Origin: an uncultured Bacillales bacterium
GTDB lineage: Bacteria > Bacillota_I > Bacilli_A > RFN20 > CAG-826
Length of the DNA stretch: 64,000 nucleotides
NCBI GenBank assembly: GCA_946612115.1
Contig: CAMOEI010000005.1
Location: forward strand, 23,462 to 87,461
Direction: 5' to 3'
Within the stretch, counting starts at the first letter, position 1. Each line of letters begins with the position of its first letter. Below are positions 1 to 64,000 of this stretch, one piece after another. The translations under genes and the position numbers were made by a program. The notes beneath the pieces were generated by a model. That model was not told the DNA's origin, made no database searches, and saw only the letters and a program-made list of their open reading frames with translations.

Positions 1-1518
1 CAACTGTGATATCGCTCATTTCAGCAGGATTAATCGTAAATGAAACTGTTTTCGTGACAGTTGGATATCCACTTGCTTCAATTTTTACATTGATTGAGTA
101 AGTTCCAGCATCAGTAGGAGCAGGAACTGTACTGCTATATTCAGTTTCACTACCAACTTTATAACCAACAGTGTAGCCGGAAGAAGGTTCAGTGACTGAG
201 ACGGTTAAGGCAACATGTGAGTTTCCATCATAAGTAACTGGGTCAGATGCTGTAACTGTACATTCGATTTTACAGAATTTAATTCTTTTATAATCGCCAT
301 AAGTTGTTGCTGTCGAAGTAGCAGCAATTGTTGCTTGACCGGTTGTTCCTTCATAATTTGTCCAACCATTACCATCATAAGCGTTCTTTAGTTTTCCATT
401 TAACGCTCTGGTCTTGCCATAAGCTAAAAGCAAAGTCACATCGCCTTTTGCATCATAGACAGCTCTGTTTTCGGTGTAATAGCTACTAAGTCCGTAGCTC
501 TTTCCGGAATTAGATGTTCCTCCAACAGCGGTGATTTTACCACTATTGAAAGTACATGTTCCATAGACCATTATTCCAGCCGATTCAAGACCTCCATTAG
601 AGGTACCACCAGTAGCGTTAACTACTGAATTATTAAATATAATATCTTGTCCATGTATTCCAATAGAGCCTCTTGGATTTTCGTCGCTACTACTTGCTGT
701 TGTTGTTCCACCAGTAGAAGTAATCGTGCTATTTGTAAATGTTGCTCTACTGGATGAAGAATTATAGACCTGCATACCGCAAGAATAATGGTCCGCAGTT
801 CCTCCAGTAGCAATAATCGTTGAGTTGGTGACTGTTGTATTATAAAAAACTTCCAGTCCATTTGATTCGGAATTTACTGTTTTTACCACTTCGCCACCAG
901 CAAATGTAACTTTACTATCGATAATTGAAAGAGATCCAAAAACATATAAACCAGTGCTTTTATATGCTGCCTGAGATGCAGAAAATGACACTTCGCAGCC
1001 ATTGACTGTTACGTCTCCGTTGGCGTAGCATCCATAGGCTCCACCATGATTAGTAATAGGTGAAGCTGATGTGAATGAAAGTTTAGTGTTTTCTGGAGCA
1101 TTTTCGGCTTTTGTAAATTCTACAGGATTATTAAATACCGCTCCGGCAACATCTCGATAATTATCCGAACTAAACAAATATCCCCTAATAGAGTTTACTC
1201 CTTTAAGTTTAACAACGAGTTTTTCAAAGCCTTCGGAATATAAGCTCGTATCATAATTTCCTGCATAAACTTGAGCTTGATGACCAGAATTACTATTGTA
1301 GACGAAATTATCCAAAGTTAATGTCTTGCTACTACTATCGTATGTCGCCGTACCACTAGAGCCTGTACAAACAGGATTAGTGAGCATGTTTTGCTCGCCG
1401 ATAAATAAAGCTTCCGCTGCGTATGCAGGTTTAACATCGCCTTGATGTGCACTCGCTAACGCTCCACCAACGGGTAACGATAACGCACCAGCAATTAATA
1501 ATATATTAATTTTTTTCA
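1..1518 (-). CDS. Secreted cell-surface repeat protein, N-terminal part (gene runs off window at pos 1). Signal peptide MKKINILLIAGALSLPVGGALA; repeated Gly/Thr/Ser-rich NSxITxTGGT segments; then MBG/YDG-type domains (…VTYDGNSHVALTVSV…, …GTYSINVKIEASGYPTVTKTVSFTINPA…).
   Basis: Continuous minus-strand reading frame from ATG at 1518-1516 (preceded by GGAGAAAATAT) to window edge. Missing from ORF track because it has no in-window stop. Motifs read directly from the translation. Confidence 0.6.
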
Positions 1519-1785
1519 TATATTTTCTCCTATACATAATATATGCATATATATCATATACTCGCGAGTGTCACAAAAGTGCCACACTTTTTATATATAA
1601 AATAGTGTCATCCACTCTTAGTCGATCTCAAGTTCGCCAAAAATAAAATATCCTCTAGATAACTCTATGGGATATTTGGGGTGGTTTACCTTATTTGATA
1701 CAATTTTCCCCTATTTGAGTTTTTGTCCCATATCGAAGAACACATTTATTATTTTTCACCAATTTTAATAGAATTAATCAGTTTT

Positions 1786-2119
1786 TTTCATCATCAAAGT
1801 CGTCATAATCACCAACCATTCCTTCACGGTGGTAAACAACACCATTTTGTTCGTTTTTTAAACAATCCAATAATTCTTCAAGCCCATATCTTTTGATAAA
1901 AAGCGTAAATCCATAAGGTTTGATCTTTGACAATAATCTTTTTCATCATTTTTTATTACATTAAAAACAATGTGAATAATTATTTTCAATAGAATATTTT
2001 CTATTTTCACACCATGCTTTATCTGGACAGTCGCCGGAATTGCAACCACTGCATTGGTCGTTTTCACTGTATAAGCAGCGTGCTAATCCGCATCTAGCAA
2101 TTCCGACTTCTCTATTCAT
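1786..2119 (-). pseudogene. Probable degraded DUF3795-like Cys-rich (zinc-ribbon) gene. A 53-aa ORF MNREVGIARCGLARCLYSENDQCSGCNSGDCPDKAWCENRKYSIENNYSHCF* (1961..2119) continues in two other frames (1858..2067, then 1786..1857).
   Basis: Hand translation of the minus strand. The CGLxC…CxGC…C…WCE pattern resembles DUF3795 N-termini. The C-terminal part is reachable only through two frame changes at A/T homopolymers; there is no convincing SD before the ATG. Confidence 0.3.
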
Positions 2120-2140
2120 TGCCATTATACTTTAATTTAG

Positions 2141-2755
2141 TTAGTATCTCTCTTCTTCCGATATTGGGTAAAAATACATTGCTTTATCGTTTAATTCTTC
2201 GATATCAACCGGATCATCAAACTCTGAATATTTCTTAATATCAAAATTCCAAGGTTTATATATTCCTCTTTCTTCATCTTCTCCATCGAAGTCTTTATCT
2301 ATCTCACCTTCTAAATAAGCATATAAGGATCTTATATTATCTTCCCAAATGCCCATGCCTTTTGCATCCAGCACAAAACCAGTTGGAATATCTTCATCAT
2401 CTTCAAATTCTTTTGTCACGATGGTTTTATATATTTTGCAATCAAAATCCCAACCATCACCTGTATCATAGACAAAAATGAACTTTTCAGGCAAATCTTT
2501 GATAGTTTTGTCTTTGAATGGCTCATTTCTAGAACTACCAAAACTATCCCATTGTTCCATCCACGATGAAGGAATATACGCTTTCTCTTTTGTGTGATAC
2601 ATAAAGAAATGTTCCATAGTGCCACCAAATACGTCGACCATTAATTCACCTAACTCTCCTAGGCCAATATCTTCTTTTACTAAAAATATGCGATAGAATC
2701 TACCTTTTGTTGCATATTTGAAATCCGCTCTAATTTTTAAATAATTCATCTTCAT
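2141..2755 (-). CDS. pRiA4b ORF-3-like family protein (PF07929-like)
   Basis: N-terminal YLKIRADFKYATKGRFYRIFLVKEDIGLGELGELMVDVFGG and central FIFVYDTGDGWDFDCKIYKTIV match the family's YxLKIxL…IWRRI… / F.YxYDFGDxWxHxI signature. 16 bp after the upstream gene, so same operon. Confidence 0.55.
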   Translation of the reverse strand: MKMNYLKIRADFKYATKGRFYRIFLVKEDIGLGELGELMVDVFGGTMEHFFMYHTKEKAYIPSSWMEQWDSFGSSRNEPFKDKTIKDLPEKFIFVYDTGDGWDFDCKIYKTIVTKEFEDDEDIPTGFVLDAKGMGIWEDNIRSLYAYLEGEIDKDFDGEDEERGIYKPWNFDIKKYSEFDDPVDIEELNDKAMYFYPISEEERY

Positions 2756-2770
2756 AATAATATTTGATTC

Positions 2771-4114
2771 TTATTTGATAACTTTCCAGTACCCTTTTTT
2801 GTTTGTTCCAACTCTTTGGATATACCCTTTTTCAACCAAAGACTCAAACACTCTCGATACCGTTCTTCTCGATATTTTAAGTTCCACTACTAAAGTGTCG
2901 TATGGAATACTTGGGTTATTTATAAGCTCTAACAACACCCTCTTTTCATTCTCGGTTAAGTCGTTGTTAAAAAGATTTTTGCCATCATTTTTGCCATCAT
3001 TTTTGCCACCTGTAATTTGACTGGCTACATCTTTGCTAAAAGGAATTATAACATTGATATATGTATCATGAATGTCAAAAGCCTCTTTTCCATATTTACC
3101 AATAATCTTAGGAATACCATGACCTGTATGTTCGACAATTCCAAGTTTTAAAAAGATTCTCATCAATACTGAATTTCTAGGGTGGCTAACACCATTAAAG
3201 AAATCATTCATCGTTATCTCTTTTGGAATACCACCATGAGAAGTAATTTCTAATCTATCTTTGTAAAAAGATACTAATGGCTCAGAAATAGTCCAATCGT
3301 TATGAACATATGCATTTACCAAAGCTTCATTAACACAGTCAATATCATATAAATATTTATCTACTCTTGGTCTCACTGTGGTATCGGTAACACATATGTT
3401 TTCAGCAATCAATCTATCTTTCAATCTTTGAAGACCTAATAAAATACTTTGATCACCATAATCACTTCTTTGAGAAATTGATGTTTTATCAGTTCCATCA
3501 AACTTAACGAAGATAACCGGCACCATATTTTTGTCAGATAATAATTCCGCCATCAAATTGTAAGAGCCATCTTTTCTTAATAAGTTAAAACTTTGTTCAA
3601 AGGATAACTCGTTAATATGGTATCCTCTGCTTGTTAAAAGAATCTTCATCATGTCAAAGGACAAAGGAGAATAATGGGCAGGTGCTTCTAAAATGAAATC
3701 ATTATCAATAAAATTTTTAGAATAACGATATTCAATTTCTTCTGAGCTCATTTCTTTACAAGTCGTGCCTACCCTAATAAGGCACCCTTTAGATGAATAA
3801 CCATATTTCTTAATACAGTAAATAGGTTTATATCCTTTAGGTACTGATATTTTTATTATTCTTTTGCCATCTTCACTTAATAAAGCGGTCGATATTTCGT
3901 TTTGTGGATTAGGTTCGATTTGCATTGTAATGATATCTGATATCTTTCTTTGAGTTTCATCTAAATCTTTATCTAAAATACCTAAGACATTACCCCAGTC
4001 AGTTACTCCAACAAAGATATCTCCACCATTCGCATTTAGGAAGGCAACAATATCTCTAACAATTGCATCAACATATTTTTCTTTTAATTCAACAATTTCT
4101 GATTCACGATACAT
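2771..4114 (-). CDS. Schlafen/AlbA_2-like divergent AAA domain + HATPase_c_4-like + C-terminal winged-HTH protein. Usually annotated 'putative transcriptional regulator / RecG C-terminal domain-like ATPase'.
   Basis: Translation MYRESEIVELKEKYVD…IVAFLNANGGDIFVGV (AlbA_2 start) … C-terminal ISRRTVSRVFESLVEKGYIQRVG (HTH). Start chosen at the internal ATG 4114 because GAGGCGAAAAT-ATG gives a good SD. The ORF-track start at 4174 lies in the promoter region. Confidence 0.6.
   Translation of the reverse strand: MYRESEIVELKEKYVDAIVRDIVAFLNANGGDIFVGVTDWGNVLGILDKDLDETQRKISDIITMQIEPNPQNEISTALLSEDGKRIIKISVPKGYKPIYCIKKYGYSSKGCLIRVGTTCKEMSSEEIEYRYSKNFIDNDFILEAPAHYSPLSFDMMKILLTSRGYHINELSFEQSFNLLRKDGSYNLMAELLSDKNMVPVIFVKFDGTDKTSISQRSDYGDQSILLGLQRLKDRLIAENICVTDTTVRPRVDKYLYDIDCVNEALVNAYVHNDWTISEPLVSFYKDRLEITSHGGIPKEITMNDFFNGVSHPRNSVLMRIFLKLGIVEHTGHGIPKIIGKYGKEAFDIHDTYINVIIPFSKDVASQITGGKNDGKNDGKNLFNNDLTENEKRVLLELINNPSIPYDTLVVELKISRRTVSRVFESLVEKGYIQRVGTNKKGYWKVIK
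2975..3010. repeat. 12-bp tandem repeat x3 (ATTTTTGCCATC x2 + ATTTTTGCCACC) inside the CDS, encoding GKNDGKNDGKN
   Basis: Seen directly in the sequence at 2975-3010. Confidence 0.85.
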
Positions 4115-4295
4115 ATTTTCGCCTCGCATCAAAATGATATCATATTTTTGCCATATTCTCAATATTTTTGCCAATATTTCCTTTTTATTTTTGACAAAAA
4201 TCTATCATGTTAAATCAATGAAGAGTCAAATCACAATAAAAAGTAACTAAAATAGAAAAAATCCCTGACATCAAATCAGGGATTAGAAACGATTC

Positions 4296-4372
4296 TGGGG
4301 CGAACGATGAGAATCGAACTCACGAGTGTCTGGTTCACAGCCAGATGTGTTAACCACTTCACCACGTTCGCC
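4296..4372 (-). tRNA. tRNA-His (anticodon GUG) with the extra 5' G(-1)
   Basis: Minus-strand read GGCGAACGTGGTGAAGTGGTTAACACATCTGGCTGTGAACCAGACACTCGTGAGTTCGATTCTCATCGTTCGCCCCA. Cloverleaf with anticodon loop CU-GUG-AA. Followed on the minus strand by hairpin AATCCCTGA/TCAGGGATT + T-run (4258-4285). Confidence 0.85.
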
Positions 4373-4427
4373 AAAACGCAAGATTTATATTAATAGAAAG
4401 GTATTATTTAATCAAGCGTAAGTTTTA

Positions 4428-5798
4428 TTATTCTGCTTTTAAGAAAGCAATATAACCTTTGTATGCTTCATAGACATCGGCTTTAGAGACGATTTCCATT
4501 GGAGCGTGCATATTTAAAACTGGAATTCCAGCGTCGATAACATTCATGTTGTTATTCGCCATAATGTAGGCAATTGTGCCTCCACCACCTTGGTCAACTT
4601 TACCAAGTTCAGCGTTTTGCCAGTGAACACTAGCTTCATCCATGACTTTTCTAATCCAAGCATAGAATTCTGCACTGGAATCATTACATCCAGATTTTCC
4701 TCTACTACCAGTGTACTTGTTAAAAACAAGACCTTGACCAAAATAGCAGGTATTATTAGCGTCAGCAACAGATGGGAATAATGGGTCAAAAGCAGCAGAA
4801 ACATCTGAAGATAAAACATCAGAATTTTCAATAGACACTCTAGCGGCCCATAATGGATCTTTTTCTCCAACTAATTCCGCTAATTTAGCGACAGCGTTTT
4901 CAAAGAACTTGGAGTGAGCGCCAGTCGCACCAACTGAGCCAATTTCTTCTTTATCAACTAAATAACAAACCGCGGTCTTACTAACGTTTTCAGCTTCCAC
5001 AAACGCCATTAAAGATGTATAGGCGCATGAACGATCATCATGTCCATATCCAGCAATCATTGATTGATCTAAACCATAGTCTCTAGCAGGTCCGGCAGGA
5101 ACGACTTCGATTTCAGCAGAGACTAAATCTTCTTCTTCAAAATCGTATTTATCTTTAAGAATCTTCAAGACATTTTTCTTAACAGCTTCTTTTTCTTCTC
5201 CTTCAAGAGGTTTACTGCCTAAAGTTAAATCTAAGGCTTCGCCTTCGATAACTTTTGAGGCAGGTTTTGTAAGTTGATCCGCACTTAAGTGGATAAGTAA
5301 ATCAGAAATACCAACGACTGGATCTTTTGGATCTTCACCGATATTTACTTCAACGGTTGAACCATCTTTTTTACAAACTACTCCGTGTAAAGCAAGAGGG
5401 ACAGTGACCCATTGATATTTTTTAATTCCACCATAATAGTGGGTATCGCCCATGGCAAAACCATTTTTCTCATAAATTGGATGTTCTTTTAAATCCATTC
5501 TTGGGGAATCTAAGTGAGCGCCTAACACTCTTAAACCTTCTTTAACTGGTCTAGAGCCAACTATAAAGGCCACAACACTTTTTCCTCTATTAACAAAATA
5601 GAGTCTATCTCCAACTTTCGCGGAGCTAACTTCTTCTGCTTTCTTAAATCCTTTGGATTCAAGAGTTTTGATAACTTCTTTAACCGCTAATCTCTCAGTC
5701 TTCGCGGTAGAAATAAACTTTTTATATCCTTCTGCGAATTTATAGACTTCTTTTTCTTCTGAAGCACTATAATCTTTCCAAGCATTTTTTCGATACAT
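4428..5798 (-). CDS. M18-family aminopeptidase (aspartyl aminopeptidase-like)
   Basis: 456-aa ORF. Motifs GAHLDSPRMDL, GYGHDDRSCAYTS and a C-terminal GGGGT…HAPMEIVSK pattern typical of M18/M42 aminopeptidases. Confidence 0.7.
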   Translation of the reverse strand: MYRKNAWKDYSASEEKEVYKFAEGYKKFISTAKTERLAVKEVIKTLESKGFKKAEEVSSAKVGDRLYFVNRGKSVVAFIVGSRPVKEGLRVLGAHLDSPRMDLKEHPIYEKNGFAMGDTHYYGGIKKYQWVTVPLALHGVVCKKDGSTVEVNIGEDPKDPVVGISDLLIHLSADQLTKPASKVIEGEALDLTLGSKPLEGEEKEAVKKNVLKILKDKYDFEEEDLVSAEIEVVPAGPARDYGLDQSMIAGYGHDDRSCAYTSLMAFVEAENVSKTAVCYLVDKEEIGSVGATGAHSKFFENAVAKLAELVGEKDPLWAARVSIENSDVLSSDVSAAFDPLFPSVADANNTCYFGQGLVFNKYTGSRGKSGCNDSSAEFYAWIRKVMDEASVHWQNAELGKVDQGGGGTIAYIMANNNMNVIDAGIPVLNMHAPMEIVSKADVYEAYKGYIAFLKAE

Positions 5799-5866
5799 AA
5801 TTCTACCTCCTTCTCAAGTAGTCAAATATCATAGCAAATTTTTCATCAAAAGATAAAACAATATGC

Positions 5867-7078
5867 TTAATCTTTTAATATTTCTGCTAGTCCACCAAGA
5901 CTAGTTTCTTTATATCGAGGGTTCATGTCTAACCCTGTTTTATACATCGTTTTAATCGAATCATCATAGCTGACATGAATATCATCATCAGGGATGACAA
6001 TCGCTAATTTAACAGCGTTAATTGCCTTAATGGCAAATAAAGCGCATCTTTCAATACAAGGGATTTGTACATATCCATCAACCGGATCACAAGTTAGCCC
6101 TAAAGAATGTTCTAGAGCAATCTCTGCAGATTGAACAACATCCACTGGATCTTTTCCAAAGCAGAAGGCAATCATCGCTGCTCCCATTGAGCAGGCTACT
6201 CCAATTTCAGCTTGGCAGCCACATTCCGCTCCACTAACTGAAGCGTTTGTTTTACAAACAATACCAAATAAACCAGCCACCATTAATCCTCTAATGATGT
6301 TTTCATCACTAACGCCTTTCATTCTAAGATATTTAATACATCCAGGAATGACTCCAGCGCTTCCACAAGTAGGAGCGGTAACAATAATTCCTCCAGCAGC
6401 GTTTTCTTCAGCGACTGCAAATGAGTGAATTGCGACATTCATCGCGACATCATTTTCTCCTAAGGCAGTTTCTTCCATCGCATCATACATCGCTTTGGCT
6501 TTTCTTTTGACTTTAAGTTTGCCTGGTAATAGACCAGTCGTGTTAAGTCCTCTTTCTACTGCCTCGTCCATCACCTTTAAGACACTAGCGAAATAATCAT
6601 GGATATCACTATCTTCGTGTTCGACAACATAGTCATAGAAAGAAAGGTTGTTCTTTCCAATATATTTCACGATTTCAGACATATGTTGCTCTTTATAGAT
6701 TTCTTTGGTAACTAAAGAATCAATGTTATCAACAGTGACAATACTCCCTCCACCTATAGAGACGACATTCTCACTATAAGTTCTTCCACCTTCACAGTGC
6801 ACTTTAAACGTCATCGTATTTGGATGTTTCTTTTTGGTGTGGTTATTGAAATTGATTTTATGAGGAATATCATTTAACGCTTTTCCAATAATAAAGTCAG
6901 TCAAGTGACCTTTACCAGTTAACGCTAAAGAACCGAATAAAGTGACATCAACCTCTTTGATGTTTTTATCCTTATATTTTTTTAAAATATATTGCGACGC
7001 AAAATATGGACCAATCGTATGTGATGAACTCGGTCCATGACCTGTAATAAAGATTTCTTTTATTGAACGTAATCCCAT
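5867..7078 (-). CDS. sdaA: L-serine dehydratase, iron-sulfur dependent (single chain)
   Basis: N-terminal GHGPSSSHTIGP motif and Cys-containing C-terminal half (TAPTCGSAG…SGAECGCQAEIG). Start taken at MGLRSIKEIF (ATG 7078), 1 nt after the upstream stop; the longer ORF-track start overlaps the lipoprotein gene. Confidence 0.75.
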   Translation of the reverse strand: MGLRSIKEIFITGHGPSSSHTIGPYFASQYILKKYKDKNIKEVDVTLFGSLALTGKGHLTDFIIGKALNDIPHKINFNNHTKKKHPNTMTFKVHCEGGRTYSENVVSIGGGSIVTVDNIDSLVTKEIYKEQHMSEIVKYIGKNNLSFYDYVVEHEDSDIHDYFASVLKVMDEAVERGLNTTGLLPGKLKVKRKAKAMYDAMEETALGENDVAMNVAIHSFAVAEENAAGGIIVTAPTCGSAGVIPGCIKYLRMKGVSDENIIRGLMVAGLFGIVCKTNASVSGAECGCQAEIGVACSMGAAMIAFCFGKDPVDVVQSAEIALEHSLGLTCDPVDGYVQIPCIERCALFAIKAINAVKLAIVIPDDDIHVSYDDSIKTMYKTGLDMNPRYKETSLGGLAEILKD

Positions 7079-7079
7079 A

Positions 7080-9566
7080 TTAATCCTGATAATAAACAAC
7101 CATCGATGTAATTTTGATATAGTCAGTGTTGCCTGTTGAATAAACCCCAACTTCTTCTTCGATTACTGTTGTTTCATATGTTGAAAACACTAAAGTTGTG
7201 TAATCTTTAAACGAACGATAATAACTATAATTCAAGCTTGTAAAATAACCAAATCCAGAAAAAGATGCAGTATAGAAAGTAACTCCGACGATTGGTTTAG
7301 CATAACTAATAGAGAATTTAGTTTTGTCTTTTAATTTGAGATAATTGACATCTCTTTCAATTGTGCCTTTGCTTGTAGATTCATTTCTAACAGTAATTCC
7401 GTTTTGGCTCCACTGTTGATAAACGCCATCTTCTCTAGTACATGTTGCCACATCTGTATCAAAGGTAATCGTTTCTTTTTTAGCGTTATAAAAACCAGTG
7501 GAATACACTAAATCTTCAAAGACATTAACTCTCCACATATTCTTACCGTCAACATTATCTAAATACGCCAAAGTGAAATAGACTGTAAACTTACATTCTT
7601 TTACTTCCTCTTCAGTTTCACAAAGATTAATTAACAAGGCATCAAAGACTTGTTTGTAGTCTAAGTTTTCGTTGAAGACACCTAAGGCATTATGATTTGC
7701 AGCGTTAACTTGACTGCTACCAGTTGTGTAGCATTTGCTAGAAGCATCATAGTAATAAGAACTGCTAAGCGTATATTTATTTAAAGCGTATTGAGAAACA
7801 TACACTTCTGCTTCATAAACAGTGAGTTCGCTTTTCTTATATGATTCACCTGAATGAGTGGAAATTTGATAAAAACTCGATAAATTTTCCACTTTTGTTG
7901 GTAAATTCATGAAATCATAGATCGTTGGCTCATCAACTGAATTCTCAATTACTTTAAGAATTCTTAATGATGGTCTACCTTTATACATCGACTCAAATCC
8001 GATGATGTCATAGACTTGATCCTTCACTAAATTTGATCTAGCGTTATCATCAAGGGAATATACAGGAACAATCTTGCTATCGCTACCTAAAAATAGATAA
8101 CTACCTGCGGAATTATATTTATTAAAGTAGGTTAGTCCTGTCATCTTGACAATCTTGCTTGTACCATAACCTTTTGAGTTTGTTTTAGTGGACTCTAAAT
8201 CTGCTAATAATTCGCTTTGAGAACTGATGGTTTTTTCCACTAATGCGTCAACATTAACATTAACTTCTAAGGCAGAATTATATTTATAAGAATCGACTTT
8301 GATTTCAACAACATCATTTAAGAAAGCAATCTTACCTTCGACTTCGTAGCAAGATCCACTATTCATATATTTCTTCGCTGCAGCGTATAAGCTAACTGGA
8401 TTATTAGATGAAGTGCTGCTAGAAACTAGGATTGCTCCTGTTTCATCTGCGCATAAAACTTTTCCTCTAGCGTTAGCGTCATAGCCTGCTGTTGTATCTG
8501 CTGAATCAATACAATCGATAGCTTTAACTTGTAATTTAACAGTAGTGTCAGTCAAATACCATCCCACATTGTTAGGAGTGTATGAATATCCTTGAATTGA
8601 TTCGTAAACTTGTGCGACAGTGCTCACTCCATCGGTTGAAGGAATAATCTTTTCGCACTTGACACCTTTAACATCGATGTCTGTAAATCTAATCTGATCA
8701 TTAGCAATGAATTTCACTGTCTTAGCTTCGCCTGTCCATACATATTCGGTTTCGTCAGAGTTATAACCGACTGACCCGCTGTCTGCAGAAACAGTGCCTT
8801 TATTAGAACCCGATAGAAGAATAAATGAGAGTCTCTTCAGTGTGATGCTTTCACTGGACACTGTAAGTGAAGTATTTGCGTAGAAACGAACATGCCAACC
8901 ATTTTTGTTATAAACTGATGGACCAATATTTGCGCTTTCCTTTTTGAAAGTATATTTAATTTGATCACTTGTGACAGTGATATTATCCATATTTTGTCCG
9001 CTGTAATCTTTCATATTATCGGCAACCGAGAATGTATATTCCACTGCAGTGTATTTATAGCCATCATCTTCAATATCAATATCACCCATATAGAAGGCAT
9101 ATTCATCATATGTTTCATATTTGATAACTGTGTTATTTCCAATTGATTTATAAGCGACGGTAAAAACCACTTTGTTGCTCGCATCTTTATAAACGGAAGT
9201 ATCCGAACCATAAAGCGAATAATTTAGTTTTGTTGCAGCTTGTTTATATAAAGAAGAAATATCTCCTTGAATTACCAATTCAAAATAAGAATACTCAAAC
9301 TCTTTGATTGAATAATCAAGAATCAATGATGAATTAACTTTATATTCTGGAATTACGACTCCTGTGACACCTTTATCTTCATAGAAAGCTAGGATTTCAT
9401 CAGTTGGGAACACCTTAGTGTCCACTGGATCATCTCCACCCGGAGTGTCTCCTCCTTCTCCAGGATCAGTTTCTCCTGGATTACTAGGAGCACTACTTTC
9501 TTTTGGAGTGAATGCACATCCCGCTAATAGGAAAATAGAAAATAAAATTGGTAATAACTTTTTCAT
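7080..9566 (-). CDS. Large acidic surface lipoprotein (lipobox LLAGC). Flexible PGETDPGEGGDTPGGDDP linker after the Cys. Function unknown.
   Basis: 828-aa ORF. Signal peptide + LAGC lipobox. Its stop overlaps the sdaA start and its start overlaps the cysE stop (ATGA). Confidence 0.6.
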   Translation of the reverse strand: MKKLLPILFSIFLLAGCAFTPKESSAPSNPGETDPGEGGDTPGGDDPVDTKVFPTDEILAFYEDKGVTGVVIPEYKVNSSLILDYSIKEFEYSYFELVIQGDISSLYKQAATKLNYSLYGSDTSVYKDASNKVVFTVAYKSIGNNTVIKYETYDEYAFYMGDIDIEDDGYKYTAVEYTFSVADNMKDYSGQNMDNITVTSDQIKYTFKKESANIGPSVYNKNGWHVRFYANTSLTVSSESITLKRLSFILLSGSNKGTVSADSGSVGYNSDETEYVWTGEAKTVKFIANDQIRFTDIDVKGVKCEKIIPSTDGVSTVAQVYESIQGYSYTPNNVGWYLTDTTVKLQVKAIDCIDSADTTAGYDANARGKVLCADETGAILVSSSTSSNNPVSLYAAAKKYMNSGSCYEVEGKIAFLNDVVEIKVDSYKYNSALEVNVNVDALVEKTISSQSELLADLESTKTNSKGYGTSKIVKMTGLTYFNKYNSAGSYLFLGSDSKIVPVYSLDDNARSNLVKDQVYDIIGFESMYKGRPSLRILKVIENSVDEPTIYDFMNLPTKVENLSSFYQISTHSGESYKKSELTVYEAEVYVSQYALNKYTLSSSYYYDASSKCYTTGSSQVNAANHNALGVFNENLDYKQVFDALLINLCETEEEVKECKFTVYFTLAYLDNVDGKNMWRVNVFEDLVYSTGFYNAKKETITFDTDVATCTREDGVYQQWSQNGITVRNESTSKGTIERDVNYLKLKDKTKFSISYAKPIVGVTFYTASFSGFGYFTSLNYSYYRSFKDYTTLVFSTYETTVIEEEVGVYSTGNTDYIKITSMVVYYQD

Positions 9567-10321
9567 TTTTGCCTCTTTGAAATAATTGAATCTTTTGTGT
9601 TATAAACAGTCTCACCTTTTAAAACAGAGTTAACAATAAAGACGTTAGAGCCAATAGTCGCTCCTTCTTCAATAATTGTTTCTCCTCCTAAAATAGATGC
9701 ACCTGCGTAGATTGTGACATTATCTTTAATTGTTGGATGTCTTTTCTTGTTAAATAAATCTCTACCCTCTTTCAGAGAAAGAGCGCCGAGAGTGACTCCG
9801 TGATAAATCTTCACATAGTTACCAATTTCACTAGTTTCGCCAATAACGATTCCGGTGCCGTGATCGATAAAGAATGGGCAACCTATTTTACAGGCTGGAT
9901 GAATATCAATACCGGTTTTGCTATGAGCAATCTCAGTAATTAGTCTAGGAACATAAGGAACCCCTAATAAATAAATCTCATGAGCGATTCTATAGAAAGT
10001 AATCGCAAATAAACCAGGATAAGTAATGATGATTTCATCTTTAGATTCACTGGCAGGATCTCCTTCATAAGTAAAATCAACATCCTTAGTTAATTTTTCT
10101 TTTAATTCAGGAAGCTTTTCTAAAAATAATTCACTAGTGGATTTACAGATTGCCTTTTTATATAAAGATTGAATAATCTTTTTCTTTCTTTTTAAATAGG
10201 ATTCTTCATTTCCCTTAAGCTTTTCAAAATAGCCCGGAAATAGATAGTCTCTAACTTCATAAACAAATTTAGCGACATCTTTTCTTTTAGGAAATGTTTC
10301 AAAACAAGTTTCTTTTCTCAT
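9563..10321 (-). CDS. cysE: Serine O-acetyltransferase
   Basis: Hexapeptide-repeat C-terminus (IDIHPACKIGCPFFIDHGTGIVIGETSEIGNYVKIYHGVTLG) and SAT N-terminal helices. Confidence 0.8.
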   Translation of the reverse strand: MRKETCFETFPKRKDVAKFVYEVRDYLFPGYFEKLKGNEESYLKRKKKIIQSLYKKAICKSTSELFLEKLPELKEKLTKDVDFTYEGDPASESKDEIIITYPGLFAITFYRIAHEIYLLGVPYVPRLITEIAHSKTGIDIHPACKIGCPFFIDHGTGIVIGETSEIGNYVKIYHGVTLGALSLKEGRDLFNKKRHPTIKDNVTIYAGASILGGETIIEEGATIGSNVFIVNSVLKGETVYNTKDSIISKRQK

Positions 10322-10420
10322 ATGTGTATTCTCGCACGTACATATACATTATGCGAAGAAATTATATTTTTATCAAATAATAAAACTTAAAAAGTATTAT
10401 AATGAATTCGAGGTATACAT

Positions 10421-11323
10421 ATGTCAAAACAAAACATCATTGTCCAATCTAAAGATGGATATCAATTATCTTGTGCTTTATTTGAAGCCAGTAAACCAAA
10501 AGCCGTCATTCAAGTAGTCCACGGCATGGAAGAACATAAAGAAAGATATGACGCCTTTGCGGAATATCTTGCTAAAAACGGATTCACTGTTTTAACTAGT
10601 GATTTAAGAGGGCACGGAGAAAACGCTCCACTATTAAGTCATATCGCCGATAAAAAGGGTGACGAATTATTAATTAGTGACCAACAAGAAATCTTAAAAT
10701 ATATCAAAAACACCTATAAAGGTGTCCCAGTATATTTATTCGGTCACTCCATGGGAACAATCATTTCTAGAGTCTTACTTCAAAAAGAAGCTAAAGAATA
10801 TGAAAAAGTTGCCCTATCTGGATATGTTAATCCTAATCCAGCCGGAGGAGCGGGTATTGTTCTAGGTAACTTAATCGCTTTATTTAAAGGTAAAAAAGGA
10901 AATTCCAAATTCATTACCAACTTAGTGGTTGGAGGATTTAATAAATCAATTGAAAATCCAAGAACTCCACTTGACTGGTTAAGCTATAACGAAGATAACG
11001 TTAACGCTTATATCGCTGACCCACTTTCAGGAAAAGAATTTACTTTAGGAAGTTATAACGCTTTATTTAAACTCCTCGTTCAAATGGGTAAAGCGAAAAA
11101 ATATCAACCAATTAATGAAAACTTAAAGTTCCTTCTCATCGCAGGTAAAGATGACCCTTGTACCGGATTTGAAAAAGGAAGAGAAGCCAGTAAAAAATTA
11201 CTTGAAAAAGCAGGCTATAAAAATATTTCTGTCATCACTCTTGATAACATGAGACACGAAATCTTAAATGAGACAGAAAAAGAAAAAGTCTACGAAGATC
11301 TCCTTAAATATTTCGAAGAATAA
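10421..11323 (+). CDS. Alpha/beta hydrolase (lysophospholipase / monoacylglycerol lipase-like)
   Basis: GHSMG nucleophile elbow; HG oxyanion motif (VVHGMEEH); ~300 aa; SD GAGGT 8 nt before ATG. Confidence 0.7.
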   Translation: MSKQNIIVQSKDGYQLSCALFEASKPKAVIQVVHGMEEHKERYDAFAEYLAKNGFTVLTSDLRGHGENAPLLSHIADKKGDELLISDQQEILKYIKNTYKGVPVYLFGHSMGTIISRVLLQKEAKEYEKVALSGYVNPNPAGGAGIVLGNLIALFKGKKGNSKFITNLVVGGFNKSIENPRTPLDWLSYNEDNVNAYIADPLSGKEFTLGSYNALFKLLVQMGKAKKYQPINENLKFLLIAGKDDPCTGFEKGREASKKLLEKAGYKNISVITLDNMRHEILNETEKEKVYEDLLKYFEE

Positions 11324-11326
11324 AAG

Positions 11327-11352
11327 AAAGACCCTTTGGGTCTTTTCTTTTT
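11327..11352. terminator. Bidirectional rho-independent terminator AAAGACCC-TTT-GGGTCTTT between convergent genes
   Basis: Perfect 8-bp stem with A-run upstream and T-run downstream. Confidence 0.8.
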
Positions 11353-12480
11353 CTATTCAATAATTCCAATTTCTTTTTTAAATGTTTGTCTTCTTTGACG
11401 GATACTTTTTTCAAAGCCTTTCCAGGTTTGAAGCATCTTACTATTCGTGGTTAAGACAGGATCCATCCAAATATCAGTAATCTTTCCTTTTTTGAAGTTT
11501 TTCACAAAGCGGTCAATGACTAATGCGTGCACCCCATGGTTACGATATTGTGGGTCCACTCCAATTAAAGCGAGTTCAATGGCTTTTGGTCTCATGATAT
11601 TCCAAACAATTGGAATCGCCGCGAATAACATTCTTCCTTTCGCTCTTCTTATGGAGTTACCGATATGAGGTAAGCCAACTCCAAAGGCAACGACTTGATT
11701 TTCTTTATTTACAATAACTGAAAAATATTTGCGATTAATAATCGTGGCGAATTGATCTAAGACTGCTTGTTTCATATCTCCAGTTAATGGAATGAAATTA
11801 TCTAATTGAGAATAGGCTTTATTATAGCAATCAAAGAAACTATCTCCATATTCTTTAACGATTTGTTTAACTGACATCGTTTCTGTTAATTCGCGATATC
11901 CATCTTCTCTAATTTTATTGGCGATACTTTCAAATCGAGGATCGACATGAGAGATATCAAAAGAGAATTCAATCCATTCGGATTCTTTTTCAAATCCTAA
12001 TTCATTCATATATCTAGCGTAATATGGATAAGAGTAGGCAGTCGCGTAATTAGAAAGTTGATCATAACCTTCGGTTAACATCCCTTCTCTATCGGTATCA
12101 TCAAATCCCCATGGACCGTGGATCATTGTGCACCCGTTTTCTAAACCGTATTTCATCACCGCGTTCACTAACGCTTTAGCGACCTCATAATCTTCAATGA
12201 AATCAATTCGAGATAATCTGATATTCTTAACTTTGTTAAGTTCGTTAGACTTATGATTGATAATTCCACAGACTCTACCAACGAGTTTGCCGTCCTTATA
12301 GGCTAAGAATGCTTTACAATCGCTAGTCCCTTTAGATAAGTTCTTTTTTGAATCTAAAATAGTAGCCTCATCACTAACGAAAGATGGAACATAATATTTA
12401 CATTTTCGATATAGTTTAATTGGAAAAGTAGCAAATGCAAGCATTTGCTTTTTAGTAGTAGCTTCAATTATTTCAATCAT
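11353..12480 (-). CDS. GNAT-fold acetyltransferase-like protein (375 aa); specific function unknown
   Basis: Central/C-terminal GVDPQYRNHGVHALVIDRF resembles the GNAT acetyl-CoA binding region. Otherwise no recognisable signature. Confidence 0.4.
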   Translation of the reverse strand: MIEIIEATTKKQMLAFATFPIKLYRKCKYYVPSFVSDEATILDSKKNLSKGTSDCKAFLAYKDGKLVGRVCGIINHKSNELNKVKNIRLSRIDFIEDYEVAKALVNAVMKYGLENGCTMIHGPWGFDDTDREGMLTEGYDQLSNYATAYSYPYYARYMNELGFEKESEWIEFSFDISHVDPRFESIANKIREDGYRELTETMSVKQIVKEYGDSFFDCYNKAYSQLDNFIPLTGDMKQAVLDQFATIINRKYFSVIVNKENQVVAFGVGLPHIGNSIRRAKGRMLFAAIPIVWNIMRPKAIELALIGVDPQYRNHGVHALVIDRFVKNFKKGKITDIWMDPVLTTNSKMLQTWKGFEKSIRQRRQTFKKEIGIIE

Positions 12481-12592
12481 TATTTTTACCTAACGCTATA
12501 CATAATTATACATAAAGTATAAAAATTAAATAGTGTTTTTTATTTAATAAACAAAATTGAAAATTATCTAATAAATCTATATAGTAAGTAAA

Positions 12593-13042
12593 GTGATTAT
12601 GGAAAACGAAAAGAAATCTAACAAGATATTAAAGTTATTACTAGAAGCATTTTATATTCTTTCTCCTGCCGCTATTGAGGTGGGTGTATTTGAATTATTA
12701 TTAATTTGGATTAAAGAACCATCCAAATGGTTTATTGCCTATCTACTCTGTATGACCGTAAGTGTCTTATACACTTTGCTCGTCATTAGAAAACATACCT
12801 ATGAAGATAAGACCAATAAATTAACTATTGGGATTGCCTTAGCAATCTATTACGCTTTATTTATTGGAATTGCCACTCCAATATGCCAATTAGTATTTAT
12901 CAATAAATACGGTATGAGTGGAAGAGTTCTTGAACTCATCTTATTAGCGATTAATTTAGTCATTGAAAATTTATATCACCACATCATCTTAGCTAAACTA
13001 GGTAAAGATAATAATGAAAGAAAAGAAGCCTCCGTTAACTAA
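12593..13042 (+). CDS. Small polytopic membrane protein (possibly GtrA-like)
   Basis: Hydrophobic 149-aa ORF; overlaps the next gene by 29 nt. Confidence 0.35.
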   Translation: MIMENEKKSNKILKLLLEAFYILSPAAIEVGVFELLLIWIKEPSKWFIAYLLCMTVSVLYTLLVIRKHTYEDKTNKLTIGIALAIYYALFIGIATPICQLVFINKYGMSGRVLELILLAINLVIENLYHHIILAKLGKDNNERKEASVN

Positions 13043-13499
13043 AATAGAGAAGAAAGCGGAGACTTGGAGAATAGTTAAATTTGTCTTATTCTCTATAAGC
13101 GCTGGAGCGATCCAAATCATTTCATTCTCCTTGCTTGAATTAATTCCGTATTGCAAAGATAACTACTGGTTACCAGCAACAATCTCCTTAATCTTATCTG
13201 TAGTATGGAACTTTACCTTCAATAGAAGATTTACCTTCCAAAGCGCAAATAATGTTCCAATTGCGATGCTTAAAACCCTTGCCTACTATGTAGTCTTTGG
13301 TCCACTATCGATTGCCTTTGGACATATGTATCTAGTTGTTACATTAAAATGGAATGACTTCTTAGTTGAAGGGGTGTTAATGTTAGTCAATCTTATTACT
13401 GAGTTTTTATATCAAAGATACTTTGTCTTTAATAAAAGCTTAGACACTAACGACCTTGCTAAGAAAAAAATAGAGCAAAATGAAAAGACACACGAATAA
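13014..13499 (+). CDS. GtrA family membrane protein (polysaccharide synthesis / flippase accessory)
   Basis: Motif VWNFTFNRRFTF (GtrA N[YF]xxNRxxTF signature), 4 predicted TM segments. Confidence 0.65.
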   Translation: MKEKKPPLTKIEKKAETWRIVKFVLFSISAGAIQIISFSLLELIPYCKDNYWLPATISLILSVVWNFTFNRRFTFQSANNVPIAMLKTLAYYVVFGPLSIAFGHMYLVVTLKWNDFLVEGVLMLVNLITEFLYQRYFVFNKSLDTNDLAKKKIEQNEKTHE

Positions 13500-13517
13500 A
13501 CGTGTGTCTCTTTTTTA
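13485..13517 (+). terminator. Rho-independent terminator GACACACG-aataaa-CGTGTGTC + T6
   Basis: Seen in sequence immediately after the stop codon. Confidence 0.8.
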
Positions 13518-13532
13518 ATTAAATAAATTTAA

Positions 13533-15881
13533 TTAATCTCTATATTCGTAGAGTTGAATAGCGGCTTGTTTAGTCTTATAATCTGAGAATCTTGGATTAC
13601 CAGTATTATATTGAATTGACCATTCACTACTAGCGTGATTAGCAACTTTAACATTACCATCGGTAAAGGTGAGATCCCAATAAGAAGAACTACTAGCGGT
13701 AGAGACAAATTCGAGCTTGTTGTTGCTTGTAGATTTTAAGTTGAGATAACCATCATCACTTAAGAAGGTGTATCCAGTTGAAGCACTACCACCTAATTCT
13801 AAAGACATAATGCCATCAACAGTCTCAAAGTAATATTCAGAAATTGTTACATCAACAGGGCTTAAATATCCACTAGTTAATGCACCGGCAGCCTTATTCT
13901 TACCTTCTTCTTCATGAACGAAAGTATAGGAATTTCCAACAGTTAATTCTTCATCAGTATTAATCTTGTACCAACCTGGCACAACATTTTTAACTGTAAC
14001 CGCTAAGACTTTTTCAAAGACTTGAGAATCTCTATTATCAGTAACTGTAACAGTGATGTTCGCGGTTGTTCCTTCTTCGACTTCACTTCCAACAGTAACT
14101 TTTCCTTCAGAATCAACTGCGACTTTAACATTATCAGATGAATAAGAAACATCATAGTTATAAATCATTGTGGTTGAAACTTCGATTTGGAACTCTCCAC
14201 CTTGTTTAATATTAACTGCTTCTTTATTTAAAGAAATGCCTCTTGTGTGAGCTTCTCCACTACCTTTGCTGACACTTAATTGGAAGGTATTGCGATCTGT
14301 GAAGAATTGAAGGGCAACCTTACCTTCGGCGTCTTCAGCAGCATAGCCAGCATCAGCGTAGCCAGAATCATCGACGTACATTGGAATATTCTTTAAAGCG
14401 TTAACAAAGAGGTCTTCATTAGAATCAGTTCCAACTTTAGTATCTAAATCTTTTGAATAGACATAAATAGCTTCGACTTCTTGAGCAGTAGCAGGATCTT
14501 CTTCTCCCTCTCTAAGTAAGGAATAATCTTCATAATCCTCTTCTTCCTCTTCTTCGGCGTATTGAACTTGCCATTTGAAATCGCCAGTTAATGAAGGGAC
14601 TTCAACACCATAGGTGTCTTCAATTAATTGAGCAGGGAATTCTCCAAACTCAGAGAAACTTTCTTCAACATTCGCAAAAGTAACAGTAAATGTTGTTTCA
14701 TCTTCTTCTTCGGCGCGTTGAGCAAATAAATCTTCCCAATCAAGTGGTTCTTCGTAATCAACAACAATAGCTTTGGTTTCTGCCCAGTTATAGGAAGTCC
14801 AGATTAACATGCCGAAATAATACAATGTTGGATTATAATTACCGGTAATACCTTGATCACCGCTAGCATAAATACTATCGATGGCGTCCCAAGCATCTTC
14901 TTCGGTGAAATCACCAAAGATTTGAACGCTAACTTGTCCTTTAAAGACTGAGTAAGCATATGTAAATCCTTCACCAGTAACTGGAGTAAATGATAATCCA
15001 CTATCTAGTAAGAAAGCATCGGTTAATGTAGTTGGCCAAGAAGTGGTTTCATTAACTTTTAGAGAAATAGTACCAGTAATTGTATTACCAAGGAATTCAC
15101 TATATGAGACATATAACTGAATCTTATTTCCATCAGTGTCATAATTTTGCTCATAGCAACCTAATTCTTGGTTATAGCTATAACCATCGGCTTCTAACAA
15201 TTGATCATAACTAGATAGAAGATTTTGATAATAACTGTCAGCGATTTGGAATTGCATTCCATCTTCAGAGATAACACCTTCATAATCGCTTCCAAGTTGA
15301 ACAAATGGAACTAGATCTTCAAAATTAGAATCTGTAAAGAGATCTCCCCAGCTTGTATCTTCGGTTTTAGTATTCACTAAACTCCATGAATCAAATTCAA
15401 TAGTGTTACCGCCATAGTAATTATCGAAATAGTATGAGGTACAATACACTAATAATGAATCGCTAGCGGACTTTTTATAGTTGTAACAAACTAAATCGCC
15501 ATATTCATCTTCAAAGAAGATTTCTCCATCTTCTTCTCCAACAGTCCAACCTGCTGTCGCTAAAGATTGATAATAATTCTCAATAGTAAAAACTTCAGAA
15601 TCATCATAAATCATTGGAGGATATTCGCCTTCTCTTTCTTGAACGGTATAGTTATCAAGAATACCAGTCGCATAAGGAAGGACTTCTCCAACTTCAGTTT
15701 GCATAACAGCCTTAGCTGAACTATTCCATTCTTTAGTGGTTGGTTGGCCTCCTCCGCCACCTCCGCCACTTCCGCCACCGCCGGAGCCGCCTCCGCCAGA
15801 AGGAACTAAAGAACCTTTACCTGTACAGCCTACTAACGAAGCTGCAACAAGTAAGGTAAACATCATTTTAGAAAATTTCAT
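13533..15881 (-). CDS. Large acidic surface lipoprotein (lipobox LVGC) with (GGGGS)n linker GGGGSGGGGSGGGGGGG. Function unknown.
   Basis: 782-aa ORF; signal peptide + lipobox; D/E/Y-rich body. Same architecture as the 7080..9566 and 16028..16561 proteins. Confidence 0.6.
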   Translation of the reverse strand: MKFSKMMFTLLVAASLVGCTGKGSLVPSGGGGSGGGGSGGGGGGGQPTTKEWNSSAKAVMQTEVGEVLPYATGILDNYTVQEREGEYPPMIYDDSEVFTIENYYQSLATAGWTVGEEDGEIFFEDEYGDLVCYNYKKSASDSLLVYCTSYYFDNYYGGNTIEFDSWSLVNTKTEDTSWGDLFTDSNFEDLVPFVQLGSDYEGVISEDGMQFQIADSYYQNLLSSYDQLLEADGYSYNQELGCYEQNYDTDGNKIQLYVSYSEFLGNTITGTISLKVNETTSWPTTLTDAFLLDSGLSFTPVTGEGFTYAYSVFKGQVSVQIFGDFTEEDAWDAIDSIYASGDQGITGNYNPTLYYFGMLIWTSYNWAETKAIVVDYEEPLDWEDLFAQRAEEEDETTFTVTFANVEESFSEFGEFPAQLIEDTYGVEVPSLTGDFKWQVQYAEEEEEEDYEDYSLLREGEEDPATAQEVEAIYVYSKDLDTKVGTDSNEDLFVNALKNIPMYVDDSGYADAGYAAEDAEGKVALQFFTDRNTFQLSVSKGSGEAHTRGISLNKEAVNIKQGGEFQIEVSTTMIYNYDVSYSSDNVKVAVDSEGKVTVGSEVEEGTTANITVTVTDNRDSQVFEKVLAVTVKNVVPGWYKINTDEELTVGNSYTFVHEEEGKNKAAGALTSGYLSPVDVTISEYYFETVDGIMSLELGGSASTGYTFLSDDGYLNLKSTSNNKLEFVSTASSSSYWDLTFTDGNVKVANHASSEWSIQYNTGNPRFSDYKTKQAAIQLYEYRD

Positions 15882-15982
15882 ATAATTTTCTCCTTTCTTA
15901 ATAAGGATTTATTTAATTATAAATTAAAAGCTTTCTAAATCATAATGATTTAATAAATACAATTATTAAATTATGTGAAACA

Positions 15983-16010
15983 AAAAGAAAAGACCCCCAA
16001 AGGGGTCTAA
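15983..16010 (-). terminator. Terminator AGACCCC-caaa-GGGGTCT for the 16028..16561 gene
   Basis: Hairpin + T-run on the minus strand. Confidence 0.75.
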
Positions 16011-16027
16011 TCATATTTGATGATTTA

Positions 16028-16561
16028 CTATGCGTAATAGGTAATTGTCATTGAAACTGGTTTGACTTGGCCAACACTGGCTGTGAAAACAAGTGAAGTC
16101 TCTTGTCCATCCCAAGTTCCGTTTTTGCCAGAAGAAGTGTATGTTCCAGTTGATGCTGTCCATCCATCAGGACCGCCTTTTGATCCAGCATTATTTGCAC
16201 AAGTTAAATCAATATGAGTAATTGTTGCTCCGGTAATTGTGAATGTTTGATCTTTGTAAACCCTTACTTCGTTGTTATTGTCATAATGATAAAACGCACC
16301 ATTCCAAGTAAATGTTAAAGCGCCGACTGTTTTAGTAAAATCTTTCGGTCCGGCTTCTGTTGTAGTACCGAATTGAGAAATAACTTCAACAGTTGTAGGT
16401 GTTCCAGAAGGGGTTCCGCCTCCACCGCCAGATCCACCACCGGATCCACCGCCAGATCCACTACCGGATCCTCCGCCGGATGCTGCTCCACCTTTACTAG
16501 CACAAGCAGCCAATGATAAAAGCATTAAAGCTCCAATAGATAAAAATCTAATCTTTTTCAT
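16028..16561 (-). CDS. Small lipoprotein (lipobox LAAC) with GGGSGSGSGGGSGGGSGGGGG linker
   Basis: 177-aa ORF; signal peptide + lipobox + Gly/Ser linker. Confidence 0.55.
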   Translation of the reverse strand: MKKIRFLSIGALMLLSLAACASKGGAASGGGSGSGSGGGSGGGSGGGGGTPSGTPTTVEVISQFGTTTEAGPKDFTKTVGALTFTWNGAFYHYDNNNEVRVYKDQTFTITGATITHIDLTCANNAGSKGGPDGWTASTGTYTSSGKNGTWDGQETSLVFTASVGQVKPVSMTITYYA

Positions 16562-16653
16562 TTTTTAAAATCTCCTTGATGTATTTATTCTATTACTTTT
16601 AATGTAATAATACAAAAAAGAAATAATGTTATTATTTATTCAATTACTATCTA

Positions 16654-16682
16654 AACAAAAAAAGACCCTAATGGGTCTTTAA
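16654..16682 (-). terminator. Terminator AAAGACCC-taat-GGGTCTTT for the 16699..17223 gene
   Basis: Hairpin + T-run on the minus strand. Confidence 0.75.
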
Positions 16683-16698
16683 TTGAATAAATTAATTC

Positions 16699-17223
16699 TT
16701 ACTCTTCTGCAGCAGCAATATCGATGATTTCAACTTCGATATTAACTACAATCGCTTCGTCTTGGGCGTCATTAATTGCGAAATATTCAAGCGCTAAGTA
16801 CTCAGTACCTTTAAGTTGAATACCATAAACAGCACCATATGCTGGAATTGTGTGAGCTTGGTCGAACCAATATGCAGAAGGACAAGAAAGCATAACCATG
16901 TTGTATTTTTCTTTTAAGGCATCAAACAGACCTGCTTTTTCATCTGTTCCATGCATTAAATAGAATACATCGGTGTAGTTATCAGTAACTCCGTCATCCC
17001 ATCCAAGGATAAGTTGAGAAGCAACAGCCTTGCTCTCATCTTCTTCATCATATTCGAATTCAGTATATTCATAAGCAACTTGAAGTCCGAAGACTGCTGC
17101 TCCTGCTTCATACGCTAATTCTTGAACAGATGGTGCTTTGACTTTTGCACTGTTTGTTGATTTACATCCCACTAAGCCTACCATCGAAGCAAATGTGACG
17201 AGTGTTAACAATCCTTTTTTCAT
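16699..17223 (-). CDS. Lipoprotein (lipobox LVGC), acidic, function unknown
   Basis: 174-aa ORF with signal peptide + lipobox. Confidence 0.5.
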   Translation of the reverse strand: MKKGLLTLVTFASMVGLVGCKSTNSAKVKAPSVQELAYEAGAAVFGLQVAYEYTEFEYDEEDESKAVASQLILGWDDGVTDNYTDVFYLMHGTDEKAGLFDALKEKYNMVMLSCPSAYWFDQAHTIPAYGAVYGIQLKGTEYLALEYFAINDAQDEAIVVNIEVEIIDIAAAEE

Positions 17224-17328
17224 GTGTAATTTCTCCTTTCGTGAAAAATTTTATGTTTGGTGAAAATATACCACTTTTCAAAAAAGCAATACAACATTTT
17301 TTTAATAATAATATATATTTACACGCCC

Positions 17329-17922
17329 TTACGCGTTAGCAACTTCGTCAGGTTTTTTGAAATAAGATGTATATCTTAATGCTTGGAAAATTGCAGGAGA
17401 TAACATCGAAGTCAATACTACTTCAATGATGAAATTAATATATATCGCAGCTAATAAACCAATAAAGGCTGCGTCTGGTAATGCATCTCCTTTGAAAAAT
17501 AGTAGATAGAAGATGACAAAGATTCCAGTATTTAATAATGGAATCGAAATAGAAGAAATCATCGCTCCTAAAAAAGTGTGTTTCCCGTTTTTGAATGGAA
17601 GCATGATTAATCCCGCAACAACTCCTGCCACTGTGGTTTTAGATAAGCAAGTTAAAACAGTGGCCCAAGGATTAACCGCCATAAAGGTTTGAATTGTTGA
17701 TGGAGCGATTAAAACCATCACTCCGCAAACTAAACCTAAAAAACCACCATAGATTGGTCCTAACACTACCGCTCCAATAGCGATAGGTAATAAAGACAAG
17801 TTAATACTAGCTAAAGAAGGAACGATGTAATTACCCACAACTTGAAGAAGTAAAATAATCGCAGTTAATATTCCAGTTAAGGCGATCTTTTTTGTTGTGA
17901 AGAATTTTTCTTTTTGTTCCAT
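17329..17922 (-). CDS. ECF-transporter S-component-like membrane protein (substrate unknown)
   Basis: 197 aa, 5-6 TM helices, N-terminal KKIALTGILTAIILLLQVVG typical of ECF S components. No riboswitch is visible in the 90-bp upstream region. Confidence 0.4.
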   Translation of the reverse strand: MEQKEKFFTTKKIALTGILTAIILLLQVVGNYIVPSLASINLSLLPIAIGAVVLGPIYGGFLGLVCGVMVLIAPSTIQTFMAVNPWATVLTCLSKTTVAGVVAGLIMLPFKNGKHTFLGAMISSISIPLLNTGIFVIFYLLFFKGDALPDAAFIGLLAAIYINFIIEVVLTSMLSPAIFQALRYTSYFKKPDEVANA

Positions 17923-18015
17923 TTTTGTTGCCCGAGATAATAGTATGTATAAAATAAATCATTTATTCAAGAATAAAAGTGAAAAATCTTTTATACTAGA
18001 TATGAGGTAAAAATT

Positions 18016-19053
18016 ATGATTAAGATCGCGTTTTATGACACTAAGCCATATGATATCCCGGCTTTTGAAGAATATGGAAAGCAAAAAGGAATTGAATTTA
18101 AGTATTTTGAATCTAGACTTTCAGAAGATACAGCATATCTTGCAAAAGGTTTTGATGGAGTTTGTGTTTTTGTTAATGATGTCGTCGATAAAAAAGTTAT
18201 CGATATCCTTTATTCCTTAGGCATCAAATTACTTCTATTAAGATGCGCTGGATTTAATAATGTCGATGTTAAAGCAGCCTTTGGAAAGATTCACATCTAT
18301 CGAGTTCCAGCCTATTCTCCTTACTCTGTCGCGGAACACGCCATTAGTCTACTTTGTACATGCAATAGAAGAATTCATAAAGCCTACAATAGAACAAGAG
18401 ATTATAATTTCTCCCTTAATGAATTAACTGGATATGATTTACACGATAAATATATTGGAGTTGTTGGAACAGGTAAAATCGGTAAAATATTCATCAAAAT
18501 CTGTCAAGGTTTTGGAATGCATGTTTTAGCTTATGATAAATATCCAGATTATAACCTATCAGATGTCGAATATGTTGAATTAGATGAGCTCTTCAAAAGA
18601 AGTGATTTCATTTCATTACATTGTCCATTAACTGAAGAAAACAAACATATGATTGATAAAAGAAGTATCGACTTAATGAAAAAAGGCGTTGGAATCATCA
18701 ATACCTCCAGAGGAGCGTTAATTAACGCTACAGATTTATTAAAGGGTATAAAAACTAGAAAAATTGGTTTTGTTTGTTTAGATGTCTATGAAGAAGAAGG
18801 CGATATTTTCTATAGCGATAAATCAGGCCATATTTTAGATGATGATACTTTAAGAAACTTATTATCCATGCCAAATGTTTTGCTCACTTCTCACCAAGCG
18901 TTTTTAACCCATGAAGCGCTTAATAATATCGCCGACACCACTACTAATAATATTATTTCTTTCTTTAATAATGATGTTTTAGATACTGAAGTCTGCTATC
19001 GATGTGGAAATCAAGAAAACTGCAAGAAAAAAAGAAAAGAAAAATGTTTCTAA
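18016..19053 (+). CDS. ldhA: D-isomer-specific 2-hydroxyacid dehydrogenase (D-lactate dehydrogenase-like) with a Cys-rich C-terminal tail (CYRCGNQENCKKKRKEKCF)
   Basis: NAD-binding GVVGTGKIGK; catalytic R/E/H positions in 2-hydroxyacid-DH spacing; SD AGGTAAAAATT-ATG. Confidence 0.7.
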   Translation: MIKIAFYDTKPYDIPAFEEYGKQKGIEFKYFESRLSEDTAYLAKGFDGVCVFVNDVVDKKVIDILYSLGIKLLLLRCAGFNNVDVKAAFGKIHIYRVPAYSPYSVAEHAISLLCTCNRRIHKAYNRTRDYNFSLNELTGYDLHDKYIGVVGTGKIGKIFIKICQGFGMHVLAYDKYPDYNLSDVEYVELDELFKRSDFISLHCPLTEENKHMIDKRSIDLMKKGVGIINTSRGALINATDLLKGIKTRKIGFVCLDVYEEEGDIFYSDKSGHILDDDTLRNLLSMPNVLLTSHQAFLTHEALNNIADTTTNNIISFFNNDVLDTEVCYRCGNQENCKKKRKEKCF

Positions 19054-19115
19054 ATTAGTTATTGAAAATAAAAAATAGATTGTATACAATTTAATTATGA
19101 AAGAAGGTAATTAAT

Positions 19116-19589
19116 ATGTCAGTCTATGAATTTAAAGTCTTAAGCCAAAAAGGCGAAGAAATCTCATTAGAGCAATATAAAGGAAAAGTTCTTTTAATTG
19201 TTAATACCGCGACTGGATGTGGTTTCACTCCACAATATAAAGGATTAGAAGAATTATACGAGAAATATCGTGGAGAAGGATTTGAAATCCTTGATTTCCC
19301 ATGCAATCAATTCTTCCGTCAAGCACCCGGAAGCGACGAAGAAATCAATAACTTCTGCTCCTTAAGATATAACACTCAATTCCCAAGATTTAAAAAAGTC
19401 GAAGTTAATGGTAAAAACGCTAGTCCACTCTTTGTGAATTTATGCACAGTTAATGGAAAATATAAGAAAGTGAAATGGAATTTCACTAAATTTTTAGTGG
19501 GTAAAGATGGGGAATTAATTGCTAGATTTGAACCAACCGTCAAGCCAGAAGATTTTGAAAGCGAAATCAAAAAAGCTTTAGGAAAATAA
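19116..19589 (+). CDS. gpx: Glutathione peroxidase
   Basis: Motifs LIVNTATGCGFT, PCNQF, WNFTKFLV. Confidence 0.85.
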   Translation: MSVYEFKVLSQKGEEISLEQYKGKVLLIVNTATGCGFTPQYKGLEELYEKYRGEGFEILDFPCNQFFRQAPGSDEEINNFCSLRYNTQFPRFKKVEVNGKNASPLFVNLCTVNGKYKKVKWNFTKFLVGKDGELIARFEPTVKPEDFESEIKKALGK

Positions 19590-19590
19590 A

Positions 19591-20037
19591 ATGTCTAATT
19601 ACGGAGATGATATTTTAAAATTATCTAACCAAATTTGTTTCCCTTTATATGCGAGCGGGAAAGAAATAGTTAGAAGATACACTCCATATTTAAATGAGCT
19701 AGATCTCACCTATACCCAATATCTTGTTTTAATGGTGTTGTGGGAAAAAGATTCTATCTCAGTTAAAGAGATTGGAGAAAAGCTCTATCTCGATAGCGGC
19801 ACTCTCACTCCTTTAATAAATAAATTAATAAATAAAGGATTAATCAAAAAAAGTGTTTCCTCTAATGACGCTAGAGAGTTAGTCATCTTTTTAACTAGTA
19901 AAGGAATTAAATTAAAGGAGAGAGCAAAAAGTATTCCTCCTTTAATCGCTGGTAAAGTAAAATTATCTCAGGAAGAAGCAATACAATTATATAGTTTACT
20001 ATATAAAGTATTAGATGGATTTAAAGATGAAAGATAA
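19591..20037 (+). CDS. MarR-family regulator, OhrR-like (conserved N-terminal Cys in ICFPLY)
   Basis: 148-aa wHTH MarR architecture. 2 nt after the gpx stop and overlaps the CDF gene start. Confidence 0.7.
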   Translation: MSNYGDDILKLSNQICFPLYASGKEIVRRYTPYLNELDLTYTQYLVLMVLWEKDSISVKEIGEKLYLDSGTLTPLINKLINKGLIKKSVSSNDARELVIFLTSKGIKLKERAKSIPPLIAGKVKLSQEEAIQLYSLLYKVLDGFKDER

Positions 20038-21145
20038 GAATATTGTCCAAAGAGAAAAAAAGATTGTTCGAACTAGTTTAATCGGAATATTCGGTAATAT
20101 CGGACTAGTCGCTATTAAGATGGTTGTCGGATTAATCGCTGGAGCGGTTTCGATCGTTTTAGATGCAGTTAATAACTTAACAGATGCCTTAAGTAGTCTT
20201 ATCACTATTATTGGAACTAAGCTTGCAGGTAAAAAACCAGACAAGAAACACCCATATGGACACGGAAAAATTGAATATCTAACTTCAATGTTAATTGGAG
20301 TTATCGTCCTTGTTGCGGGTGGTACATCAATATATGAATCCATCATGTCTTTAATTAAACATGATGTCGCAACTTACTCTAATTTATCTTTAATCTTAAT
20401 CTCCGTTGCTATTTTAGTAAAAGTGGCCTTAGGTTTATATTTTAGAAAAGTTGCAAAAGAGACTAATAGTGACGCTTTAAAAGGGAGCGGAATTGATGCT
20501 TTATTTGATGCAATATTATCTACTTCCACTTTAGTGGGCGCAATTGTTTCTAGATATGCTGGAGTGTCTATTGAAGGATATCTAGGTATCTTAATCGGTT
20601 TATTCATTTTAAAAAGTGGTTTTGAAATCTTACGCGATTCCGTTAGTCAAATCATTGGTCAAAGACCATCAAATGAAATCTCTATTGGAATTAAACAACT
20701 AGTGAATTCTCATAAAGAAGTCATTGGAGCCTATGACCTCATCTTAAATAACTATGGTCCAAATAAATCAATCGGTTCAATTCATATTGAAGTTGATGAT
20801 GATGTGACCGCTAAAGAACTCCACCACTTAACTAGACAAATTTCTACAGAGGTCTATGAAAAATTTGGGGTTATCTTAACTGTTGGAATTTACGCTGCTA
20901 ATAAGAGCAATCCAGAAATTAAAGAACTAAGATCATATATTTATGATTTAGTGAAAACAAATGAAGATATCACTCAAGTGCACGGCTTTTATGTCGATGA
21001 AGAAAAATCTCTTGTCACCTTTGATATCATCGTCGATTACTCTAAAGATAGTGAAACGATTAAAAATGAATTAATCGAAAACTTAAAAACTAAGTTCCCA
21101 AAATATAATTATTATATTGTTATTGATAACGATTTCGCAGATTAA
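20015..21145 (+). CDS. Cation diffusion facilitator (CDF) family metal efflux transporter
   Basis: Six TM N-terminal domain with a conserved HxxxD motif (HDVATY) plus C-terminal cytoplasmic domain. Confidence 0.8.
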   Translation: MDLKMKDKNIVQREKKIVRTSLIGIFGNIGLVAIKMVVGLIAGAVSIVLDAVNNLTDALSSLITIIGTKLAGKKPDKKHPYGHGKIEYLTSMLIGVIVLVAGGTSIYESIMSLIKHDVATYSNLSLILISVAILVKVALGLYFRKVAKETNSDALKGSGIDALFDAILSTSTLVGAIVSRYAGVSIEGYLGILIGLFILKSGFEILRDSVSQIIGQRPSNEISIGIKQLVNSHKEVIGAYDLILNNYGPNKSIGSIHIEVDDDVTAKELHHLTRQISTEVYEKFGVILTVGIYAANKSNPEIKELRSYIYDLVKTNEDITQVHGFYVDEEKSLVTFDIIVDYSKDSETIKNELIENLKTKFPKYNYYIVIDNDFAD

Positions 21146-21147
21146 AA

Positions 21148-21176
21148 AACTCCACGACTTGTGGAGTTTTCTTTAT
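21148..21176 (+). terminator. Terminator ACTCCAC-gactt-GTGGAGT + T-run after the CDF gene
   Basis: Seen in sequence. Confidence 0.8.
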
Positions 21177-21206
21177 AAAAGAAAAGCCGAATTAATCTTC
21201 GGCTTT
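21175..21206 (-). terminator. Terminator AAGCCGAA-gattaa-TTCGGCTT for the 21192..21551 gene; hairpin contains its stop codon
   Basis: Seen in sequence; T-run on the minus strand. Confidence 0.7.
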
Positions 21207-21551
21207 TACTTCACTAACTTCAGCGTCAACAACTGTTTCAGTTGGTTTTTTAAGTCTAGCGGCTCTTCTTTGAGATTTTTCAAATTCACGATCAGATTTC
21301 TTAGCCGTGACTAACAAAGTAACTACACTAACAACGACCGCAATACCAAGAACTAAAAGTCCTTGCCATAAAAAGCCCATTTGACCTGTGGTGGCTTTAA
21401 GATGTAAATCAGCTTTATATAAATCTGATTCGTGAGCGATAAAGCTACACGCCATACCTAAAGCTAAATATGTCAATCCCCATAGGCCCATTAAGCCTGA
21501 AAGGATATAAACAACTAATTCAAAAATTGTGACGGGAAGTTTCTTTTTCAT
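21192..21551 (-). CDS. Small membrane protein with basic C-terminal tail, function unknown
   Basis: 119 aa, 3 hydrophobic segments; 15 bp downstream of the 281-aa gene (operon). Confidence 0.4.
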   Translation of the reverse strand: MKKKLPVTIFELVVYILSGLMGLWGLTYLALGMACSFIAHESDLYKADLHLKATTGQMGFLWQGLLVLGIAVVVSVVTLLVTAKKSDREFEKSQRRAARLKKPTETVVDAEVSEVKAED

Positions 21552-21565
21552 TGAAGTTCTCCTTA

Positions 21566-22411
21566 TTAAGCTTGCGCTCCACCATTAGCTTTTCTAATGT
21601 CAGCGAGCATTTCTTGTAAGGCTTTATTGAAGAGCTCTTGCCATTTTGGTGCATTTGCTTGGACTCTGGTATTTAAACCATCAATTGCTTCTTTGAATAA
21701 ATCTGGGAAGTTTTTGTTGTCTCTTCTTTCTCTTCTACCTTCACTCATCTCAACGACTTGCAAGCATTTGTCTAAAGCATCTAATGAATCGTTATCGATG
21801 AAGTGGTTGTGCTCTCTGATGCTTCTAAGCATTTTCGCGTAAACACTTAATTCGTTTTGAACGATATAGTTAGATTGTGGAGTTGGTTTTCCTTGGCTTT
21901 CAGACATGACCTTTTGGAATTCAAAGAAAGATTTTTCAAAATCTTGCATGATTAAAAGAGTCGAGAATAAACGGTAGTGACGATCATCAACAGGCATTAA
22001 GTCTTCGATGATTGGTTCAGCTTCGTTATGTTGTCTAGCTAAATTGACATGGAAATAGATGATATCTCTAAGAGGTTCCATGATTTCGGTGACATATTGA
22101 TAAATCTTTAAATGTTGAGAGTGATCGACACGGATTTTTCCTTCAGCGGTTTTCACTAAGATTGTGGAATTATCTCCGTAGAGTTCATCTAACATCTCAC
22201 GATATTTCTCCATCATTTCAGTAAATTTATCTTTGTTGGCTTCTAAAAATTTACCAAGTGGAGTTTCAACTTCTAAACCTTTGGTTAAAACTTGTTTTCT
22301 TTGTTCAAATAATTTGGCGTCATGTTCACGAGGTAAAACATATTCAAGAGTGTCTCTTAAATGGGTAGCGACGTGAATAATGTCAAAATTGTATTGATTA
22401 ATGTTTTTCAT
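21566..22411 (-). CDS. Hypothetical protein with internal two-fold repeat (IIHVATHLRDTLEY / IYFHVNLARQHNEA); possibly DUF2935-like
   Basis: 281-aa ORF; strong SD GAAGGAGGACAATT-ATG; TGtgTATAAT extended -10 upstream; structured 5'UTR. Confidence 0.4.
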   Translation of the reverse strand: MKNINQYNFDIIHVATHLRDTLEYVLPREHDAKLFEQRKQVLTKGLEVETPLGKFLEANKDKFTEMMEKYREMLDELYGDNSTILVKTAEGKIRVDHSQHLKIYQYVTEIMEPLRDIIYFHVNLARQHNEAEPIIEDLMPVDDRHYRLFSTLLIMQDFEKSFFEFQKVMSESQGKPTPQSNYIVQNELSVYAKMLRSIREHNHFIDNDSLDALDKCLQVVEMSEGRRERRDNKNFPDLFKEAIDGLNTRVQANAPKWQELFNKALQEMLADIRKANGGAQA

Positions 22412-22542
22412 AATTGTCCTCCTTCAATACATTTAGGGTTTTCTTCACCCACGGATAGGACTCTAAATGTGTGGACTGGTATATATTATACACAAGTAAG
22501 GGTGTCTTGTATAAAAATATTTTTTATATAAGCAGCTAATAG

Positions 22543-22573
22543 TCAAAAGAAAAGGCGGGAATAAATCCCGCCA
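22543..22573 (-). terminator. Terminator GGCGGGA-ataaa-TCCCGCC for hpf
   Basis: Hairpin + T-run on the minus strand. Confidence 0.8.
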
Positions 22574-22589
22574 CAATAATTAAAGTTGA

Positions 22590-23141
22590 TTATTTGATTG
22601 GGTTTTCAGCTTGGATAACACCGTATCCACCGTCATTTCTAACATAGACAGTAGAGATGCGGTCATCTTCTTCATCTAAATACATGAAGAATGGATGTCC
22701 AAGAGCTTCCATACGAGTAATGGCTTCTTCAATAGTCATTGGTTGAAGGTAATAAGATTTTAATCTTACAACGACATCTTGTTCCTCGTTTCTTTCCTCT
22801 TCTTCAACTAAGTCAAAGTCGATGGCTTTTCCTAAGTGGAGTTTATTGTTACTGCGATCCATTCTGGTCTTGATTTTTCTCATCTGACCTTCAAGCTTAT
22901 CAATCACTAAATCGATTGCGGCGTATAGATCGCTAGATTCTACTTCTGCTCTAAGTGGCATAGATGGTAAGAAGATTGTAACTTCTACTTTTTGGACTAA
23001 GTTATGAGCGCTAACGACGCAGCGGCATTCCACATCATCTTTGATGAGGAAATACTTGTCCATCTTTGATAATTTGTTTTGCAAAGCGTTTGAGATACCT
23101 TCGGTGACCTCAATGTTTTTGCCAATAATTTGGTATTTCAT
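22590..23141 (-). CDS. hpf: Ribosome hibernation promoting factor, long form
   Basis: N-terminal MKYQIIGKNIEVTEGI… (YfiA/HPF domain) plus C-terminal dimerisation domain; 183 aa. Confidence 0.85.
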   Translation of the reverse strand: MKYQIIGKNIEVTEGISNALQNKLSKMDKYFLIKDDVECRCVVSAHNLVQKVEVTIFLPSMPLRAEVESSDLYAAIDLVIDKLEGQMRKIKTRMDRSNNKLHLGKAIDFDLVEEEERNEEQDVVVRLKSYYLQPMTIEEAITRMEALGHPFFMYLDEEDDRISTVYVRNDGGYGVIQAENPIK

Positions 23142-23234
23142 GATATGTACTCCTTTCCAAATTACCTAGAATAGGATTTATTCACATTTTTATTATAGTT
23201 TATCGTTCATCGTTTTTAAATAAAAACGCATCGA

Positions 23235-24404
23235 TTATTCTTCTAAAAGCTTTTTAATTTCGTTAACTTTGTCGAGTCTTTCCCAAGGTAGACTAACATC
23301 TGGTCGTCCAAAGTGACCATAGTTAGAGATATCTTGATATCTAAATGAAGGTGTCTTTAAACCAAAGTTTTTAATAATCATTCCGGGTCTACAATCAAAA
23401 ACAGTCTTGATGATGTGAAGTAACTTATCATCGCTATATTTAGAGCTATTAAAAGTATCGATGGCGATACTAATTGGATAATTAATTCCAATGGCGTAAC
23501 TAAGTTGAACTTCCACTCTTTCACTTGCGCCAGCGGCCACTAAGTTTTTAGCGATATATCTAGCCATATACGTTCCTGAGCGATCAACTTTAGAAGGATC
23601 TTTTCCTGAGAAAGCTCCTCCACCGTGATGAGCGCTGCCTCCATAAGTATCGACAATAATTTTTCTTCCAGTTAATCCAGTATCTCCAGCAGGTCCACCT
23701 AAAACAAATCTTCCAGTTGGATTGACTAAATATTTAAAATCATCGTTAAATCCGTACTTTTTTGCGATTTTTTTCATGATTTTTTCATGGATATATTCTT
23801 TGAATTTATCTAAATCAACATCCTCGTCGTGTTGAACTGACATCAAGATTGTATCTAGTTTTGGATTAGCTTTATCGGAATAATCAATCGTGACTTGAGC
23901 CTTCATATCTGGTCGAGCACCTTTAAAGACTCCACTTTTTCTTTGATTGGTGGCTTCTCTAACTAGATTATGCGCAATTGAAATTGGTAAAGGCATATAT
24001 CCTTCAGTTTCATTAGTAGCGTAGCCAAACATCATACCTTGGTCTCCCGCTCCTTGATCTTCTGGATTAGTTTGATTCACTCCTTGATTGATGTCCCCTG
24101 ATTGTTGTTGAATTTTATTAACGATTTGAATCGTGTGATAATCACAGCCATATTCAGGTTTATCATAACCAATCTCTTTTAAAACATTTCTAACAATTGG
24201 TTCGATGTCAATCTTGCCTTTGCAGGTGATTTCTCCTCCCACTAAAACATAGTTTGTGGTTGCAAAACATTCGCAGGCCACATGACTATTTGGATCGACT
24301 TTTAAACACGCGTCTAAAACCGCGTCACTAATTTGATCGCAGACTTTGTCTGGATGTCCTTCACTTACGGACTCTGATGTAAATAAGATTTTTTCTTTTG
24401 CCAT
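23235..24404 (-). CDS. metK: S-adenosylmethionine synthetase
   Basis: FTSESVSEGHPDKVCDQISDAVLDA, GGGAFSGKD motifs. Confidence 0.9.
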   Translation of the reverse strand: MAKEKILFTSESVSEGHPDKVCDQISDAVLDACLKVDPNSHVACECFATTNYVLVGGEITCKGKIDIEPIVRNVLKEIGYDKPEYGCDYHTIQIVNKIQQQSGDINQGVNQTNPEDQGAGDQGMMFGYATNETEGYMPLPISIAHNLVREATNQRKSGVFKGARPDMKAQVTIDYSDKANPKLDTILMSVQHDEDVDLDKFKEYIHEKIMKKIAKKYGFNDDFKYLVNPTGRFVLGGPAGDTGLTGRKIIVDTYGGSAHHGGGAFSGKDPSKVDRSGTYMARYIAKNLVAAGASERVEVQLSYAIGINYPISIAIDTFNSSKYSDDKLLHIIKTVFDCRPGMIIKNFGLKTPSFRYQDISNYGHFGRPDVSLPWERLDKVNEIKKLLEE

Positions 24405-24612
24405 AACTTTATTCCTATAAAAAACTTCCCCCAGAATTGGGAGAAGCTAATATATTCTTCTCGTCTTATCGTTCAAGGTTCTGGGGCCTTGCTAAGGAAG
24501 AGCACTTACTCTTTCGAGAGTTGCTACTGTGTTTTTACATTCCTTATTACACAGTTCTGGATAAGTGTGTTTATTATAAATAAATGATTTAGTAATATCA
24601 AGAGGATAAATT
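24405..24612 (-). promoter_or_regulatory. metK leader. Sigma-A-like promoter (TTGATA-17-TATAAT), ~150-nt structured leader with a P1-like pairing CUUAUC…GAUAAG, an antiterminator (CCCCAGAA) and an intrinsic terminator (CTTCTCCCaattcTGGGGGAAG+T6) ending 12 nt before the SD. Riboswitch-like attenuator, class unassigned.
   Basis: Hairpins read directly on the minus strand. No GGAGGGA / GGCAACC SAM-I core motifs found. Confidence 0.5.
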
Positions 24613-24619
24613 AATCAAG

Positions 24620-24647
24620 AAACAAAAAATCAGGACGAGCCTGATTA
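24620..24647 (-). terminator. Terminator AATCAGG-acgag-CCTGATT + T6, overlapping the stop of the 83-aa gene
   Basis: Seen in sequence. Confidence 0.75.
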
Positions 24648-24896
24648 TTGTTTTGCTAAATGTTTTTTGATTCCTTTAGCGAGTTGATCTGGACAGCTAG
24701 TTCCATTACGACATTGAATTCCTTCTAGTCTTTTAACCGCTTCTTCTAGAGTCATTCCAACCAATAGGGCTGCTAAGCCTTGAGTGTTACCGCGACATCC
24801 ACGGACAATATTTACTTTTTTAATAATTCCGTCTTCATGTTCCACAGTCATTTCAACAGAGCAAACATTCTGAGGATAAAAATGGATTGTTTCCAT
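24645..24896 (-). CDS. Small 4-Cys protein (TIGR03905-like: CSVEM…GCRGNTQG…CRNGTSCPDQ)
   Basis: 83-aa ORF, start overlapping the upstream PduL-like stop (ATGA-type coupling). Confidence 0.45.
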   Translation of the reverse strand: METIHFYPQNVCSVEMTVEHEDGIIKKVNIVRGCRGNTQGLAALLVGMTLEEAVKRLEGIQCRNGTSCPDQLAKGIKKHLAKQ

Positions 24897-25468
24897 TATT
24901 TAACAATTCTTCCGTAAACAGTTCCAGAGCATCCAGCAGCGTTACTCTCATCAGTGTCGATGTGCATTGCTAAAGCAAAGTCTTCTCTAACTCTAACGAC
25001 AACATCACCAAAGATTAAGCTTCTTTCTGGGGTGTTGACTTCAACTTTGACAATTTCACCATTTTTAACACCGAATTCTTCTGCATCGGCAGGAGTCATA
25101 TGGATATGTCTTTTAGCAACGATACATCCTTCGCTTAATTCGAGTTCTCCAGCAGGACCCACTAATTTGATTGGAGCACTACCAGCGATATCTCCACTTT
25201 CTCTAATGACTGCAGGAACACCAAGTGTTCTAGCATCGGTGGCGGAGACTTCAACTTGAGCAGCTTTTCTAAATGGTCCAAGGATGGAGACATTTGGAAT
25301 GGATCTTTTAGGTCCTACTACTTCTAATCTAGAAGTTGAGACATATTGTCCAGGTTGAGATAAAGGTGCTCTAACTTCGATTTTGGCATCTTCACCAAAT
25401 AAGATTTTGAATTGCTCTTCAGTGACGTGAATATGACGCGCACTTGTTTCTACTAAAATATCTTTCAT
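24896..25468 (-). CDS. pduL: PduL/EutD-type phosphate acyltransferase
   Basis: Duplicated motifs SARHIHV…GPKRSIP and AKRHIHM…GVKNG characteristic of PduL; ~190 aa. Confidence 0.7.
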   Translation of the reverse strand: MKDILVETSARHIHVTEEQFKILFGEDAKIEVRAPLSQPGQYVSTSRLEVVGPKRSIPNVSILGPFRKAAQVEVSATDARTLGVPAVIRESGDIAGSAPIKLVGPAGELELSEGCIVAKRHIHMTPADAEEFGVKNGEIVKVEVNTPERSLIFGDVVVRVREDFALAMHIDTDESNAAGCSGTVYGRIVK

Positions 25469-25581
25469 TTTCTTTTCCTTCTTTTAATCGCCTTGATATT
25501 TTATCAAATTGATTTAGAAAAATCATTATACTCTTGTCTTTTATTCCTATTTTTCTTAAAATAATCAAGCAACTTGGAAAT

Positions 25582-25666
25582 GCGCAGGTGGCGGAACTGG
25601 TAGACGCGTACGTTTGAGGGGCGTATATCGCAAGATGTGTGAGTTCGATTCTCATCCCGCGCACCA
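25582..25666 (+). tRNA. tRNA-Leu (anticodon GAG), long variable arm
   Basis: GCGCAGGTGGCGGAACTGGTAGACGCG…loop UU-GAG-GG…GAGTTCGATTCTCATCCCGCGCACCA; 85 nt, encoded CCA. Confidence 0.8.
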
Positions 25667-25673
25667 AATTGAA

Positions 25674-25707
25674 AAAAAATACAAGGATTTATCCTTGTTT
25701 TTTTTAT
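25674..25707. terminator. Bidirectional terminator ACAAGGA-ttt-ATCCTTGT flanked by A8/T8
   Basis: Seen in sequence; serves tRNA-Leu (+) and the acyltransferase gene (-). Confidence 0.8.
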
Positions 25708-26780
25708 GCTTGTGGTAACTCCTCTTTCTTTTTACGTTTGAATTTATCAAATAACAAGAACAATGGGGTTTCTAATGCGTATTTTCTAAATATATCGATG
25801 ATTAAGCAAAGAGTAAAAACAATCGCTACCGACATTACTAAATGCCAAAGCATATTCGCTGAACTACAATAATCTTGAGTCCTAAAAAGAACTTTCCAAT
25901 AATAATTTCTTAAAGAATCATTATCGTGAATCAAATAAATTCCTAAAGTGAATCCTGCAATAAAGTTAATAGGCTTTGAATATATTGGCTTTGCCATAGA
26001 TAAAAGCATCATTAAGCCAAACACCATTAAAATCATAAATACACTATGTCTAGAGATAAACCAGTTAATCATATACGCCATATCGAGATGACTAATCGAG
26101 ATTAACGACATGATTAATTGGAAGACAAAGATTATTCCAAGATTAATAAATAGCATTAATAATCCAGTTTTCTTATTGAACCATTTTTGCCCACTTTCTT
26201 TTGATAATCTTAAAAATGCTCCATAGCAATATAAACAGAATAACGATAAGAATCTATTTAGATAAAATGTCCCTGCAGTGATAGAAGGAACAATCGACCA
26301 GACTACTGTAATAATAATCATGAACTTAAAAGCCAAAGAGTAATTTTCTAGTTTAAATAGCTTATTTATAAACGGATGAAACAAATAGACTAATAGATAC
26401 GCAGAAACAAACCAACTTCTTTCAAAGAAGAGGCCAAAGATAGTTTTCAAGAACTCGTCCGAATCAAATTGCTTCCCATCCACTAGAACAAAGGATAACC
26501 CATAAAACAATAAGATATAAAAGTAATATTCAAGGACTAGTTTTACGATGTGAAATACATTTACCTTTTCCGATTTCCAAAGGAAAAATTCAGAAATCAT
26601 CATGAACATCGCTACCCCCATGTCTCCAAGAGATAAATTATTCGCTAGGATCAAATTAGCGGTAGAGATATTTGCATTATCTTTTGTCCCCATCATGTAA
26701 TGGGAAATAATAATAAAAACAATTGCGACAATTCTTAATATTTCAAAAGTTGAGTTTCTAATTTTATTCTCACTTGCCAT
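25704..26780 (-). CDS. Acyltransferase family 3 (OatA-like) integral membrane protein
   Basis: N-terminal FEILRIVAIVFIIISHY motif; ~10 TM helices; 358 aa. Confidence 0.7.
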   Translation of the reverse strand: MASENKIRNSTFEILRIVAIVFIIISHYMMGTKDNANISTANLILANNLSLGDMGVAMFMMISEFFLWKSEKVNVFHIVKLVLEYYFYILLFYGLSFVLVDGKQFDSDEFLKTIFGLFFERSWFVSAYLLVYLFHPFINKLFKLENYSLAFKFMIIITVVWSIVPSITAGTFYLNRFLSLFCLYCYGAFLRLSKESGQKWFNKKTGLLMLFINLGIIFVFQLIMSLISISHLDMAYMINWFISRHSVFMILMVFGLMMLLSMAKPIYSKPINFIAGFTLGIYLIHDNDSLRNYYWKVLFRTQDYCSSANMLWHLVMSVAIVFTLCLIIDIFRKYALETPLFLLFDKFKRKKKEELPQA

Positions 26781-26927
26781 TACTTAAGTTGATTGTATAA
26801 AAAAATGAACATAATTTAAATAGCGTCTAGCTTTTTAATTTATTTTTAGTTTTACTAAATGTTTATTATTTGTGAAAGGAGTATTTGAATAATGAAAAAA
26901 TTCTTCACAGTGACATACTCCCACCAC

Positions 26928-28085
26928 TTATAGAAGTAGGGGCTTCTTGCTCGATGACTCTAATGAGCCAAGCATAAACAAGCTATCCGGATGTGTCCCA
27001 TCCTTAGTAAGCATTTCAATTCCCTTACGTAGAATATTTTTAGCTGCGTTTATATCTCGATCATGGACTGAGCCACATTGAGGGCATGTCCATTTTCTTA
27101 CTCTTAAATCTTTAGTGAGAGGATTTTGATAATTGCAGTAACTACATAATTGACTACTTGGATAATTAGTAGGAACCTTAACAATAACGTTCCCATACCA
27201 ATTAGCCTTATAAATAAGCATAGAAACAAATTTAGACCAACTCGCATCAGAAATGCTTCTAGCGAGTTTAGTGTTTCTAGTCATATTTTTTACTTTCAGG
27301 TCTTCAATACAAATGATTTGGTTTTCATCAATGATAATTCGAGAAAGTTTATGTAAATAGTCATTACGTTGATTCTCTATTTTCTTATGAATTCTAGCAA
27401 CTTTAATTCTTTGCTTGTTACGGTTATTACTACCCTTTTTCATAAGAGATAGTTTTCTTTGTTCTCTAGCGAGTTTATTTTGTGATTTGGTTAAGTATTT
27501 ATGGTTTTTATATTTATTCCCGTTAGAGTCAATAATTAGCTCTTTAATCCCTAAGTCTAATCCAATCGCATTATCTAAAAATTTAATAGATTCAGAATTC
27601 TCCTCAACAAGCAAAGAAATATAATACTTCTCATCCGTAGTCTTACTAACAGTTACAGATTTAATTTCACCTATAAAGTCACGATGCTTCTTTATTCTAA
27701 TACGAGGACATTTAGGAATAGATATATATCGGTCGTTAGAGGAGAACTTCACACTTCCCTGGTTATTTGTGGTATAGCTTTGATCATTCCTTTTAGATTT
27801 ATATTCAGGAAAACCATTTTGCTTTTTATAAAACGATTTAAAAGCCGCGTTTCTTGCTAATTGTGCGTTACATAAGGCTAAAGAATCAACATCTTTTAAA
27901 AATGGATAATCCTTTTTATATCTAGCGGGAGTGATATTTTCATTTTTACCAGTAGATTTATATATCTCACACATATCTGAAAGAGACTTATTATAGAAAA
28001 ACCTTACACATCCAAAAACTCTAGAGAAGTATTCCTTCTGACTAGCGTTAGGATAGATGCGATATTTATAAGCTTTTCTAATCAT
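26928..28085 (-). CDS. tnpB: IS605 OrfB/TnpB (RuvC-like nuclease + C-terminal Zn finger CSYC…CPQCG); RNA-guided (OMEGA) nuclease family
   Basis: MIRKAYKYRIYPN… N-terminus; GLDLGIKE RuvC-I; CxxC…CxxC near the C-terminus. Confidence 0.85.
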   Translation of the reverse strand: MIRKAYKYRIYPNASQKEYFSRVFGCVRFFYNKSLSDMCEIYKSTGKNENITPARYKKDYPFLKDVDSLALCNAQLARNAAFKSFYKKQNGFPEYKSKRNDQSYTTNNQGSVKFSSNDRYISIPKCPRIRIKKHRDFIGEIKSVTVSKTTDEKYYISLLVEENSESIKFLDNAIGLDLGIKELIIDSNGNKYKNHKYLTKSQNKLAREQRKLSLMKKGSNNRNKQRIKVARIHKKIENQRNDYLHKLSRIIIDENQIICIEDLKVKNMTRNTKLARSISDASWSKFVSMLIYKANWYGNVIVKVPTNYPSSQLCSYCNYQNPLTKDLRVRKWTCPQCGSVHDRDINAAKNILRKGIEMLTKDGTHPDSLFMLGSLESSSKKPLLL

Positions 28086-28117
28086 AAACCTCCTAATTCA
28101 AGGAGTTAGATTAGTTA

Positions 28118-28513
28118 TCATTCTCCCTGAGATTCGATATATTCCTTGATTGTCTCAATATTAGCCACACCTATAGAGATAAGACAGAAAGACTGAGACC
28201 AGAATGCTTCTTTATATAATCTAGATCTAATAGAAGGAAATTCTTTCTTTATTAGTCTAGAAGAAGCAGACTTATAAGCATTGATGAACTTAGAGATATT
28301 AGAATTTGGTTCACTTCTAAATAAAATGTGAACACGATCCAAATCATGGTTCCATTCTTCAAGAGCAATATTATAATTACCCTCAATATTCCTAAATATC
28401 CCTTTTAACCTTTCAGATATTTCATCATTTATCACCTTTTTACGATATTTAACTACCAAGATTAGATGAAAATGAATCGCGAATACTGAATGGTTATTAC
28501 TCCTCAATTCCAC
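28118..28513 (-). CDS. tnpA: IS200/IS605 Y1 (HUH) transposase TnpA
   Basis: HFHLIL (HuH) motif and a Tyr-containing helix near the C-terminus (RLYKEAFWSQS); 131 aa. Confidence 0.85.
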   Translation of the reverse strand: MELRSNNHSVFAIHFHLILVVKYRKKVINDEISERLKGIFRNIEGNYNIALEEWNHDLDRVHILFRSEPNSNISKFINAYKSASSRLIKKEFPSIRSRLYKEAFWSQSFCLISIGVANIETIKEYIESQGE

Positions 28514-28658
28514 ATCTATATTATATCATTATTTATAATTATATAAAAGGATATAGTGACTTATTTTTGTACTTATTACGACTGAATGTAATAATTTCAA
28601 TTCATCCCCCACCTATAGAGGTATCCATCAATTTAACAAATTACTGTGGGGGACTTAC

Positions 28659-29192
28659 TTGAATATGTTAAAGAACATTTTACTATGTGTGGCAACCTTC
28701 TTAGCCGTCTTAGTGTTTGTCTTCTCATTCTTAGTGGCCTTAAAGCTCACTGGTGATTCTACTTCTATCACTTTCTATGGAATCATTTGGGGAAGCAATA
28801 AATCAGTAGAGACAATTGGAAGCGTATCCCATACAGACACCTATGATCCAGCTCTTCACGCTGCAGCTCTTCCATTAGTTGGAGCTATCTTAGTCTTAGT
28901 TGGCGGATTAGCAGCTTGCTTATTTGGCTTTGTTCTTAAAGACAAGAAATGGGCAAAATATGCTGTCATCGTTTCAGCAAGCTTAATGGTTCTTGGAGGA
29001 GTCTTCTTTTTCTTCACATATCCAGCATTCTGTCAATCCTACGCTGAATTCGCAGGTGGTAGCACAACTGCTGCTGATATTAAAGATCTCTGGAAAGATT
29101 CACATCCAAATGTTGCTTTAGCAGTTGTCGCTGGCATCTTATCCATCCTTGGTGGTTTATCTGCTTGCGGTTCACAATTACTTAAAAAATAA
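28659..29192 (+). CDS. Hypothetical 4-TM membrane protein
   Basis: 177-aa hydrophobic ORF immediately downstream of the IS left end. Confidence 0.4.
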   Translation: MNMLKNILLCVATFLAVLVFVFSFLVALKLTGDSTSITFYGIIWGSNKSVETIGSVSHTDTYDPALHAAALPLVGAILVLVGGLAACLFGFVLKDKKWAKYAVIVSASLMVLGGVFFFFTYPAFCQSYAEFAGGSTTAADIKDLWKDSHPNVALAVVAGILSILGGLSACGSQLLKK

Positions 29193-29213
29193 GTAAAACA
29201 CTATTCAAATATT

Positions 29214-29240
29214 AGAGGCTCCTTCGAGTCTCTTTTATTT
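29214..29240 (+). terminator. Terminator AGAGGCTC-cttc-GAGTCTCT + T-run
   Basis: Seen in sequence. Confidence 0.7.
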
Positions 29241-29461
29241 AATTAATCGTTGATTCACAGTTTCCTATTTGTTTTAATTATCGTATCGGCAGATATACCT
29301 GCGTAAGTGGAGTTCATCGCCGATTTTTTTATTGCAAATCAAATATGCATTTGGTTAAATAATCCTAGATGATTTGCAGGAGCTAGTTCTCCAGTGTCCA
29401 GAAGTCGAAGAAATTCGATCGACAGAATCATCTTTTTTTGTACAATTTAACTACTTAAACA

Positions 29462-29490
29462 AAGAAAAAGACCTACAAAGTAGGTCTCTT
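29462..29490 (-). terminator. Terminator GACCTAC-aaag-GTAGGTC for pepF
   Basis: Seen in sequence. Confidence 0.75.
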
Positions 29491-29505
29491 ATTTTAGTGC
29501 TTCAA

Positions 29506-31218
29506 TTAGAACTTAGAGGTATCGAATTCCTTAAGAACCTTGAGTAATGGTCTAATGTTTTTAGCGACATTGCCGTCTTCAAATGGGTTTCTTAAGTGAA
29601 CTTTCTCTAATAATCCAGTAAATGGAAGAGTTCCACCTAACTTACAAAGTTTGACATATTTCTTCCATGCCTTTTCATGATTCTTTAAATCTTCTGCAAG
29701 GAATTGGAAGGCGACAACTTGTGCAAGGGTGTAATCAATATAATAGAACGGAGTACCAAAGACGTGAGATTGTCTCATCCATCTAGTTCCTTTAGCGGCG
29801 ACAGGGCAATCGTCATATTTACGATTTGGTAAATTGGCTTCTTCGATTTCTTTATATTTAGCGCATCTTTCTTCGTGAGTAGCGTTTGGATGTTCATAGA
29901 CCCAGTGTTGGAATTCATCGATGGTGATACCATAAGGTAAGAATTCAATAGAATCAGTTAAGTGAGAATATTTATATTTTTCTGCGTCTTTACCAAAGAA
30001 TTTATCCATGTATGGCCAGGCAAAGAATTCCATGCTCATGGAGTGGATTTCACAGCTCTCTAAGGTTGGATTTTGTAATTCTGGGATTTTAATGTTTCTA
30101 CTTAAGTAGGCTTGGAAAGCGTGTCCGCCTTCGTGACATAAAACATTAACATCGTGTTCAGTTCCATTAAAGTTAGAGAAGATGAATGGCGCTTTATAAA
30201 CAGGGAAATATGTGCAATATCCACCTGGAGCTTTTCCAGCGCGAGCGTCTAAATCTAATAATTGATGGTCGATCATGAAGTTGATAAACTCTGCACTTTC
30301 ACTACTCATATCCTCATACATCTTTTTAGCGATAGAGGTTAAAACTTTGCTATCGCCAACAGGGACTGGATTTCCAGATTTAAATCTTAAATTGTAGTCA
30401 TATGTTTGTGGGTTTTTAATTCCGAGCTCTTTCATTTGTTTTTTGAAAAGTTTTTGAGCGAGTGGAACGACTTCTTCTTTGATTTGTTCACGGTATCCTT
30501 TTACTTTCTTACTGTCATAGTCAGTTCTTCCAAGTAAGCAATAACCTAAATCAATGAAATTTTTATAGCCAAGTTTTTTGGCCATGCCATCTCTTAAATG
30601 GACTAATTTATCATAGATATCTGCGATTTCTTTTTCGTGTTCGCCTAACCAGTTATCCATAGCGATCGCTGCTTCTTTTCTGGTTTCTCGATCTGGATCA
30701 GCGACAAATTTTCCTAATTGAGAAAGATTATAAATCTCTCCTCTAAATTTGATTTGCGCGCCACCCATGATTTGATCATATTGAGAAGTTAATTTATTTT
30801 CTTGGATTAAATCAGGGATAATCTTTTCATCAAAGCTCTTTTGATTATTCTCAAAAATCTTAAAAAGATATTTGCCATAAATCTTTTCTAAGTCTTTACG
30901 GTATTTAGCCTTTAATAAGACTTTTTCATATTTCACTCCATAGGAGGAGATAAGTGGAGAAATCTCGTCGACTTTCTCTTGAGCGTTTTTATAAACGCGA
31001 TTTCTAGTATCTAAAGTATATCTGACTTCGATAACACCCATATCAGTGCTTAATTCGTTCATGAATTTGTGATAATGCTTAACCGCGGTTTTTGCAGTTA
31101 AAGCGCTTCCACATTCTTCGATTTCAGATAATAAACTTTGTAACTTATTTACTGTTCTTTTTTCAGTAGGAACATGAAGGGGATAATCTTCAAATTTTAA
31201 ATCTAATTCTTCTTTCAT
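29506..31218 (-). CDS. pepF: Oligoendopeptidase F (M3 family)
   Basis: HEGGHAFQ (HExxH) zinc motif; 570 aa. Confidence 0.85.
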   Translation of the reverse strand: MKEELDLKFEDYPLHVPTEKRTVNKLQSLLSEIEECGSALTAKTAVKHYHKFMNELSTDMGVIEVRYTLDTRNRVYKNAQEKVDEISPLISSYGVKYEKVLLKAKYRKDLEKIYGKYLFKIFENNQKSFDEKIIPDLIQENKLTSQYDQIMGGAQIKFRGEIYNLSQLGKFVADPDRETRKEAAIAMDNWLGEHEKEIADIYDKLVHLRDGMAKKLGYKNFIDLGYCLLGRTDYDSKKVKGYREQIKEEVVPLAQKLFKKQMKELGIKNPQTYDYNLRFKSGNPVPVGDSKVLTSIAKKMYEDMSSESAEFINFMIDHQLLDLDARAGKAPGGYCTYFPVYKAPFIFSNFNGTEHDVNVLCHEGGHAFQAYLSRNIKIPELQNPTLESCEIHSMSMEFFAWPYMDKFFGKDAEKYKYSHLTDSIEFLPYGITIDEFQHWVYEHPNATHEERCAKYKEIEEANLPNRKYDDCPVAAKGTRWMRQSHVFGTPFYYIDYTLAQVVAFQFLAEDLKNHEKAWKKYVKLCKLGGTLPFTGLLEKVHLRNPFEDGNVAKNIRPLLKVLKEFDTSKF

Positions 31219-31469
31219 TTTGTCTCTCCTTTTAGTGATGATAATAGTTCTTGCTTTTTATAAATAAAGGTAGAAATAATTACCGAGTGAATTAATTATA
31301 AAAGAAAATTAATTTTCTTACAAAGCAATATGACTAAAAATAATATTTCAGTGTTTTTTCATTGATATTTTCAACTGATTTGTGTTAGTTTCAGTAGGGT
31401 AATTTTATGCCTGAATAATCTAATTGCCTATATTTTCTAATCGTGATAAACTAATCACGAGGTATTAAT

Positions 31470-32303
31470 ATGGGTAAACCAATTGTTGCTATCATGTACG
31501 ATTTCGATAAAACCTTATCCACGACCGATATGCAAAATTATGAATTCATCCCAAGACTTGGAATGACTCCTGAGGAATTCTGGGGCGCAACCGGTGAATT
31601 CTCTAAGCGTACTGGCTGTGAAAGAATTTTATCTTATATGTATGTGATGATTGAAAAAGCTCGTGAGAAAAATATCAAACTCACTAGAGAGTTTTTAAGA
31701 GAATGTGGTAAAGCTGTTAAATACCATCCTGGCGTCACTACATGGTTCGAACGTATTAACAAATACGGCGAAGAACATGGTGTCACTATCGAACACTACT
31801 TGGTGTCTAGTGGCACAAAAGAAATCCTAGAAGGGACAAGCATTTACAACTGCTTCACTGGAGTTTATGGTTGTGAATTCCTTTATAACGATGAAGGTGA
31901 ACCAGTTTGGCCTAAACTAGCGATTAACTACACACAAAAAACACAATTCTTCTTCAGAATCGCTAAAGGAGTAAAATCACTCGCAGATGATGATTCTGTT
32001 AACAAAAAGAATGTTGACGGATTAAGAGTTCCTTATGAAAACATCGTCTATATCGGAGATGGGATGACCGATGTTGCTTGTATGACCTTAGTCAACAAGA
32101 ATCGTGGCTACTCCATCGGAGTGTTTACTGAAAAGAACAAAGATTCAGTCGCGCAAATTAGACAAGATAAGAGATGCCGCTATATCGCTCCTGCTGATTA
32201 TTCAGCTGGAAAAGGAATGGAGCAAATCCTTCACCTAATTATCGACCGCGTCCATAACCAAGACGTCTTAGATAAAAAAGAAAAAGCACTCGCTGAAAAA
32301 TAA
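31470..32303 (+). CDS. HAD-superfamily hydrolase-like protein
   Basis: Motif I MYDFDKTL (DxDxT) and motif IV IGDGMTD. Confidence 0.55.
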   Translation: MGKPIVAIMYDFDKTLSTTDMQNYEFIPRLGMTPEEFWGATGEFSKRTGCERILSYMYVMIEKAREKNIKLTREFLRECGKAVKYHPGVTTWFERINKYGEEHGVTIEHYLVSSGTKEILEGTSIYNCFTGVYGCEFLYNDEGEPVWPKLAINYTQKTQFFFRIAKGVKSLADDDSVNKKNVDGLRVPYENIVYIGDGMTDVACMTLVNKNRGYSIGVFTEKNKDSVAQIRQDKRCRYIAPADYSAGKGMEQILHLIIDRVHNQDVLDKKEKALAEK

Positions 32304-32379
32304 TCAAAAATGAAGTCCTTTTTGATAAAGTGACTTCTTTTTTTATACATTTGATGTAAAAGGTGGTAAATTAATTTAC

Positions 32380-32757
32380 ATGGAAATTCAAGTTGGTGAC
32401 ATTTTAATTGGAAAAGTAAATCAAGTTAGACCTTACGCTTTATTTTTATCTTTTGATAATGGAGCGGTTGGTTTATTACACATTTCCGAATTATCTGATC
32501 AATTTATTCGCGATATCGAAAGTTTTGGCACTGTTGGAGATGAAATCAAAGTTAAGGTTTTATCTATCGATCCAAATAATGGTTTTTTAAGAGTTTCTTA
32601 TAAAGCTATCCCAGAAAAAGATCGATATAGCACTCATGACGCTAATAAAAAAAGCATTCCAGCTTTTGATGTAGCAGATTTTAAAGATATCGAGGAAATG
32701 CTTCCTACTTGGATTGAAAACACAATGAAAGAAATTAAAGGTAAGAAAAATGATTAA
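32380..32757 (+). CDS. S1 RNA-binding domain protein (YugI/GSP13-like)
   Basis: GDILIGKVNQVRPYALFLSF…GLLHISEL S1 fold signature. Confidence 0.7.
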   Translation: MEIQVGDILIGKVNQVRPYALFLSFDNGAVGLLHISELSDQFIRDIESFGTVGDEIKVKVLSIDPNNGFLRVSYKAIPEKDRYSTHDANKKSIPAFDVADFKDIEEMLPTWIENTMKEIKGKKND

Positions 32758-34030
32758 AGTCGATGTAAGTAATGTGATTAGTGAATCCGAGATCGCTAAG
32801 TATAGCGATAAGGTCACTAAAATCAATAAAATGATCAATGAGAAAACCGGAGCGGGTAATGATTACCTCGGTTGGGTTGATTGGCCAGTTGAATACGATA
32901 AAGAAGAACTAGAAAGATTATTAAAAGATGCTAAATACGTTAGAGATAATTTCGATGTTCTTGTGGTCGCTGGAATTGGAGGAAGCTATTTAGGCGCTAA
33001 AAGTGCTCTAGATGCTTTAAAAGGACTTAAAGGAAAAGATAAACCAGAAATTATCTTCATCGGTCAAACCTTCTCCCCTAACTACACCGCTCAAGTTTTA
33101 AAATATCTCGAAGATAAAAAGTTTGCGATTAATGTTATTTCAAAAAGCGGCACCACTACTGAAACCTCTATCGCTTTTAGATTAGTGAAAGATTTACTCG
33201 AAAGAAAAGTTGGTAAAGAAGCTTCCAAGAAGATGATCTTTGCTGTTACTGATAAAGAAAAAGGTGCACTTAAAACTTTATGTAATAAAGAAGGATATTC
33301 AACTTATGTTCTTCCTGGTAATATTGGAGGAAGATATTCTGTTCTTACTCCAGTTGGTTTATTCCCTCTTGCTGCCGCCGGAGTGGATGTTAAAGCGATG
33401 CTATTAGGTGCAAAAGAAGCTAGAGAAGAATTTGATAATGATGATCTTAAAAACAATAAATGTTACCGCTATGCGGTAAGTAGAGACTACATGTACCGCC
33501 ACTCTCATCCAGTAGAAATGTTTGTCACTTATGAACCTCAAATGAGTCAATTATCTGAATGGCTTAAACAACTCTTTGGAGAAAGTGAAGGAAAAGAGAA
33601 GAAAGGTTTATTACCAACAAGCGCTACTTTCTCTACTGATTTACATAGCCTTGGTCAATTCATTCAAGATGGTTCTCCAATTTTATTTGAAACAATTCTC
33701 AATGTCTTAAATCCAAACGAAGATGTTTCTATTCCTAGCGATGAATTAGATTTAGATGGTTTAAATTATTTAGCAGGTAAGAAAATGAGCTATGTCAATC
33801 AGATGGCCTATCAAGGAACATTAAAGGCTCACGAAGAAGATGGAGGGGTTCCTTGTAACATCATCACATTAGAGAAAATGGACGCTAAAACACTTGGCTA
33901 TCTCTACTATTTCTTTATGAGAGCATGTGCGATGAGTGCTTATTTACTAGAAATAAATCCATTTAACCAACCTGGAGTGGAAATTTATAAGAAAAATATG
34001 TTCCATCTCTTAGGCAAAAAAGGATATTAA
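32750..34030 (+). CDS. pgi: Glucose-6-phosphate isomerase (short Firmicutes type)
   Basis: VVAGIGGSYLGAKSA, FGESEGKEKKGLLP motifs; 426 aa. Confidence 0.85.
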   Translation: MIKVDVSNVISESEIAKYSDKVTKINKMINEKTGAGNDYLGWVDWPVEYDKEELERLLKDAKYVRDNFDVLVVAGIGGSYLGAKSALDALKGLKGKDKPEIIFIGQTFSPNYTAQVLKYLEDKKFAINVISKSGTTTETSIAFRLVKDLLERKVGKEASKKMIFAVTDKEKGALKTLCNKEGYSTYVLPGNIGGRYSVLTPVGLFPLAAAGVDVKAMLLGAKEAREEFDNDDLKNNKCYRYAVSRDYMYRHSHPVEMFVTYEPQMSQLSEWLKQLFGESEGKEKKGLLPTSATFSTDLHSLGQFIQDGSPILFETILNVLNPNEDVSIPSDELDLDGLNYLAGKKMSYVNQMAYQGTLKAHEEDGGVPCNIITLEKMDAKTLGYLYYFFMRACAMSAYLLEINPFNQPGVEIYKKNMFHLLGKKGY

Positions 34031-34057
34031 CTATATTTATATAGTTTAAAATAAGAA

Positions 34058-34090
34058 AAAGTCGCTAAAAAATTGGCGATTTTTTTATTG
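34058..34090 (+). terminator. Terminator after pgi (AGTCGC-taaaaaattg-GCGATT + T7)
   Basis: Seen in sequence. Confidence 0.65.
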
Positions 34091-34138
34091 ATTTATAATA
34101 TACATAATGATATATTATCAAAGCGTATCTGCAAAAGC

Positions 34139-34214
34139 GGATGCTTAGCTCAGCTGGGAGAGCATCGCCTTTACACGGCGGAGGTCGGCGGTTCGATCCC
34201 GTCAGCATCCACCA
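34139..34214 (+). tRNA. tRNA-Val (UAC)
   Basis: GGATGCTTAGCTCAGCTGGGAGAGCATCGCC-TTTACAC-GGCGG…CCA; 76 nt; TTGATT-17-TATATT promoter ~50 bp upstream. Confidence 0.85.
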
Positions 34215-34238
34215 AGTAAATTACGCAGATATAGTTAT

Positions 34239-34322
34239 GGAGGGGTAGCGAAGAGGCTAAACGCGGCTGACTGTAAATCAGCTCCTTCGGGTTCGGCGGT
34301 TCGAATCTGCCCCCCTCCACCA
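34239..34322 (+). tRNA. tRNA-Tyr (GUA), long variable arm
   Basis: GGAGGGGTAGCGAAGAGGCTAAACGCGGCTGA-CTGTAAA-TCAGC…CCA; 84 nt. Confidence 0.85.
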
Positions 34323-34349
34323 ACTTGCTTCTAGTTTGGGGCAAGAGAT

Positions 34350-34424
34350 TGGGGTGTAGCCAAGAGGTAAGGCATCAGACTTTGACTCTGACATTCAGTG
34401 GTTCGATCCCACTCACCCCAGCCA
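34350..34424 (+). tRNA. tRNA-Gln (UUG)
   Basis: TGGGGTGTAGCCAAGAGGTAAGGCATCAGA-CTTTGAC-TCTGA…CCCCAGCCA; 75 nt. Confidence 0.8.
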
Positions 34425-34430
34425 TTAGTT

Positions 34431-34506
34431 GACTCGCTAGCTCAGTCGGTAGAGCACTTGACTTTTAATCAAGGGGTCCGGAGTTCGAATCTCCGGCGAG
34501 TCACCA
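34431..34506 (+). tRNA. tRNA-Lys (UUU)
   Basis: GACTCGCTAGCTCAGTCGGTAGAGCACTTGA-CTTTTAA-TCAAG…GCGAGTCACCA; 76 nt. Confidence 0.85.
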
Positions 34507-34521
34507 CTCAACTGACTATTT

Positions 34522-34608
34522 GCCCAGGTGGCGGAATAGGTAGACGCACAAGACTTAAAATCTTGCGAGGTTAAACTCGTACCGGTTCGATTCCGGTCCC
34601 GGGCACCA
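34522..34608 (+). tRNA. tRNA-Leu (UAA), long variable arm
   Basis: GCCCAGGTGGCGGAATAGGTAGACGCACAAGA-CTTAAAA-TCTTG…CCCGGGCACCA; 87 nt. Confidence 0.85.
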
Positions 34609-34617
34609 GTTGAAAAT

Positions 34618-34648
34618 TAAAATCCCCTGAAGGGGATTTTTCTTTTAC
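34618..34648. terminator. Bidirectional terminator AATCCCCT-gaa-GGGGATT + T-run after the tRNA cluster / ABC gene
   Basis: Seen in sequence. Confidence 0.8.
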
Positions 34649-36384
34649 TCTTCACTAGTTTGAAGTTTATATAAATTGTAATAATAGCCTTTTTTATCAA
34701 GTAGTTCTTGATGGGTTCCGCTTTCAATGATTTCTCCATGTGATAAAACGAAAATGTTATCGCTATCTTTGATTGTGGATAATCTATGAGCGACCACTAA
34801 AGTGGTTCCAATAGTTTTTATTTTATTTAAAGAATCTTGAATGACTTTTTCTGTTTCAACATCAATGTTCGCTGTCGCTTCATCTAAAATCATAATCTGC
34901 GGTTTATGAATGATTGTTCTAGCAAAAGAAAGTAATTGTCTTTGACCAGTAGAGAAGTTTTCTCCTCTTTGGACAACTTGAGTGTCTAACCCATCCTCTA
35001 ATTTATCGATAAACCTATCTAAAGAAACATATTTCACAGAGTGATTTATTTCTTGATCGGTAAACTTATCGTCAAATAAGGTGATGTTATCTTTAATTGA
35101 ACCGGTGAATAAGAAGACATCTTGAAGCATTTGCCCAATAGATCTTCTTAGAGAAGATAGAGAAATCTTTTTAATGTCGATATCATCGATTAAGATTTGT
35201 CCTTTTTGAACCTCGAAATTTCTTACGATTAAATTTAAGATTGTTGTCTTTCCACTTCCAGTATCACCAACAAACGCCACTGTGTCTTTTGGATTAACCA
35301 CAAAAGAGACATCTTTTAAAATCCAATTCTCTTCTTCATAAGCAAAATAGACATTTTTAAATTCAATCTTTCCTTTAAATTCCTTAATATCAATTGTGTT
35401 CTCATCAAGAACTTCTGGTTTGATATCTAATAAATCAAATAATCTTTCAATCGCACTTACTGCTCGAGAAATCTTATTTAATGAGTCGGCGAGTTGTTGA
35501 ACTGGTTCAAAGAAATAATCTAAGAACAAATAGAAGGTGACAATTATTCCAGCGGATAAGCCTAGTCTAACCCCCATATAAATAATTAAAGCAATTGATA
35601 GGATATATATAAGAGACACTAAAGGACGATAGATTGAGAAAGATAAAATGACTTGATAACGAGTTTTAAAATATTCAGCATTTTTATCTTTGAATGTTCT
35701 CATAAATCTATTTTCTTGTCTAAATAGTTGAATGATTTTCATTCCCGCTAAAGCTTCATTTAAGAAAGAGTTAAGTTCAGAGATTTGTTTCCTTTCTTTA
35801 GCGAAGATTTTGTGAACTTTCTTAGAAAATATATAGGAAATGATGAAGATAACGATAATTACACCAAATAAAATTAGACCTAATTTCCAAGATAAAACAA
35901 GCATCCAAATATAGACGATGATGACAGTTAATAAATCTCTAATAATCTTCACTAAAGTGTTTGTGAAGAATTCAGTTAGTTGAGAAGTATAATTACAAAC
36001 AACAGTGACTAAAGAGCCAACAGACATATCGTTAAACTGATTTTGTGAAAGATTTTCAACGTGCTCAAAAACTTCCATTCTTAGTTTATAAACAATTCTT
36101 TGTCCCGCTTTAGTTAAAATCATCGTTTGAGTATAAACAAATGACTGGGCAACTACGTTAAGAACAAAGGCCATGATCGCCAAAAAGATAATTGTTTTTA
36201 AAGTAGGATTATCGCTAGCGATATGGTCGGTGAAATATCCAGTTACGCGAGGTAAAAGTACTCCAACAGCCGCATTAGCCAAAATCAAGAATAAAGAAAT
36301 GATGAACCACTTCTTTTCTTTGGCGACATATTTTAATGTTCTTTTAATTAGAGAGGAGAAAGGTACTTTGCTATTATTTTCCAT
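34645..36384 (-). CDS. ABC exporter, fused permease + ATPase (type I exporter half-transporter), subunit 2 of a heterodimer
   Basis: 6-TM domain then Walker A GDTGSGKTT, signature FSTGQRQLL, Walker B ILDEAT. Confidence 0.8.
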   Translation of the reverse strand: MENNSKVPFSSLIKRTLKYVAKEKKWFIISLFLILANAAVGVLLPRVTGYFTDHIASDNPTLKTIIFLAIMAFVLNVVAQSFVYTQTMILTKAGQRIVYKLRMEVFEHVENLSQNQFNDMSVGSLVTVVCNYTSQLTEFFTNTLVKIIRDLLTVIIVYIWMLVLSWKLGLILFGVIIVIFIISYIFSKKVHKIFAKERKQISELNSFLNEALAGMKIIQLFRQENRFMRTFKDKNAEYFKTRYQVILSFSIYRPLVSLIYILSIALIIYMGVRLGLSAGIIVTFYLFLDYFFEPVQQLADSLNKISRAVSAIERLFDLLDIKPEVLDENTIDIKEFKGKIEFKNVYFAYEEENWILKDVSFVVNPKDTVAFVGDTGSGKTTILNLIVRNFEVQKGQILIDDIDIKKISLSSLRRSIGQMLQDVFLFTGSIKDNITLFDDKFTDQEINHSVKYVSLDRFIDKLEDGLDTQVVQRGENFSTGQRQLLSFARTIIHKPQIMILDEATANIDVETEKVIQDSLNKIKTIGTTLVVAHRLSTIKDSDNIFVLSHGEIIESGTHQELLDKKGYYYNLYKLQTSEE

Positions 36385-38179
36385 AGCTTTCTCCTTTCTT
36401 ATTTTCTAATTGTTGAAGTAGATACATTCTTTGGAATGTCTCACTTGTCTTTAGTAAGTTTTCTGGGGTATCAAACGCTTCGAGTTTTCCTTTTTTAAGA
36501 ACAATAATCTTATCAGCGTTAAGTAATGTAGACACTCTAGAGGCAACAATAATTGTTGTTTTATCTTTTCTGACTTCTCTTAATTGAGAAAGAATGTTAT
36601 CTTCGGTTTTTAAATCAACAGCGCTAACGACATCATCTAAAATCAAGACACTAGAGTTAGTCATATAAGCTCTTACTAAAGAGATTCTTTGTTTTTGTCC
36701 ACCAGAAATAGTGACTCCACCTTCGGCGATTTCGGTATTGTATTGATCTTTAAAATCAACGATATCTTTATCGATATCCGCGTATTTAGCGTTTTTAATA
36801 ATCTCTTCTTCGCTTGCCTCTATATTGCTAAAGGCAATATTCTCTTTAATGTTTCCTTGGAATAAGAAGTTATCTTGAGGTGCGATGTTCACATTTTTTC
36901 TTAAGCTTTCAATTTGGATATGTTGAACATCTACGCTATCGATGAAGACTTGTCCTTCGTTGATGTTATATAGGTGTAATAAAGAATTCACTAAAGTAGA
37001 TTTACCACTACCAACAGAGCCCACTACTCCAATTAATTCGCCTTTATTAATCTTTAAGGAGATATTGTCTAAAGCAGGTTTATTTTCTCCAGGATAATTA
37101 AATGAGAAGTGATTGAACTCAATATTTCCCTGAATATCAAATTCCATCGCTCCAGGAAGATCATAAATGTCAGTTGGGGTATCTAAGAATCTAGCGATAC
37201 GTTTATAACTTGTACGCGCTTTAGATAAATTGGTGATGACTTGACCAAGAGCGATCATCGGCCAAATAAGTGAGAAGAAATATCCTAAAAATGTCACTAA
37301 TGGGCCGGCTTCTAAAGTAATAGGCTGTCCGAATATATGAAGTGGACTACCAATTACTGTGTAATAAACAAATGTTCCACCAAAGCCAATAATAATCGCT
37401 GCAACTAGTCCAATAATGATTTCAATAGAGGCTTCAAAAATAACTGAAATTCTAGTGAATTTAATATTTATATCCTTGTTTTTACGGGCAATTTTACTAA
37501 AAGCGCGAATTTGTTGAACTTCTTTTACAAACGCTTTTATCACTCTGATTCCAGTAAAACTTTCTCTAGTAAATTCATATAGTGAATCGTTCGATTCTTG
37601 TCTAAGCTTCCAATATCTTCCCATCGCTCCTTCGCAAAGCATTCCAACTACGGCGATTAATAAAATCGGAATTAAAGATACCGCCGCTAAATATACTGAG
37701 ACACCAAACATCTTTATAAGAGCAAACAATGTTAAGAAGATTCCATCAACGATTTGAAGAGTGCCCCATCCTAAAAATTCCTCTAATGTTTCAATGTCAT
37801 CAGTGGCCCATGACATAATATTTCCTAAGTTATTGTTGTGGTAATAAGTAACGTCAAGAGATTCCGCTTTGGCAAACATTTCATTTCTGATGTTCATTTC
37901 TATTTTCTTTGAGGCATAGAATAAGGTAAGTCTCCACAATATTCTTCCAACAAACATGATGATCGCAACAAATATCGCCATGGTCATCGTATTTCTAAAG
38001 AAAACAGAACCTAAATCAATAGAGCCATTAGTTTTGATTTCAGTAACTAAACTTCCTAATAGTTCTGGAATCTTTAATTGAAACCAGTCGACTGCTAATA
38101 AAGAAAGGATTCCTACAATAACAAAAGGAAGATAACGTAAATAATATTTATTTAAGTGTTTTCCCCAGAGCAAAAACAT
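36374..38179 (-). CDS. ABC exporter, fused permease + ATPase, subunit 1 of the heterodimer
   Basis: Walker A GSVGSGKST, signature ISGGQKQRISL; overlaps the partner gene by 11 nt. Confidence 0.8.
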   Translation of the reverse strand: MFLLWGKHLNKYYLRYLPFVIVGILSLLAVDWFQLKIPELLGSLVTEIKTNGSIDLGSVFFRNTMTMAIFVAIIMFVGRILWRLTLFYASKKIEMNIRNEMFAKAESLDVTYYHNNNLGNIMSWATDDIETLEEFLGWGTLQIVDGIFLTLFALIKMFGVSVYLAAVSLIPILLIAVVGMLCEGAMGRYWKLRQESNDSLYEFTRESFTGIRVIKAFVKEVQQIRAFSKIARKNKDINIKFTRISVIFEASIEIIIGLVAAIIIGFGGTFVYYTVIGSPLHIFGQPITLEAGPLVTFLGYFFSLIWPMIALGQVITNLSKARTSYKRIARFLDTPTDIYDLPGAMEFDIQGNIEFNHFSFNYPGENKPALDNISLKINKGELIGVVGSVGSGKSTLVNSLLHLYNINEGQVFIDSVDVQHIQIESLRKNVNIAPQDNFLFQGNIKENIAFSNIEASEEEIIKNAKYADIDKDIVDFKDQYNTEIAEGGVTISGGQKQRISLVRAYMTNSSVLILDDVVSAVDLKTEDNILSQLREVRKDKTTIIVASRVSTLLNADKIIVLKKGKLEAFDTPENLLKTSETFQRMYLLQQLENKKGESYGK

Positions 38180-38725
38180 TTAATTCTGCTCCTTTTTCTT
38201 CTTTGAAGAAATAACAATGAGATATATTCCAAAACAAATAAGAGTGAAGGTCGTGAATCCCGCAAAGTCAATCAAGATATCAGTTAATAAGCCATATCTG
38301 CCTGGAACAAAATATTGAATTAGCTCAGAAACTGTCGCCAATAACAATCCAGACACTAATGAAATTAAAAGTAGATATCTCTTGTTGTTTTTAGATTCGT
38401 ATGTGAAGAAAAGCGATATAGATGTTAAGGTTCCGCTAAGACCAAATAATAGAAAATGACCAACTAGTTTTCTTATAACTGCATGTAATTCTTGATGGTC
38501 TACTTGAATAGATGGATTGATAGTTTCAATGATTTCGATAACACTTTCAGTAAAACTAATAGACTGAGAAGCGCTATTTGCCTCACCGATAAACGATTCT
38601 ACAATAATCAAAATATTAACAATAAGAGTTAATAATCCGAATATTGAAAAAAGAATTTTTAATCTTTTCATAACACGGAATAATTTTATATGAAAATTAT
38701 AGAATAGTGATATAATTAGTTTCAT
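38180..38725 (-). CDS. VanZ-family membrane protein
   Basis: RKLVGHFLLFGLSG motif; 4 TM; likely true start at MKRLKILF. Immediately downstream of the ABC pair (1-nt spacing). Confidence 0.5.
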   Translation of the reverse strand: MKLIISLFYNFHIKLFRVMKRLKILFSIFGLLTLIVNILIIVESFIGEANSASQSISFTESVIEIIETINPSIQVDHQELHAVIRKLVGHFLLFGLSGTLTSISLFFTYESKNNKRYLLLISLVSGLLLATVSELIQYFVPGRYGLLTDILIDFAGFTTFTLICFGIYLIVISSKKKKEQN

Positions 38726-39839
38726 GATTAATGAAAAAGTTAAAGAAATTCTTAAAAATACACTAGGCGAAGATTACGTTATCGAACACGAAGTTCAAGG
38801 TGGAATGATGAACGTTTCTTATCTAATTAGATCTGGAGATAAGAGATATATTTTGTATCTTCCAACTGAACAAGCTAACGAAATGGTAAACCGTGAATAT
38901 GAAAAAGAACATCAATTAATCGTTAGAGCTTTAGGCATCACATCAAAAAATGTTTATTTCGATGTTAAAAGCGGAATTAAAATCAATGAATATATTGAAG
39001 GTACTTCAATAGATAAAACCGCTGATATCGATTTAAAGAAAATCGCAAAGCTTTTTCATACACTTCACTCTTCTATGCTTATTAGCAAAGAAGACTATAA
39101 TCCATTTGATAGATTTATTAATATCTATGAGAAGGAGTCTCATTCTTTTGATTATGATTTCCCTCAACTATATAAAGATATCCGAGAATTTGTTATTAAA
39201 CATCGCGAGTATTTAGAAAACCAAAGAAAAGTTTTATGTCACAACGATTCTCAAAGAAGTAACATTATTAAATGCGATGACGGATATTACTATTTCATCG
39301 ATTTTGAATTCATGGGAAATAACGATCCAATTTATGATGTTGCCGCCTTTGGTAATGGAGATGTTAAAGACGGACGTGAATTATTAGATGTATATTGCAA
39401 TAATTCTCCTTCAGACGAAGAGATTAAAAGATTCTACTTATGGAGAATGTTTATTTCGTTACAGTGGTATAACGTCGCTATCACAAAGCACTTTAGAGGA
39501 GAAGGCGAAAAACATAACTTCAACTTTTTAGATGTTGCTTCTCATTTCTTAACTAACGCCAAAACAGCATTTGATGGATATCACTTAGAAATTAATGATG
39601 ATGAAGTTCATGATGACACAGTTAAATTAATTGTTATGACTTTAGACAAGATCAGACACTTCCTTAGAAAAGATGGAGGAGACTGTGAATTCATCAGCTT
39701 CAAAGATGGTGTTGTCAACGTTAAAATGTTTGGAGCGTGCCAGGATTGTTCTTATGCATATACCGACATCAAAGAATTGGTAGAGGTTATTTTACAAGAA
39801 GAAGTTCCTGGAGTAAAAGAGGTTAAATTAGCAGAATAA
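38724..39839 (+). CDS. Fusion protein: N-terminal choline/ethanolamine-kinase / aminoglycoside-phosphotransferase-like domain + C-terminal NifU_C (Nfu-type Fe-S scaffold) domain
   Basis: Kinase motifs LCHNDSQRSN (HxDxxxxN) and FIDFEF. C-terminus LRKDGGDCEFISFKDGVVNVKMFGACQDCS…VKEV matches NifU_C (GACxxC). Confidence 0.6.
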   Translation: MINEKVKEILKNTLGEDYVIEHEVQGGMMNVSYLIRSGDKRYILYLPTEQANEMVNREYEKEHQLIVRALGITSKNVYFDVKSGIKINEYIEGTSIDKTADIDLKKIAKLFHTLHSSMLISKEDYNPFDRFINIYEKESHSFDYDFPQLYKDIREFVIKHREYLENQRKVLCHNDSQRSNIIKCDDGYYYFIDFEFMGNNDPIYDVAAFGNGDVKDGRELLDVYCNNSPSDEEIKRFYLWRMFISLQWYNVAITKHFRGEGEKHNFNFLDVASHFLTNAKTAFDGYHLEINDDEVHDDTVKLIVMTLDKIRHFLRKDGGDCEFISFKDGVVNVKMFGACQDCSYAYTDIKELVEVILQEEVPGVKEVKLAE

Positions 39840-39844
39840 ATTCT

Positions 39845-39920
39845 TGGGGTATAGCCAAGCGGTAAGGCATCGGCCTCTGACTCCGAGATTTCCTTGGTTC
39901 GAATCCAAGTACCCCAGCCA
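39845..39920 (+). tRNA. tRNA-Gln (CUG)
   Basis: TGGGGTATAGCCAAGCGGTAAGGCATCGGC-CTCTGAC-TCCGA…CCCCAGCCA; one mismatch in the anticodon stem. Confidence 0.75.
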
Positions 39921-39932
39921 AATTATTAATAC

Positions 39933-39960
39933 TTGAGAGGAAGTTGCCTCTCTTTTTTTA
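39933..39960 (+). terminator. Terminator GAGAGG-aagttg-CCTCTC + T7
   Basis: Seen in sequence. Confidence 0.8.
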
Positions 39961-40010
39961 TCAACAAAAAAACACCATTTAGGTGCATTTTTGCGTAAAA
40001 TATCCGATTT

Positions 40011-40808
40011 TTACTTTAATAAATTCTCTTTTCTATTAACGACGATATAGCCATTACGATTATAAACATCTTCGCGGTTATATCTAATTTCTTTTCCACT
40101 TGGCTCAACGAATATTCCACCAGCTTCAGTGACAACTATTTGACAAGCAGCGGTGTCCCATTCCTTTGTATTTGGAGAACTTCTGAAGGTTATCTCCGCT
40201 AATCCATGAGCAATCGCACATGGTTTTAAAGAGCTGCCTCTTTTCATCACATGTTTGATCTTATCTTGATGACGATCGATAAATTCTTGTTCGTCCTTTG
40301 TGAAATGGAAAACACTAGTAAGCATTGTTAAGTCCTCAACTTTATCATTAACATGGATTCTAACTGCTTCGCTATTACCTTTTTTGAAATAGCTTCCATT
40401 ACCTTTGCTAGCGTAATAGATTTCATCAAGGGCAGGAGCAATAACCACTCCCACTACTAATTCATGTTTATAGGCTAAAGCAATATTTGTGGTAAATTGA
40501 TCATCTTTAGCAACAAAATCTTTAGTGCCATCAACTGGATCAACAATCCAAACAAAATCATTGTTAAGTCTATTTAAATCATCAGTGCTTTCTTCAGTTA
40601 GAAAAGCGTGAGTTGGAAACATTTCATGAAGATATTCTCTAATGATTTTATCGGCGGTCTTATCTGCAATGGTCACTGGAGAATTATCTTCTTTAATTTC
40701 GACTTCAAATTTTTGATGATAAATCTCAAGAATTTTTTCTTTTGCTTTTAAGCCAGCTTCAATCGCTGCAGAGAGTTCTTTTTCCCACATAATTATTTCT
40801 TCTCCCAC
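40011..40808 (-). CDS. Inositol-monophosphatase-family phosphatase (CysQ / 3'(2'),5'-bisphosphate nucleotidase-like)
   Basis: WIVDPVDGT and TEESTDD motifs; overlaps nrnA by 16 nt. Confidence 0.65.
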   Translation of the reverse strand: MGEEIIMWEKELSAAIEAGLKAKEKILEIYHQKFEVEIKEDNSPVTIADKTADKIIREYLHEMFPTHAFLTEESTDDLNRLNNDFVWIVDPVDGTKDFVAKDDQFTTNIALAYKHELVVGVVIAPALDEIYYASKGNGSYFKKGNSEAVRIHVNDKVEDLTMLTSVFHFTKDEQEFIDRHQDKIKHVMKRGSSLKPCAIAHGLAEITFRSSPNTKEWDTAACQIVVTEAGGIFVEPSGKEIRYNREDVYNRNGYIVVNRKENLLK

Positions 40809-41749
40809 TCTTCCACTAAGTCATCAAGTCTATCGACGAGCTTTTCAATGAATTTATAGTCTAATTTTTTTAAAGGCGCACCACTTGCTTGAGAGTGTCC
40901 GCCTCCACCAATACTAGCAGCAATTGGTTGAACAGCAGGGCCGTTGCTACGGAATTCGCAGCGAACTTTCCCATCTTCATATTCAGCAAAACTTGCCCAG
41001 ATTGGGTATCCTTCTACATTTGCTAACATATTGATTAGATTAGAGGCGTGATTAGTGCTAACTCTTAAGTGTTTAAGAGTTCTCTTATCTAAAATGATGT
41101 AAAGGACGTGATTCTTTTTACTCTTTTTATAATGAGAAAGAACATATCCTTTAACAGCGAGAGTCTTTTCATTTGTCTTTGATAACTTATCATAGACAGT
41201 TTTTATATCTCCGCCTTTTTCTACTAAATATTTAGCACGCTCAAATGTTTGAGGATAGTTTGTGACAAATTGGAATCTAGCGCTATCAGAAACAATACCA
41301 AGAAGTAAAGCGGTTGCTCCTACTTTAGTAATTTTTAAATCGTTATCCATCACTAATCCAGCGATAATATCGCATGCTGAATTTGCGTTGGTGTCTACAA
41401 TATATGGACCTTCTTTAAAAGTTCCTGTATCGATGTGATGATCAATCTTTGCCCAATCTGCACAATTATAGATACGAGAATCTTCCATTCTAGAAAGATC
41501 GTTCGCATCCACTAAAATTCCTAGAGACTTTTTAAATACGTCATCAGCGATTTCATCAACAGGGTAAAGCAAATCAAAAACATATGGAATGCCTGAACCT
41601 GCTAATAAAACTGTTTTATTTGGGTATCTTGAAAGAATAATTTCTTTCATTCCAACTTGCGCGCCAAAGCAGTCGCAGTCTGGATTGAGATGACCAAAAA
41701 TAATTATTGAGTCGTATTTTTCAATCTTCTCAAGAATTTGTTTAAACAT
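40793..41749 (-). CDS. nrnA: DHH/DHHA1 phosphoesterase NrnA (nanoRNase / pAp phosphatase)
   Basis: DCDCFGA, KIDHH, GGGGH motifs. Confidence 0.75.
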   Translation of the reverse strand: MFKQILEKIEKYDSIIIFGHLNPDCDCFGAQVGMKEIILSRYPNKTVLLAGSGIPYVFDLLYPVDEIADDVFKKSLGILVDANDLSRMEDSRIYNCADWAKIDHHIDTGTFKEGPYIVDTNANSACDIIAGLVMDNDLKITKVGATALLLGIVSDSARFQFVTNYPQTFERAKYLVEKGGDIKTVYDKLSKTNEKTLAVKGYVLSHYKKSKKNHVLYIILDKRTLKHLRVSTNHASNLINMLANVEGYPIWASFAEYEDGKVRCEFRSNGPAVQPIAASIGGGGHSQASGAPLKKLDYKFIEKLVDRLDDLVEEWEKK

Positions 41750-41751
41750 GA

Positions 41752-42150
41752 TTAGAATTCTCTTTCTTCAGATTCCTCTTCGGATTCTTCATCTTCTAAT
41801 TCTTCTTTGTCGGAATCTTCAGATGATTTATCTTCTTCATATTCTAAATCTTCTTGATCTAATCCTTCAGTGTCATCATCGGAAGTTTGAACGTCTTTAT
41901 AGACATCTTTCATATCGATGTGAACTTTATCAAAGGTGTGTCTTTCTCTTAAGTCCCATTCGTTTTCTCCAAGAGTAACAAATCTTCCATCTAATAAGAT
42001 GTTAGTGAAGAATTGACCAGCTTTTGCGTTAGCGTCTTTTTCGCTTAATCCACTTTCGGCTTTAACATAAGCCCAAATGTCTGCAAAATTGACTGGATCT
42101 TTGCTCTTTGAGACAAACTCATAAGCATATTCAATTAATGATTTAGCCAT
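41752..42150 (-). CDS. rpoE: RNA polymerase delta subunit
   Basis: N-terminal HARE-HTH-like domain + poly-acidic C-terminal tail. Confidence 0.8.
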   Translation of the reverse strand: MAKSLIEYAYEFVSKSKDPVNFADIWAYVKAESGLSEKDANAKAGQFFTNILLDGRFVTLGENEWDLRERHTFDKVHIDMKDVYKDVQTSDDDTEGLDQEDLEYEEDKSSEDSDKEELEDEESEEESEEREF

Positions 42151-42167
42151 AATGTTTCTCCTTTTTC

Positions 42168-43787
42168 TTACATATGGTCTGGTGCAGAAACACCAAGAAG
42201 TTTAAGTGCGTTACTTAAAACAATTTTACTCGCTAGGCATAAGCCTAATCGAGAAGAAGTAACCGATAAATTACTTCTATCTATAACTCGACATTCAGTG
42301 TAGAAGCTATGAACTTGTTCGGCAACTTCATGAATGTAGTTAGCAATTTTATATGGTGCTCTTTCTTTAGAGGCCACCTTGACAACATCAGGGAATTTAG
42401 CAAGAGTCTTGATTAAATCAAGCTCACTCTTTTTACTTAATTCATTTCCTAATTTATCAATAGTGATATCACTAGCACTTTCTAATACGCTTGCTAATCG
42501 TGCATGTGCATATTGAGCGTAATAGACGGGATTATCACTACTTTGTTTAACAGCAAGATCTAAATCAAAATCTAAATGTCCACTGGCAGCTCTTGTAACA
42601 AAGAAGAATCTAGCAGCATCCACTCCAACATCTTCGCAGAGTTCTCTAAGAGTGTAACCGTTTCCAGTTCTTTTAGAGAGTTTAAATTCTGCCCCGTCTT
42701 TCATCATTCTCACCATTTGAATGAGTTCGATTTCCAAGACGTCTTTAGAATAGCCATGCATCATCAAAGCGCTCTTCATACGGTTAATATAACCGTGATG
42801 GTCTGCTCCAAGGACATCGATTAATAAATCGTACCCTCTAGATAATTTGTTAACGTGATAAACAATGTCTGGTAAGAAATATGTATAATCTCCATTACCT
42901 TTAACAATGACACGGTCTTTATCATCTAGATAATCAGTAGTTTTAAGGACTAAAGCACCTTCATCTTTATAGATATGCTTATCCAGATAAGCAATTTCTT
43001 TTTCTACTGCGTTATTACTTCTAATTTTTCTTTCGCTAGAATATATATCAAATTTGATGCGATAATTCGCTAAATCTTCTCTAATCTTATCTAGTTCAAT
43101 TTCCATTCCTCTTTCTTTGAAGAATTCTAATGGATTTTCATAAGTTAGAGCTTTATCGCCAACTTCTTCATAAATCTTTCTAGCGACAGCTTTAACATCT
43201 TCCCCGTGATATCCATCTTCAGGAAATTCGCAAGGAACACCAAGGATTTCTTTATATCTAGCTTCAATCGATTTGGCTAAGTTATTGATTTGATTACCAG
43301 CGTCATTAATGTAATATTCACGAGTAACATCATATCCATCAAATTCTAAAATTCTAGAGATTGAATCTCCAATTGCTGCCCCTCTAGCGTGACCAACATG
43401 GAGATCTCCGGTTGGATTAGCAGAAACAAATTCAACATTTACTTTGAAGTTTTTCTTTTCGCCTCGTCCATAGTTTTCTTTTTCATCAATGATTTTGCTA
43501 ACGACATTGGTTAGAGAGTCTTGTTTCATAAAGAAATTGATAAATCCAGGTCCAGCAACTTCAATATGATCGATAGAGGCTTTATCAAGATTTTCAATAA
43601 TCAAAGAGGCAACATCTCTAGGAGATTTGCCAAAATTACGCGCACTCTTAAGAGCAATATTTGTAGCGTAATCACCATGGGCAGGATCTTTAGAATCTTC
43701 AATGACGATTTCGTTAACGTCTAAATCCACTCCTAAGGCTTTAAGAGCGTTTTTGATATTAAGTTTTAAGCTTTCTTTAATATCCAT
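42168..43787 (-). CDS. argS: Arginine--tRNA ligase
   Basis: HVGHARGAAIGD (HIGH) and KMSKR-like LSKRTG motifs. Confidence 0.9.
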   Translation of the reverse strand: MDIKESLKLNIKNALKALGVDLDVNEIVIEDSKDPAHGDYATNIALKSARNFGKSPRDVASLIIENLDKASIDHIEVAGPGFINFFMKQDSLTNVVSKIIDEKENYGRGEKKNFKVNVEFVSANPTGDLHVGHARGAAIGDSISRILEFDGYDVTREYYINDAGNQINNLAKSIEARYKEILGVPCEFPEDGYHGEDVKAVARKIYEEVGDKALTYENPLEFFKERGMEIELDKIREDLANYRIKFDIYSSERKIRSNNAVEKEIAYLDKHIYKDEGALVLKTTDYLDDKDRVIVKGNGDYTYFLPDIVYHVNKLSRGYDLLIDVLGADHHGYINRMKSALMMHGYSKDVLEIELIQMVRMMKDGAEFKLSKRTGNGYTLRELCEDVGVDAARFFFVTRAASGHLDFDLDLAVKQSSDNPVYYAQYAHARLASVLESASDITIDKLGNELSKKSELDLIKTLAKFPDVVKVASKERAPYKIANYIHEVAEQVHSFYTECRVIDRSNLSVTSSRLGLCLASKIVLSNALKLLGVSAPDHM

Positions 43788-43829
43788 AAATCATTTCATT
43801 ATACTTATTACTAATAAATTAGCAATAAA

Positions 43830-44306
43830 TTATTTACTTTCTAATAGGACAATAGAGGTCGCTTCAATCGCTTCTCCTTTTCCTACTTCTCCACATCCTT
43901 CATTAGTTCCAGCTTTAATCGAAACATTTGAAATTTCGGTATTTAATAATCTAGCAACATTGCTTCTCATATGAGGAATGTAGTCTTTTAATTTTGGTTT
44001 CTCCAAAGAGACAAAGATATCAGCGTTAACAACTTTATATCCTTTTTCATCCATCATCTTCACTACTTTAGAAACAATGATTTCACTATTCATGTCTTTG
44101 GTTTCACTAGAAGTATCTGGGAAATGAGTTCCTAAATCTCCTAATGCAAGAGCACCCAAAATAGATTCCGCTAAAGCGTGATATAAAACATCTCCATCAC
44201 TATGAGCGAATTCTCCTTTTTCAAAAGGAACAACAACTCCTCCAATGATGAGTTTTCTATTTTCCACTAATCGATGAATATCTTTACTAAAACCAATTCG
44301 ATTCAT
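43830..44306 (-). CDS. ispF: 2-C-methyl-D-erythritol 2,4-cyclodiphosphate synthase
   Basis: IGFSKDIHRL…HSDGDVLYHAL motifs. Confidence 0.85.
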   Translation of the reverse strand: MNRIGFSKDIHRLVENRKLIIGGVVVPFEKGEFAHSDGDVLYHALAESILGALALGDLGTHFPDTSSETKDMNSEIIVSKVVKMMDEKGYKVVNADIFVSLEKPKLKDYIPHMRSNVARLLNTEISNVSIKAGTNEGCGEVGKGEAIEATSIVLLESK

Positions 44307-45421
44307 TATTTTTTACCAGAGACATTGAATTTGAAGAACATGATATCTCCATCTTTTGGGAAATATCCTTTTCCTTCAGTACGTAATTTACCAGCTTCTT
44401 TAACCGCCACTTCACTGCCTAATTCATGAATAGCATCATAATGATACACTTCAGCGCAGATAAATCCTTTTTCAAAATCGGTATGGATAATACCAGCGCA
44501 ATTAGGGGCGCTCATCCCGTTAGTGAATGTCCAGGCTCGACATTCATCAGGACCCACTGTAAAGAAAGTTGATAAATTTAATAATTTATAAGTAGCCTTA
44601 ATTAATCTAGAAAGACCACTATCAGAGATTCCTAATTCTTGAAGGAATTCTTTTCTTTCTTCCTTAGGAAGTTCTGAGAGTTGAGATTCAATTTCACAGC
44701 TAACTGGAATAACTTCATTTCCTTCTTTAGAAGCGTATTCTTTAACTTGGTTATATAATTCGCAGCTATCGATATCTAATAAATCTTCTTCAGACACATT
44801 AGCGACATAGATGATACTTTTTTTAGTAAGAAGATGATAATTTTTAACCACTTCTTCTTGCTCACTAGTTAAAGATACAGTTCTAGCAGGATTGCCTAAC
44901 TCTAATGCTTCTTTAATAGGAGTTAATGCGGACATTTCTAAAACAGACTCTTTATCTTTTAAGATACGGGCTTTATTTTCAATCTTCTCAATTCTTTTAT
45001 TAACAGTGTCTAAATCTGCCATAACGAGTTCAAGATTAATAACCTCGATATCTCTAATTGGATCAACACTGCCTTCGACGTGGATGATGTCAGAATTATT
45101 AAAACATCTAACAACTTCGACAATCGCGTCACATTCTCTAATATGTGAAAGGAATTGGTTGCCTAATCCTTCTCCTTTAGACGCCCCTCTTACTAATCCA
45201 GCGATGTCATAAAATTCAACAGTAGCAGGAATAGTTCTTTCTGGTTTAAAAATATTCACTAAAAAGTCGAGTCTTTCATCAGGAACTCCAACCACTCTAG
45301 TGTTAGGATTGATGGTCGCAAAAGGATAATTAGCGGCCTCAACGTGCGAGTTTGTAATCGCATTAAATAACGTTGATTTTCCAACGTTCGGTAGTCCAAC
45401 AATTCCTGCTTTTAATCCCAT
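44306..45421 (-). CDS. ychF: Ribosome-binding ATPase YchF
   Basis: GIVGLPNVGKSTLFNAIT P-loop; TGS domain at the C-terminus. Confidence 0.9.
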   Translation of the reverse strand: MGLKAGIVGLPNVGKSTLFNAITNSHVEAANYPFATINPNTRVVGVPDERLDFLVNIFKPERTIPATVEFYDIAGLVRGASKGEGLGNQFLSHIRECDAIVEVVRCFNNSDIIHVEGSVDPIRDIEVINLELVMADLDTVNKRIEKIENKARILKDKESVLEMSALTPIKEALELGNPARTVSLTSEQEEVVKNYHLLTKKSIIYVANVSEEDLLDIDSCELYNQVKEYASKEGNEVIPVSCEIESQLSELPKEERKEFLQELGISDSGLSRLIKATYKLLNLSTFFTVGPDECRAWTFTNGMSAPNCAGIIHTDFEKGFICAEVYHYDAIHELGSEVAVKEAGKLRTEGKGYFPKDGDIMFFKFNVSGKK

Positions 45422-45514
45422 GATGATAACCCTTCTATAATACTTTTCGCATTGAATATTATATTCAACAAAATAATATTTACCAAGAAATTGTAAAATA
45501 ATTACAATATTGTT

Positions 45515-46267
45515 ATGAGAATTTTTGCAAATATTGTCACTTTATTTGTTATCGGATCACTATTTGGTTGGATTCTTGAAGTGTTCTTTAGGCGTTTCTT
45601 TTCTCAAAAAAGATGGATGAATCCAGGCTTTTTACAAGGTCCTTATCTTCCTATTTATGGGTTTGGAGTCTTGGGAATGTATGGATTAAGCGAAATCTTT
45701 AAAATCATCACCGCGAGTTGGACGATTCCAAACTGGATTTCTATTATCATTCAAATCTTAGTTATTGGAATTTCTTTAATCGTTATCGAATTCATCGCCG
45801 GACTTATTTTTATAAAAGGAATGGGTCTTAAGCTCTGGGACTATTCTGATAGATGGGGAAATACGATGGGCATTATCTGTCCATTATTCGATGTCTTATG
45901 GACCGCGGCAGGAGCGATTTATTATTTCTTTATCCATCCTTATCTTAAAGAAGGTATCGAGTGGCTCGCTTTAGAATCACATAATGTCTATTACCTTCTT
46001 ATTGGAATTGTTCTCGGTATGATGTTAGTGGACACCGCTTACTCAGTCCACTTAGCGACAAGGTTATCGAAGTTCGCTAAGGAAAACAAAGTTGTTCTTT
46101 CTTTGAAAGATTTACAACTTAAGGTCAAGGAAGCAAGAGACGATTTTAAAGAGAAACATCACTTCTATATCACCCCTAGTGATTTGAAGAGATTTATCGA
46201 CTCTAAGATAAGCAACTTAAAGGATCAAGAGAAGAAACCTTCTTCACCAGAAATAGAGAAGAAATAA
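45515..46267 (+). CDS. Polytopic membrane protein (DUF1113 / putative ABC-transporter type IV-like) with Lys-rich tail
   Basis: Hydrophobic profile. 3' end overlaps the convergent ABC/FtsX gene by ~65 nt. Confidence 0.4.
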   Translation: MRIFANIVTLFVIGSLFGWILEVFFRRFFSQKRWMNPGFLQGPYLPIYGFGVLGMYGLSEIFKIITASWTIPNWISIIIQILVIGISLIVIEFIAGLIFIKGMGLKLWDYSDRWGNTMGIICPLFDVLWTAAGAIYYFFIHPYLKEGIEWLALESHNVYYLLIGIVLGMMLVDTAYSVHLATRLSKFAKENKVVLSLKDLQLKVKEARDDFKEKHHFYITPSDLKRFIDSKISNLKDQEKKPSSPEIEKK

Positions 46268-48995
46268 CACTAATCAGTAGCGATAATCCAAGCATTAAAA
46301 ATAAGGAGATTGGATTAAACACAAACATTGATTCGATATATAGAGCCTTTGCCAAAGCTTTTGATAAGATAAAAGCCACAAGTAAAAGTTCTATACTAGA
46401 TAAGATAAAAGCTATCAAAGTCATGACAATAGAATGAGAAAAAATAAACTTATAGCTTTCAAACTTACTAACACCAAGGCATCGGATTAAACCGATGTCT
46501 TTTTTTGTCTCAATAAAATGAAGATAGTTACAAATAAATAAGATGAGTGAGGCAATAACTACACTAGCAATAGAGCAAATAAGCATGATTGTTTCGATAT
46601 AACCACATATTGTGAGAACACTACTTTTCACATCGTTTAATGGTGAAGAAAATTTATAATCCGGAAAAGCTTTTTCTAATAGTTTAATCACTGCTATCTC
46701 TTTATCTTTATCAATTTGTAGAGCGATATTTTCAACACTCAAATCAAAAGTCGATATTCCTAGCGAACATTGAAAAAACAAAATCGACCATTCTTCATTA
46801 TGTGATAGGGAATATCTTCCGCTATCAGAAACACCCACTATTTTCAAAGGGACATTGACGAAATCTCTAGATAAATATCCTTTTGGATTTAAATCTTCTC
46901 TAACTGGGAAAGAAAAATAGATAGTTTGATTAATTGAATTATCCATACCTAATTTTTTTAATAAAGAATTAGATACCACTATTTCTTGATAATTAATAGG
47001 TTTCCTGCCGGCCACTAATTTATAGTTAGGCTCAAATGTCAATCCTTCAGTTTTTGTTTTAGTGAAATGACCTTCCACCATGTTTTTAGGTAGGGTTATA
47101 TTGTTTGAGTCTTCATATTTGATATAACTCATTAAATCAACGATGTCATCTATGTCATTTAAACTCTTAGACAAGAAGGTGTGCCTAGCAAATCCACTCA
47201 TCAAACTTTGATCATATATGGCGTATCCATTAGATGAACCATATATAACGGATTTAACATTTTTTGAAACTTTTGGGGCATTTTTGCCGATAAATGATGG
47301 AGTTATGTCCTTATTTTCTCTATTAATTGGTATCACTCTATTACATTCGAAAGTATCTTTATGCTCACATCTAGTTTGATAATATTTCTTGTCCAAAATT
47401 TCATAATCAATTTCGATACTTGAGAATTTATTTTCAATTAAAAATTCATCTCTATTTTCACTAAATTCAAGATAATAACATTTCTTTAAATCCCACGGGT
47501 TAGCAGTGTTTTGGTTGATAATGTTTGTTGTTGGTAAACTCATTACATCTTCAAAGATGAATTCGTTCCACAATCTGTCAGTTTGATATATCAAATTAGT
47601 GCTAGATAAAATAAAACCAACAATATTGATTTCAAATTCAACCGCATAGCTCCATCTATCGTTTGCAAATTCAAATATCGTAGTGACAAAGTCATTCTCT
47701 TCAATATATTTGCTTAAGGAATCAATGGTTCTTGGAATTTGAAGTTGATAACATAACTCACTAATTTGAAGCATTGATAAAGAAATCACTACTTCGTTTG
47801 GATAAAGCTCTATTGGCCTAGATGGATAGATGTCTCCTCTATATTCATCTAGCATTTCAAATTCGTTAATCGAACTAGCGGACAAATTACAAAAGCTTTT
47901 CTTATAACCAGTTCTTTTTAGATAAATAGAGTTAAATGTTGGGAAGAAATTATCTAAGTTATTGAAATAAAACACTCCAATATCAGATATATTTTCATAT
48001 CGATTCTTGTAATCAAACGCATCAAGATAATTAATTGAAGTCACTGTATCTTTTTTGATATTAGGATTTTCATTTGAAACAATGATTTTATCATCGTCTA
48101 AAATAGAGGAATAACTCCTATATAAATTCGAAGAAACGACTTCACTTAATAAACCCGCTAAACCAATTCCGACTAAGCCTAAAGAAGTTGCCATAATTGA
48201 AAATAGATTTCTCCACTTTCGTTGTTTTATTGAATTAAATGTATGTGATAAAAGAAATCCAAACGGAAGTTTTTGTTTATCATTCCTATAAGAGAGTCTA
48301 ATCAAAGGTAAAACTGTTTCCTTCTTTTCTTTTTCTATTAATTTATTAGAAATGATTTCTCCATCTTTCATTTCCACGATTTGAGTTCCATATTCTTTGG
48401 CGATTGATGGGTCGTGAGTCACCATAATGACCAATGATTTTTTACTAATTTTATTTAATATCTCCATGACAATTTTGGAGTTAGCCTCATCTAAATTACC
48501 GGTTGGCTCATCCGCTAAAATAATTTTAGGTGAGTTTGCTAACGCTCTAGCGATCGCGACTCTTTGTTTTTCTCCACCACTAAGATTTTGAACTAATTGA
48601 TTTTTGTATTCCGATAGACCGACAAGTTTTAATAAATCATCCACTCTTCTTTCTTTTCGAGAATTTAAATCGATAGAGGATATATCCATTGCCAATAGAA
48701 TATTTTTCCTAACAGATTCAAATTCAAAAAGTTTAAAGTCTTGAAAAATAAAGCCGATCTTTTGATTCCGAATCATGTCTTTTTCTTTATTAGACATTTT
48801 TGAATATCTTTTGCCGTCTAAAAGTATTTCTCCATCAAATGGTAATAAAGAAGAAATAACATTTAATAATGTGGTTTTACCACATCCAGATGGTCCTTTA
48901 ATGATAACTAGCCCTGTTCTTTGAAAAGATATAGAGACATTATTTAATGCAAGTTCGTTATTAAATCTTTTAGTGACATTTTTAATTTCAATCAT
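46203..48995 (-). CDS. Fused ABC ATPase + large extracytoplasmic domain + FtsX-like permease (MacB-like), paralogue 2
   Basis: Walker A GPSGCGKTT, signature LSGGEKQRVAIARAL, C-terminal 4-TM FtsX-type region; 930 aa. Confidence 0.7.
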   Translation of the reverse strand: MIEIKNVTKRFNNELALNNVSISFQRTGLVIIKGPSGCGKTTLLNVISSLLPFDGEILLDGKRYSKMSNKEKDMIRNQKIGFIFQDFKLFEFESVRKNILLAMDISSIDLNSRKERRVDDLLKLVGLSEYKNQLVQNLSGGEKQRVAIARALANSPKIILADEPTGNLDEANSKIVMEILNKISKKSLVIMVTHDPSIAKEYGTQIVEMKDGEIISNKLIEKEKKETVLPLIRLSYRNDKQKLPFGFLLSHTFNSIKQRKWRNLFSIMATSLGLVGIGLAGLLSEVVSSNLYRSYSSILDDDKIIVSNENPNIKKDTVTSINYLDAFDYKNRYENISDIGVFYFNNLDNFFPTFNSIYLKRTGYKKSFCNLSASSINEFEMLDEYRGDIYPSRPIELYPNEVVISLSMLQISELCYQLQIPRTIDSLSKYIEENDFVTTIFEFANDRWSYAVEFEINIVGFILSSTNLIYQTDRLWNEFIFEDVMSLPTTNIINQNTANPWDLKKCYYLEFSENRDEFLIENKFSSIEIDYEILDKKYYQTRCEHKDTFECNRVIPINRENKDITPSFIGKNAPKVSKNVKSVIYGSSNGYAIYDQSLMSGFARHTFLSKSLNDIDDIVDLMSYIKYEDSNNITLPKNMVEGHFTKTKTEGLTFEPNYKLVAGRKPINYQEIVVSNSLLKKLGMDNSINQTIYFSFPVREDLNPKGYLSRDFVNVPLKIVGVSDSGRYSLSHNEEWSILFFQCSLGISTFDLSVENIALQIDKDKEIAVIKLLEKAFPDYKFSSPLNDVKSSVLTICGYIETIMLICSIASVVIASLILFICNYLHFIETKKDIGLIRCLGVSKFESYKFIFSHSIVMTLIAFILSSIELLLVAFILSKALAKALYIESMFVFNPISLFLMLGLSLLISVISSLFLVKKVSSLDPLSCLS

Positions 48996-51088
48996 AAGCT
49001 TTGTAACTCCTCTTTAACGTTTTTAAATTTTGAAAACAAGATTGGAATAGAAGTCGCTAAAAAGACCACAATAACCACAAAAAGCAATAAAAGGATTGGG
49101 AATATGAACTTAATTCCAAAAAGCGAGATAAAAGGAATCTGTATTAAATTAGATAACTCAATGTTTTTATGAATGATTAGATTGATAATCTTTTCTAGCA
49201 ATATGCTGAAAACAATTGAAAGCACTAACGAAATTAATCCGTTAATAAAAGACTCACCGAGATAAATATCTAAAATGTCTTTATCTCTTGAACCCAGAAA
49301 AGTTAATATCGCACTAGTTTTTCGATCTTCTGAATAACTAACAAAGGACATTATTCCTAAAATTAATACTGACCCGACAAAAGAAATAATTGTAAACAAG
49401 ATTATTCCATATTCCGCAACATCGACAAAGTCTTTTAAGGAATTAGTAAGCAATAAACTTTCAGAAGAAAAAGAAAGCGAATTCCCAAAATCTATATCCT
49501 TTACAAGAGTGTCTCTAAACCTATAGTCTTTTAAAAATAAATTATAGGAATAAGAGGTAATAATAGAGATATCAGGAGAATTAATTACGTAGTCAAACCA
49601 TGAGATATCATAGCCGTTGTAGGTTGATAGATTAAACATAATAGAACTATGAAAATAATCCTCTAACGCTAAGTGGGAGAAATATATTTTCTCGCTAGAA
49701 AGATAATTGAGTTCTTTAACAACTCCAACAATTCTTACCGACTGTTCAAAGTTAAAAATGTCAGTGATATATTCTTCATCCTCAGTCACATAATTATTGG
49801 TAAATTTGCTCTTGATAGTTAGATATTCACCAACCGGTTCTTTACCTATCTTCTTTTTAATCAACTCCTTTGCGAATTGATTGATTACCACTTCTTTTAA
49901 TGAGTCAGCTTTAGGAATATATCCATCTATTATTAATGAGCTATCGACATAATCATTTTTAAAAGAATAAATCGGTTTATAATCTAATTCATTGATTGGT
50001 TGTTCATCGTAACAAATAGTCAAATTTTGATAAAGAATTGTCGAGAAATTAGGACAAATCTCGAATAAATTGGTAATTTTTTTATTATTCCTCAACTCAT
50101 TAATTGTTGGTCTAATTGACTTAGTTAAATTTAGCATCCCTGTGCCAGACACTTTTTCTTCCTTGCTAATCGAGCCACTACCATAATTAAACTGCCTGTA
50201 GCAGGTATTTGAGATAGATTTATCTTTTCCATTTATAAATCCAGACACCAATATAAACATTGAAAAAGAGATCACTAAACAAAAGGAAGTAAACAGATTT
50301 CTTTTAAATCGCTTTTTAAAATTGGATAAAAAGAAATCTTTGGTCCATTTTGAGTTATTTTTAGAAATTGAAGACGGTTCTATATCAATTTCTTTAAGCT
50401 TATGTCGACCATCAATTTTAGTTACTTCACCATTAGATAAATAAATAATTTTATCCGAATATTCTTTAACTAAAAGTAGGTTGTGTGATACCAGGATTAC
50501 TAATCTTTCCTTACTAATACCCTTTAATATATCCATAACTTTTATAGAATTAGATATATCAAGGTGTCCAGTTGGTTCATCGCATAATAAAATCTTAGGT
50601 TTTGAAACGATTGCTCGAGCAATTCCTACTCTTTGCTGTTCACCTCCTGATAGTTCACTAGTTAATTTAGAAAATTGGTCTACTTTAATTCCAACTTTAT
50701 CTAGAGCCTTAATGGCGAGTTCTTCTGCTTTATTCTTTTTTATCCCTTTTATTAATAATGGAAGAGTGACGTTATATAAAACAGTCTTCTCTTGTATCAG
50801 ATTAAAGTTTTGAAAAACAATGCCAATTTCATTTTGATAAAAAGATGGTTTTTCTTTTCTCTTAAATGAAGAATAACTCCTTCCCATATAATAGAGTTCT
50901 CCTTCACTTGGCGAATCTAACATTGCAATTAGATTTAAAAGTGTTGATTTACCGCTTCCACTTTTGCCGACAATCGACACTAATCCATTATTCGGAAAAT
51001 CTAGATTAATGTTCTTTAAAGCGTAGAATTTCTTTTTGTTTTTTGTTTGATAGATTTTTGAGACATTTGAGATTTTTAAGGTATTCAA
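48992..51088 (-). CDS. Fused ABC ATPase + extracytoplasmic domain + FtsX-like permease (MacB-like), paralogue 1; probable TTG start
   Basis: Walker A GKSGSGKSTL, signature LSGGEQQRVGIARAI; SD AAAGGGGGA 8 nt before the TTG; overlaps the downstream paralogue by 4 nt. Confidence 0.65.
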   Translation of the reverse strand: MNTLKISNVSKIYQTKNKKKFYALKNINLDFPNNGLVSIVGKSGSGKSTLLNLIAMLDSPSEGELYYMGRSYSSFKRKEKPSFYQNEIGIVFQNFNLIQEKTVLYNVTLPLLIKGIKKNKAEELAIKALDKVGIKVDQFSKLTSELSGGEQQRVGIARAIVSKPKILLCDEPTGHLDISNSIKVMDILKGISKERLVILVSHNLLLVKEYSDKIIYLSNGEVTKIDGRHKLKEIDIEPSSISKNNSKWTKDFFLSNFKKRFKRNLFTSFCLVISFSMFILVSGFINGKDKSISNTCYRQFNYGSGSISKEEKVSGTGMLNLTKSIRPTINELRNNKKITNLFEICPNFSTILYQNLTICYDEQPINELDYKPIYSFKNDYVDSSLIIDGYIPKADSLKEVVINQFAKELIKKKIGKEPVGEYLTIKSKFTNNYVTEDEEYITDIFNFEQSVRIVGVVKELNYLSSEKIYFSHLALEDYFHSSIMFNLSTYNGYDISWFDYVINSPDISIITSYSYNLFLKDYRFRDTLVKDIDFGNSLSFSSESLLLTNSLKDFVDVAEYGIILFTIISFVGSVLILGIMSFVSYSEDRKTSAILTFLGSRDKDILDIYLGESFINGLISLVLSIVFSILLEKIINLIIHKNIELSNLIQIPFISLFGIKFIFPILLLLFVVIVVFLATSIPILFSKFKNVKEELQSL

Positions 51089-51093
51089 AATAA

Positions 51094-51123
51094 AATCCCC
51101 CTTTATTATTTAATAGGGAGATT
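51094..51123 (-). terminator. Hairpin ATCTCCCT-attaaataataa-AGGGGGAT after fhs; also contains the SD of the downstream ABC gene
   Basis: Seen in sequence. Confidence 0.55.
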
Positions 51124-51160
51124 TTTCGGAATTTTTAAAAAATTTCTTAAACTTTTTTTA
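51104..51160. repeat. Copy A of a ~55-bp AT-rich repeated intergenic element (core TTTTTCGGAATTTTTAAAAAATTTCTTAAA); contains a GGAATTTTT/AAAAATTTC imperfect palindrome
   Basis: ~90% identical to 59036..59092. Confidence 0.8.
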
Positions 51161-52780
51161 TTTTTCTTGCATTTTGACCGCTGCCGGAACCTTTGGAAGA
51201 CCCGGCATAGTCATAATCGAACCAGTTAAAGCAACCAAGAATCCAGCACCTGCGGATAATCTAACTTCTCTAATGGTAACCGTGAAATCATCTGGGGCAT
51301 TAAGCACTTTAGCGTTATCAGTAAATGATAACGGTGTTTTAGCAATACATACTGGAAGATCTTTATAACCAAGCTTTTCATACTTTTCTAATTGCTCTAA
51401 AGCAACATCAGTATATTCCACCTTTCCTGCTCGATAGATTTCTTTACAAATAGTTTCGATCTTCTCTTGGTAAGATTTCTTCAAATCGTAAAGTGGATGA
51501 TACTTGCTTTCTTTAGTTTCTAAGGTCTTCATGACAAGTTTAGCAAGCTCCACCGCTCCTTTAGCGCCTTTAGAGAAAGCATCACTATAAGCAACCTCAT
51601 AATTATTTTCTTTGCAGAATTCTTCTAACGCTTTAGTTTCGTTAACTGTATCGCTTTCAAAATGATTAATACAAATAACAACAGGGACATCATATTTCTT
51701 AATGTTTTCTAAGTGACGTTTTAAATTAGCGACACCAATTTTTAAAGCCTCAACATTTTCATTTTCAAGCTCTTCAAATTTCACTCCTCCATGGAGTTTG
51801 AGCGCTCTAATGGTGGCGACCATCACAACTGCATCTGGGTGAAGTCCACCAATTCTAGATTTAATATCTAGAAATTTCTCAGCTCCTAAATCAGCACCGA
51901 ATCCTGCCTCAGTAACAACAATTGGAGTGAGTTTTAAGGCTAATTTTGTGGCGATTAATGAATTACAGCCGTGCGCGATATTAGCGAATGGTCCACCATG
52001 AATGATGCAAGGGTTGCCTTCTAAAGTTTGAACAAGGTTAGGATTTAAAGCAACTCTCATCAATTTATAAATCGCATTAGAGATTCTTAAGTCTTTAATA
52101 GTCACTGGTTTATCATCAAATGTATATGCAACAACAATTCTTTCAACTCTATCGATGAAATCGTCTTTATCTTTTGCTAAACACATTACCGCCATCATTT
52201 CACTAGCGACAGTGATAACAAATTCTTCATGATGCGGAATAGCCTTTTTATCATCTAGATTAATCGTAATGCTTCTTAAAGCGCGGTCATTCATATCAAG
52301 GGCTCTTTTCCAAATAATTTTATTTGGATCGATTCCTAATTCATTTCCTTGATAGATGTGATTATCAATAACTGCGGAAATCAAATTAATCGAACTAGTT
52401 AACGCATGCATATCGCCTGTAAAGTGAAGATTAATTTCTTCACTAGGAATGACTGAAGCTTTTCCTCCACCAGTTGCTCCCCCTTTTAAGCCAAATACTG
52501 GCCCTAAAGATGGCTCTCTAAGGCAAAGAAGGGAGTTAACGCCTATTTCATTAAGTCCATCAGTTAAAGCGATAGAACAAGTTGTTTTGCCTTCTCCTGC
52601 TTTAGTAGGAGTAATCGCTGTTACTAACACTAATTTGCCGTCTTTATGAGACTTGACTTCATCCATTAAGGATAAATCAATTTTTCCTTTGTCTAGTCCA
52701 AATGGAATAACGTATTTCTTGTCGATATTAATGCTTTTTGCAATTTCGTAAATGTCTTTCATATTATTGCTCCTTAACAT
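51158..52780 (-). CDS. fhs: Formate--tetrahydrofolate ligase
   Basis: PTKAGEGKTT P-loop; 540 aa. Confidence 0.9.
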   Translation of the reverse strand: MLRSNNMKDIYEIAKSINIDKKYVIPFGLDKGKIDLSLMDEVKSHKDGKLVLVTAITPTKAGEGKTTCSIALTDGLNEIGVNSLLCLREPSLGPVFGLKGGATGGGKASVIPSEEINLHFTGDMHALTSSINLISAVIDNHIYQGNELGIDPNKIIWKRALDMNDRALRSITINLDDKKAIPHHEEFVITVASEMMAVMCLAKDKDDFIDRVERIVVAYTFDDKPVTIKDLRISNAIYKLMRVALNPNLVQTLEGNPCIIHGGPFANIAHGCNSLIATKLALKLTPIVVTEAGFGADLGAEKFLDIKSRIGGLHPDAVVMVATIRALKLHGGVKFEELENENVEALKIGVANLKRHLENIKKYDVPVVICINHFESDTVNETKALEEFCKENNYEVAYSDAFSKGAKGAVELAKLVMKTLETKESKYHPLYDLKKSYQEKIETICKEIYRAGKVEYTDVALEQLEKYEKLGYKDLPVCIAKTPLSFTDNAKVLNAPDDFTVTIREVRLSAGAGFLVALTGSIMTMPGLPKVPAAVKMQEK

Positions 52781-53639
52781 AGTTAATTAATTGTTCCACG
52801 GTTTCAAATTTCATTGATTCAAACTGATGAGAGAAGAATGTCACTTGTCTTTTCGCATAGTTTCTAGTTCTTTGTTTTATCAAAGATACACATGAATCAT
52901 AATCTATTTTATTTTCTAACATTTCAATGACTTCTTTATATCCAATGCCTTGTCTAGCGGTCAGTGATAATTCGTTACTTTCATATAGAGATTTAACTTC
53001 TTCCACCAAACCTTGATTCATCATCTCTTCTACTCTTAGATTGATTTTTTCATATAGAAGTTTTCTATCCGGACATAAATAGAGAAATTTTACATCTGGA
53101 TAAATTAGTTTATGCTCTTGTTTATTTAATAGTTCAGTTTTACTAACTCCACTATTTTCAATCATTGAGATTGCTCTAATTAATCTTTTACGGTTATTTT
53201 GATGAATCTTTTTCGATTCTTCATAATCTAATTTTTCTAGTCTTTTGTGAAGTTCTTCATTAGAGTACTTCTCTAAATAGCTGACATCTATTTCATTTTC
53301 TTCATTAAATGAATAGTCGAATAATGTCGCTCTAAGATATAATCCAGTACCTCCAACCATCACTATATCTTTATTTACCTTAAGTAAACTATCCAATTCT
53401 TTTCGACATACCTCTTGAAAATCTTTAACTGAATAAGATACTTTTGGAGAAACAAAATCTAATAAATGATATCTATTATAGTGAGGGTCACTTTTATCTA
53501 ACTTAGAAGTCCCGATATCCATCTTTTGATAGATTTGAAAAGCATCAAAATTAATCGCCGGGCAATCAAGTAAATCAATTAAAGCATTAGCCGCTTTTGT
53601 TTTTCCGCTAGCGGTTGGACCCATTACTACATAAATCAT
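52764..53639 (-). CDS. miaA: tRNA dimethylallyltransferase
   Basis: MGPTASGKT P-loop at the N-terminus. Start taken at MIYVVMGPTASGKT downstream of the ymcA terminator; the ORF-track extension crosses that terminator. Confidence 0.8.
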   Translation of the reverse strand: MIYVVMGPTASGKTKAANALIDLLDCPAINFDAFQIYQKMDIGTSKLDKSDPHYNRYHLLDFVSPKVSYSVKDFQEVCRKELDSLLKVNKDIVMVGGTGLYLRATLFDYSFNEENEIDVSYLEKYSNEELHKRLEKLDYEESKKIHQNNRKRLIRAISMIENSGVSKTELLNKQEHKLIYPDVKFLYLCPDRKLLYEKINLRVEEMMNQGLVEEVKSLYESNELSLTARQGIGYKEVIEMLENKIDYDSCVSLIKQRTRNYAKRQVTFFSHQFESMKFETVEQLINYVKEQ

Positions 53640-53647
53640 GAGATTAT

Positions 53648-53682
53648 TATAAACAAAAAGAAGTGAAAATTTTATCACTTCT
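53648..53682 (-). terminator. Palindromic terminator GAAGTGATAAAATTTTCACTTC after ymcA
   Basis: Seen in sequence. Confidence 0.7.
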
Positions 53683-53690
53683 TCTATTAT

Positions 53691-53975
53691 TTAATCTCGC
53701 TTATTAATTATTTGACTGATCGAAGATAAATATTCGCTTACTTCTAATTCCAATTCTCTTAAATTCACAATGAGTGGATGAGAGTTATATTTATTTAGTA
53801 ATTGATTGTGCTTATCTTTATCTTCGCTTTTAGAAATTCGACAAATTTCATTATGTAATTCTTGTAATTCTTCATTAGAAGACACTAATTCACTAACTCT
53901 TTTATATTCGATAAATAGAGGCAATTCATCAAGTTCTTTTTTAAGTTCTTTAGTTAACTCTATAACATCACTCAT
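53691..53975 (-). CDS. ymcA: YmcA/YlbF-family protein (RicA-like)
   Basis: 94-aa helical protein; position immediately downstream of miaB as in B. subtilis ymcB-ymcA. Confidence 0.55.
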   Translation of the reverse strand: MSDVIELTKELKKELDELPLFIEYKRVSELVSSNEELQELHNEICRISKSEDKDKHNQLLNKYNSHPLIVNLRELELEVSEYLSSISQIINKRD

Positions 53976-55407
53976 TTACTAGCTCTCCAAGTAAAGAATA
54001 GGTGTGACTTTCATTAATTTTCACTTTAACGATTTTGCCCACTAGTGAGCTATCGCCTTTAAAATGAACGAGTTTATTACTCTCGGTGTATCCAGAAAGC
54101 ATGTTTTTATCAGTTTTACTCTCTCCATCCACCAAGACTTTATAAACTCCACCAACATAAGTTAAAGCGTCTTTTTCAATATTAACTTCTAAATGCTTAA
54201 CGAGTTCTTTAAATCTTCTACTCTTATCAGCATAACTGACATTATCAGGAATCTTCGCAGCAGGAGTTCCTCTTCTAGGAGAATAAATAAATGTAAAGGC
54301 CGATTCATATTTAACGATATCCACTAATGAAAGAGTGTCGTTAAATTGCTCTTCGGTTTCGTTTGGGAATCCAACAATGATATCTGTTGATAAAGATAAT
54401 CCAGGGATTTTCTCTCTCATTTCCTTAACTAAAGAAAGATATTTTTCTCGATTGTATCTTCTTCCCATAAGTCTCAAAACTTCATCACTTCCAGATTGAA
54501 CTGGAAGATGGATACATTTCATGATGTTATCGTATTTAGCGATTACTTCAATCATCTTACTTGAGAAATCCCATGGGTGTGAGGTTGTAAATCTAATTCT
54601 TGGAATGCCCATTTTCGCTGCTTCTTCTAGTACATCAGCGAAATCATGACCTTCATCTAGGTCTTTTCCATAAGCATTAACGTTTTGTCCTAAGAAAGTA
54701 ATCTCTTGGTAGTTTTGTTTTTTAAGTTCTCTAACTTCATCCATGATGTCGTTAAATTTGCGGCTTCTTTCTTTTCCTCTAGTGTAAGGAACAATGCAAT
54801 AAGTACAGAACTTATCACATCCATAAATGATATTTACATAAGCTTTGTAATTGTTGTTTCTACTAACTGAGTTATTTTCAATAACTTCGCCTTTTTTAGA
54901 CTCAATAGAGATTAATCTAAAGTCATTATTGATAACTTCATAAACTAAATCAATGAGTTGGTCAATTTCGTGGGTACCGAAATATAAATTAACTTCAGGG
55001 AATCTTTTTTGAAGAATCTCTAATATTTCAGGTTGCTCCACCATACAGCCACAGATTGCCAAAACAAGATTTTTATTTTGCTTTCTTAATCTTTTAAGGT
55101 TACCGATTTCTCCATAAACCTTATCTTCAGCGTTTTCTCTAACTGCACATGTATTGATGATAATTACGCTTGCTTCATCAGGAATATCACTTTGAACATA
55201 TCCAACTGATTCAAGCATTCCTCTCATCGTCTCTTCATCTCTCACATTAGCCTGACATCCATAGGTATGAATATAGTATTTCTTACCTTTAGCGATTTTT
55301 AACATTTGATCAAAATGAGCGATTTTTGCATGAGAAAAAGTAGTTTTTGAGGCACTTCTGTCTCTTGCTTTGATTAAATCAGGATAATTCACTACTTTTG
55401 TTTTCAT
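53968..55407 (-). CDS. miaB: tRNA-i6A37 methylthiotransferase
   Basis: YIHTYGCQANVRDEE (MTTase N-terminal Cys triad), radical-SAM CDKFCTYC, TRAM C-terminus. Confidence 0.85.
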   Translation of the reverse strand: MKTKVVNYPDLIKARDRSASKTTFSHAKIAHFDQMLKIAKGKKYYIHTYGCQANVRDEETMRGMLESVGYVQSDIPDEASVIIINTCAVRENAEDKVYGEIGNLKRLRKQNKNLVLAICGCMVEQPEILEILQKRFPEVNLYFGTHEIDQLIDLVYEVINNDFRLISIESKKGEVIENNSVSRNNNYKAYVNIIYGCDKFCTYCIVPYTRGKERSRKFNDIMDEVRELKKQNYQEITFLGQNVNAYGKDLDEGHDFADVLEEAAKMGIPRIRFTTSHPWDFSSKMIEVIAKYDNIMKCIHLPVQSGSDEVLRLMGRRYNREKYLSLVKEMREKIPGLSLSTDIIVGFPNETEEQFNDTLSLVDIVKYESAFTFIYSPRRGTPAAKIPDNVSYADKSRRFKELVKHLEVNIEKDALTYVGGVYKVLVDGESKTDKNMLSGYTESNKLVHFKGDSSLVGKIVKVKINESHTYSLLGELVNE

Positions 55408-56195
55408 TGTTCTTCTTGATAATAAATTGGGAATATTTCTTTAGCCTTTCCAGTATAGTCATCAACATCGATAACTACCGCGGAAAATAAGCCTCTACCT
55501 TCATTAGGTAAATCAAATCTACTTTGTTCTCCATAGATGATTTTATTCATCACAGTGTTTTTATCAAAGCCAAGCGCTCCATCGGCAAATCCGGTCATTC
55601 CTACATCGCTAATAAAGGCTGTTCCGCCTTCTAAAATTTTTGCGTCTTTAGTTTGAACGTGGGTATGAGTGCCTAATACCGCACTGACTTTGCCATCAAA
55701 GGCATAAGCAAAGCAGATTTTTTCTCCTGTTGCTTCCGCGTGGAAATCAATGATATGAACTACTGCCTCTTCTTCGTCTTCATCATTAAGTAATTCAGAT
55801 AAAGAGACATAGGGGCTATTAACTTCTTCTTTCATCATCGCGCTTCCTAAAATATTAGTGACGCGAACACTGACTCCATTTACATCAAATACCGCACTTC
55901 CTTCTCCAGGGAATGGATGAAGCAAATTAATCGGTCTAATAAGTCGGTCAGTTTGTTCGATATATCTTCTTAAATCGTTTTTAGAATCATAATGGTTTCC
56001 CAAGGTAACAACATCGACTCCAGACTCGATTAGTTCAAAATAATGGTGTCTTAATAAACCTTTGCCATGTGTGACATTTTCCCCGTTAGCGATAACAAAA
56101 TCGATATGGTACTTATCCACAAAAGTTGGTAAATACTGTTTAACCATCCTTCGCCCAACGCGACCGACGATATCTCCAATAAATAAAATTCTCAA
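55404..56195 (-). CDS. ymdB: YmdB-family metallophosphoesterase (2',3'-cyclic-nucleotide phosphodiesterase)
   Basis: MRILFIGDIVG…GNH, GTHTH motifs; directly downstream of rny as in Bacillus. Confidence 0.8.
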   Translation of the reverse strand: MRILFIGDIVGRVGRRMVKQYLPTFVDKYHIDFVIANGENVTHGKGLLRHHYFELIESGVDVVTLGNHYDSKNDLRRYIEQTDRLIRPINLLHPFPGEGSAVFDVNGVSVRVTNILGSAMMKEEVNSPYVSLSELLNDEDEEEAVVHIIDFHAEATGEKICFAYAFDGKVSAVLGTHTHVQTKDAKILEGGTAFISDVGMTGFADGALGFDKNTVMNKIIYGEQSRFDLPNEGRGLFSAVVIDVDDYTGKAKEIFPIYYQEEQ

Positions 56196-56222
56196 AATAA
56201 CTCTTTTCTATGAAGTAACAAA

Positions 56223-57827
56223 TTACTTCGCAGTTTCAATCGCACGATATTCACGAATGACTGAAACTTTAATTTGACCAGGATAGGTCATTTCATTCTC
56301 GATGCGTTCTCTTATTTCTCTAGCAAGTTTGAATGCGCCAACATCATCAATCTTATCAGGGATGACCATGACACGTAATTCTCTACCAGATTGCATCGCA
56401 TAGCTTTGATAAACTCCATCATAGGATTTACAAATCTCTTCGAGTTTTTCAATTCTTTGAATGTAGTTTTCAAGCATTTCACTTCTCGCTCCAGGACGGG
56501 CAGCACTTAAAGTATCTGCCGCCATAACTAAGTGAGAAATGACAAATTTACATGGAACGTCGCCGTGGTGAGATTCAATAGCGTTGATAACAACTTCGCC
56601 TTCACCATATTTTTTAGCAAGTCTAGCGCCAATTTCAACGTGGCTGCCATCAATTTCAAAATCCGCAGCCTTACCGATATCGTGGAGTAATCCCGCTCTT
56701 TTGGCGAGGTTTTGATCTAAGCCGAGTTCTGCTGCCATTGTTCCTGCTAAATAAGCAACTTCAATAGAGTGCTCTAAAGCGTTTTGTCCATAACTAGTAC
56801 GGTATTTTAATCTACCGACATAGTCGAGGAGTTCTTTATTGATTCTTGGTAAACCAAGTTTAAAGGCGACATCTTGACCAGTCTTATGAATTGTTTCTTC
56901 AACTTCTGATTTACATTTTTCAACGATTTCTTCAATTCTTCCTGGTTGAATACGTCCGTCCTTAATCAAGGCTTCAAGAGACATTCTAGCGATTTCTCTT
57001 CTAATTGGGTTAAAACAACTAACAGTGATAACTTCAGGAGTGTCATCGATAATTAAATCAACACCTAAAAGTGTTTCTAAGGTACGAATGTTACGACCTT
57101 CTCTACCGATGATTCTTCCTTTCATCTCATCGTTAGGTAATGCAACAACAGAAACTGTTTTTTCAATTGTTGTTTCTTGAGCGTATTTAGCCATCGCCAT
57201 CGCTAACATTTCTTGAGATTTAGAAGCAACTTGTTCTTTAGCTTCTTCTTCTTTGTTTTTGATGTAACTAGCGATTTCTCTACTAACTTTAGATTCTACT
57301 CTCTTGAAGAGCTCATCTTTAGCTTCTTGAGTGCTCATTTGAGCGACTTTCTCTAACTCAGAAATAATAGAGTCAATTTTTTGTTGAAGAGCTTGTTCTT
57401 TCTTATCGACATCTTTAAGTCTTCTAGTTAAAGTTTCATTTTTTTCGTCGAGGGCATTTTCTTTTTGAATTAACGCAGCATCACGACGATCGATGCTTTG
57501 TTCTCTTTGAGATAATCTGTTTTCTTGAGCGGAGATTTCAACTTTTCTCTCTTTGATTTCTTTGTCCGCTTCAAGCTTCATTTCATTGATTGTTTGTTTA
57601 CCATCTAACTGAGCGTTTTTAACGATATGTTCTGCTTTGATTTCAGCTTCTCTAACAATCTTATTGGCCTTGTTTTGATCTCTTTGCTTTTTGAAAAACG
57701 GAATAAAATAAACCGCTAAAGCGCCGATAGCAAGTCCAGCAACTGCTAAAATAATAGGTAAACCAACTTCAGTAAAACCATTTAATACTACTGACATCTT
57801 GATTGTCCTTTCTAAAATTATAGTCAA
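56223..57827 (-). CDS. rny: Ribonuclease Y
   Basis: N-terminal TM + coiled coil, KH domain ([12 protein letters not shown]), HD domain (HDIGK). Confidence 0.9.
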
Positions 57828-58004
57828 AAGACTATTTACCTAAAAATCATCTTAAAATTATTAATATAAGTGATCTAGTATATGTAACAGGCAATGCCTG
57901 ATAAATCAATTTCTCTATTGAGAATCTATAGGTAAGTACCTTCCGAGGGTACGAGTTAATTATATTGAATTTGATTTCTATATAAAAGAAATTTATATAT
58001 TTTT

Positions 58005-58032
58005 GAAGAAAAAAACTGGAGACAACTCTCCA
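58005..58032 (-). terminator. Terminator CTGGAGA-caac-TCTCCAG + T7 after recA
   Basis: Seen in sequence. Confidence 0.8.
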
Positions 58033-58040
58033 GTAATTTC

Positions 58041-59024
58041 TTAAGCCTTAAGCGCTTCTAGTAATTCTTCTTTTACATCTTCGTTAGAATGAATATATTC
58101 TTTAGCAGCTTCTCTACCTTGAGCGATTTTGCTGCCGTTATATTCAAACCATGCACCACTCTTTTTAATAATGCCTTTTTCAACAGCACGGTCAAGGATT
58201 TCACTTTCCTTAGAAATACCTTGTCCATAGATGATGTCGATTTCGCATTGTTTAAATGGTGGGGAAACTTTGTTCTTGACAACCTTAATTCTACAAGTGT
58301 TTCCAGTAACTTCACTACCAGTCTTAATGGCTTCTGTTCTTCTAATGTCTAATCTAATAGAAGCATAGAATTTTAACGCTCTTCCTCCTGAAGTGGTTTC
58401 AGGATTACCATACATCACACCAACTTTTTCTCTTAATTGGTTAATAAAGATAATTGTGCAGTCGTGCTTATTTAATGTACCAGCGAGTTTTCTCATCGCT
58501 TTGGACATTAATCTAGCTTGTAAACCGACTGAGCTATCACCCATTTCACCATCAAGTTCAGCTTGTGGAACTAAAGCAGCAACGCTATCAACGATGAGAA
58601 GATCAATTCCTCCGCTAGAAGCAAGCATCTCGGTAATTTCAAGAGCCTGTTCTCCACTATCAGGTTGAGAAAGAATTAATTCATCGATATTAACTCCAAG
58701 TTTTTTCGCGTACTCAGGATCAATCGCGTGCTCCGCATCAATAAATGCTGCTGTACCACCAAGTTTTTGACATTCAGCAATCGCGTGAAGAGCTAATGTG
58801 GTTTTACCACTACTTTCAGGGCCAAATATTTCAATAATACGCCCTCTAGGATAACCGCCAACTCCAAGGGCCTCGTCTAAAAGGAGGGATCCAGTTGGAA
58901 TAACGTCGACATCGACATTTGGGCGTTCGCCAAGCTTCATGACGGCGCCTTTTCCATATGTCTTTTGGATTTGTTTTAGAACTTCGTCGAGTTCTTGTTC
59001 ATTGAGTTTTTTGTTTTTTTCCAT
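58041..59024 (-). CDS. recA: Recombinase A
   Basis: GPESSGKTT Walker A, FIDAEHA, L1/L2 loops; 327 aa. Confidence 0.95.
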
Positions 59025-59035
59025 AATTGTGTCCT

Positions 59036-59092
59036 CATTTATTAATAGGGCGTTTTTTCGGAATTTTTAAAAAATTTCTTAAATTATTTTTT
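59036..59092. repeat. Copy B of the ~55-bp AT-rich repeated element, between cinA and recA, ending ~25 nt upstream of the recA ATG
   Basis: Aligned by eye with 51104..51160; core TTTTTCGGAATTTTTAAAAAATTTCTTAAA identical. Confidence 0.8.
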
Positions 59093-59537
59093 CTAAAATT
59101 TCGTAAGCAATATTTATTGCTTGTTTTTGTATCTCTTCTCGAGTTCCTTCTAAGTGATAAGCAAACACTTGGGCTTTATCTTCATAAGCCACTCCGATAT
59201 AAACTTCACCAACTGGTTTACCTTCCATTGCACTAGGTCCAGCATTGCCAGTGAAGGAAACACAGTAATCAACATTTAATAAAGACTTTCCGTGTCCTGC
59301 CATTTGACCAGCAATCTCTTGAGAGACTACTCCATAGGCATCAATATCACTATAAGGAATTCCTAAGATTCTTTGTTTTTCTTCTGTTGCGTATGTTACA
59401 AGTGCACCTTTAAAGAAATGTGACGCTCCACTGACGGAGGTAATTTCACTAGCAAAAAGTCCACCAGTAAAAGATTCAACAGAACCTAATGTTCTTCCTT
59501 TTTCACGAAATAGCTTATTAATTTCTTCTTTTGTCAT
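59079..59537 (-). CDS. cinA: CinA C-terminal-domain protein (PncC-like NMN deamidase), no N-terminal MoCF domain
   Basis: GSVESFTGGLFAS…GALVTYA motif. Start MTKEE 1 nt after the pgsA stop; the ORF-track extension overlaps pgsA. Confidence 0.8.
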   Translation of the reverse strand: MTKEEINKLFREKGRTLGSVESFTGGLFASEITSVSGASHFFKGALVTYATEEKQRILGIPYSDIDAYGVVSQEIAGQMAGHGKSLLNVDYCVSFTGNAGPSAMEGKPVGEVYIGVAYEDKAQVFAYHLEGTREEIQKQAINIAYEILEKII

Positions 59538-59538
59538 A

Positions 59539-60183
59539 TTACTTTTTCTCCGGAAGGAATACTTTCTTATTTTGAATAACATAGATAATACCGCTTATTA
59601 GGCTCACTAACGTAGCCGCATAAACGATAAACATACTAACTGTTAAATATGGATTATTGTTATTTGGATAAATGTAATGGAATGGGAAATCGTTTAATAA
59701 AACCGCTCCAATTGCGACCATTTGTAGGACAGTTTTTAATTTGCCGAAAATATTAGCGGCGATGACCACTCCTTTTTGAGCGGCAATAAATCTAAGGGCA
59801 TCAACCACTGTGTCTCTAGCGACCATGATGATGACACACCAAACTGGGAAAAACACTGATTGTTCATAATTATATGGAGCAAAAAAGGCGGGAGCTGTTA
59901 GGAAAATCGTCATTGTGTTAACTAAAAGTTTATCAGCAACAGGATCTAAAAATTTTCCTAAATCAGTAACCTGATTATTTTTTCTTGCAAGTTTGCCGTC
60001 TAAATGATCGGTATAGGCTGCAACGATAAAAAAGGCAAAGAGAACCAAGAAAATGAGGTTAATTCTAGTGTTGCCTAGTTCAGGAGTTGATAATCCTGGA
60101 ATAACTGATAAAACAAAAAGTGTCACAATAAGAATGACTGTTGCAACAATTCTTGAAAATGTAATTTTTGTCGGTAGATTCAT
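59539..60183 (-). CDS. pgsA: CDP-diacylglycerol--glycerol-3-phosphate 3-phosphatidyltransferase
   Basis: CDP-OH transferase motif DGKLAR…G…DPVADK; SD AAGGAGAATCAAAT-ATG. Confidence 0.85.
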   Translation of the reverse strand: MNLPTKITFSRIVATVILIVTLFVLSVIPGLSTPELGNTRINLIFLVLFAFFIVAAYTDHLDGKLARKNNQVTDLGKFLDPVADKLLVNTMTIFLTAPAFFAPYNYEQSVFFPVWCVIIMVARDTVVDALRFIAAQKGVVIAANIFGKLKTVLQMVAIGAVLLNDFPFHYIYPNNNNPYLTVSMFIVYAATLVSLISGIIYVIQNKKVFLPEKK

Positions 60184-60202
60184 ATTTGATTCTCCTTAAA
60201 TA

Positions 60203-60552
60203 GTGAGTCTTCGATCCTGTAAGCCATGTTTTGTCTAGGATGATAATTTATCTAAGATTAACTTACTCGAGTCAATTCGTTTCTTTATCGAGTCTCCCCT
60301 ACCAAACTTGGGTTTCTCACTTACGGGGTTTACCGCGTTCCACCTTACCCTTTCAGATAAGCTCCGTCACTGTGGCACTTTCAGGAACTTTACCATGGAT
60401 TTCTCTTTAGGTTAGTTTCCGCCGTCACGTACTCCTACGTGCCTAGTGTTATTTTTTCCACTAGCGTAATCACTACAGCCATCACAGACTGTGCGAGCAT
60501 GGACTTTCCTCTAACTAACTAGTAGCCAGCAATCATCCAGACCGAAGGTTTA
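60203..60552 (-). ncRNA. rnpB: RNase P RNA, Bacillus type (type B)
   Basis: Minus-strand GAGGAAAGTCCATGCTCGCAC…GAAAGTGCCACAGTGACG…GGAACGCGGTAAACCCC…GAGAAACCCAA…GGTAGGGGA…ACATGGCTTACAG. P1 pairing CTTCGGTCTGG / CAGGATCGAAG. gpsB–rnpB synteny as in B. subtilis. Confidence 0.8.
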
Positions 60553-60553
60553 A

Positions 60554-60904
60554 TTATTTTATCTCATCGGGATTAATATTCAACTTATCTTTGATATACA
60601 TCTCAAGTTTCCCGATTCTCTTGAGAAGTTCGTAATTATCGATATGAAGGTCTCTTGGGTCTTTGGAAATATATTTCCATCGAGCTTGTTCTTTTTCTAG
60701 TTCATCTTTAAGGCGTTCGATTTCATCATTTAACGCTTTTAAATCTCCTTTAGAATTAGAGACATCTCTAGATTCAATTTCACGATAGTCTTCGATAATC
60801 TTATCTAAGAAAGCATCTACTTCATCTGGGTCATAACCTTTGACGTTACTTTTGAATTGATGATTCAATAACTCACCACTAGAAAAATTTAATTTCTTGT
60901 CCAT
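60554..60904 (-). CDS. gpsB: Cell-cycle protein GpsB (DivIVA-domain)
   Basis: N-terminal DivIVA domain (FKSNVKGYDPDEVDAFLDKIIEDY) + C-terminal coiled coil; 116 aa. Confidence 0.8.
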   Translation of the reverse strand: MDKKLNFSSGELLNHQFKSNVKGYDPDEVDAFLDKIIEDYREIESRDVSNSKGDLKALNDEIERLKDELEKEQARWKYISKDPRDLHIDNYELLKRIGKLEMYIKDKLNINPDEIK

Positions 60905-61016
60905 ATCAATAATATTATCTCTTATATTGAGTTATTTTTCTATGAAAAATTATTACATATAACGAATTTTGTTCTACTTGAAATAGGCTCGCTCATTATA
61001 TAAACTTATTAAGGCT

Positions 61017-61742
61017 ATGAAAAAACTATTAAAAGCATTCAAAGGTTATCACAATTTATTATTCTTAGATTTCGAAGGAACTCAATTCTCTCATGAGATG
61101 ATTGCCTATGGGGCAATTTTTGTGAGCATCGATAAAAACGGAAAAGTCAAAAAGAAAAAAGAAGCAATCAAAAAATATGTAAAGGCCAAAAACCAAGTCG
61201 GAAAATTTGTAGAAAACTTAACTGGCATTTCTGATTTTGATTTAAGAAGATATGGAGTGAGCTTTGCACAAGCTTTAAAAGATTTAAAGAAATATTGTGG
61301 AATCAATTTTAAGAAAACCATCTTTATTACTTTTGGCCCTCATGATATGAGAATTTTAAATCAGTCTCATTCTTATAACCTTGACGCAGATAAAGATATT
61401 CTTAATATTATTAAGAAGAATTATTTAGACTTCCAAGGATTCATCTCTGAATTTATTAAAGACGACAATAATAATCCATTATCTTTGTCCCACTACCTCA
61501 ACATTTTTGGAATTGAATTTGATGGAAAAGTTCACGATCCAAAATATGATGCAATCAACCTAGAAATTCTTTATGAACAATTCATGGAGAAAAAAGATGT
61601 TGTCACTAGTGAATACAACAAAGTTTTAGCGAATAAAAATAATCTTCCTGCTCCAATTGGTAAAGTGGTTAAAAAACTTGCTTCTGGAGAAAACGTTACC
61701 GCGGAAGAATTCCAAACTTATTTAAAGGATTATATTAATTAA
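61017..61742 (+). CDS. DEDDh 3'-5' exonuclease (KapD/DnaQ-like)
   Basis: Exo I LFLDFEGT, Exo III HDPKYDAINL motifs. Confidence 0.65.
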   Translation: MKKLLKAFKGYHNLLFLDFEGTQFSHEMIAYGAIFVSIDKNGKVKKKKEAIKKYVKAKNQVGKFVENLTGISDFDLRRYGVSFAQALKDLKKYCGINFKKTIFITFGPHDMRILNQSHSYNLDADKDILNIIKKNYLDFQGFISEFIKDDNNNPLSLSHYLNIFGIEFDGKVHDPKYDAINLEILYEQFMEKKDVVTSEYNKVLANKNNLPAPIGKVVKKLASGENVTAEEFQTYLKDYIN

Positions 61743-62335
61743 TGCGTTATCCTAACGGAATAGAGTATAAAGAAGTTCTTAAAAAAGAACGTAGTCATAA
61801 AAAAGATTCGAAAGAAATCTCTATTTCGAGTGCGAATAGAGGAATGGATTTAGAACACGATATTAATTTATCTAATGATTATTACCGAGATCACGATATT
61901 TGTTTAATAACCAAAAGACCTACTCCAATCAATGTTGTTAAAGTTGATTACTCAAAAGGTGCGAAAATTACTCATGCCTATTTTGAAGAACAATCCACCA
62001 CTGACTATAACGGAGTGTATAAATCAAAATATATAGATTTTGAAGCTAAGAATACCAAAAACAAAACTTCATTTCCATTAAATAACATTACAAAGCATCA
62101 AATTGAGCATTTAAAAAGAGTCTTATTCCATAAAGGAATTGCTTTCTTTATTATACAATTCGAGCTATTAGATAAAGTTTATTTATTAGACGCTAAATAC
62201 GTTATAGATTTCTATGAAAACGGAGATCGTAAATCAATTCCATTAACTTGTTTTGAAACTAATGGAGTGGAAATAGAAAAAGCCTTTAACCCAAGGCTTA
62301 AATATATCGACGCGATCGATAAGATGTATTTTTAA
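61742..62335 (+). CDS. recU: Holliday-junction resolvase RecU
   Basis: ANRGMDLE…YIDFEAK catalytic motifs; start overlaps the upstream stop (TAATG). Confidence 0.85.
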   Translation: MRYPNGIEYKEVLKKERSHKKDSKEISISSANRGMDLEHDINLSNDYYRDHDICLITKRPTPINVVKVDYSKGAKITHAYFEEQSTTDYNGVYKSKYIDFEAKNTKNKTSFPLNNITKHQIEHLKRVLFHKGIAFFIIQFELLDKVYLLDAKYVIDFYENGDRKSIPLTCFETNGVEIEKAFNPRLKYIDAIDKMYF

Positions 62336-62955
62336 TACTTACAGATATTTCTTAACTGACAAGATTCACACTTTGGATTTTTTGCTGTACAGAAATATCT
62401 ACCAAAATGAATTAATTGGTGATGGGTTTTAATCCATCTGTCTTCCGGAATAATCTTTTTTAATTTTCTTTCAATGTCAATTGGTTCATCTTTGCTATTA
62501 GCTAAACCAAGTCGATTAGAAATTCTAATAATATGAGTGTCTACTGGTAAATCTGGGATTTTAAATACTTCGCATCTAATTACTCCAGCTGATTTATTTC
62601 CAATACCTGGTAACTTCTGTAATTCGTTTTTATCACTAGGGAGTTTGCCGTTAAATTCAGTGAGTAAAATATTCGCTAAATCTTTAATATTTTTCGCTTT
62701 ATTCTTAAAAAGACCGAGGAATTGTATATCATTTTCGATTTTTTTGATATCTCCACTAGCAAAACTTTCTAGAGTTGGAAAATCCTTAAATAGCTTTTCG
62801 GTTGCTTTATTTACTGCTTTATCAGTTGTTTGAGCAGAAAGCATCACCGCAATAGCGAGTTCATAATCTTTTGAATAAAAAAGCTCACATTTCGCATCTG
62901 GAAAAAGTGAGTCAATAAAAGGTAAAGCAATTTCAATTTTTTCTTTAGAAGTCAT
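62332..62955 (-). CDS. nth: Endonuclease III
   Basis: HhH-GPD domain (LPGIGNKSAGVI) + 4Fe-4S loop CTAKNPKCESCQLRNIC. Confidence 0.85.
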   Translation of the reverse strand: MTSKEKIEIALPFIDSLFPDAKCELFYSKDYELAIAVMLSAQTTDKAVNKATEKLFKDFPTLESFASGDIKKIENDIQFLGLFKNKAKNIKDLANILLTEFNGKLPSDKNELQKLPGIGNKSAGVIRCEVFKIPDLPVDTHIIRISNRLGLANSKDEPIDIERKLKKIIPEDRWIKTHHQLIHFGRYFCTAKNPKCESCQLRNICKY

Positions 62956-63608
62956 TATTTATCCTTATCATCATTAAGCCAATCAATCTTGGCAATTCTG
63001 ATAGTTTCTTCCAAATTTTTATCCCATTCACTACTTAAGGAAGTATGACCTTCTTCTTGAAGTTCATCTCTTTGAGACCAGGTTAATAAAATCTTATCAA
63101 CACTTCTAATTGATTTTTTTCCTCTAGATAAAGCATCTTTAAGAGCATCGATAATCATCTTGTCACTATATCCATAGGATATCCATTCATGAATCTTAGA
63201 GATTTCAACTGGGGATAATGTTCTTCCTAAAAGTTTTTCATAGTTTCCAAAGATATTTTCTAGTTCTTCATTAATCTTTTTAGATTTAGCAACTTCCTCT
63301 TCTTTTGATAAAAAGAGTTGGAATTCTTTATATAGCTTATTCTTTAAAGGTTCTAAAGAGGCGACAGTTTGTTTTCTAACAGTCTTATATTCAAAATATC
63401 CTTTAGTGATTAGCTTTGCTAAGATGCGATCGATCTCCTTAACATCTAAAGTCATTTTTAAACTTAATAAGTCAGGAGTAACAAAAGGATTACCTTGACC
63501 AATTAAATGATCAATAACAAAAATAGTCGCTAGCTCATTTTCAGAGAGTTTCATCTTTTTGTAATTTTCGATTAATAAATATCTAAAATCTAATGCTTCG
63601 GTAATCAT
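62955..63608 (-). CDS. dnaD: DnaD-domain replication-initiation / membrane-attachment protein
   Basis: 217 aa; YxxxIxxxW-type C-terminal DDBH2 region (ISKIHEWISYGYSDKMIIDALKDA); dnaD-nth synteny as in Bacillus. Confidence 0.6.
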   Translation of the reverse strand: MITEALDFRYLLIENYKKMKLSENELATIFVIDHLIGQGNPFVTPDLLSLKMTLDVKEIDRILAKLITKGYFEYKTVRKQTVASLEPLKNKLYKEFQLFLSKEEEVAKSKKINEELENIFGNYEKLLGRTLSPVEISKIHEWISYGYSDKMIIDALKDALSRGKKSIRSVDKILLTWSQRDELQEEGHTSLSSEWDKNLEETIRIAKIDWLNDDKDK

Positions 63609-63638
63609 GTTATTAATACTTTATCACATTCATTTAAA

Positions 63639-64000
63639 TCATAAATGAAGAATCTTCATTAATTCATCTTTATGAGACGATTTGTTTATTTCCATCTCAA
63701 TTTTTTGAGGATTAAGTTTCTTTAATAAATCAATATTGCTATTAATGGTCTTTAACAAATTATCTTCAATGGAAAAACCAAACTCTAAAGCGAAGCGATA
63801 AATCCTAATAATTCTAAGAGGATCTTCCTTAATTCTTGTTAATGGATCACCAATCATTCGAATGACTTTTTTATTTAAATCACTAACTCCATTAACAAAA
63901 TCAATTACTTCTAAATCCTTATTTATATATAAAGCGTTAATTGTTAAATCTCTTCTTAAAACATCTTCCTCTAATTTATCAGTGAAGATAATTTTGTTTG
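63639..64000 (-). CDS. cca: CCA-adding tRNA nucleotidyltransferase, C-proximal part of the head/neck region (gene continues beyond window end)
   Basis: Continuous minus-strand frame …RDLTINALYINKDLEVIDFVNGVSDLNKKVIRMIGDPLTRIKEDPLRIIRIYRFALEFGF… (RDxTINA and EDPLRxLRxxRF motifs). Confidence 0.6.
   Translation of the reverse strand, partial: NKIIFTDKLEEDVLRRDLTINALYINKDLEVIDFVNGVSDLNKKVIRMIGDPLTRIKEDPLRIIRIYRFALEFGFSIEDNLLKTINSNIDLLKKLNPQKIEMEINKSSHKDELMKILHL

Follow-up and report, generated by a model that had tools for sequence, protein, structure and literature searches.

A kinase–Nfu fusion protein in one lineage of uncultured gut and rumen Bacilli and its origin by deletion between neighboring genes

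In Nfu proteins, a [4Fe-4S] cluster bridges two subunits. NfuA of Escherichia coli is composed of two domains, a degenerate A-type N-terminal module, which serves in targeting, and a C-terminal Nfu domain; single-domain Nfu proteins occur in Firmicutes, as in Staphylococcus epidermidis (PDB 1XHJ). Among bacterial kinases of the choline-kinase fold, LicA of Streptococcus pneumoniae (PDB 4R77, 4R78, and 4R7B) binds choline in a cage with contacts by Thr29, Val178, Tyr197, Glu213, Trp251, Trp254, and Tyr268, and the hydroxyl group of Thr29 matters, as a T29A mutant keeps about 10% of the activity (PMC4364537). CcrZ (Bacillus subtilis; pneumococcal cell-cycle kinase) acts on ribose and deoxyribose instead of choline and thereby shows that a bacterial kinase of the LicA fold can have a remodelled choline cage while the catalytic Asp, Asn, and Asp residues are kept (PMC9135335).

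The window analyzed here, a stretch of 64,000 nucleotides from an uncultured Bacillales bacterium, contains a plus-strand open reading frame (ORF; positions 38724 to 39839) for a 371-aa protein in which a kinase and an Nfu domain are combined. The kinase part with its LicA/choline-kinase fold (residues 1 to 291; 38724 to 39596) is followed by the four-residue linker DDEV (residues 292 to 295; 39597 to 39608), delimited by junction alignment, and by the Nfu (NifU C-terminal) Fe-S carrier domain (residues 296 to 371 and the stop codon; 39609 to 39839). Domain search confirmed both fusion halves called in the initial annotation, as well as the neighboring VanZ and ABC transporter genes. Specifically, the kinase part scored 49.7 bits with Choline_kinase PF01633 (curated cutoff, 29) and 47.4 bits with APH PF01636 (curated cutoff, 23.2), and residues 306 to 367 scored 67.6 bits with NifU PF01106 (curated cutoff, 27). 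The motifs HxDxxxxN, DFE, and GACQDC named at the outset were all located in the fusion, as H173-N-D175-S-Q-R-S-N180, I-D193-F-E195-F, and G337-A-C339-Q-D-C342, respectively; overall, four ORFs and every named domain and motif were verified within the window. In 37 fused sequences, D175, N180, D193, E195, and likewise H173 of the kinase are invariant, as are C339 and C342 (CxxC) of the Nfu domain. Both domains are confidently predicted in the AF2 model (mean pLDDT, 89.3), with pLDDT values below 50 solely at residues 293 to 296, i.e., three of the four linker residues and His296.

Compared to the single-domain Nfu proteins of Firmicutes, the C-terminal 76 residues of the fusion represent a complete Nfu domain with the GACxxC motif, and the match to PDB 1xhj has an E value of 3e-13. 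In contrast to these proteins, the domain in the window is not produced by itself but forms the C-terminal part of the 371-aa protein, the old start codon being mutated in the window, L003, and L006: the ancestral nfu start is still ATG in the loci L001 and L004, but has become CAT (His, codon 296) in the window, GAT in L003, and CGA in L006. Identity of the Nfu domain ranges from 71 to 81% across the fused and unfused clades, and together with the invariant residues of the kinase and the Nfu domain this places both halves under constraint. Like NfuA, the protein carries its Nfu domain at the C terminus behind a module that is not an Fe-S protein, and the NCBIfam NfuA model reached 23 bits over the Nfu part only. 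The N-terminal partner is, however, apparently an active small-molecule kinase, judging from its residues, and not a degenerate A-type scaffold, and no evidence was found that the kinase half targets client proteins as the N-terminal module of NfuA does.

The fusion is a genuine trait, seen in a single lineage of uncultured Bacilli from gut and rumen. All of the best 120 protein clusters (clustering at 90% identity) possess PF01106, PF01633, and PF01636, with 62 to 100% identity and a length of 370 to 376 aa in nearly all, and they share the same in-frame junction across ENA, Logan, NCBI, and JGI assemblies. The fusion ORF was found again in seven independently assembled genomes (MAGs), and the linker sequences have diverged between fused genomes with the reading frame kept. 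Among 1.84 billion representatives of 50%-identity clusters, a single match (P0099) extended over both domains. The initial annotation had thus rightly pointed to a real and unusual architecture, which is undescribed and of modest interest, and a look at its phylogenetic distribution, as had been proposed, places the fusion in one clade only; the fused pair forms a monophyletic group in an NJ tree with LicA as the root, and the unfused P0121 is its sister. No secondary fission was seen among the best 120 matches, across about 38% sequence divergence, a retention consistent with selective maintenance of the fused form.

The chromosomal surroundings point to how the two genes became joined. They form a conserved frame in the order pgi, five tRNAs, a variable slot 1, the kinase gene, a variable slot 2, nfu, tRNA-Gln, and a minus-strand inositol-monophosphatase (IMPase)-family gene. 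In the window, this frame is anchored on the left by the tRNA cluster Val(tac)-Tyr(gta)-Gln(ttg)-Lys(ttt)-Leu(taa) (34139 to 34608, plus strand, detected with ARAGORN), 3′ of which slot 1 begins, and on the right by tRNA-Gln(ctg) (39845 to 39920, plus strand), which follows the fusion stop codon after a 5-nt gap. The identical five tRNAs lie in identical order downstream of pgi in L001, L002, L004, L006, and L008 to L011. In the sister genomes L008 to L013, the frame is kept both upstream (pepF, HAD, S1, and pgi plus the five tRNAs) and downstream (tRNA-Gln(ctg), the IMPase-family gene, nrnA, and rpoE), and a stand-alone kinase gene (~287 aa) and a separate nfu gene (77 aa) are located on the same strand 3 to 3.6 kb apart, whereas 12 nt separate the two coding regions in the fused clade. 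Slot 2 contains DUF1667 and two FAD oxidoreductases in L008, and a 610-aa protein and a LemA protein in L013, where the stand-alone 77-aa Nfu occupies the same chromosomal position as the Nfu domain of the fusion. The unfused kinase orthologs terminate with GYxxEIK or GYxxIK directly before the stop codon, which matches the end of the kinase part of the fusion, and at the fused junction the kinase C terminus is succeeded by DDKV or DDEV and then by the Nfu N terminus. Judged by this alignment of loci, the fusion arose via deletion of the DNA between two neighboring genes. In the lineage of the window, slot 2, which holds 3 to 3.6 kb of unrelated genes in the sisters, was deleted except for 12 nt, and the kinase stop codon was lost, so that a complete LicA-fold kinase is read directly into a complete housekeeping Nfu. 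Two separate genes in relatives, initially put forward as an observation that would speak against the fusion, do occur in the sister clade, but they account for its origin and are no proof of an artifact.

For the kinase part, LicA is the best PDB match both by sequence (profile E = 4e-34, residues 5 to 261) and by fold (Foldseek E = 9e-17, TM 0.77), whereas APH structures rank below choline and ethanolamine kinases in Foldseek. The two proteins are similar in size (about 290 aa) and have in common the Brenner motif (C)HNDxxxxN and the choline-kinase motif IDxE..N...D, and the catalytic residues Asp176, Asn181, Asp194, and Glu196 of LicA are all conserved. The choline cage of LicA, in contrast, fails to match. 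Fixed replacements are found at Thr29 (Met), Val178 (Gln), and Trp254 (Val), Lys45 has become Tyr, and Glu213 is without a conserved acidic counterpart; the pocket of the protein in the window features Met29, Gln177, Phe196, no conserved acid at the Glu213 column, Trp248, Val251, and Phe268. While LicA-type relatives (n = 29) carry Thr (26), Val/Leu (26), Tyr (29), Glu (26), and the Trp251 equivalent (29/29), the family of the window (n = 92) shows Ser/Met, Gln (81), Phe (80), no Glu, and Val (82) at matching pocket positions; its signature is Gln177/Phe-Gly-Asn209-211/Val251. In the NJ tree rooted on LicA, this family forms a separate clade of 92 tips. The kinase belongs to a family that is sister to LicA and has its substrate pocket remodelled and, because of this remodelling, is probably not a choline kinase. 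None of licB, licC, and licD was found in the window or in loci L001 to L024, nor was a fusion to a cytidylyltransferase, and fusions to nucleotidyltransferases are confined to the LicA-type group (P0181 and P0226). Two further identities were rejected. With the APH(3′)-IIIa model NF033064, the score was 15.7 bits (cutoff, 530), and APHs rank low in Foldseek; with the NCBIfam CcrZ model it was 20 bits (cutoff, 400), the match to PDB 7s3l was weak (E = 4e-4 over a partial region), and the pocket residues differ (G187, F240, and W243 in CcrZ versus F196, W248, and V251 in the family of the window).

On balance, the region is probably a mosaic of a conserved frame and two variable slots and not a single functional unit; the fusion was formed by deletion of slot 2, and its halves, now on one polypeptide, most likely retain separate jobs. 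With D175, N180, D193, and E195 intact, the kinase would phosphorylate a hydroxyl group of a small molecule, probably not choline, while the Nfu half most likely continues to bind and hand over a [4Fe-4S] cluster shared by two subunits, which would also dimerize the kinase. We infer enzymatic activity for both halves and no biochemical coupling between them, the independence of the two activities being suggested by the way in which the fusion arose. Slot 1 holds a minus-strand run starting with VanZ, next to which an exporter of the BmrCD/TM287-288 type, having one degenerate and one active ATP site, is present in some genomes only.

An alternative that seems unlikely, although several features agree with it, is that the halves are coupled, with Nfu acting as an Fe-S- or redox-dependent dimerization or regulatory module, or with the kinase controlling cluster delivery; in that case, the production of a phosphorylated metabolite would be tied to Fe-S status. 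The fusion persists clade-wide without fission among the best 120 matches, its linker of just four residues holds the kinase and Nfu domains close, and a cluster bridging two Nfu subunits would bring two kinases together. Moreover, the fused clade is nested in a subgroup with unusual ATP-site residues, and in the distant relative P0131 a gene for a 4Fe-4S protein overlaps the kinase start. Against coupling stand the single origin of the fusion by loss of intervening DNA between already syntenic genes and the age of the unusual residues. In the immediate clade, the β3 Lys/Arg is replaced by Tyr45 and the P-loop Ser/Thr by Met29, and since both residues are also present in unfused members (L005 to L013 and P0121 to P0129), they are older than the fusion. 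Proximity of kinase and nfu genes is, in addition, limited to the sister clade and absent in L005, L007, P0124, P0126, and P0133, and the recurrent partner of the kinase family elsewhere, repeatedly fused or adjacent, is Ham1/RdgB and not Nfu. If Ham1/RdgB, a nucleotide-sanitizing pyrophosphatase, were the true family partner, a nucleoside-like or ribose-like substrate could be proposed. The joint assumption that a large, uncharacterized sister family of LicA and CcrZ acts on such a molecule and that the Nfu tether creates an Fe-S-cluster-dependent kinase dimer is rather improbable; if true, iron-sulfur status would be coupled to a small-molecule phosphorylation signal.

Comparably doubtful is the view that the kinase half is an impaired pseudokinase, used for binding or as a scaffold, which would make the protein an N-terminally extended, NfuA-like Nfu. 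The initial annotation had considered a degenerate, noncatalytic N-terminal fold, and the exchange of the β3 residue, which in LicA (Lys45) contacts the phosphates of ATP, for Tyr in the clade of the fused protein points in this direction, as does Met in place of the activity-relevant Thr29 of LicA; nucleotide binding or activity of Tyr45/Met29 kinases may be altered. Yet the catalytic Asp is intact and invariant, as are the Glu and the Asn and Asp that bind Mg, and conservation is high over the entire domain (mean column identity, 67 to 73%). Position 45, occupied by Arg in 73 of the 92 family members, is His in some, showing that it tolerates change, and Tyr45/Met29 kinases also occur as stand-alone genes, which argues for a function of their own.

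The minus-strand run in slot 1 has the order VanZ, ABC-A, and ABC-B, so VanZ is its first gene and does not follow the transporters, as initially described. The VanZ-family gene (38180 to 38725; 181 aa as the longest ORF) does adjoin ABC-A (36374 to 38179; 601 aa), but without the 1-nt gap stated, as no nucleotide lies between its stop codon and the ATG of ABC-A (0 nt); the reading frames of ABC-A and ABC-B (34645 to 36384; 579 aa, TMD-NBD) overlap by 11 nt. Both transporter proteins contain ABC_membrane and ABC_tran above the curated cutoffs, and their asymmetric motifs bear out the heterodimer proposed earlier. ABC-A has a Walker B VLILDD (Glu to Asp), an H-loop IIVASR (His to Ser), and a canonical signature ISGGQ and contributes the degenerate ATP site; ABC-B has IMILDE, LVVAHR, and a degenerate signature FSTGQ and contributes the consensus site. 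Among solved half-transporters, ABC-A best matches YheI/BmrC and TM287, and ABC-B best matches, in this order, TM288, 5mkk_A/6raf_A, and YheH/BmrD, which pairs ABC-A with YheI/TM287 and ABC-B with TM288/YheH. As in BmrCD (YheI/YheH) and TM287/288, the half-transporter genes are adjacent and overlapping with asymmetric motifs, and the pair is a heterodimer of this type with one degenerate ATP site. NCBIfam equivalog thresholds were not reached, the best models being SmdA (361 versus 845) and SmdB (386 versus 746).

The VanZ assignment is based on PF04892 (35.9 bits; cutoff, 30.1) and NCBIfam vanZ_1 (NF037970; 48.7 bits; cutoff, 20). The homologs of L001 and L004, 163 and 164 aa long, respectively, begin at the equivalent of Met19; the true start is thus probably this residue (38671), which results in a protein of 163 aa and a 52-nt divergent intergenic region between VanZ and the kinase gene instead of overlapping start codons. 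The small multipass membrane protein displays the motifs ExxQ, DxxxD, and RK...H, read by eye as ELIQ..PGR, DILID, and RKLVGH. VanZ-2 proteins, which form a family within the Lipocone superfamily, have RKxxH in H2 and DxxxD in H4 (PMC12419801). DILID fits the latter, whereas the RK-to-H spacing (RKxxxH) is one residue longer than quoted there, which makes assignment to VanZ-2 tentative.

That the kinase phosphorylates an antibiotic while VanZ and the ABC pair confer tolerance and efflux, the resistance island envisaged in the initial annotation, is highly unlikely, and this reading is not supported by the present data. The genes are physically adjacent, the APH fold is common to antibiotic kinases, VanZ was originally described in a glycopeptide-resistance operon, and the ABC pair is similar to multidrug exporters, BmrCD among them. 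However, the ABC pair is missing in three of six fused-clade genomes (L002, L004, and L006), which keep VanZ and the fusion, and both VanZ and the ABC pair are absent from the unfused sister clade L008 to L011, where the kinase gene lies about 150 nt past the tRNA cluster; they are not obligatory partners of the fusion. Models for antimicrobial resistance are far off, Tet(46) A/B reaching 262/300 bits (cutoff, 1250) and APH(3′)-IIIa the low score given above, and LicA is nearest to the kinase, with APHs well below. The kinase gene is a conserved chromosomal gene amid housekeeping genes, the GC content shows no shift over the region, VanZ has tRNAs, pgi, and other housekeeping genes as neighbors and not a van operon, and no vanHAX, vanRS, or vanY was seen in ORF translations of the 64-kb window. 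VanZ and the fusion are found together in all six fused-clade loci with a visible upstream side, which could reflect function instead of shared ancestry.

Finally, joining of two genes by a sequencing, assembly, or frameshift error, a check raised at the outset and one for which relatives with separate kinase and nfu genes might speak, is refuted by the identical junction in the 120 best clusters and seven MAGs and by linkers that diverged in frame, leaving it a negligible probability.

Upstream of the kinase ATG, no Shine-Dalgarno sequence is present, and an extended −10 element, TGATATAAT (38708 to 38716, plus strand), ends 7 nt before it. A −10 hexamer 6 to 8 nt upstream of the ATG is also found in L001, L003, L004, L005, L006, L008, and L013. 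Because the −10 element is so close to a start codon without a Shine-Dalgarno sequence, a leaderless mRNA is suggested. The distance from the nfu or fusion stop codon to tRNA-Gln is 1 to 6 nt at all six loci examined (L001, L004, L006, L008, L013, and the window), and tRNA-Gln(ctg) is probably cotranscribed with the fusion gene. The window also encodes Fe-S client enzymes, namely a MiaB-type radical SAM enzyme and an L-serine dehydratase. Terminator-like hairpins, both by consensus match only, are located 3′ of tRNA-Gln (39935 to 39952, plus strand) and between tRNA-Leu and the 3′ end of ABC-B (34619 to 34640; 9-bp stem and T run, no strand assigned), the latter of which could be shared by both convergent transcripts.

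The four genes named in the initial annotation were recovered with their domains in the ORF list and by Pfam and NCBIfam searches. The minus-strand run opens with a VanZ-family gene (38180 to 38725) for a small membrane protein (VanZ domain, 35.9 bits), followed by the half-transporter genes ABC-A (36374 to 38179; 601 residues) and ABC-B (34645 to 36384; 579 residues), which overlap by 11 nt and both encode ABC_membrane and ABC_tran domains. VanZ indeed adjoins the ABC genes, but the 1-nt gap previously assigned to this boundary does not exist, as the VanZ stop codon is followed at once, with 0 nt between, by the ABC-A start codon. On the plus strand lies the gene (38724 to 39839) for a 371-residue fusion of a kinase with a NifU C-terminal Fe-S carrier domain (Nfu); it scores 67.6 bits for NifU (residues 306 to 367), 49.7 for Choline_kinase, and 47.4 for APH, and the HxDxxxxN, DFE, and GACQDC motifs were all found in it. 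Every domain of the four genes exceeded the curated Pfam cutoffs, and NCBIfam was concordant. Comparison with homologs places the VanZ start probably at Met19 (38671), which would leave a divergent intergenic region of 52 nt, as in the fused locus L001 of another genome.

An artefactual origin of the fusion, by frameshift or otherwise, was ruled out. The best 120 homologs (62 to 100% identity, nearly all 370 to 376 residues long), from ENA, Logan, NCBI, and JGI assemblies, all contained the three Pfam domains; the fusion is encoded in seven independently assembled rumen and gut MAGs ("Bacilli bacterium," "uncultured Erysipelotrichaceae"); and the linker codons have diverged among fused genomes with the reading frame kept. 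The possibility that relatives might carry two separate genes was realized in a sister clade (loci L008 to L013) but not in the fused clade, to which the architecture is confined. Among 1.84 billion cluster representatives it occurred in a single one, P0099. Midpoint-rooted monophyly tests were uninformative; rooting on LicA, the choline kinase of Streptococcus pneumoniae, gave a neighbor-joining tree, without support values, in which the kinase family forms a clean clade and the fused pair is monophyletic with the unfused P0121 as sister.

The loci share a chromosomal frame consisting of pepF (minus strand), a HAD-family gene, an S1-domain gene, pgi, tRNA genes Val-Tyr-Gln-Lys-Leu, kinase, nfu, tRNA-Gln(ctg), a minus-strand inositol-monophosphatase-family gene, nrnA, rpoE, and argS. 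In the sister clade (53 to 57% identity), a stand-alone kinase of approximately 287 residues ends in ...GYxxIK*, and a separate 77-residue Nfu gene follows on the same strand 3 to 3.6 kb downstream. The genes in between vary by genome, comprising DUF1667 and two FAD oxidoreductases on the opposite strand in L008 (one with a BFD [2Fe-2S] domain) and a 610-residue protein and a LemA protein in L013; in the fused clade only 12 nt of this stretch remain. As separate proteins, the L005 kinase has the C terminus ...DGYQKEIK* and the L013 Nfu the N terminus MDDSEKLIIETLDKIRHF; the fusion junction of L001 and L004 reads ...DGYKLEIK-DDKV-MDDTEKLIISTLDKIRHF. L001 and L004 retain ATG at the ancestral nfu start codon, whereas this codon now reads CAT (His296) in the window and has changed to GAT in L003 and to CGA in L006, so that in the latter three Nfu can be made only within the fusion. 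An internal start for a separate Nfu was accordingly rejected for these three, the old ATG being present only in L001 and L004 among the inspected loci, and no conserved Met was found in the linker or Nfu N terminus of the aligned fused sequences. The single fused representative, together with the monophyletic fused pair and its unfused sister, indicates that the fusion arose once, through deletion. It thus represents a clean, datable bifunctional gene born by deletion between neighbors, with the start codon and a four-residue scar still visible. The literature searched held nothing relevant on a kinase-Nfu fusion; the architecture is undescribed there and built from known parts.

A TGnTATAAT-like -10 element ends 6 to 8 nt 5' of the kinase ATG (window 38708 to 38726; L001, L003, L004, L005, L006, L008, and L013), and no Shine-Dalgarno sequence precedes this ATG in the inspected loci, fused and unfused alike, a layout expected of a conserved leaderless mRNA. 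In both clades, tRNA-Gln(ctg) begins 1 to 6 nt past the nfu or fusion stop codon (window, L001, L004, L006, L008, and L013); in the window (39837 to 39952), the tRNA is followed by a terminator-like hairpin at 39935 to 39952. Processing of the nfu transcript (kinase::nfu in the window) probably releases the tRNA from its 3' end.

The Nfu half is complete (1xhj, E = 3e-13), its cysteines C339 and C342 are invariant, and it is 71 to 81% identical to fused and stand-alone orthologs. A MiaB-type radical SAM enzyme and an L-serine dehydratase, both Fe-S client enzymes, are encoded in the window, where tblastn detected no second copy of Nfu or of the kinase; its ORF translations, a subset of which was confirmed with Pfam, contained no suf, van, or lic genes. 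An AlphaFold model of the fusion, built from an alignment of database sequences, had a mean pLDDT of 89.3 and a pTM of 0.76, with both domains confident and values below 50 only at junction residues 293 to 296. We favor, with reasonable though not high confidence, a mosaic locus: the DNA between kinase and nfu would have been lost by deletion, thereby welding a LicA-like kinase to a housekeeping Nfu carrier, and the two halves would each keep their own function. That the tether of Nfu to the kinase has gained a regulatory meaning is the main rival and seems rather unlikely to us; the case cautions against taking fusions ("Rosetta stones") or gene adjacency as a sign of common function. If Nfu did modulate the kinase, it would be, to our knowledge, the first protein of choline-kinase fold with an Fe-S link. 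As a separate observation, the fusion has an extra Cys (GGDCEF) at residue 321 (nt 39684 to 39686) that is nearly invariant in the aligned fused clade; in the two stand-alone Nfu sequences read, from L008 and L013, this residue is Val or Ile (GGDVEF, GGDIEY), and S. epidermidis Nfu likewise has Cys.

For the kinase half presumed to remain independent in the mosaic locus, pneumococcal LicA is the closest solved relative by sequence (E = 7e-26 with phmmer; E = 4e-34 with the family profile, covering residues 5 to 261) and also by fold (TM 0.77 and E = 9e-17 in Foldseek). The kinase approached the cutoff of no NCBIfam equivalog model, scoring 73 versus 357 for GntI, 58 versus 299 for ThiK, 20 versus 400 for CcrZ, and 15.7 versus 530 for APH(3')-IIIa. 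The residues that LicA requires for catalysis, Asp176, Asn181, Asp194, and Glu196 (PMC4364537), correspond to the invariant D175, N180, D193, and E195, and as far as catalytic residues are concerned the N-terminal domain is not the degenerate fold that had been considered. In contrast, the choline contacts of LicA are replaced (Thr29 by Met, Val178 by Gln, and Trp254 by Val), β3 Lys45 is Tyr, and the Glu213 column lacks a conserved acid; the HMMER and MAFFT alignments are offset by one column around Glu213, and neither puts an acidic residue at that position. Comparison of pocket positions across 121 relatives yielded two groups. The LicA type (n = 29), to which LicA and fusions with LicC-like nucleotidyltransferases belong, has Thr29, Asn32, Val/Leu177, Tyr196, Trp204, Glu213, and Trp251, whereas the family of the window kinase (n = 92) has Ser/Met29, Gln177, Phe196, Tyr204, Phe-Gly-Asn209-211, and Val251. 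Within the latter, the immediate clade of the window kinase has Met29 and Tyr45 (family: Arg in 73 and His in 5 of 92); both are common to fused and unfused members and are older than the fusion, and by these residues the ATP site of this clade is unusual. The substrate is probably not choline. A precedent is CcrZ (PMC9135335), a kinase of LicA fold whose cage is remodeled and whose substrates are ribose-like.

In 12 of 149 representatives of the kinase family (P0137, P0138, P0143, P0146, P0148, P0154, P0157, P0171, P0202, P0211, P0236, and P0244), the kinase is fused at its N terminus to the non-canonical NTP pyrophosphatase Ham1/RdgB; among the loci examined for this link (L015 to L019), the P0137 fusion follows RNase PH, and in the P0133 cluster (four contigs recovered) Ham1 is a gene of its own that shares 26 nt with the start of the kinase gene. 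The recurrent partner of the family is therefore Ham1/RdgB, not Nfu, which suggests a nucleotide- or ribose-related substrate and offers a testable lead on substrate class. The literature searched contained nothing relevant on a Ham1/RdgB-kinase fusion. This Ham1-linked, uncharacterized sister family of LicA, with at least 92 clusters at 50% identity and matching no characterized family in our searches, is the most useful by-product of the analysis. The Tyr45-type kinases had no consistent operon partner in the contexts compared: a DAGK-like kinase and acyltransferase for P0124 and L013, DUF2804 for P0122, a 4Fe-4S protein for P0131, and nothing consistent for P0126. In the unfused relatives L013 (221 to 2956), L021, and L022, a same-strand run has the kinase as its third gene, after a DAGK_cat/YegS-type lipid kinase and a PlsC-type acyltransferase, an arrangement that hints at lipid head-group metabolism, a direction unlike that of the Ham1 link.

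The ABC pair is a heterodimeric exporter, as proposed. In ABC-A, Walker B has Glu changed to Asp (VLILDD), the H-loop reads IIVASR, and the signature (ISGGQ) is canonical; in ABC-B, the signature (FSTGQ) is degenerate, with IMILDE and LVVAHR at the other two motifs. By this asymmetry, one ATP site is degenerate and the other consensus, consistent with best matches to opposite halves of known pairs (YheI/BmrC and TM287 for ABC-A; TM288 and YheH/BmrD for ABC-B). The pair occurs in the window, L001, and L003 and is absent from L002, L004, and L006, in which pgi, tRNAs, VanZ, and fusion are contiguous. Each of the six fused-clade loci with a visible upstream side has VanZ beside the fusion, and VanZ is absent from the unfused L008 to L011, whose kinase starts approximately 150 nt past tRNA-Leu; shared ancestry alone would give this pattern. 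VanZ proteins are predicted to act on lipid-carrier-linked head groups (PMC12419801). Given this distribution and the low APH(3')-IIIa score, the proposal of an antibiotic-modification and efflux unit was not supported, and resistance surveillance should not count such a VanZ, ABC, and APH-fold neighborhood as a resistance island. In L001 (1501 to 1908) and L004 (5060 to 5467), the VanZ or VanZ-ABC run is followed by a predicted membrane protein of 135 residues that matches no Pfam family; the window lacks it.

Elsewhere in the window, an IS200/IS605-type element (26928 to 28513, minus strand) encodes a Y1 transposase TnpA (28118 to 28513; PF01797) and a TnpB/Cas12f-like OrfB (26928 to 28085; PF01385, PF07282, and PF12323), both on the minus strand. 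A second ABC system, unrelated to ABC-A/ABC-B, consists of two adjoining MacB-like proteins of 930 and 698 residues (46203 to 51088, minus strand), each with an N-terminal ABC ATPase and a C-terminal FtsX-type permease. At 2141 to 4174 (minus strand), a 467-residue protein with Schlafen/AlbA_2, RecG-C-like HATPase, and wHTH regions adjoins a pRiA4b ORF-3-like protein of 204 residues, and the two may be a mobile-element or defense-related pair.

What the first reader, a model, noticed from the sequence alone, without database searches (positions are those of the whole stretch)
51104..51160. ~55-bp AT-rich repeated element with internal palindrome, upstream of recA and of the ABC/FtsX pump
Two copies (51104-51160 and 59036-59092) are ~90% identical, with core TTTTTCGGAATTTTTAAAAAATTTCTTAAA. 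Each lies in the short spacer between the stop of one minus-strand gene (fhs; cinA) and the start of the next (ABC pump; recA). In both cases it actually covers the upstream gene's stop codon. The core contains the imperfect inverted repeat GGAATTTTT|AAAAATTTC. No canonical Firmicute LexA (Cheo) box GAAC-N4-GTTC occurs upstream of recA. This element is therefore a candidate alternative operator or promoter module co-regulating recA and the pump, or a small dispersed repeat family.
Basis: seen in the sequence. Interest (0 to 1): 0.55.

Follow-up and report, generated by a model that had tools for sequence, protein, structure and literature searches.

The report
Shared promoter-like module before recA and pump
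The two AT-rich repeats are copies of a conserved ~50-base control sequence placed before recA, an ABC/FtsX export pump and a few small genes in a group of uncultured gut and rumen Bacilli, which suggests a LexA-independent way of switching recombination genes on.

Summary
The two copies are 55 nt long and 89% identical, with an exact 30-mer that shuffles never reproduce.

It is not a local duplication. A module of the same layout lies upstream of recA and of the ABC/FtsX pump in about 15-20 related species. The layout is T-run/hexamer, A/T tract around TCGA, C-rich box plus TATT, then a G-rich SD. The variable parts are species-specific but shared by both sites within a genome.

A third copy in the same organism follows an intrinsic terminator and precedes a MuF_C-like ORF. 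In relatives, a MazF-fold 107-aa gene carries the module at several different loci.

The module matches neither the sigma-A consensus nor a Cheo box. It does not meet the Mycoplasma sigma-20 consensus either. It does resemble that system in architecture and in gene set (recA plus an ABC exporter plus small unknown genes).

At the pump only, the C-rich and G-rich boxes form a conserved RNA hairpin followed by a U-run. This looks like a terminator and SD trap with the -10-like box in its loop.

Best reading: a dedicated, non-sigma-A promoter module defining a small recombination regulon. The regulator was not found.

The parts
59033..59084 (-). recA-proximal copy of the module. Gene sense: TTTAAGAAATTTTTTAAAAATTCCGAAAAAACGCCCTATTAATAAATGAGGAC. 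It overlaps the cinA stop (59079-59081) and ends 8 nt before the recA ATG (59022-59024).
   Evidence: nhmmer hit 59084-59033, E 6e-10. No significant RNA structure: -1.3 kcal/mol, z +0.24.
51097..51152 (-). Pump-proximal copy of the module. Gene sense: TTTAAGAAATTTTTTAAAAATTCCGAAAAATCTCCCTATTAAATAATAAAGGGGGA. It starts 5 nt after the fhs stop (51158-51160).
   Evidence: nhmmer hits 51152-51100 and 51147-51097.
51089..51125 (-). RNA hairpin plus U-run found only in the pump copy. C-arm AAAAUCUCCCU (51115-51125), 12-nt AT loop holding the -10-like TATTAA, G-arm AGGGGGAUUUU (51092-51102, which is the SD), then a U-rich spacer up to the TTG start (51086-51088).
   Evidence: Inverted repeat, 91% complementary. 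-12.9 kcal/mol, z -2.4. The equivalent hairpin is present in 19 of 21 species: mean -12.3 kcal/mol, Z -4.6, sense more stable than antisense, many G.U pairs.
51122..51129 (-). CCGAAAAA box (TCGA-centred A/T tract) of the pump copy. The equivalent in the recA copy is 59053-59061.
   Evidence: T(C)GA flanked by A or T runs is conserved across the 47 aligned sites.
58041..59024 (-). recA, the gene downstream of copy 2. It is followed by its own intrinsic terminator at 58015-58034.
   Evidence: Pfam RecA 4.8e-138. Terminator scan.
46203..51088 (-). Two tandem fused ABC-ATPase/FtsX-permease genes (MacB/FtsE-type exporter), the operon downstream of copy 1.
   Evidence: Pfam ABC_tran + FtsX. NCBIfam best hits are bacteriocin-export/LolD/FtsE/MacB ATPases, all below cut-off.
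51158..52780 (-). fhs (formate-tetrahydrofolate ligase), the upstream gene. Its read-through transcripts would meet the hairpin.
   Evidence: Pfam FTHFS 3e-236. fhs-to-pump synteny is conserved in 20 loci.
59079..59582 (-). cinA (PncC-domain only), the upstream gene. Its last codons and stop lie inside the module.
   Evidence: Pfam CinA 5.9e-47. NCBIfam PncC domain.

Best explanation
The two repeats are copies of a low-copy cis-regulatory module of about 50 nt. It is conserved across a family-level clade of uncultured gut and rumen Bacilli (MAGs labelled Bacilli or Erysipelotrichaceae).

Anatomy, read in gene sense:
- a T-run
- a species-specific hexamer: TTGGAC, TTGCAA, TTCACA or TTGARC in relatives, degenerated to TTTAAA here
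- an A/T tract centred on T(C)GA
- a C-rich box fused to TATT(A/T)A
- an AT-rich stretch
- a G-rich SD-like box

I read it as a promoter that the housekeeping sigma factor does not recognise well. It would be served by a dedicated factor, most likely a small alternative sigma factor of the sigma-20/ECF-like kind, and less likely an activator.

That factor would co-express recA, a MacB-type ABC/FtsX exporter operon and a few small accessory genes. In this organism the accessory gene is a MuF_C-like ORF. In relatives it is a MazF-fold 107-aa protein. Together these would form a LexA-independent recombination or damage regulon.

At the pump, the C-rich and G-rich boxes are extended into a stable RNA hairpin followed by a U-run. 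Transcripts reading through from fhs would be terminated there or have their SD trapped. Transcripts started from the -10-like box in the loop lack the 5' arm and can be translated.

Shown: the conservation, the specificity, the hairpin and the mismatch to known consensus sequences. Inferred: promoter activity, the transcription start site and the nature of the regulator.
For: (1) The module is at both orthologous sites in many species. In 7 loci the recA-upstream query finds the pump-upstream region as the only other strong match within +/-10 kb.

(2) Both sites change together. Module identity between recA and pump is 0.63 within a genome and 0.50 between genomes. The difference is concentrated in the hexamer and the loop. 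Examples: L008 has TTGGAC three times, L084 has TTCACA twice, and L086 has TTGAGC/TTGAAC.

(3) Specificity. The HMM gives no hits at E<0.01 in 1.49 Mb of loci plus the window other than recA, pump and three accessory sites.

(4) It must carry a promoter. The third copy in the same organism starts about 20 nt after an intrinsic terminator, and no sigma-70-like site lies in that region. L003 also has a separate fhs terminator before the module.

(5) It is not sigma-A. Neither copy is flagged by the consensus scan, and none is within 3 mismatches of TTGACA-16/18-TATAAT. Ordinary promoters in the window are canonical: tRNA operon TTGATT-17-TATATT and rny TTTATA-16-TATAAT.

(6) There is no Cheo box.

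(7) The MazF-fold ORF107 family carries the module at three different genomic locations in different species.

(8) There is a precedent. M. genitalium sigma-20 promoters (TTGTCA-N18/19-ATTWAT) lie 7-17 nt from the ATG. They drive recA, ruvAB, an ABC exporter (MG_390) and small unknown genes, and the motif differs even in the sister species M. pneumoniae (PMC4446450; PMC6105099).

(9) The pump hairpin is real and favours the sense strand.
Against: No regulator was found. There is no sigma factor, LexA or obvious dedicated transcription factor in the window.

In this genome the hexamer is only TTTAAA. The best fit to the sigma-20 consensus needs 3 of 12 mismatches, which 733 other places in the window also reach.

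The register of the -10 is ambiguous. Candidates are the TATTAA/ATTAAT loop box, the CCTATT box and the CGAAAAA box. In a species with 84% nt identity the ATTAAT is replaced by ATAGAT.

The hexamer-to-TATT spacing of 19-21 nt is longer than that of sigma-20.

Whole genomes could not be scanned, so the regulon is known only from about 1.5 Mb of sampled loci.

G.U pairs in the hairpin mean the 5' arm is transcribed at least in read-through RNA. A leader or attenuator reading is therefore not excluded.
Confidence: 0.55

Rival explanations
1. Weak sigma-A (or -10-only) promoter overlapped by an operator for a dedicated repressor or activator. On this reading the conserved TCGA-centred A/T tract or the C-rich/TATT box is a transcription-factor site. 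The regulon is controlled by a DNA-binding protein rather than by a sigma factor.
For: TCGA flanked by A/T runs forms perfect palindromes in some copies: AAAAATCGATTTTT at the L004 pump, TTTTCGAAAA at L084 recA, and GATTTTTCGAAAAAATC at L086 recA. A TATAAT-like hexamer always lies in the AT stretch. Everything listed for co-regulation above fits this reading equally well.
Against: The palindromic character is not conserved. AAAAATCGAAAAA in L003 and L006 is asymmetric. The hexamer, loop and arms change between closely related species much faster than a transcription factor's specificity usually does. No -35 lies at 16-18 nt from any -10 candidate. No candidate transcription factor lies near any copy.
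Confidence: 0.2
2. The shared part works at the RNA level. It would be a 5' leader or intercistronic element (attenuator, SD-sequestering switch, processing or stability signal) on transcripts that start further upstream, not a promoter.
For: The pump hairpin plus U-run is strongly conserved, with compensatory and G.U changes, and is more stable on the sense strand. L003 has a weak sigma-70-like site (9 of 12 matches) just upstream of the module. In leaders with a separate SD (L094, L089) the G-box can pair with a downstream C-run.
Against: The recA copies, which share the module, have no significant structure: mean Z -0.35 over n=25, and the window copy has z +0.24. The shared feature is therefore sequence, not fold. 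There is no Rfam match. In L089 a terminator lies about 20 nt upstream and no promoter precedes the module.
Confidence: 0.12
3. Non-regulatory repeat. It would be a small mobile or recombination-prone sequence (MITE/REP-like, or a promoter-carrying cassette end) kept similar by gene conversion, with the recA/pump association incidental.
For: The 30-nt exact identity is specific to this lineage. The sister species L086 has only about 70-80% identity between its two copies, which suggests recent homogenisation. ORF107 with its module sits at different loci and mostly on short contigs. L008 has module-ORF107-module-pump.
Against: The position is conserved at recA and the pump across species with only about 73% nt identity. 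There are only 2 copies in 64 kb and none elsewhere in 1.49 Mb of loci. There are no terminal repeats or target duplications. The 22-mer core is absent from 185,579 reference genomes and from viral contigs.
Confidence: 0.08
4. Divergent SOS box. The module would be the operator of a LexA-like repressor with an unusual recognition sequence.
For: It sits upstream of recA, and the regulon contains a toxin-fold gene, as SOS regulons often do. No canonical Cheo box exists to do the job.
Against: There is no conserved dyad of LexA type. No lexA gene is in the window or the loci examined. The fast species-specific drift of the motif is unlike LexA boxes.
Confidence: 0.05

Closest known systems
Sigma-20 (MG428)-dependent promoters of Mycoplasma genitalium and M. 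pneumoniae (Torres-Puig et al. 2015, PMC4446450; 2018, PMC6105099)
   Same: Both are bipartite motifs with an unusually long spacer placed very close to the start codon (7-17 nt there; here 16-20 nt from the ATTAAT/ATTAAA box to the start). Both serve a small regulon containing recA, an ABC exporter and small proteins of unknown function. In both, the motif differs between sister species (TTGTCA vs TTGGCR there; TTGGAC, TTGCAA, TTCACA, TTGARC and TTTAAA here). In both lineages recA lacks a LexA box.
   Different: The window copies do not meet the consensus: 3 of 12 mismatches, which is not above chance. Spacing in relatives is 19-21 nt rather than 18-19. The exporter is MacB/FtsX-type, not the SunT-type MG_390. 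No MG428 homologue could be looked for. The TCGA tract, the C-rich box and the terminator hairpin are not described for sigma-20 promoters.
LexA/Cheo-box (CGAAC-N4-GTTCG) control of recA in Bacillota
   Same: Both are cis-elements immediately upstream of recA that define a small repair regulon.
   Different: There is no GAAC-N4-GTTC in the window or upstream of recA in 80 relatives. The module is not a dyad, and it also precedes an exporter.
ComX (sigma-X) cin-box TACGAATA driving cinA-recA in streptococci; sigma-H type promoters
   Same: Both involve the cinA-recA neighbourhood. The CGAA core of the module (TTCCGAAAAA; TTACGAAAAAT in L030) resembles TACGAATA. In both cases an alternative sigma would replace SOS control.
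   Different: The only TACGAATA in the window is at 13550, which is unrelated. The module lies between cinA and recA, not upstream of cinA. A sigma-H-like AGGAWWW box is present only in the window subclade. No com genes were seen.
Deviant -10 box GCGAAAAT of Mycoplasma gallisepticum vlhA promoters (Fisunov et al. 2016, PMC5138195)
   Same: Both have a CGAAAA(A)T box in an AT-rich promoter that is proposed to need an unidentified alternative sigma factor.
   Different: The gene family differs (vlhA phase-variable lipoproteins), that system has an upstream GAA-repeat tract, and there is no evidence of homology.
Intrinsic (Rho-independent) terminators / SD-sequestering hairpins
   Same: The pump copy has a 7-13-bp G+C-rich stem, an AT loop and a run of 5-7 U. 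The scanner flags the L003 equivalent as a terminator.
   Different: The 3' arm is the SD of the next gene, and the U-run is the SD-to-start spacer. A -10-like box sits in the loop. The recA copy of the module has no hairpin.

Membership tests
Sigma-20 (MG428)-type promoter | Match to TTGTCA-N18/19-ATTWAT (M. genitalium) or TTGGCR-N18/19-ATTYAT (M. pneumoniae) | tested here: not met
   The best fit of the recA copy is TTTAAA-N19-ATTAAT with 3 mismatches; 733 sites in the window do as well. The pump copy is worse. Relatives come closer (TTGGAC-N19-ATTAGT in L008, TTGCAA-N20-ATTAAT in L022), but the spacing is often 20-21 nt.
Sigma-20 (MG428)-type promoter | Dependence on an MG428-family sigma factor | not testable with these tools
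   Whole genomes of the clade could not be scanned. No sigma gene lies in the window or in the sampled loci.
Sigma-20 (MG428)-type promoter | Regulon of recA and other recombination genes plus an ABC exporter and small unknown ORFs | tested here: inconclusive
   recA, a MacB-type exporter, a MuF_C-like ORF and a MazF-fold ORF carry the module. ruvAB and comEC were not in the sampled DNA.
LexA (Cheo) box | GAAC-N4-GTTC dyad upstream of recA | tested here: not met
   There are 0 matches in the 64-kb window and none within 130 nt upstream of recA in 80 relatives.
Sigma-A (housekeeping) promoter | TTGACA-16/18-TATAAT with at least 9 of 12 matches | tested here: not met
   Neither copy is listed by the scan. 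No fit within 3 mismatches overlaps the copies. There are 0 sites around the third copy.
ComX cin-box promoter | TACGAATA box | tested here: not met
   The single occurrence in the window is at 13550 on the minus strand, which is unrelated. The module has TCCGAAAA.
Intrinsic terminator | G+C-rich stem-loop followed by a U-run, conserved by compensatory change | tested here: met
   This holds for the pump copy only: -12.9 kcal/mol, and 19 of 21 species have a hairpin plus T-run with mean Z -4.6. The L003 equivalent is flagged by the scanner. For the recA copy it is not met (z +0.24).
MITE/REP-like dispersed repeat | Many copies per genome at non-orthologous intergenic sites, with terminal inverted repeats | tested here: not met
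   There are two copies in 64 kb and three known in the organism. Positions are orthologous in about 20 species, and there are no other hits in 1.49 Mb. The full genome was not available.
Known RNA family (Rfam 15) | Covariance-model match | tested here: not met
   There is no hit at gathering threshold. Only chance-level hits (E 0.4-0.75) appear at the pump copy and none at the recA copy.

The most novel reading that the evidence does not exclude
Uncultured Erysipelotrichales-like Bacilli that lack LexA boxes run a small regulon from a fast-evolving, non-sigma-A promoter served by a dedicated alternative sigma factor. The regulon comprises recA, a MacB-type exporter, a MazF-fold toxin-like protein and other small genes. 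This would be the counterpart outside Mycoplasma of the sigma-20 'cell-specific recombination' system. It would add a new design feature: the promoter's -10 box sits in the loop of a terminator whose 3' arm is the SD, so only factor-driven transcripts of the pump are translatable.
Probability: 0.3. Interest if true: 0.65.

Novelty: new variant of a known kind. Interest (0 to 1): 0.45.

Why it matters
How recA and recombination are controlled in bacteria without an SOS system is known experimentally in only a few cases, namely competence sigma factors in streptococci and sigma-20 in Mycoplasma genitalium.

A conserved, specific module that links recA to an exporter and to toxin-fold genes gives a concrete, testable regulon for a widespread but uncultured gut and rumen lineage. 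It also gives a sequence handle (an HMM) for finding the remaining regulon members and the regulator.

The promoter-inside-a-terminator arrangement at the pump is a compact way of insulating a gene from upstream transcription. If confirmed, it could be useful as a design principle.

Tried and rejected
- The 22-mer core was scanned in genome contigs (0 hits), in viral contigs (0 hits) and in metagenome contigs (one hit, L002). The organism is not among the reference genomes, so a genome-wide copy count was impossible.
- Extending the source contig failed. One end protein is not on record, and the other gave only a 3.5-kb contig.
- Cheo box: absent.
- Sigma-A promoter: not matched.
- Sigma-D/sigma-28 reading (TAAA-N15-GCCGATAA): it fits by eye in the window, but the key CGA is missing in most species and the gene set does not fit, so it was dropped.
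- Sigma-H reading (AGGAWWW-N11/12-RNNGAAT): it fits the window subclade (L004 recA has ATCGAAT) but not L003, L084, L008 or L012, so it was dropped as a general model.
- ComK AT-box reading (AAAA-N5-TTTT): present only in the L004 pump copy.
- A shared RNA structure: rejected, because the recA copies do not fold.
- Rfam: nothing.
- Search for RuvB or ComEC genes in the loci, to test further regulon members: none present.
- The window was annotated nearly completely with Pfam looking for a regulator. Only an unrelated MarR and a Schlafen/HTH protein turned up.

Full report
OBSERVATION. The repeat is real and sits at the stated place. The repeat finder reports 51105-51159 and 59037-59091 as a 55-nt pair with 89% ungapped identity. 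The 30-mer core occurs exactly twice. No further match appears at up to 3 mismatches, and 100 dinucleotide-preserving shuffles give none.

All the genes concerned are on the minus strand (Pfam). One set is pgsA, cinA, [copy], recA. The other is miaA, fhs, [copy], then two tandem genes that each fuse an ABC ATPase to an FtsX permease. The fhs stop (51158-51160) lies at the edge of the repeat. The cinA stop (59079-59081) lies inside the 30-nt core.

The internal inverted repeat exists, but it is mainly the symmetry of a T-run next to an A-run. No GAAC-N4-GTTC occurs anywhere in the window.

ORGANISM AND RELATIVES. RecA places the window in a clade of uncultured gut and rumen MAGs labelled Bacilli or Erysipelotrichaceae. 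The nearest species representatives have 88-89% RecA identity. The 22-mer core is absent from 185,579 reference genomes and from viral contigs.

L001 is the same species, at 98% nt identity. L083 and L086 are sister species at 84% and 80%. L003, L004, L005 and L084 are at about 73%.

IT IS NOT A LOCAL DUPLICATION. In gene sense the element reads TTTAAG-AAATTTTTT-AAAAATTCCGAAAAA-(A/T)C(G/T)CCCTATTAA..(SD)..start.

A module with the same layout lies upstream of recA in about 25 related species. It also lies between fhs and the orthologous ABC/FtsX gene in 20. In 7 loci, a search with the recA-upstream sequence finds the pump-upstream region as the only other strong match within +/-10 kb.

The variable parts are species-specific but shared by both sites of a genome:
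- L008 has TTGGAC three times.
- L084 has TTCACA twice.
- L003 has TTTGCA/TTTACA.
- L086 has TTGAGC/TTGAAC.
- L007 has the loop TATTCAAATAAT twice.
- L012 has the loop TATTTAATTAAT twice.

Overall, recA and pump modules are 0.63 identical within a genome against 0.50 between genomes. The window species is the extreme at 0.79. Its sister L086 has much less similar copies. The exact 30-mer is therefore a lineage-specific homogenisation laid on top of an old, conserved pair.

SPECIFICITY AND FURTHER MEMBERS. An HMM of the module finds nothing else at E<0.01 in the window or in 1.49 Mb of related loci, apart from three accessory sites.

(a) A third copy with the exact 22-mer exists in the same organism (same ENA sample as L001, scaffold_215). 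It starts about 20 nt after an intrinsic terminator and about 50 nt before the likely start of a 173/188-aa ORF with a sub-threshold MuF_C match.

(b) In L008, a 107-aa ORF with its own module is inserted between fhs and the pump. Homologues of this ORF sit at other loci in other species and again carry the module. The loci are rpiB/DEAD-helicase in L094-96 and exo-endo-phosphatase/thrS in L097-99. The family has no Pfam or NCBIfam match. A moderate-confidence model (pLDDT 68) matches only MazF/CcdB/Kid toxins among its top 26 PDB hits. Foldseek probability reaches 0.99, but E-values are weak at 0.03-0.5.

(c) In L006, recA lacks the module. A copy lies instead upstream of a 313-nt non-coding insert before divIVA.

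WHAT IT IS NOT. It is not a sigma-A promoter. The consensus scan lists neither copy, and no fit within 3 mismatches overlaps them. Ordinary promoters in the window are canonical.

It is not a LexA site, not a cin-box and not a known RNA family. It is not a shared RNA structure either, because the recA copies do not fold (mean Z -0.35, n=25; window copy z +0.24).

THE PUMP-SPECIFIC HAIRPIN. At the pump, the C-rich box and the G-rich SD box are complementary and are followed by a U-run that ends at the start codon. In the window this hairpin is -12.9 kcal/mol and its arms are 91% complementary.

In 19 of 21 species the arms differ in sequence but stay complementary. Examples are TCCCTCT/AGAGGGA, CTCCTA/TAGGAG, CCCCTC/GAGGGG and CCCTCTATA/TATAGGGGG. 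The mean is -12.3 kcal/mol with Z -4.6. There are many G.U pairs, and the sense strand is more stable than the antisense strand (-12.3 vs -9.1). This is an RNA-level intrinsic-terminator and SD-trap structure. The scanner flags the L003 equivalent as a terminator.

MECHANISM PROPOSED. The module must contain a promoter, because it follows terminators in L089 and L003. The -10-like AT box lies in the hairpin loop.

Transcripts started there would lack the 5' arm and have a free SD. Read-through RNA from fhs would be terminated or silenced. In leaders with a separate SD (L089, L094), the G-box can instead pair with a downstream C-run. That fits a start site at or just before the G-box.

Three features point to a dedicated alternative sigma factor: the poor fit to sigma-A, the long spacing of 19-21 nt from hexamer to AT box, and the rapid joint evolution of the hexamer at all sites of a genome.

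The closest described system is sigma-20 (MG428) of Mycoplasma genitalium. Its promoter is TTGTCA-N18/19-ATTWAT, 7-17 nt from the ATG. It drives recA, ruvAB, an ABC exporter and small unknown proteins. The motif has already changed to TTGGCR in M. pneumoniae (PMC4446450; PMC6105099).

This is an analogy, not a membership. The window copies miss the consensus, and no sigma gene could be sought genome-wide. A transcription-factor operator, an RNA-leader role and a conversion-prone repeat remain as rivals.

LIMITS. No transcription data exist and no complete genome of the clade was accessible. The regulator is unknown and the register of the -10 is ambiguous. In L083 the ATTAAT is ATAGAT. A CGAAAAAT box resembling the deviant -10 of M. 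gallisepticum vlhA promoters is an alternative (PMC5138195).

VERDICT. This is a genuine, conserved, low-copy regulatory module. It is of moderate interest as a new variant of a known kind, namely a regulon-specific non-housekeeping promoter for recombination genes in a lineage without SOS boxes.

Noticed in passing
window 26928-28513 (-): An IS200/IS605-type element: a Y1 transposase TnpA (28118-28513) and a TnpB/Cas12f-like OrfB (26928-28085).
   Followed up: no
window 60215-60544 (-): RNase P RNA class B (Rfam 269.8 bits) lies between divIVA and pgsA, that is, inside the divIVA-pgsA-cinA-recA gene string.
   Followed up: no
L006 7728-8040 (+): A 313-nt non-coding insert unique to this relative lies directly downstream of a module copy. 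It is moderately structured (-78.7 kcal/mol, z -2.1) and has no Rfam match, so it may be a module-driven ncRNA. In L006, recA itself lacks the module.
   Followed up: partly
L008 10596-10640; L093, L094 and L097 just after the ORF107 stop: A conserved element of about 40 nt overlaps the stop of the MazF-fold ORF107: GTGATTCA..AAGACCG..GATCTC..ACGTNCGAATCAC, a long imperfect inverted repeat. It is followed by TATTAAACCAAAA and no protein antitoxin gene is adjacent. It could be an RNA antitoxin, a terminator or a recombination site.
   Followed up: partly
window 24405-24500 (-), upstream of metK (23235-24404): The metK leader ends in a terminator-like hairpin (CTTCTCCCAATTCTGGGGGAAG followed by T6). 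No SAM riboswitch or any credible Rfam family is detected.
   Followed up: partly
window 13533-15881 (-), 16028-16561 (-) and 16699-17223 (-): Three ORFs of 782, 177 and 174 aa have no Pfam match. The first two contain GGSGG-type repeats (CCGCCACC-like DNA repeats at 15745-15792 and 16416-16487).
   Followed up: no
L084 10991-12589; L085 10990-12588: In these relatives a 532-aa phospholipase-D-domain gene is inserted directly after recA, so that recA is no longer followed by its own terminator.
   Followed up: no
window 2771-4174 (-): A Schlafen AlbA_2 + HATPase_c_4 + winged-helix protein sits next to a PRiA4_ORF3-like protein (2141-2755). This may be a defence or mobile-element island at the window's start.
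   Followed up: no
L001 13574-14765; L087 17872-18715: In two assemblies of this species or its sister, the fhs gene (L001) or the N-terminal half of the pump gene (L087) is not called as intact. Scaffold gaps or frameshifts may explain this. It was not checked.
   Followed up: no
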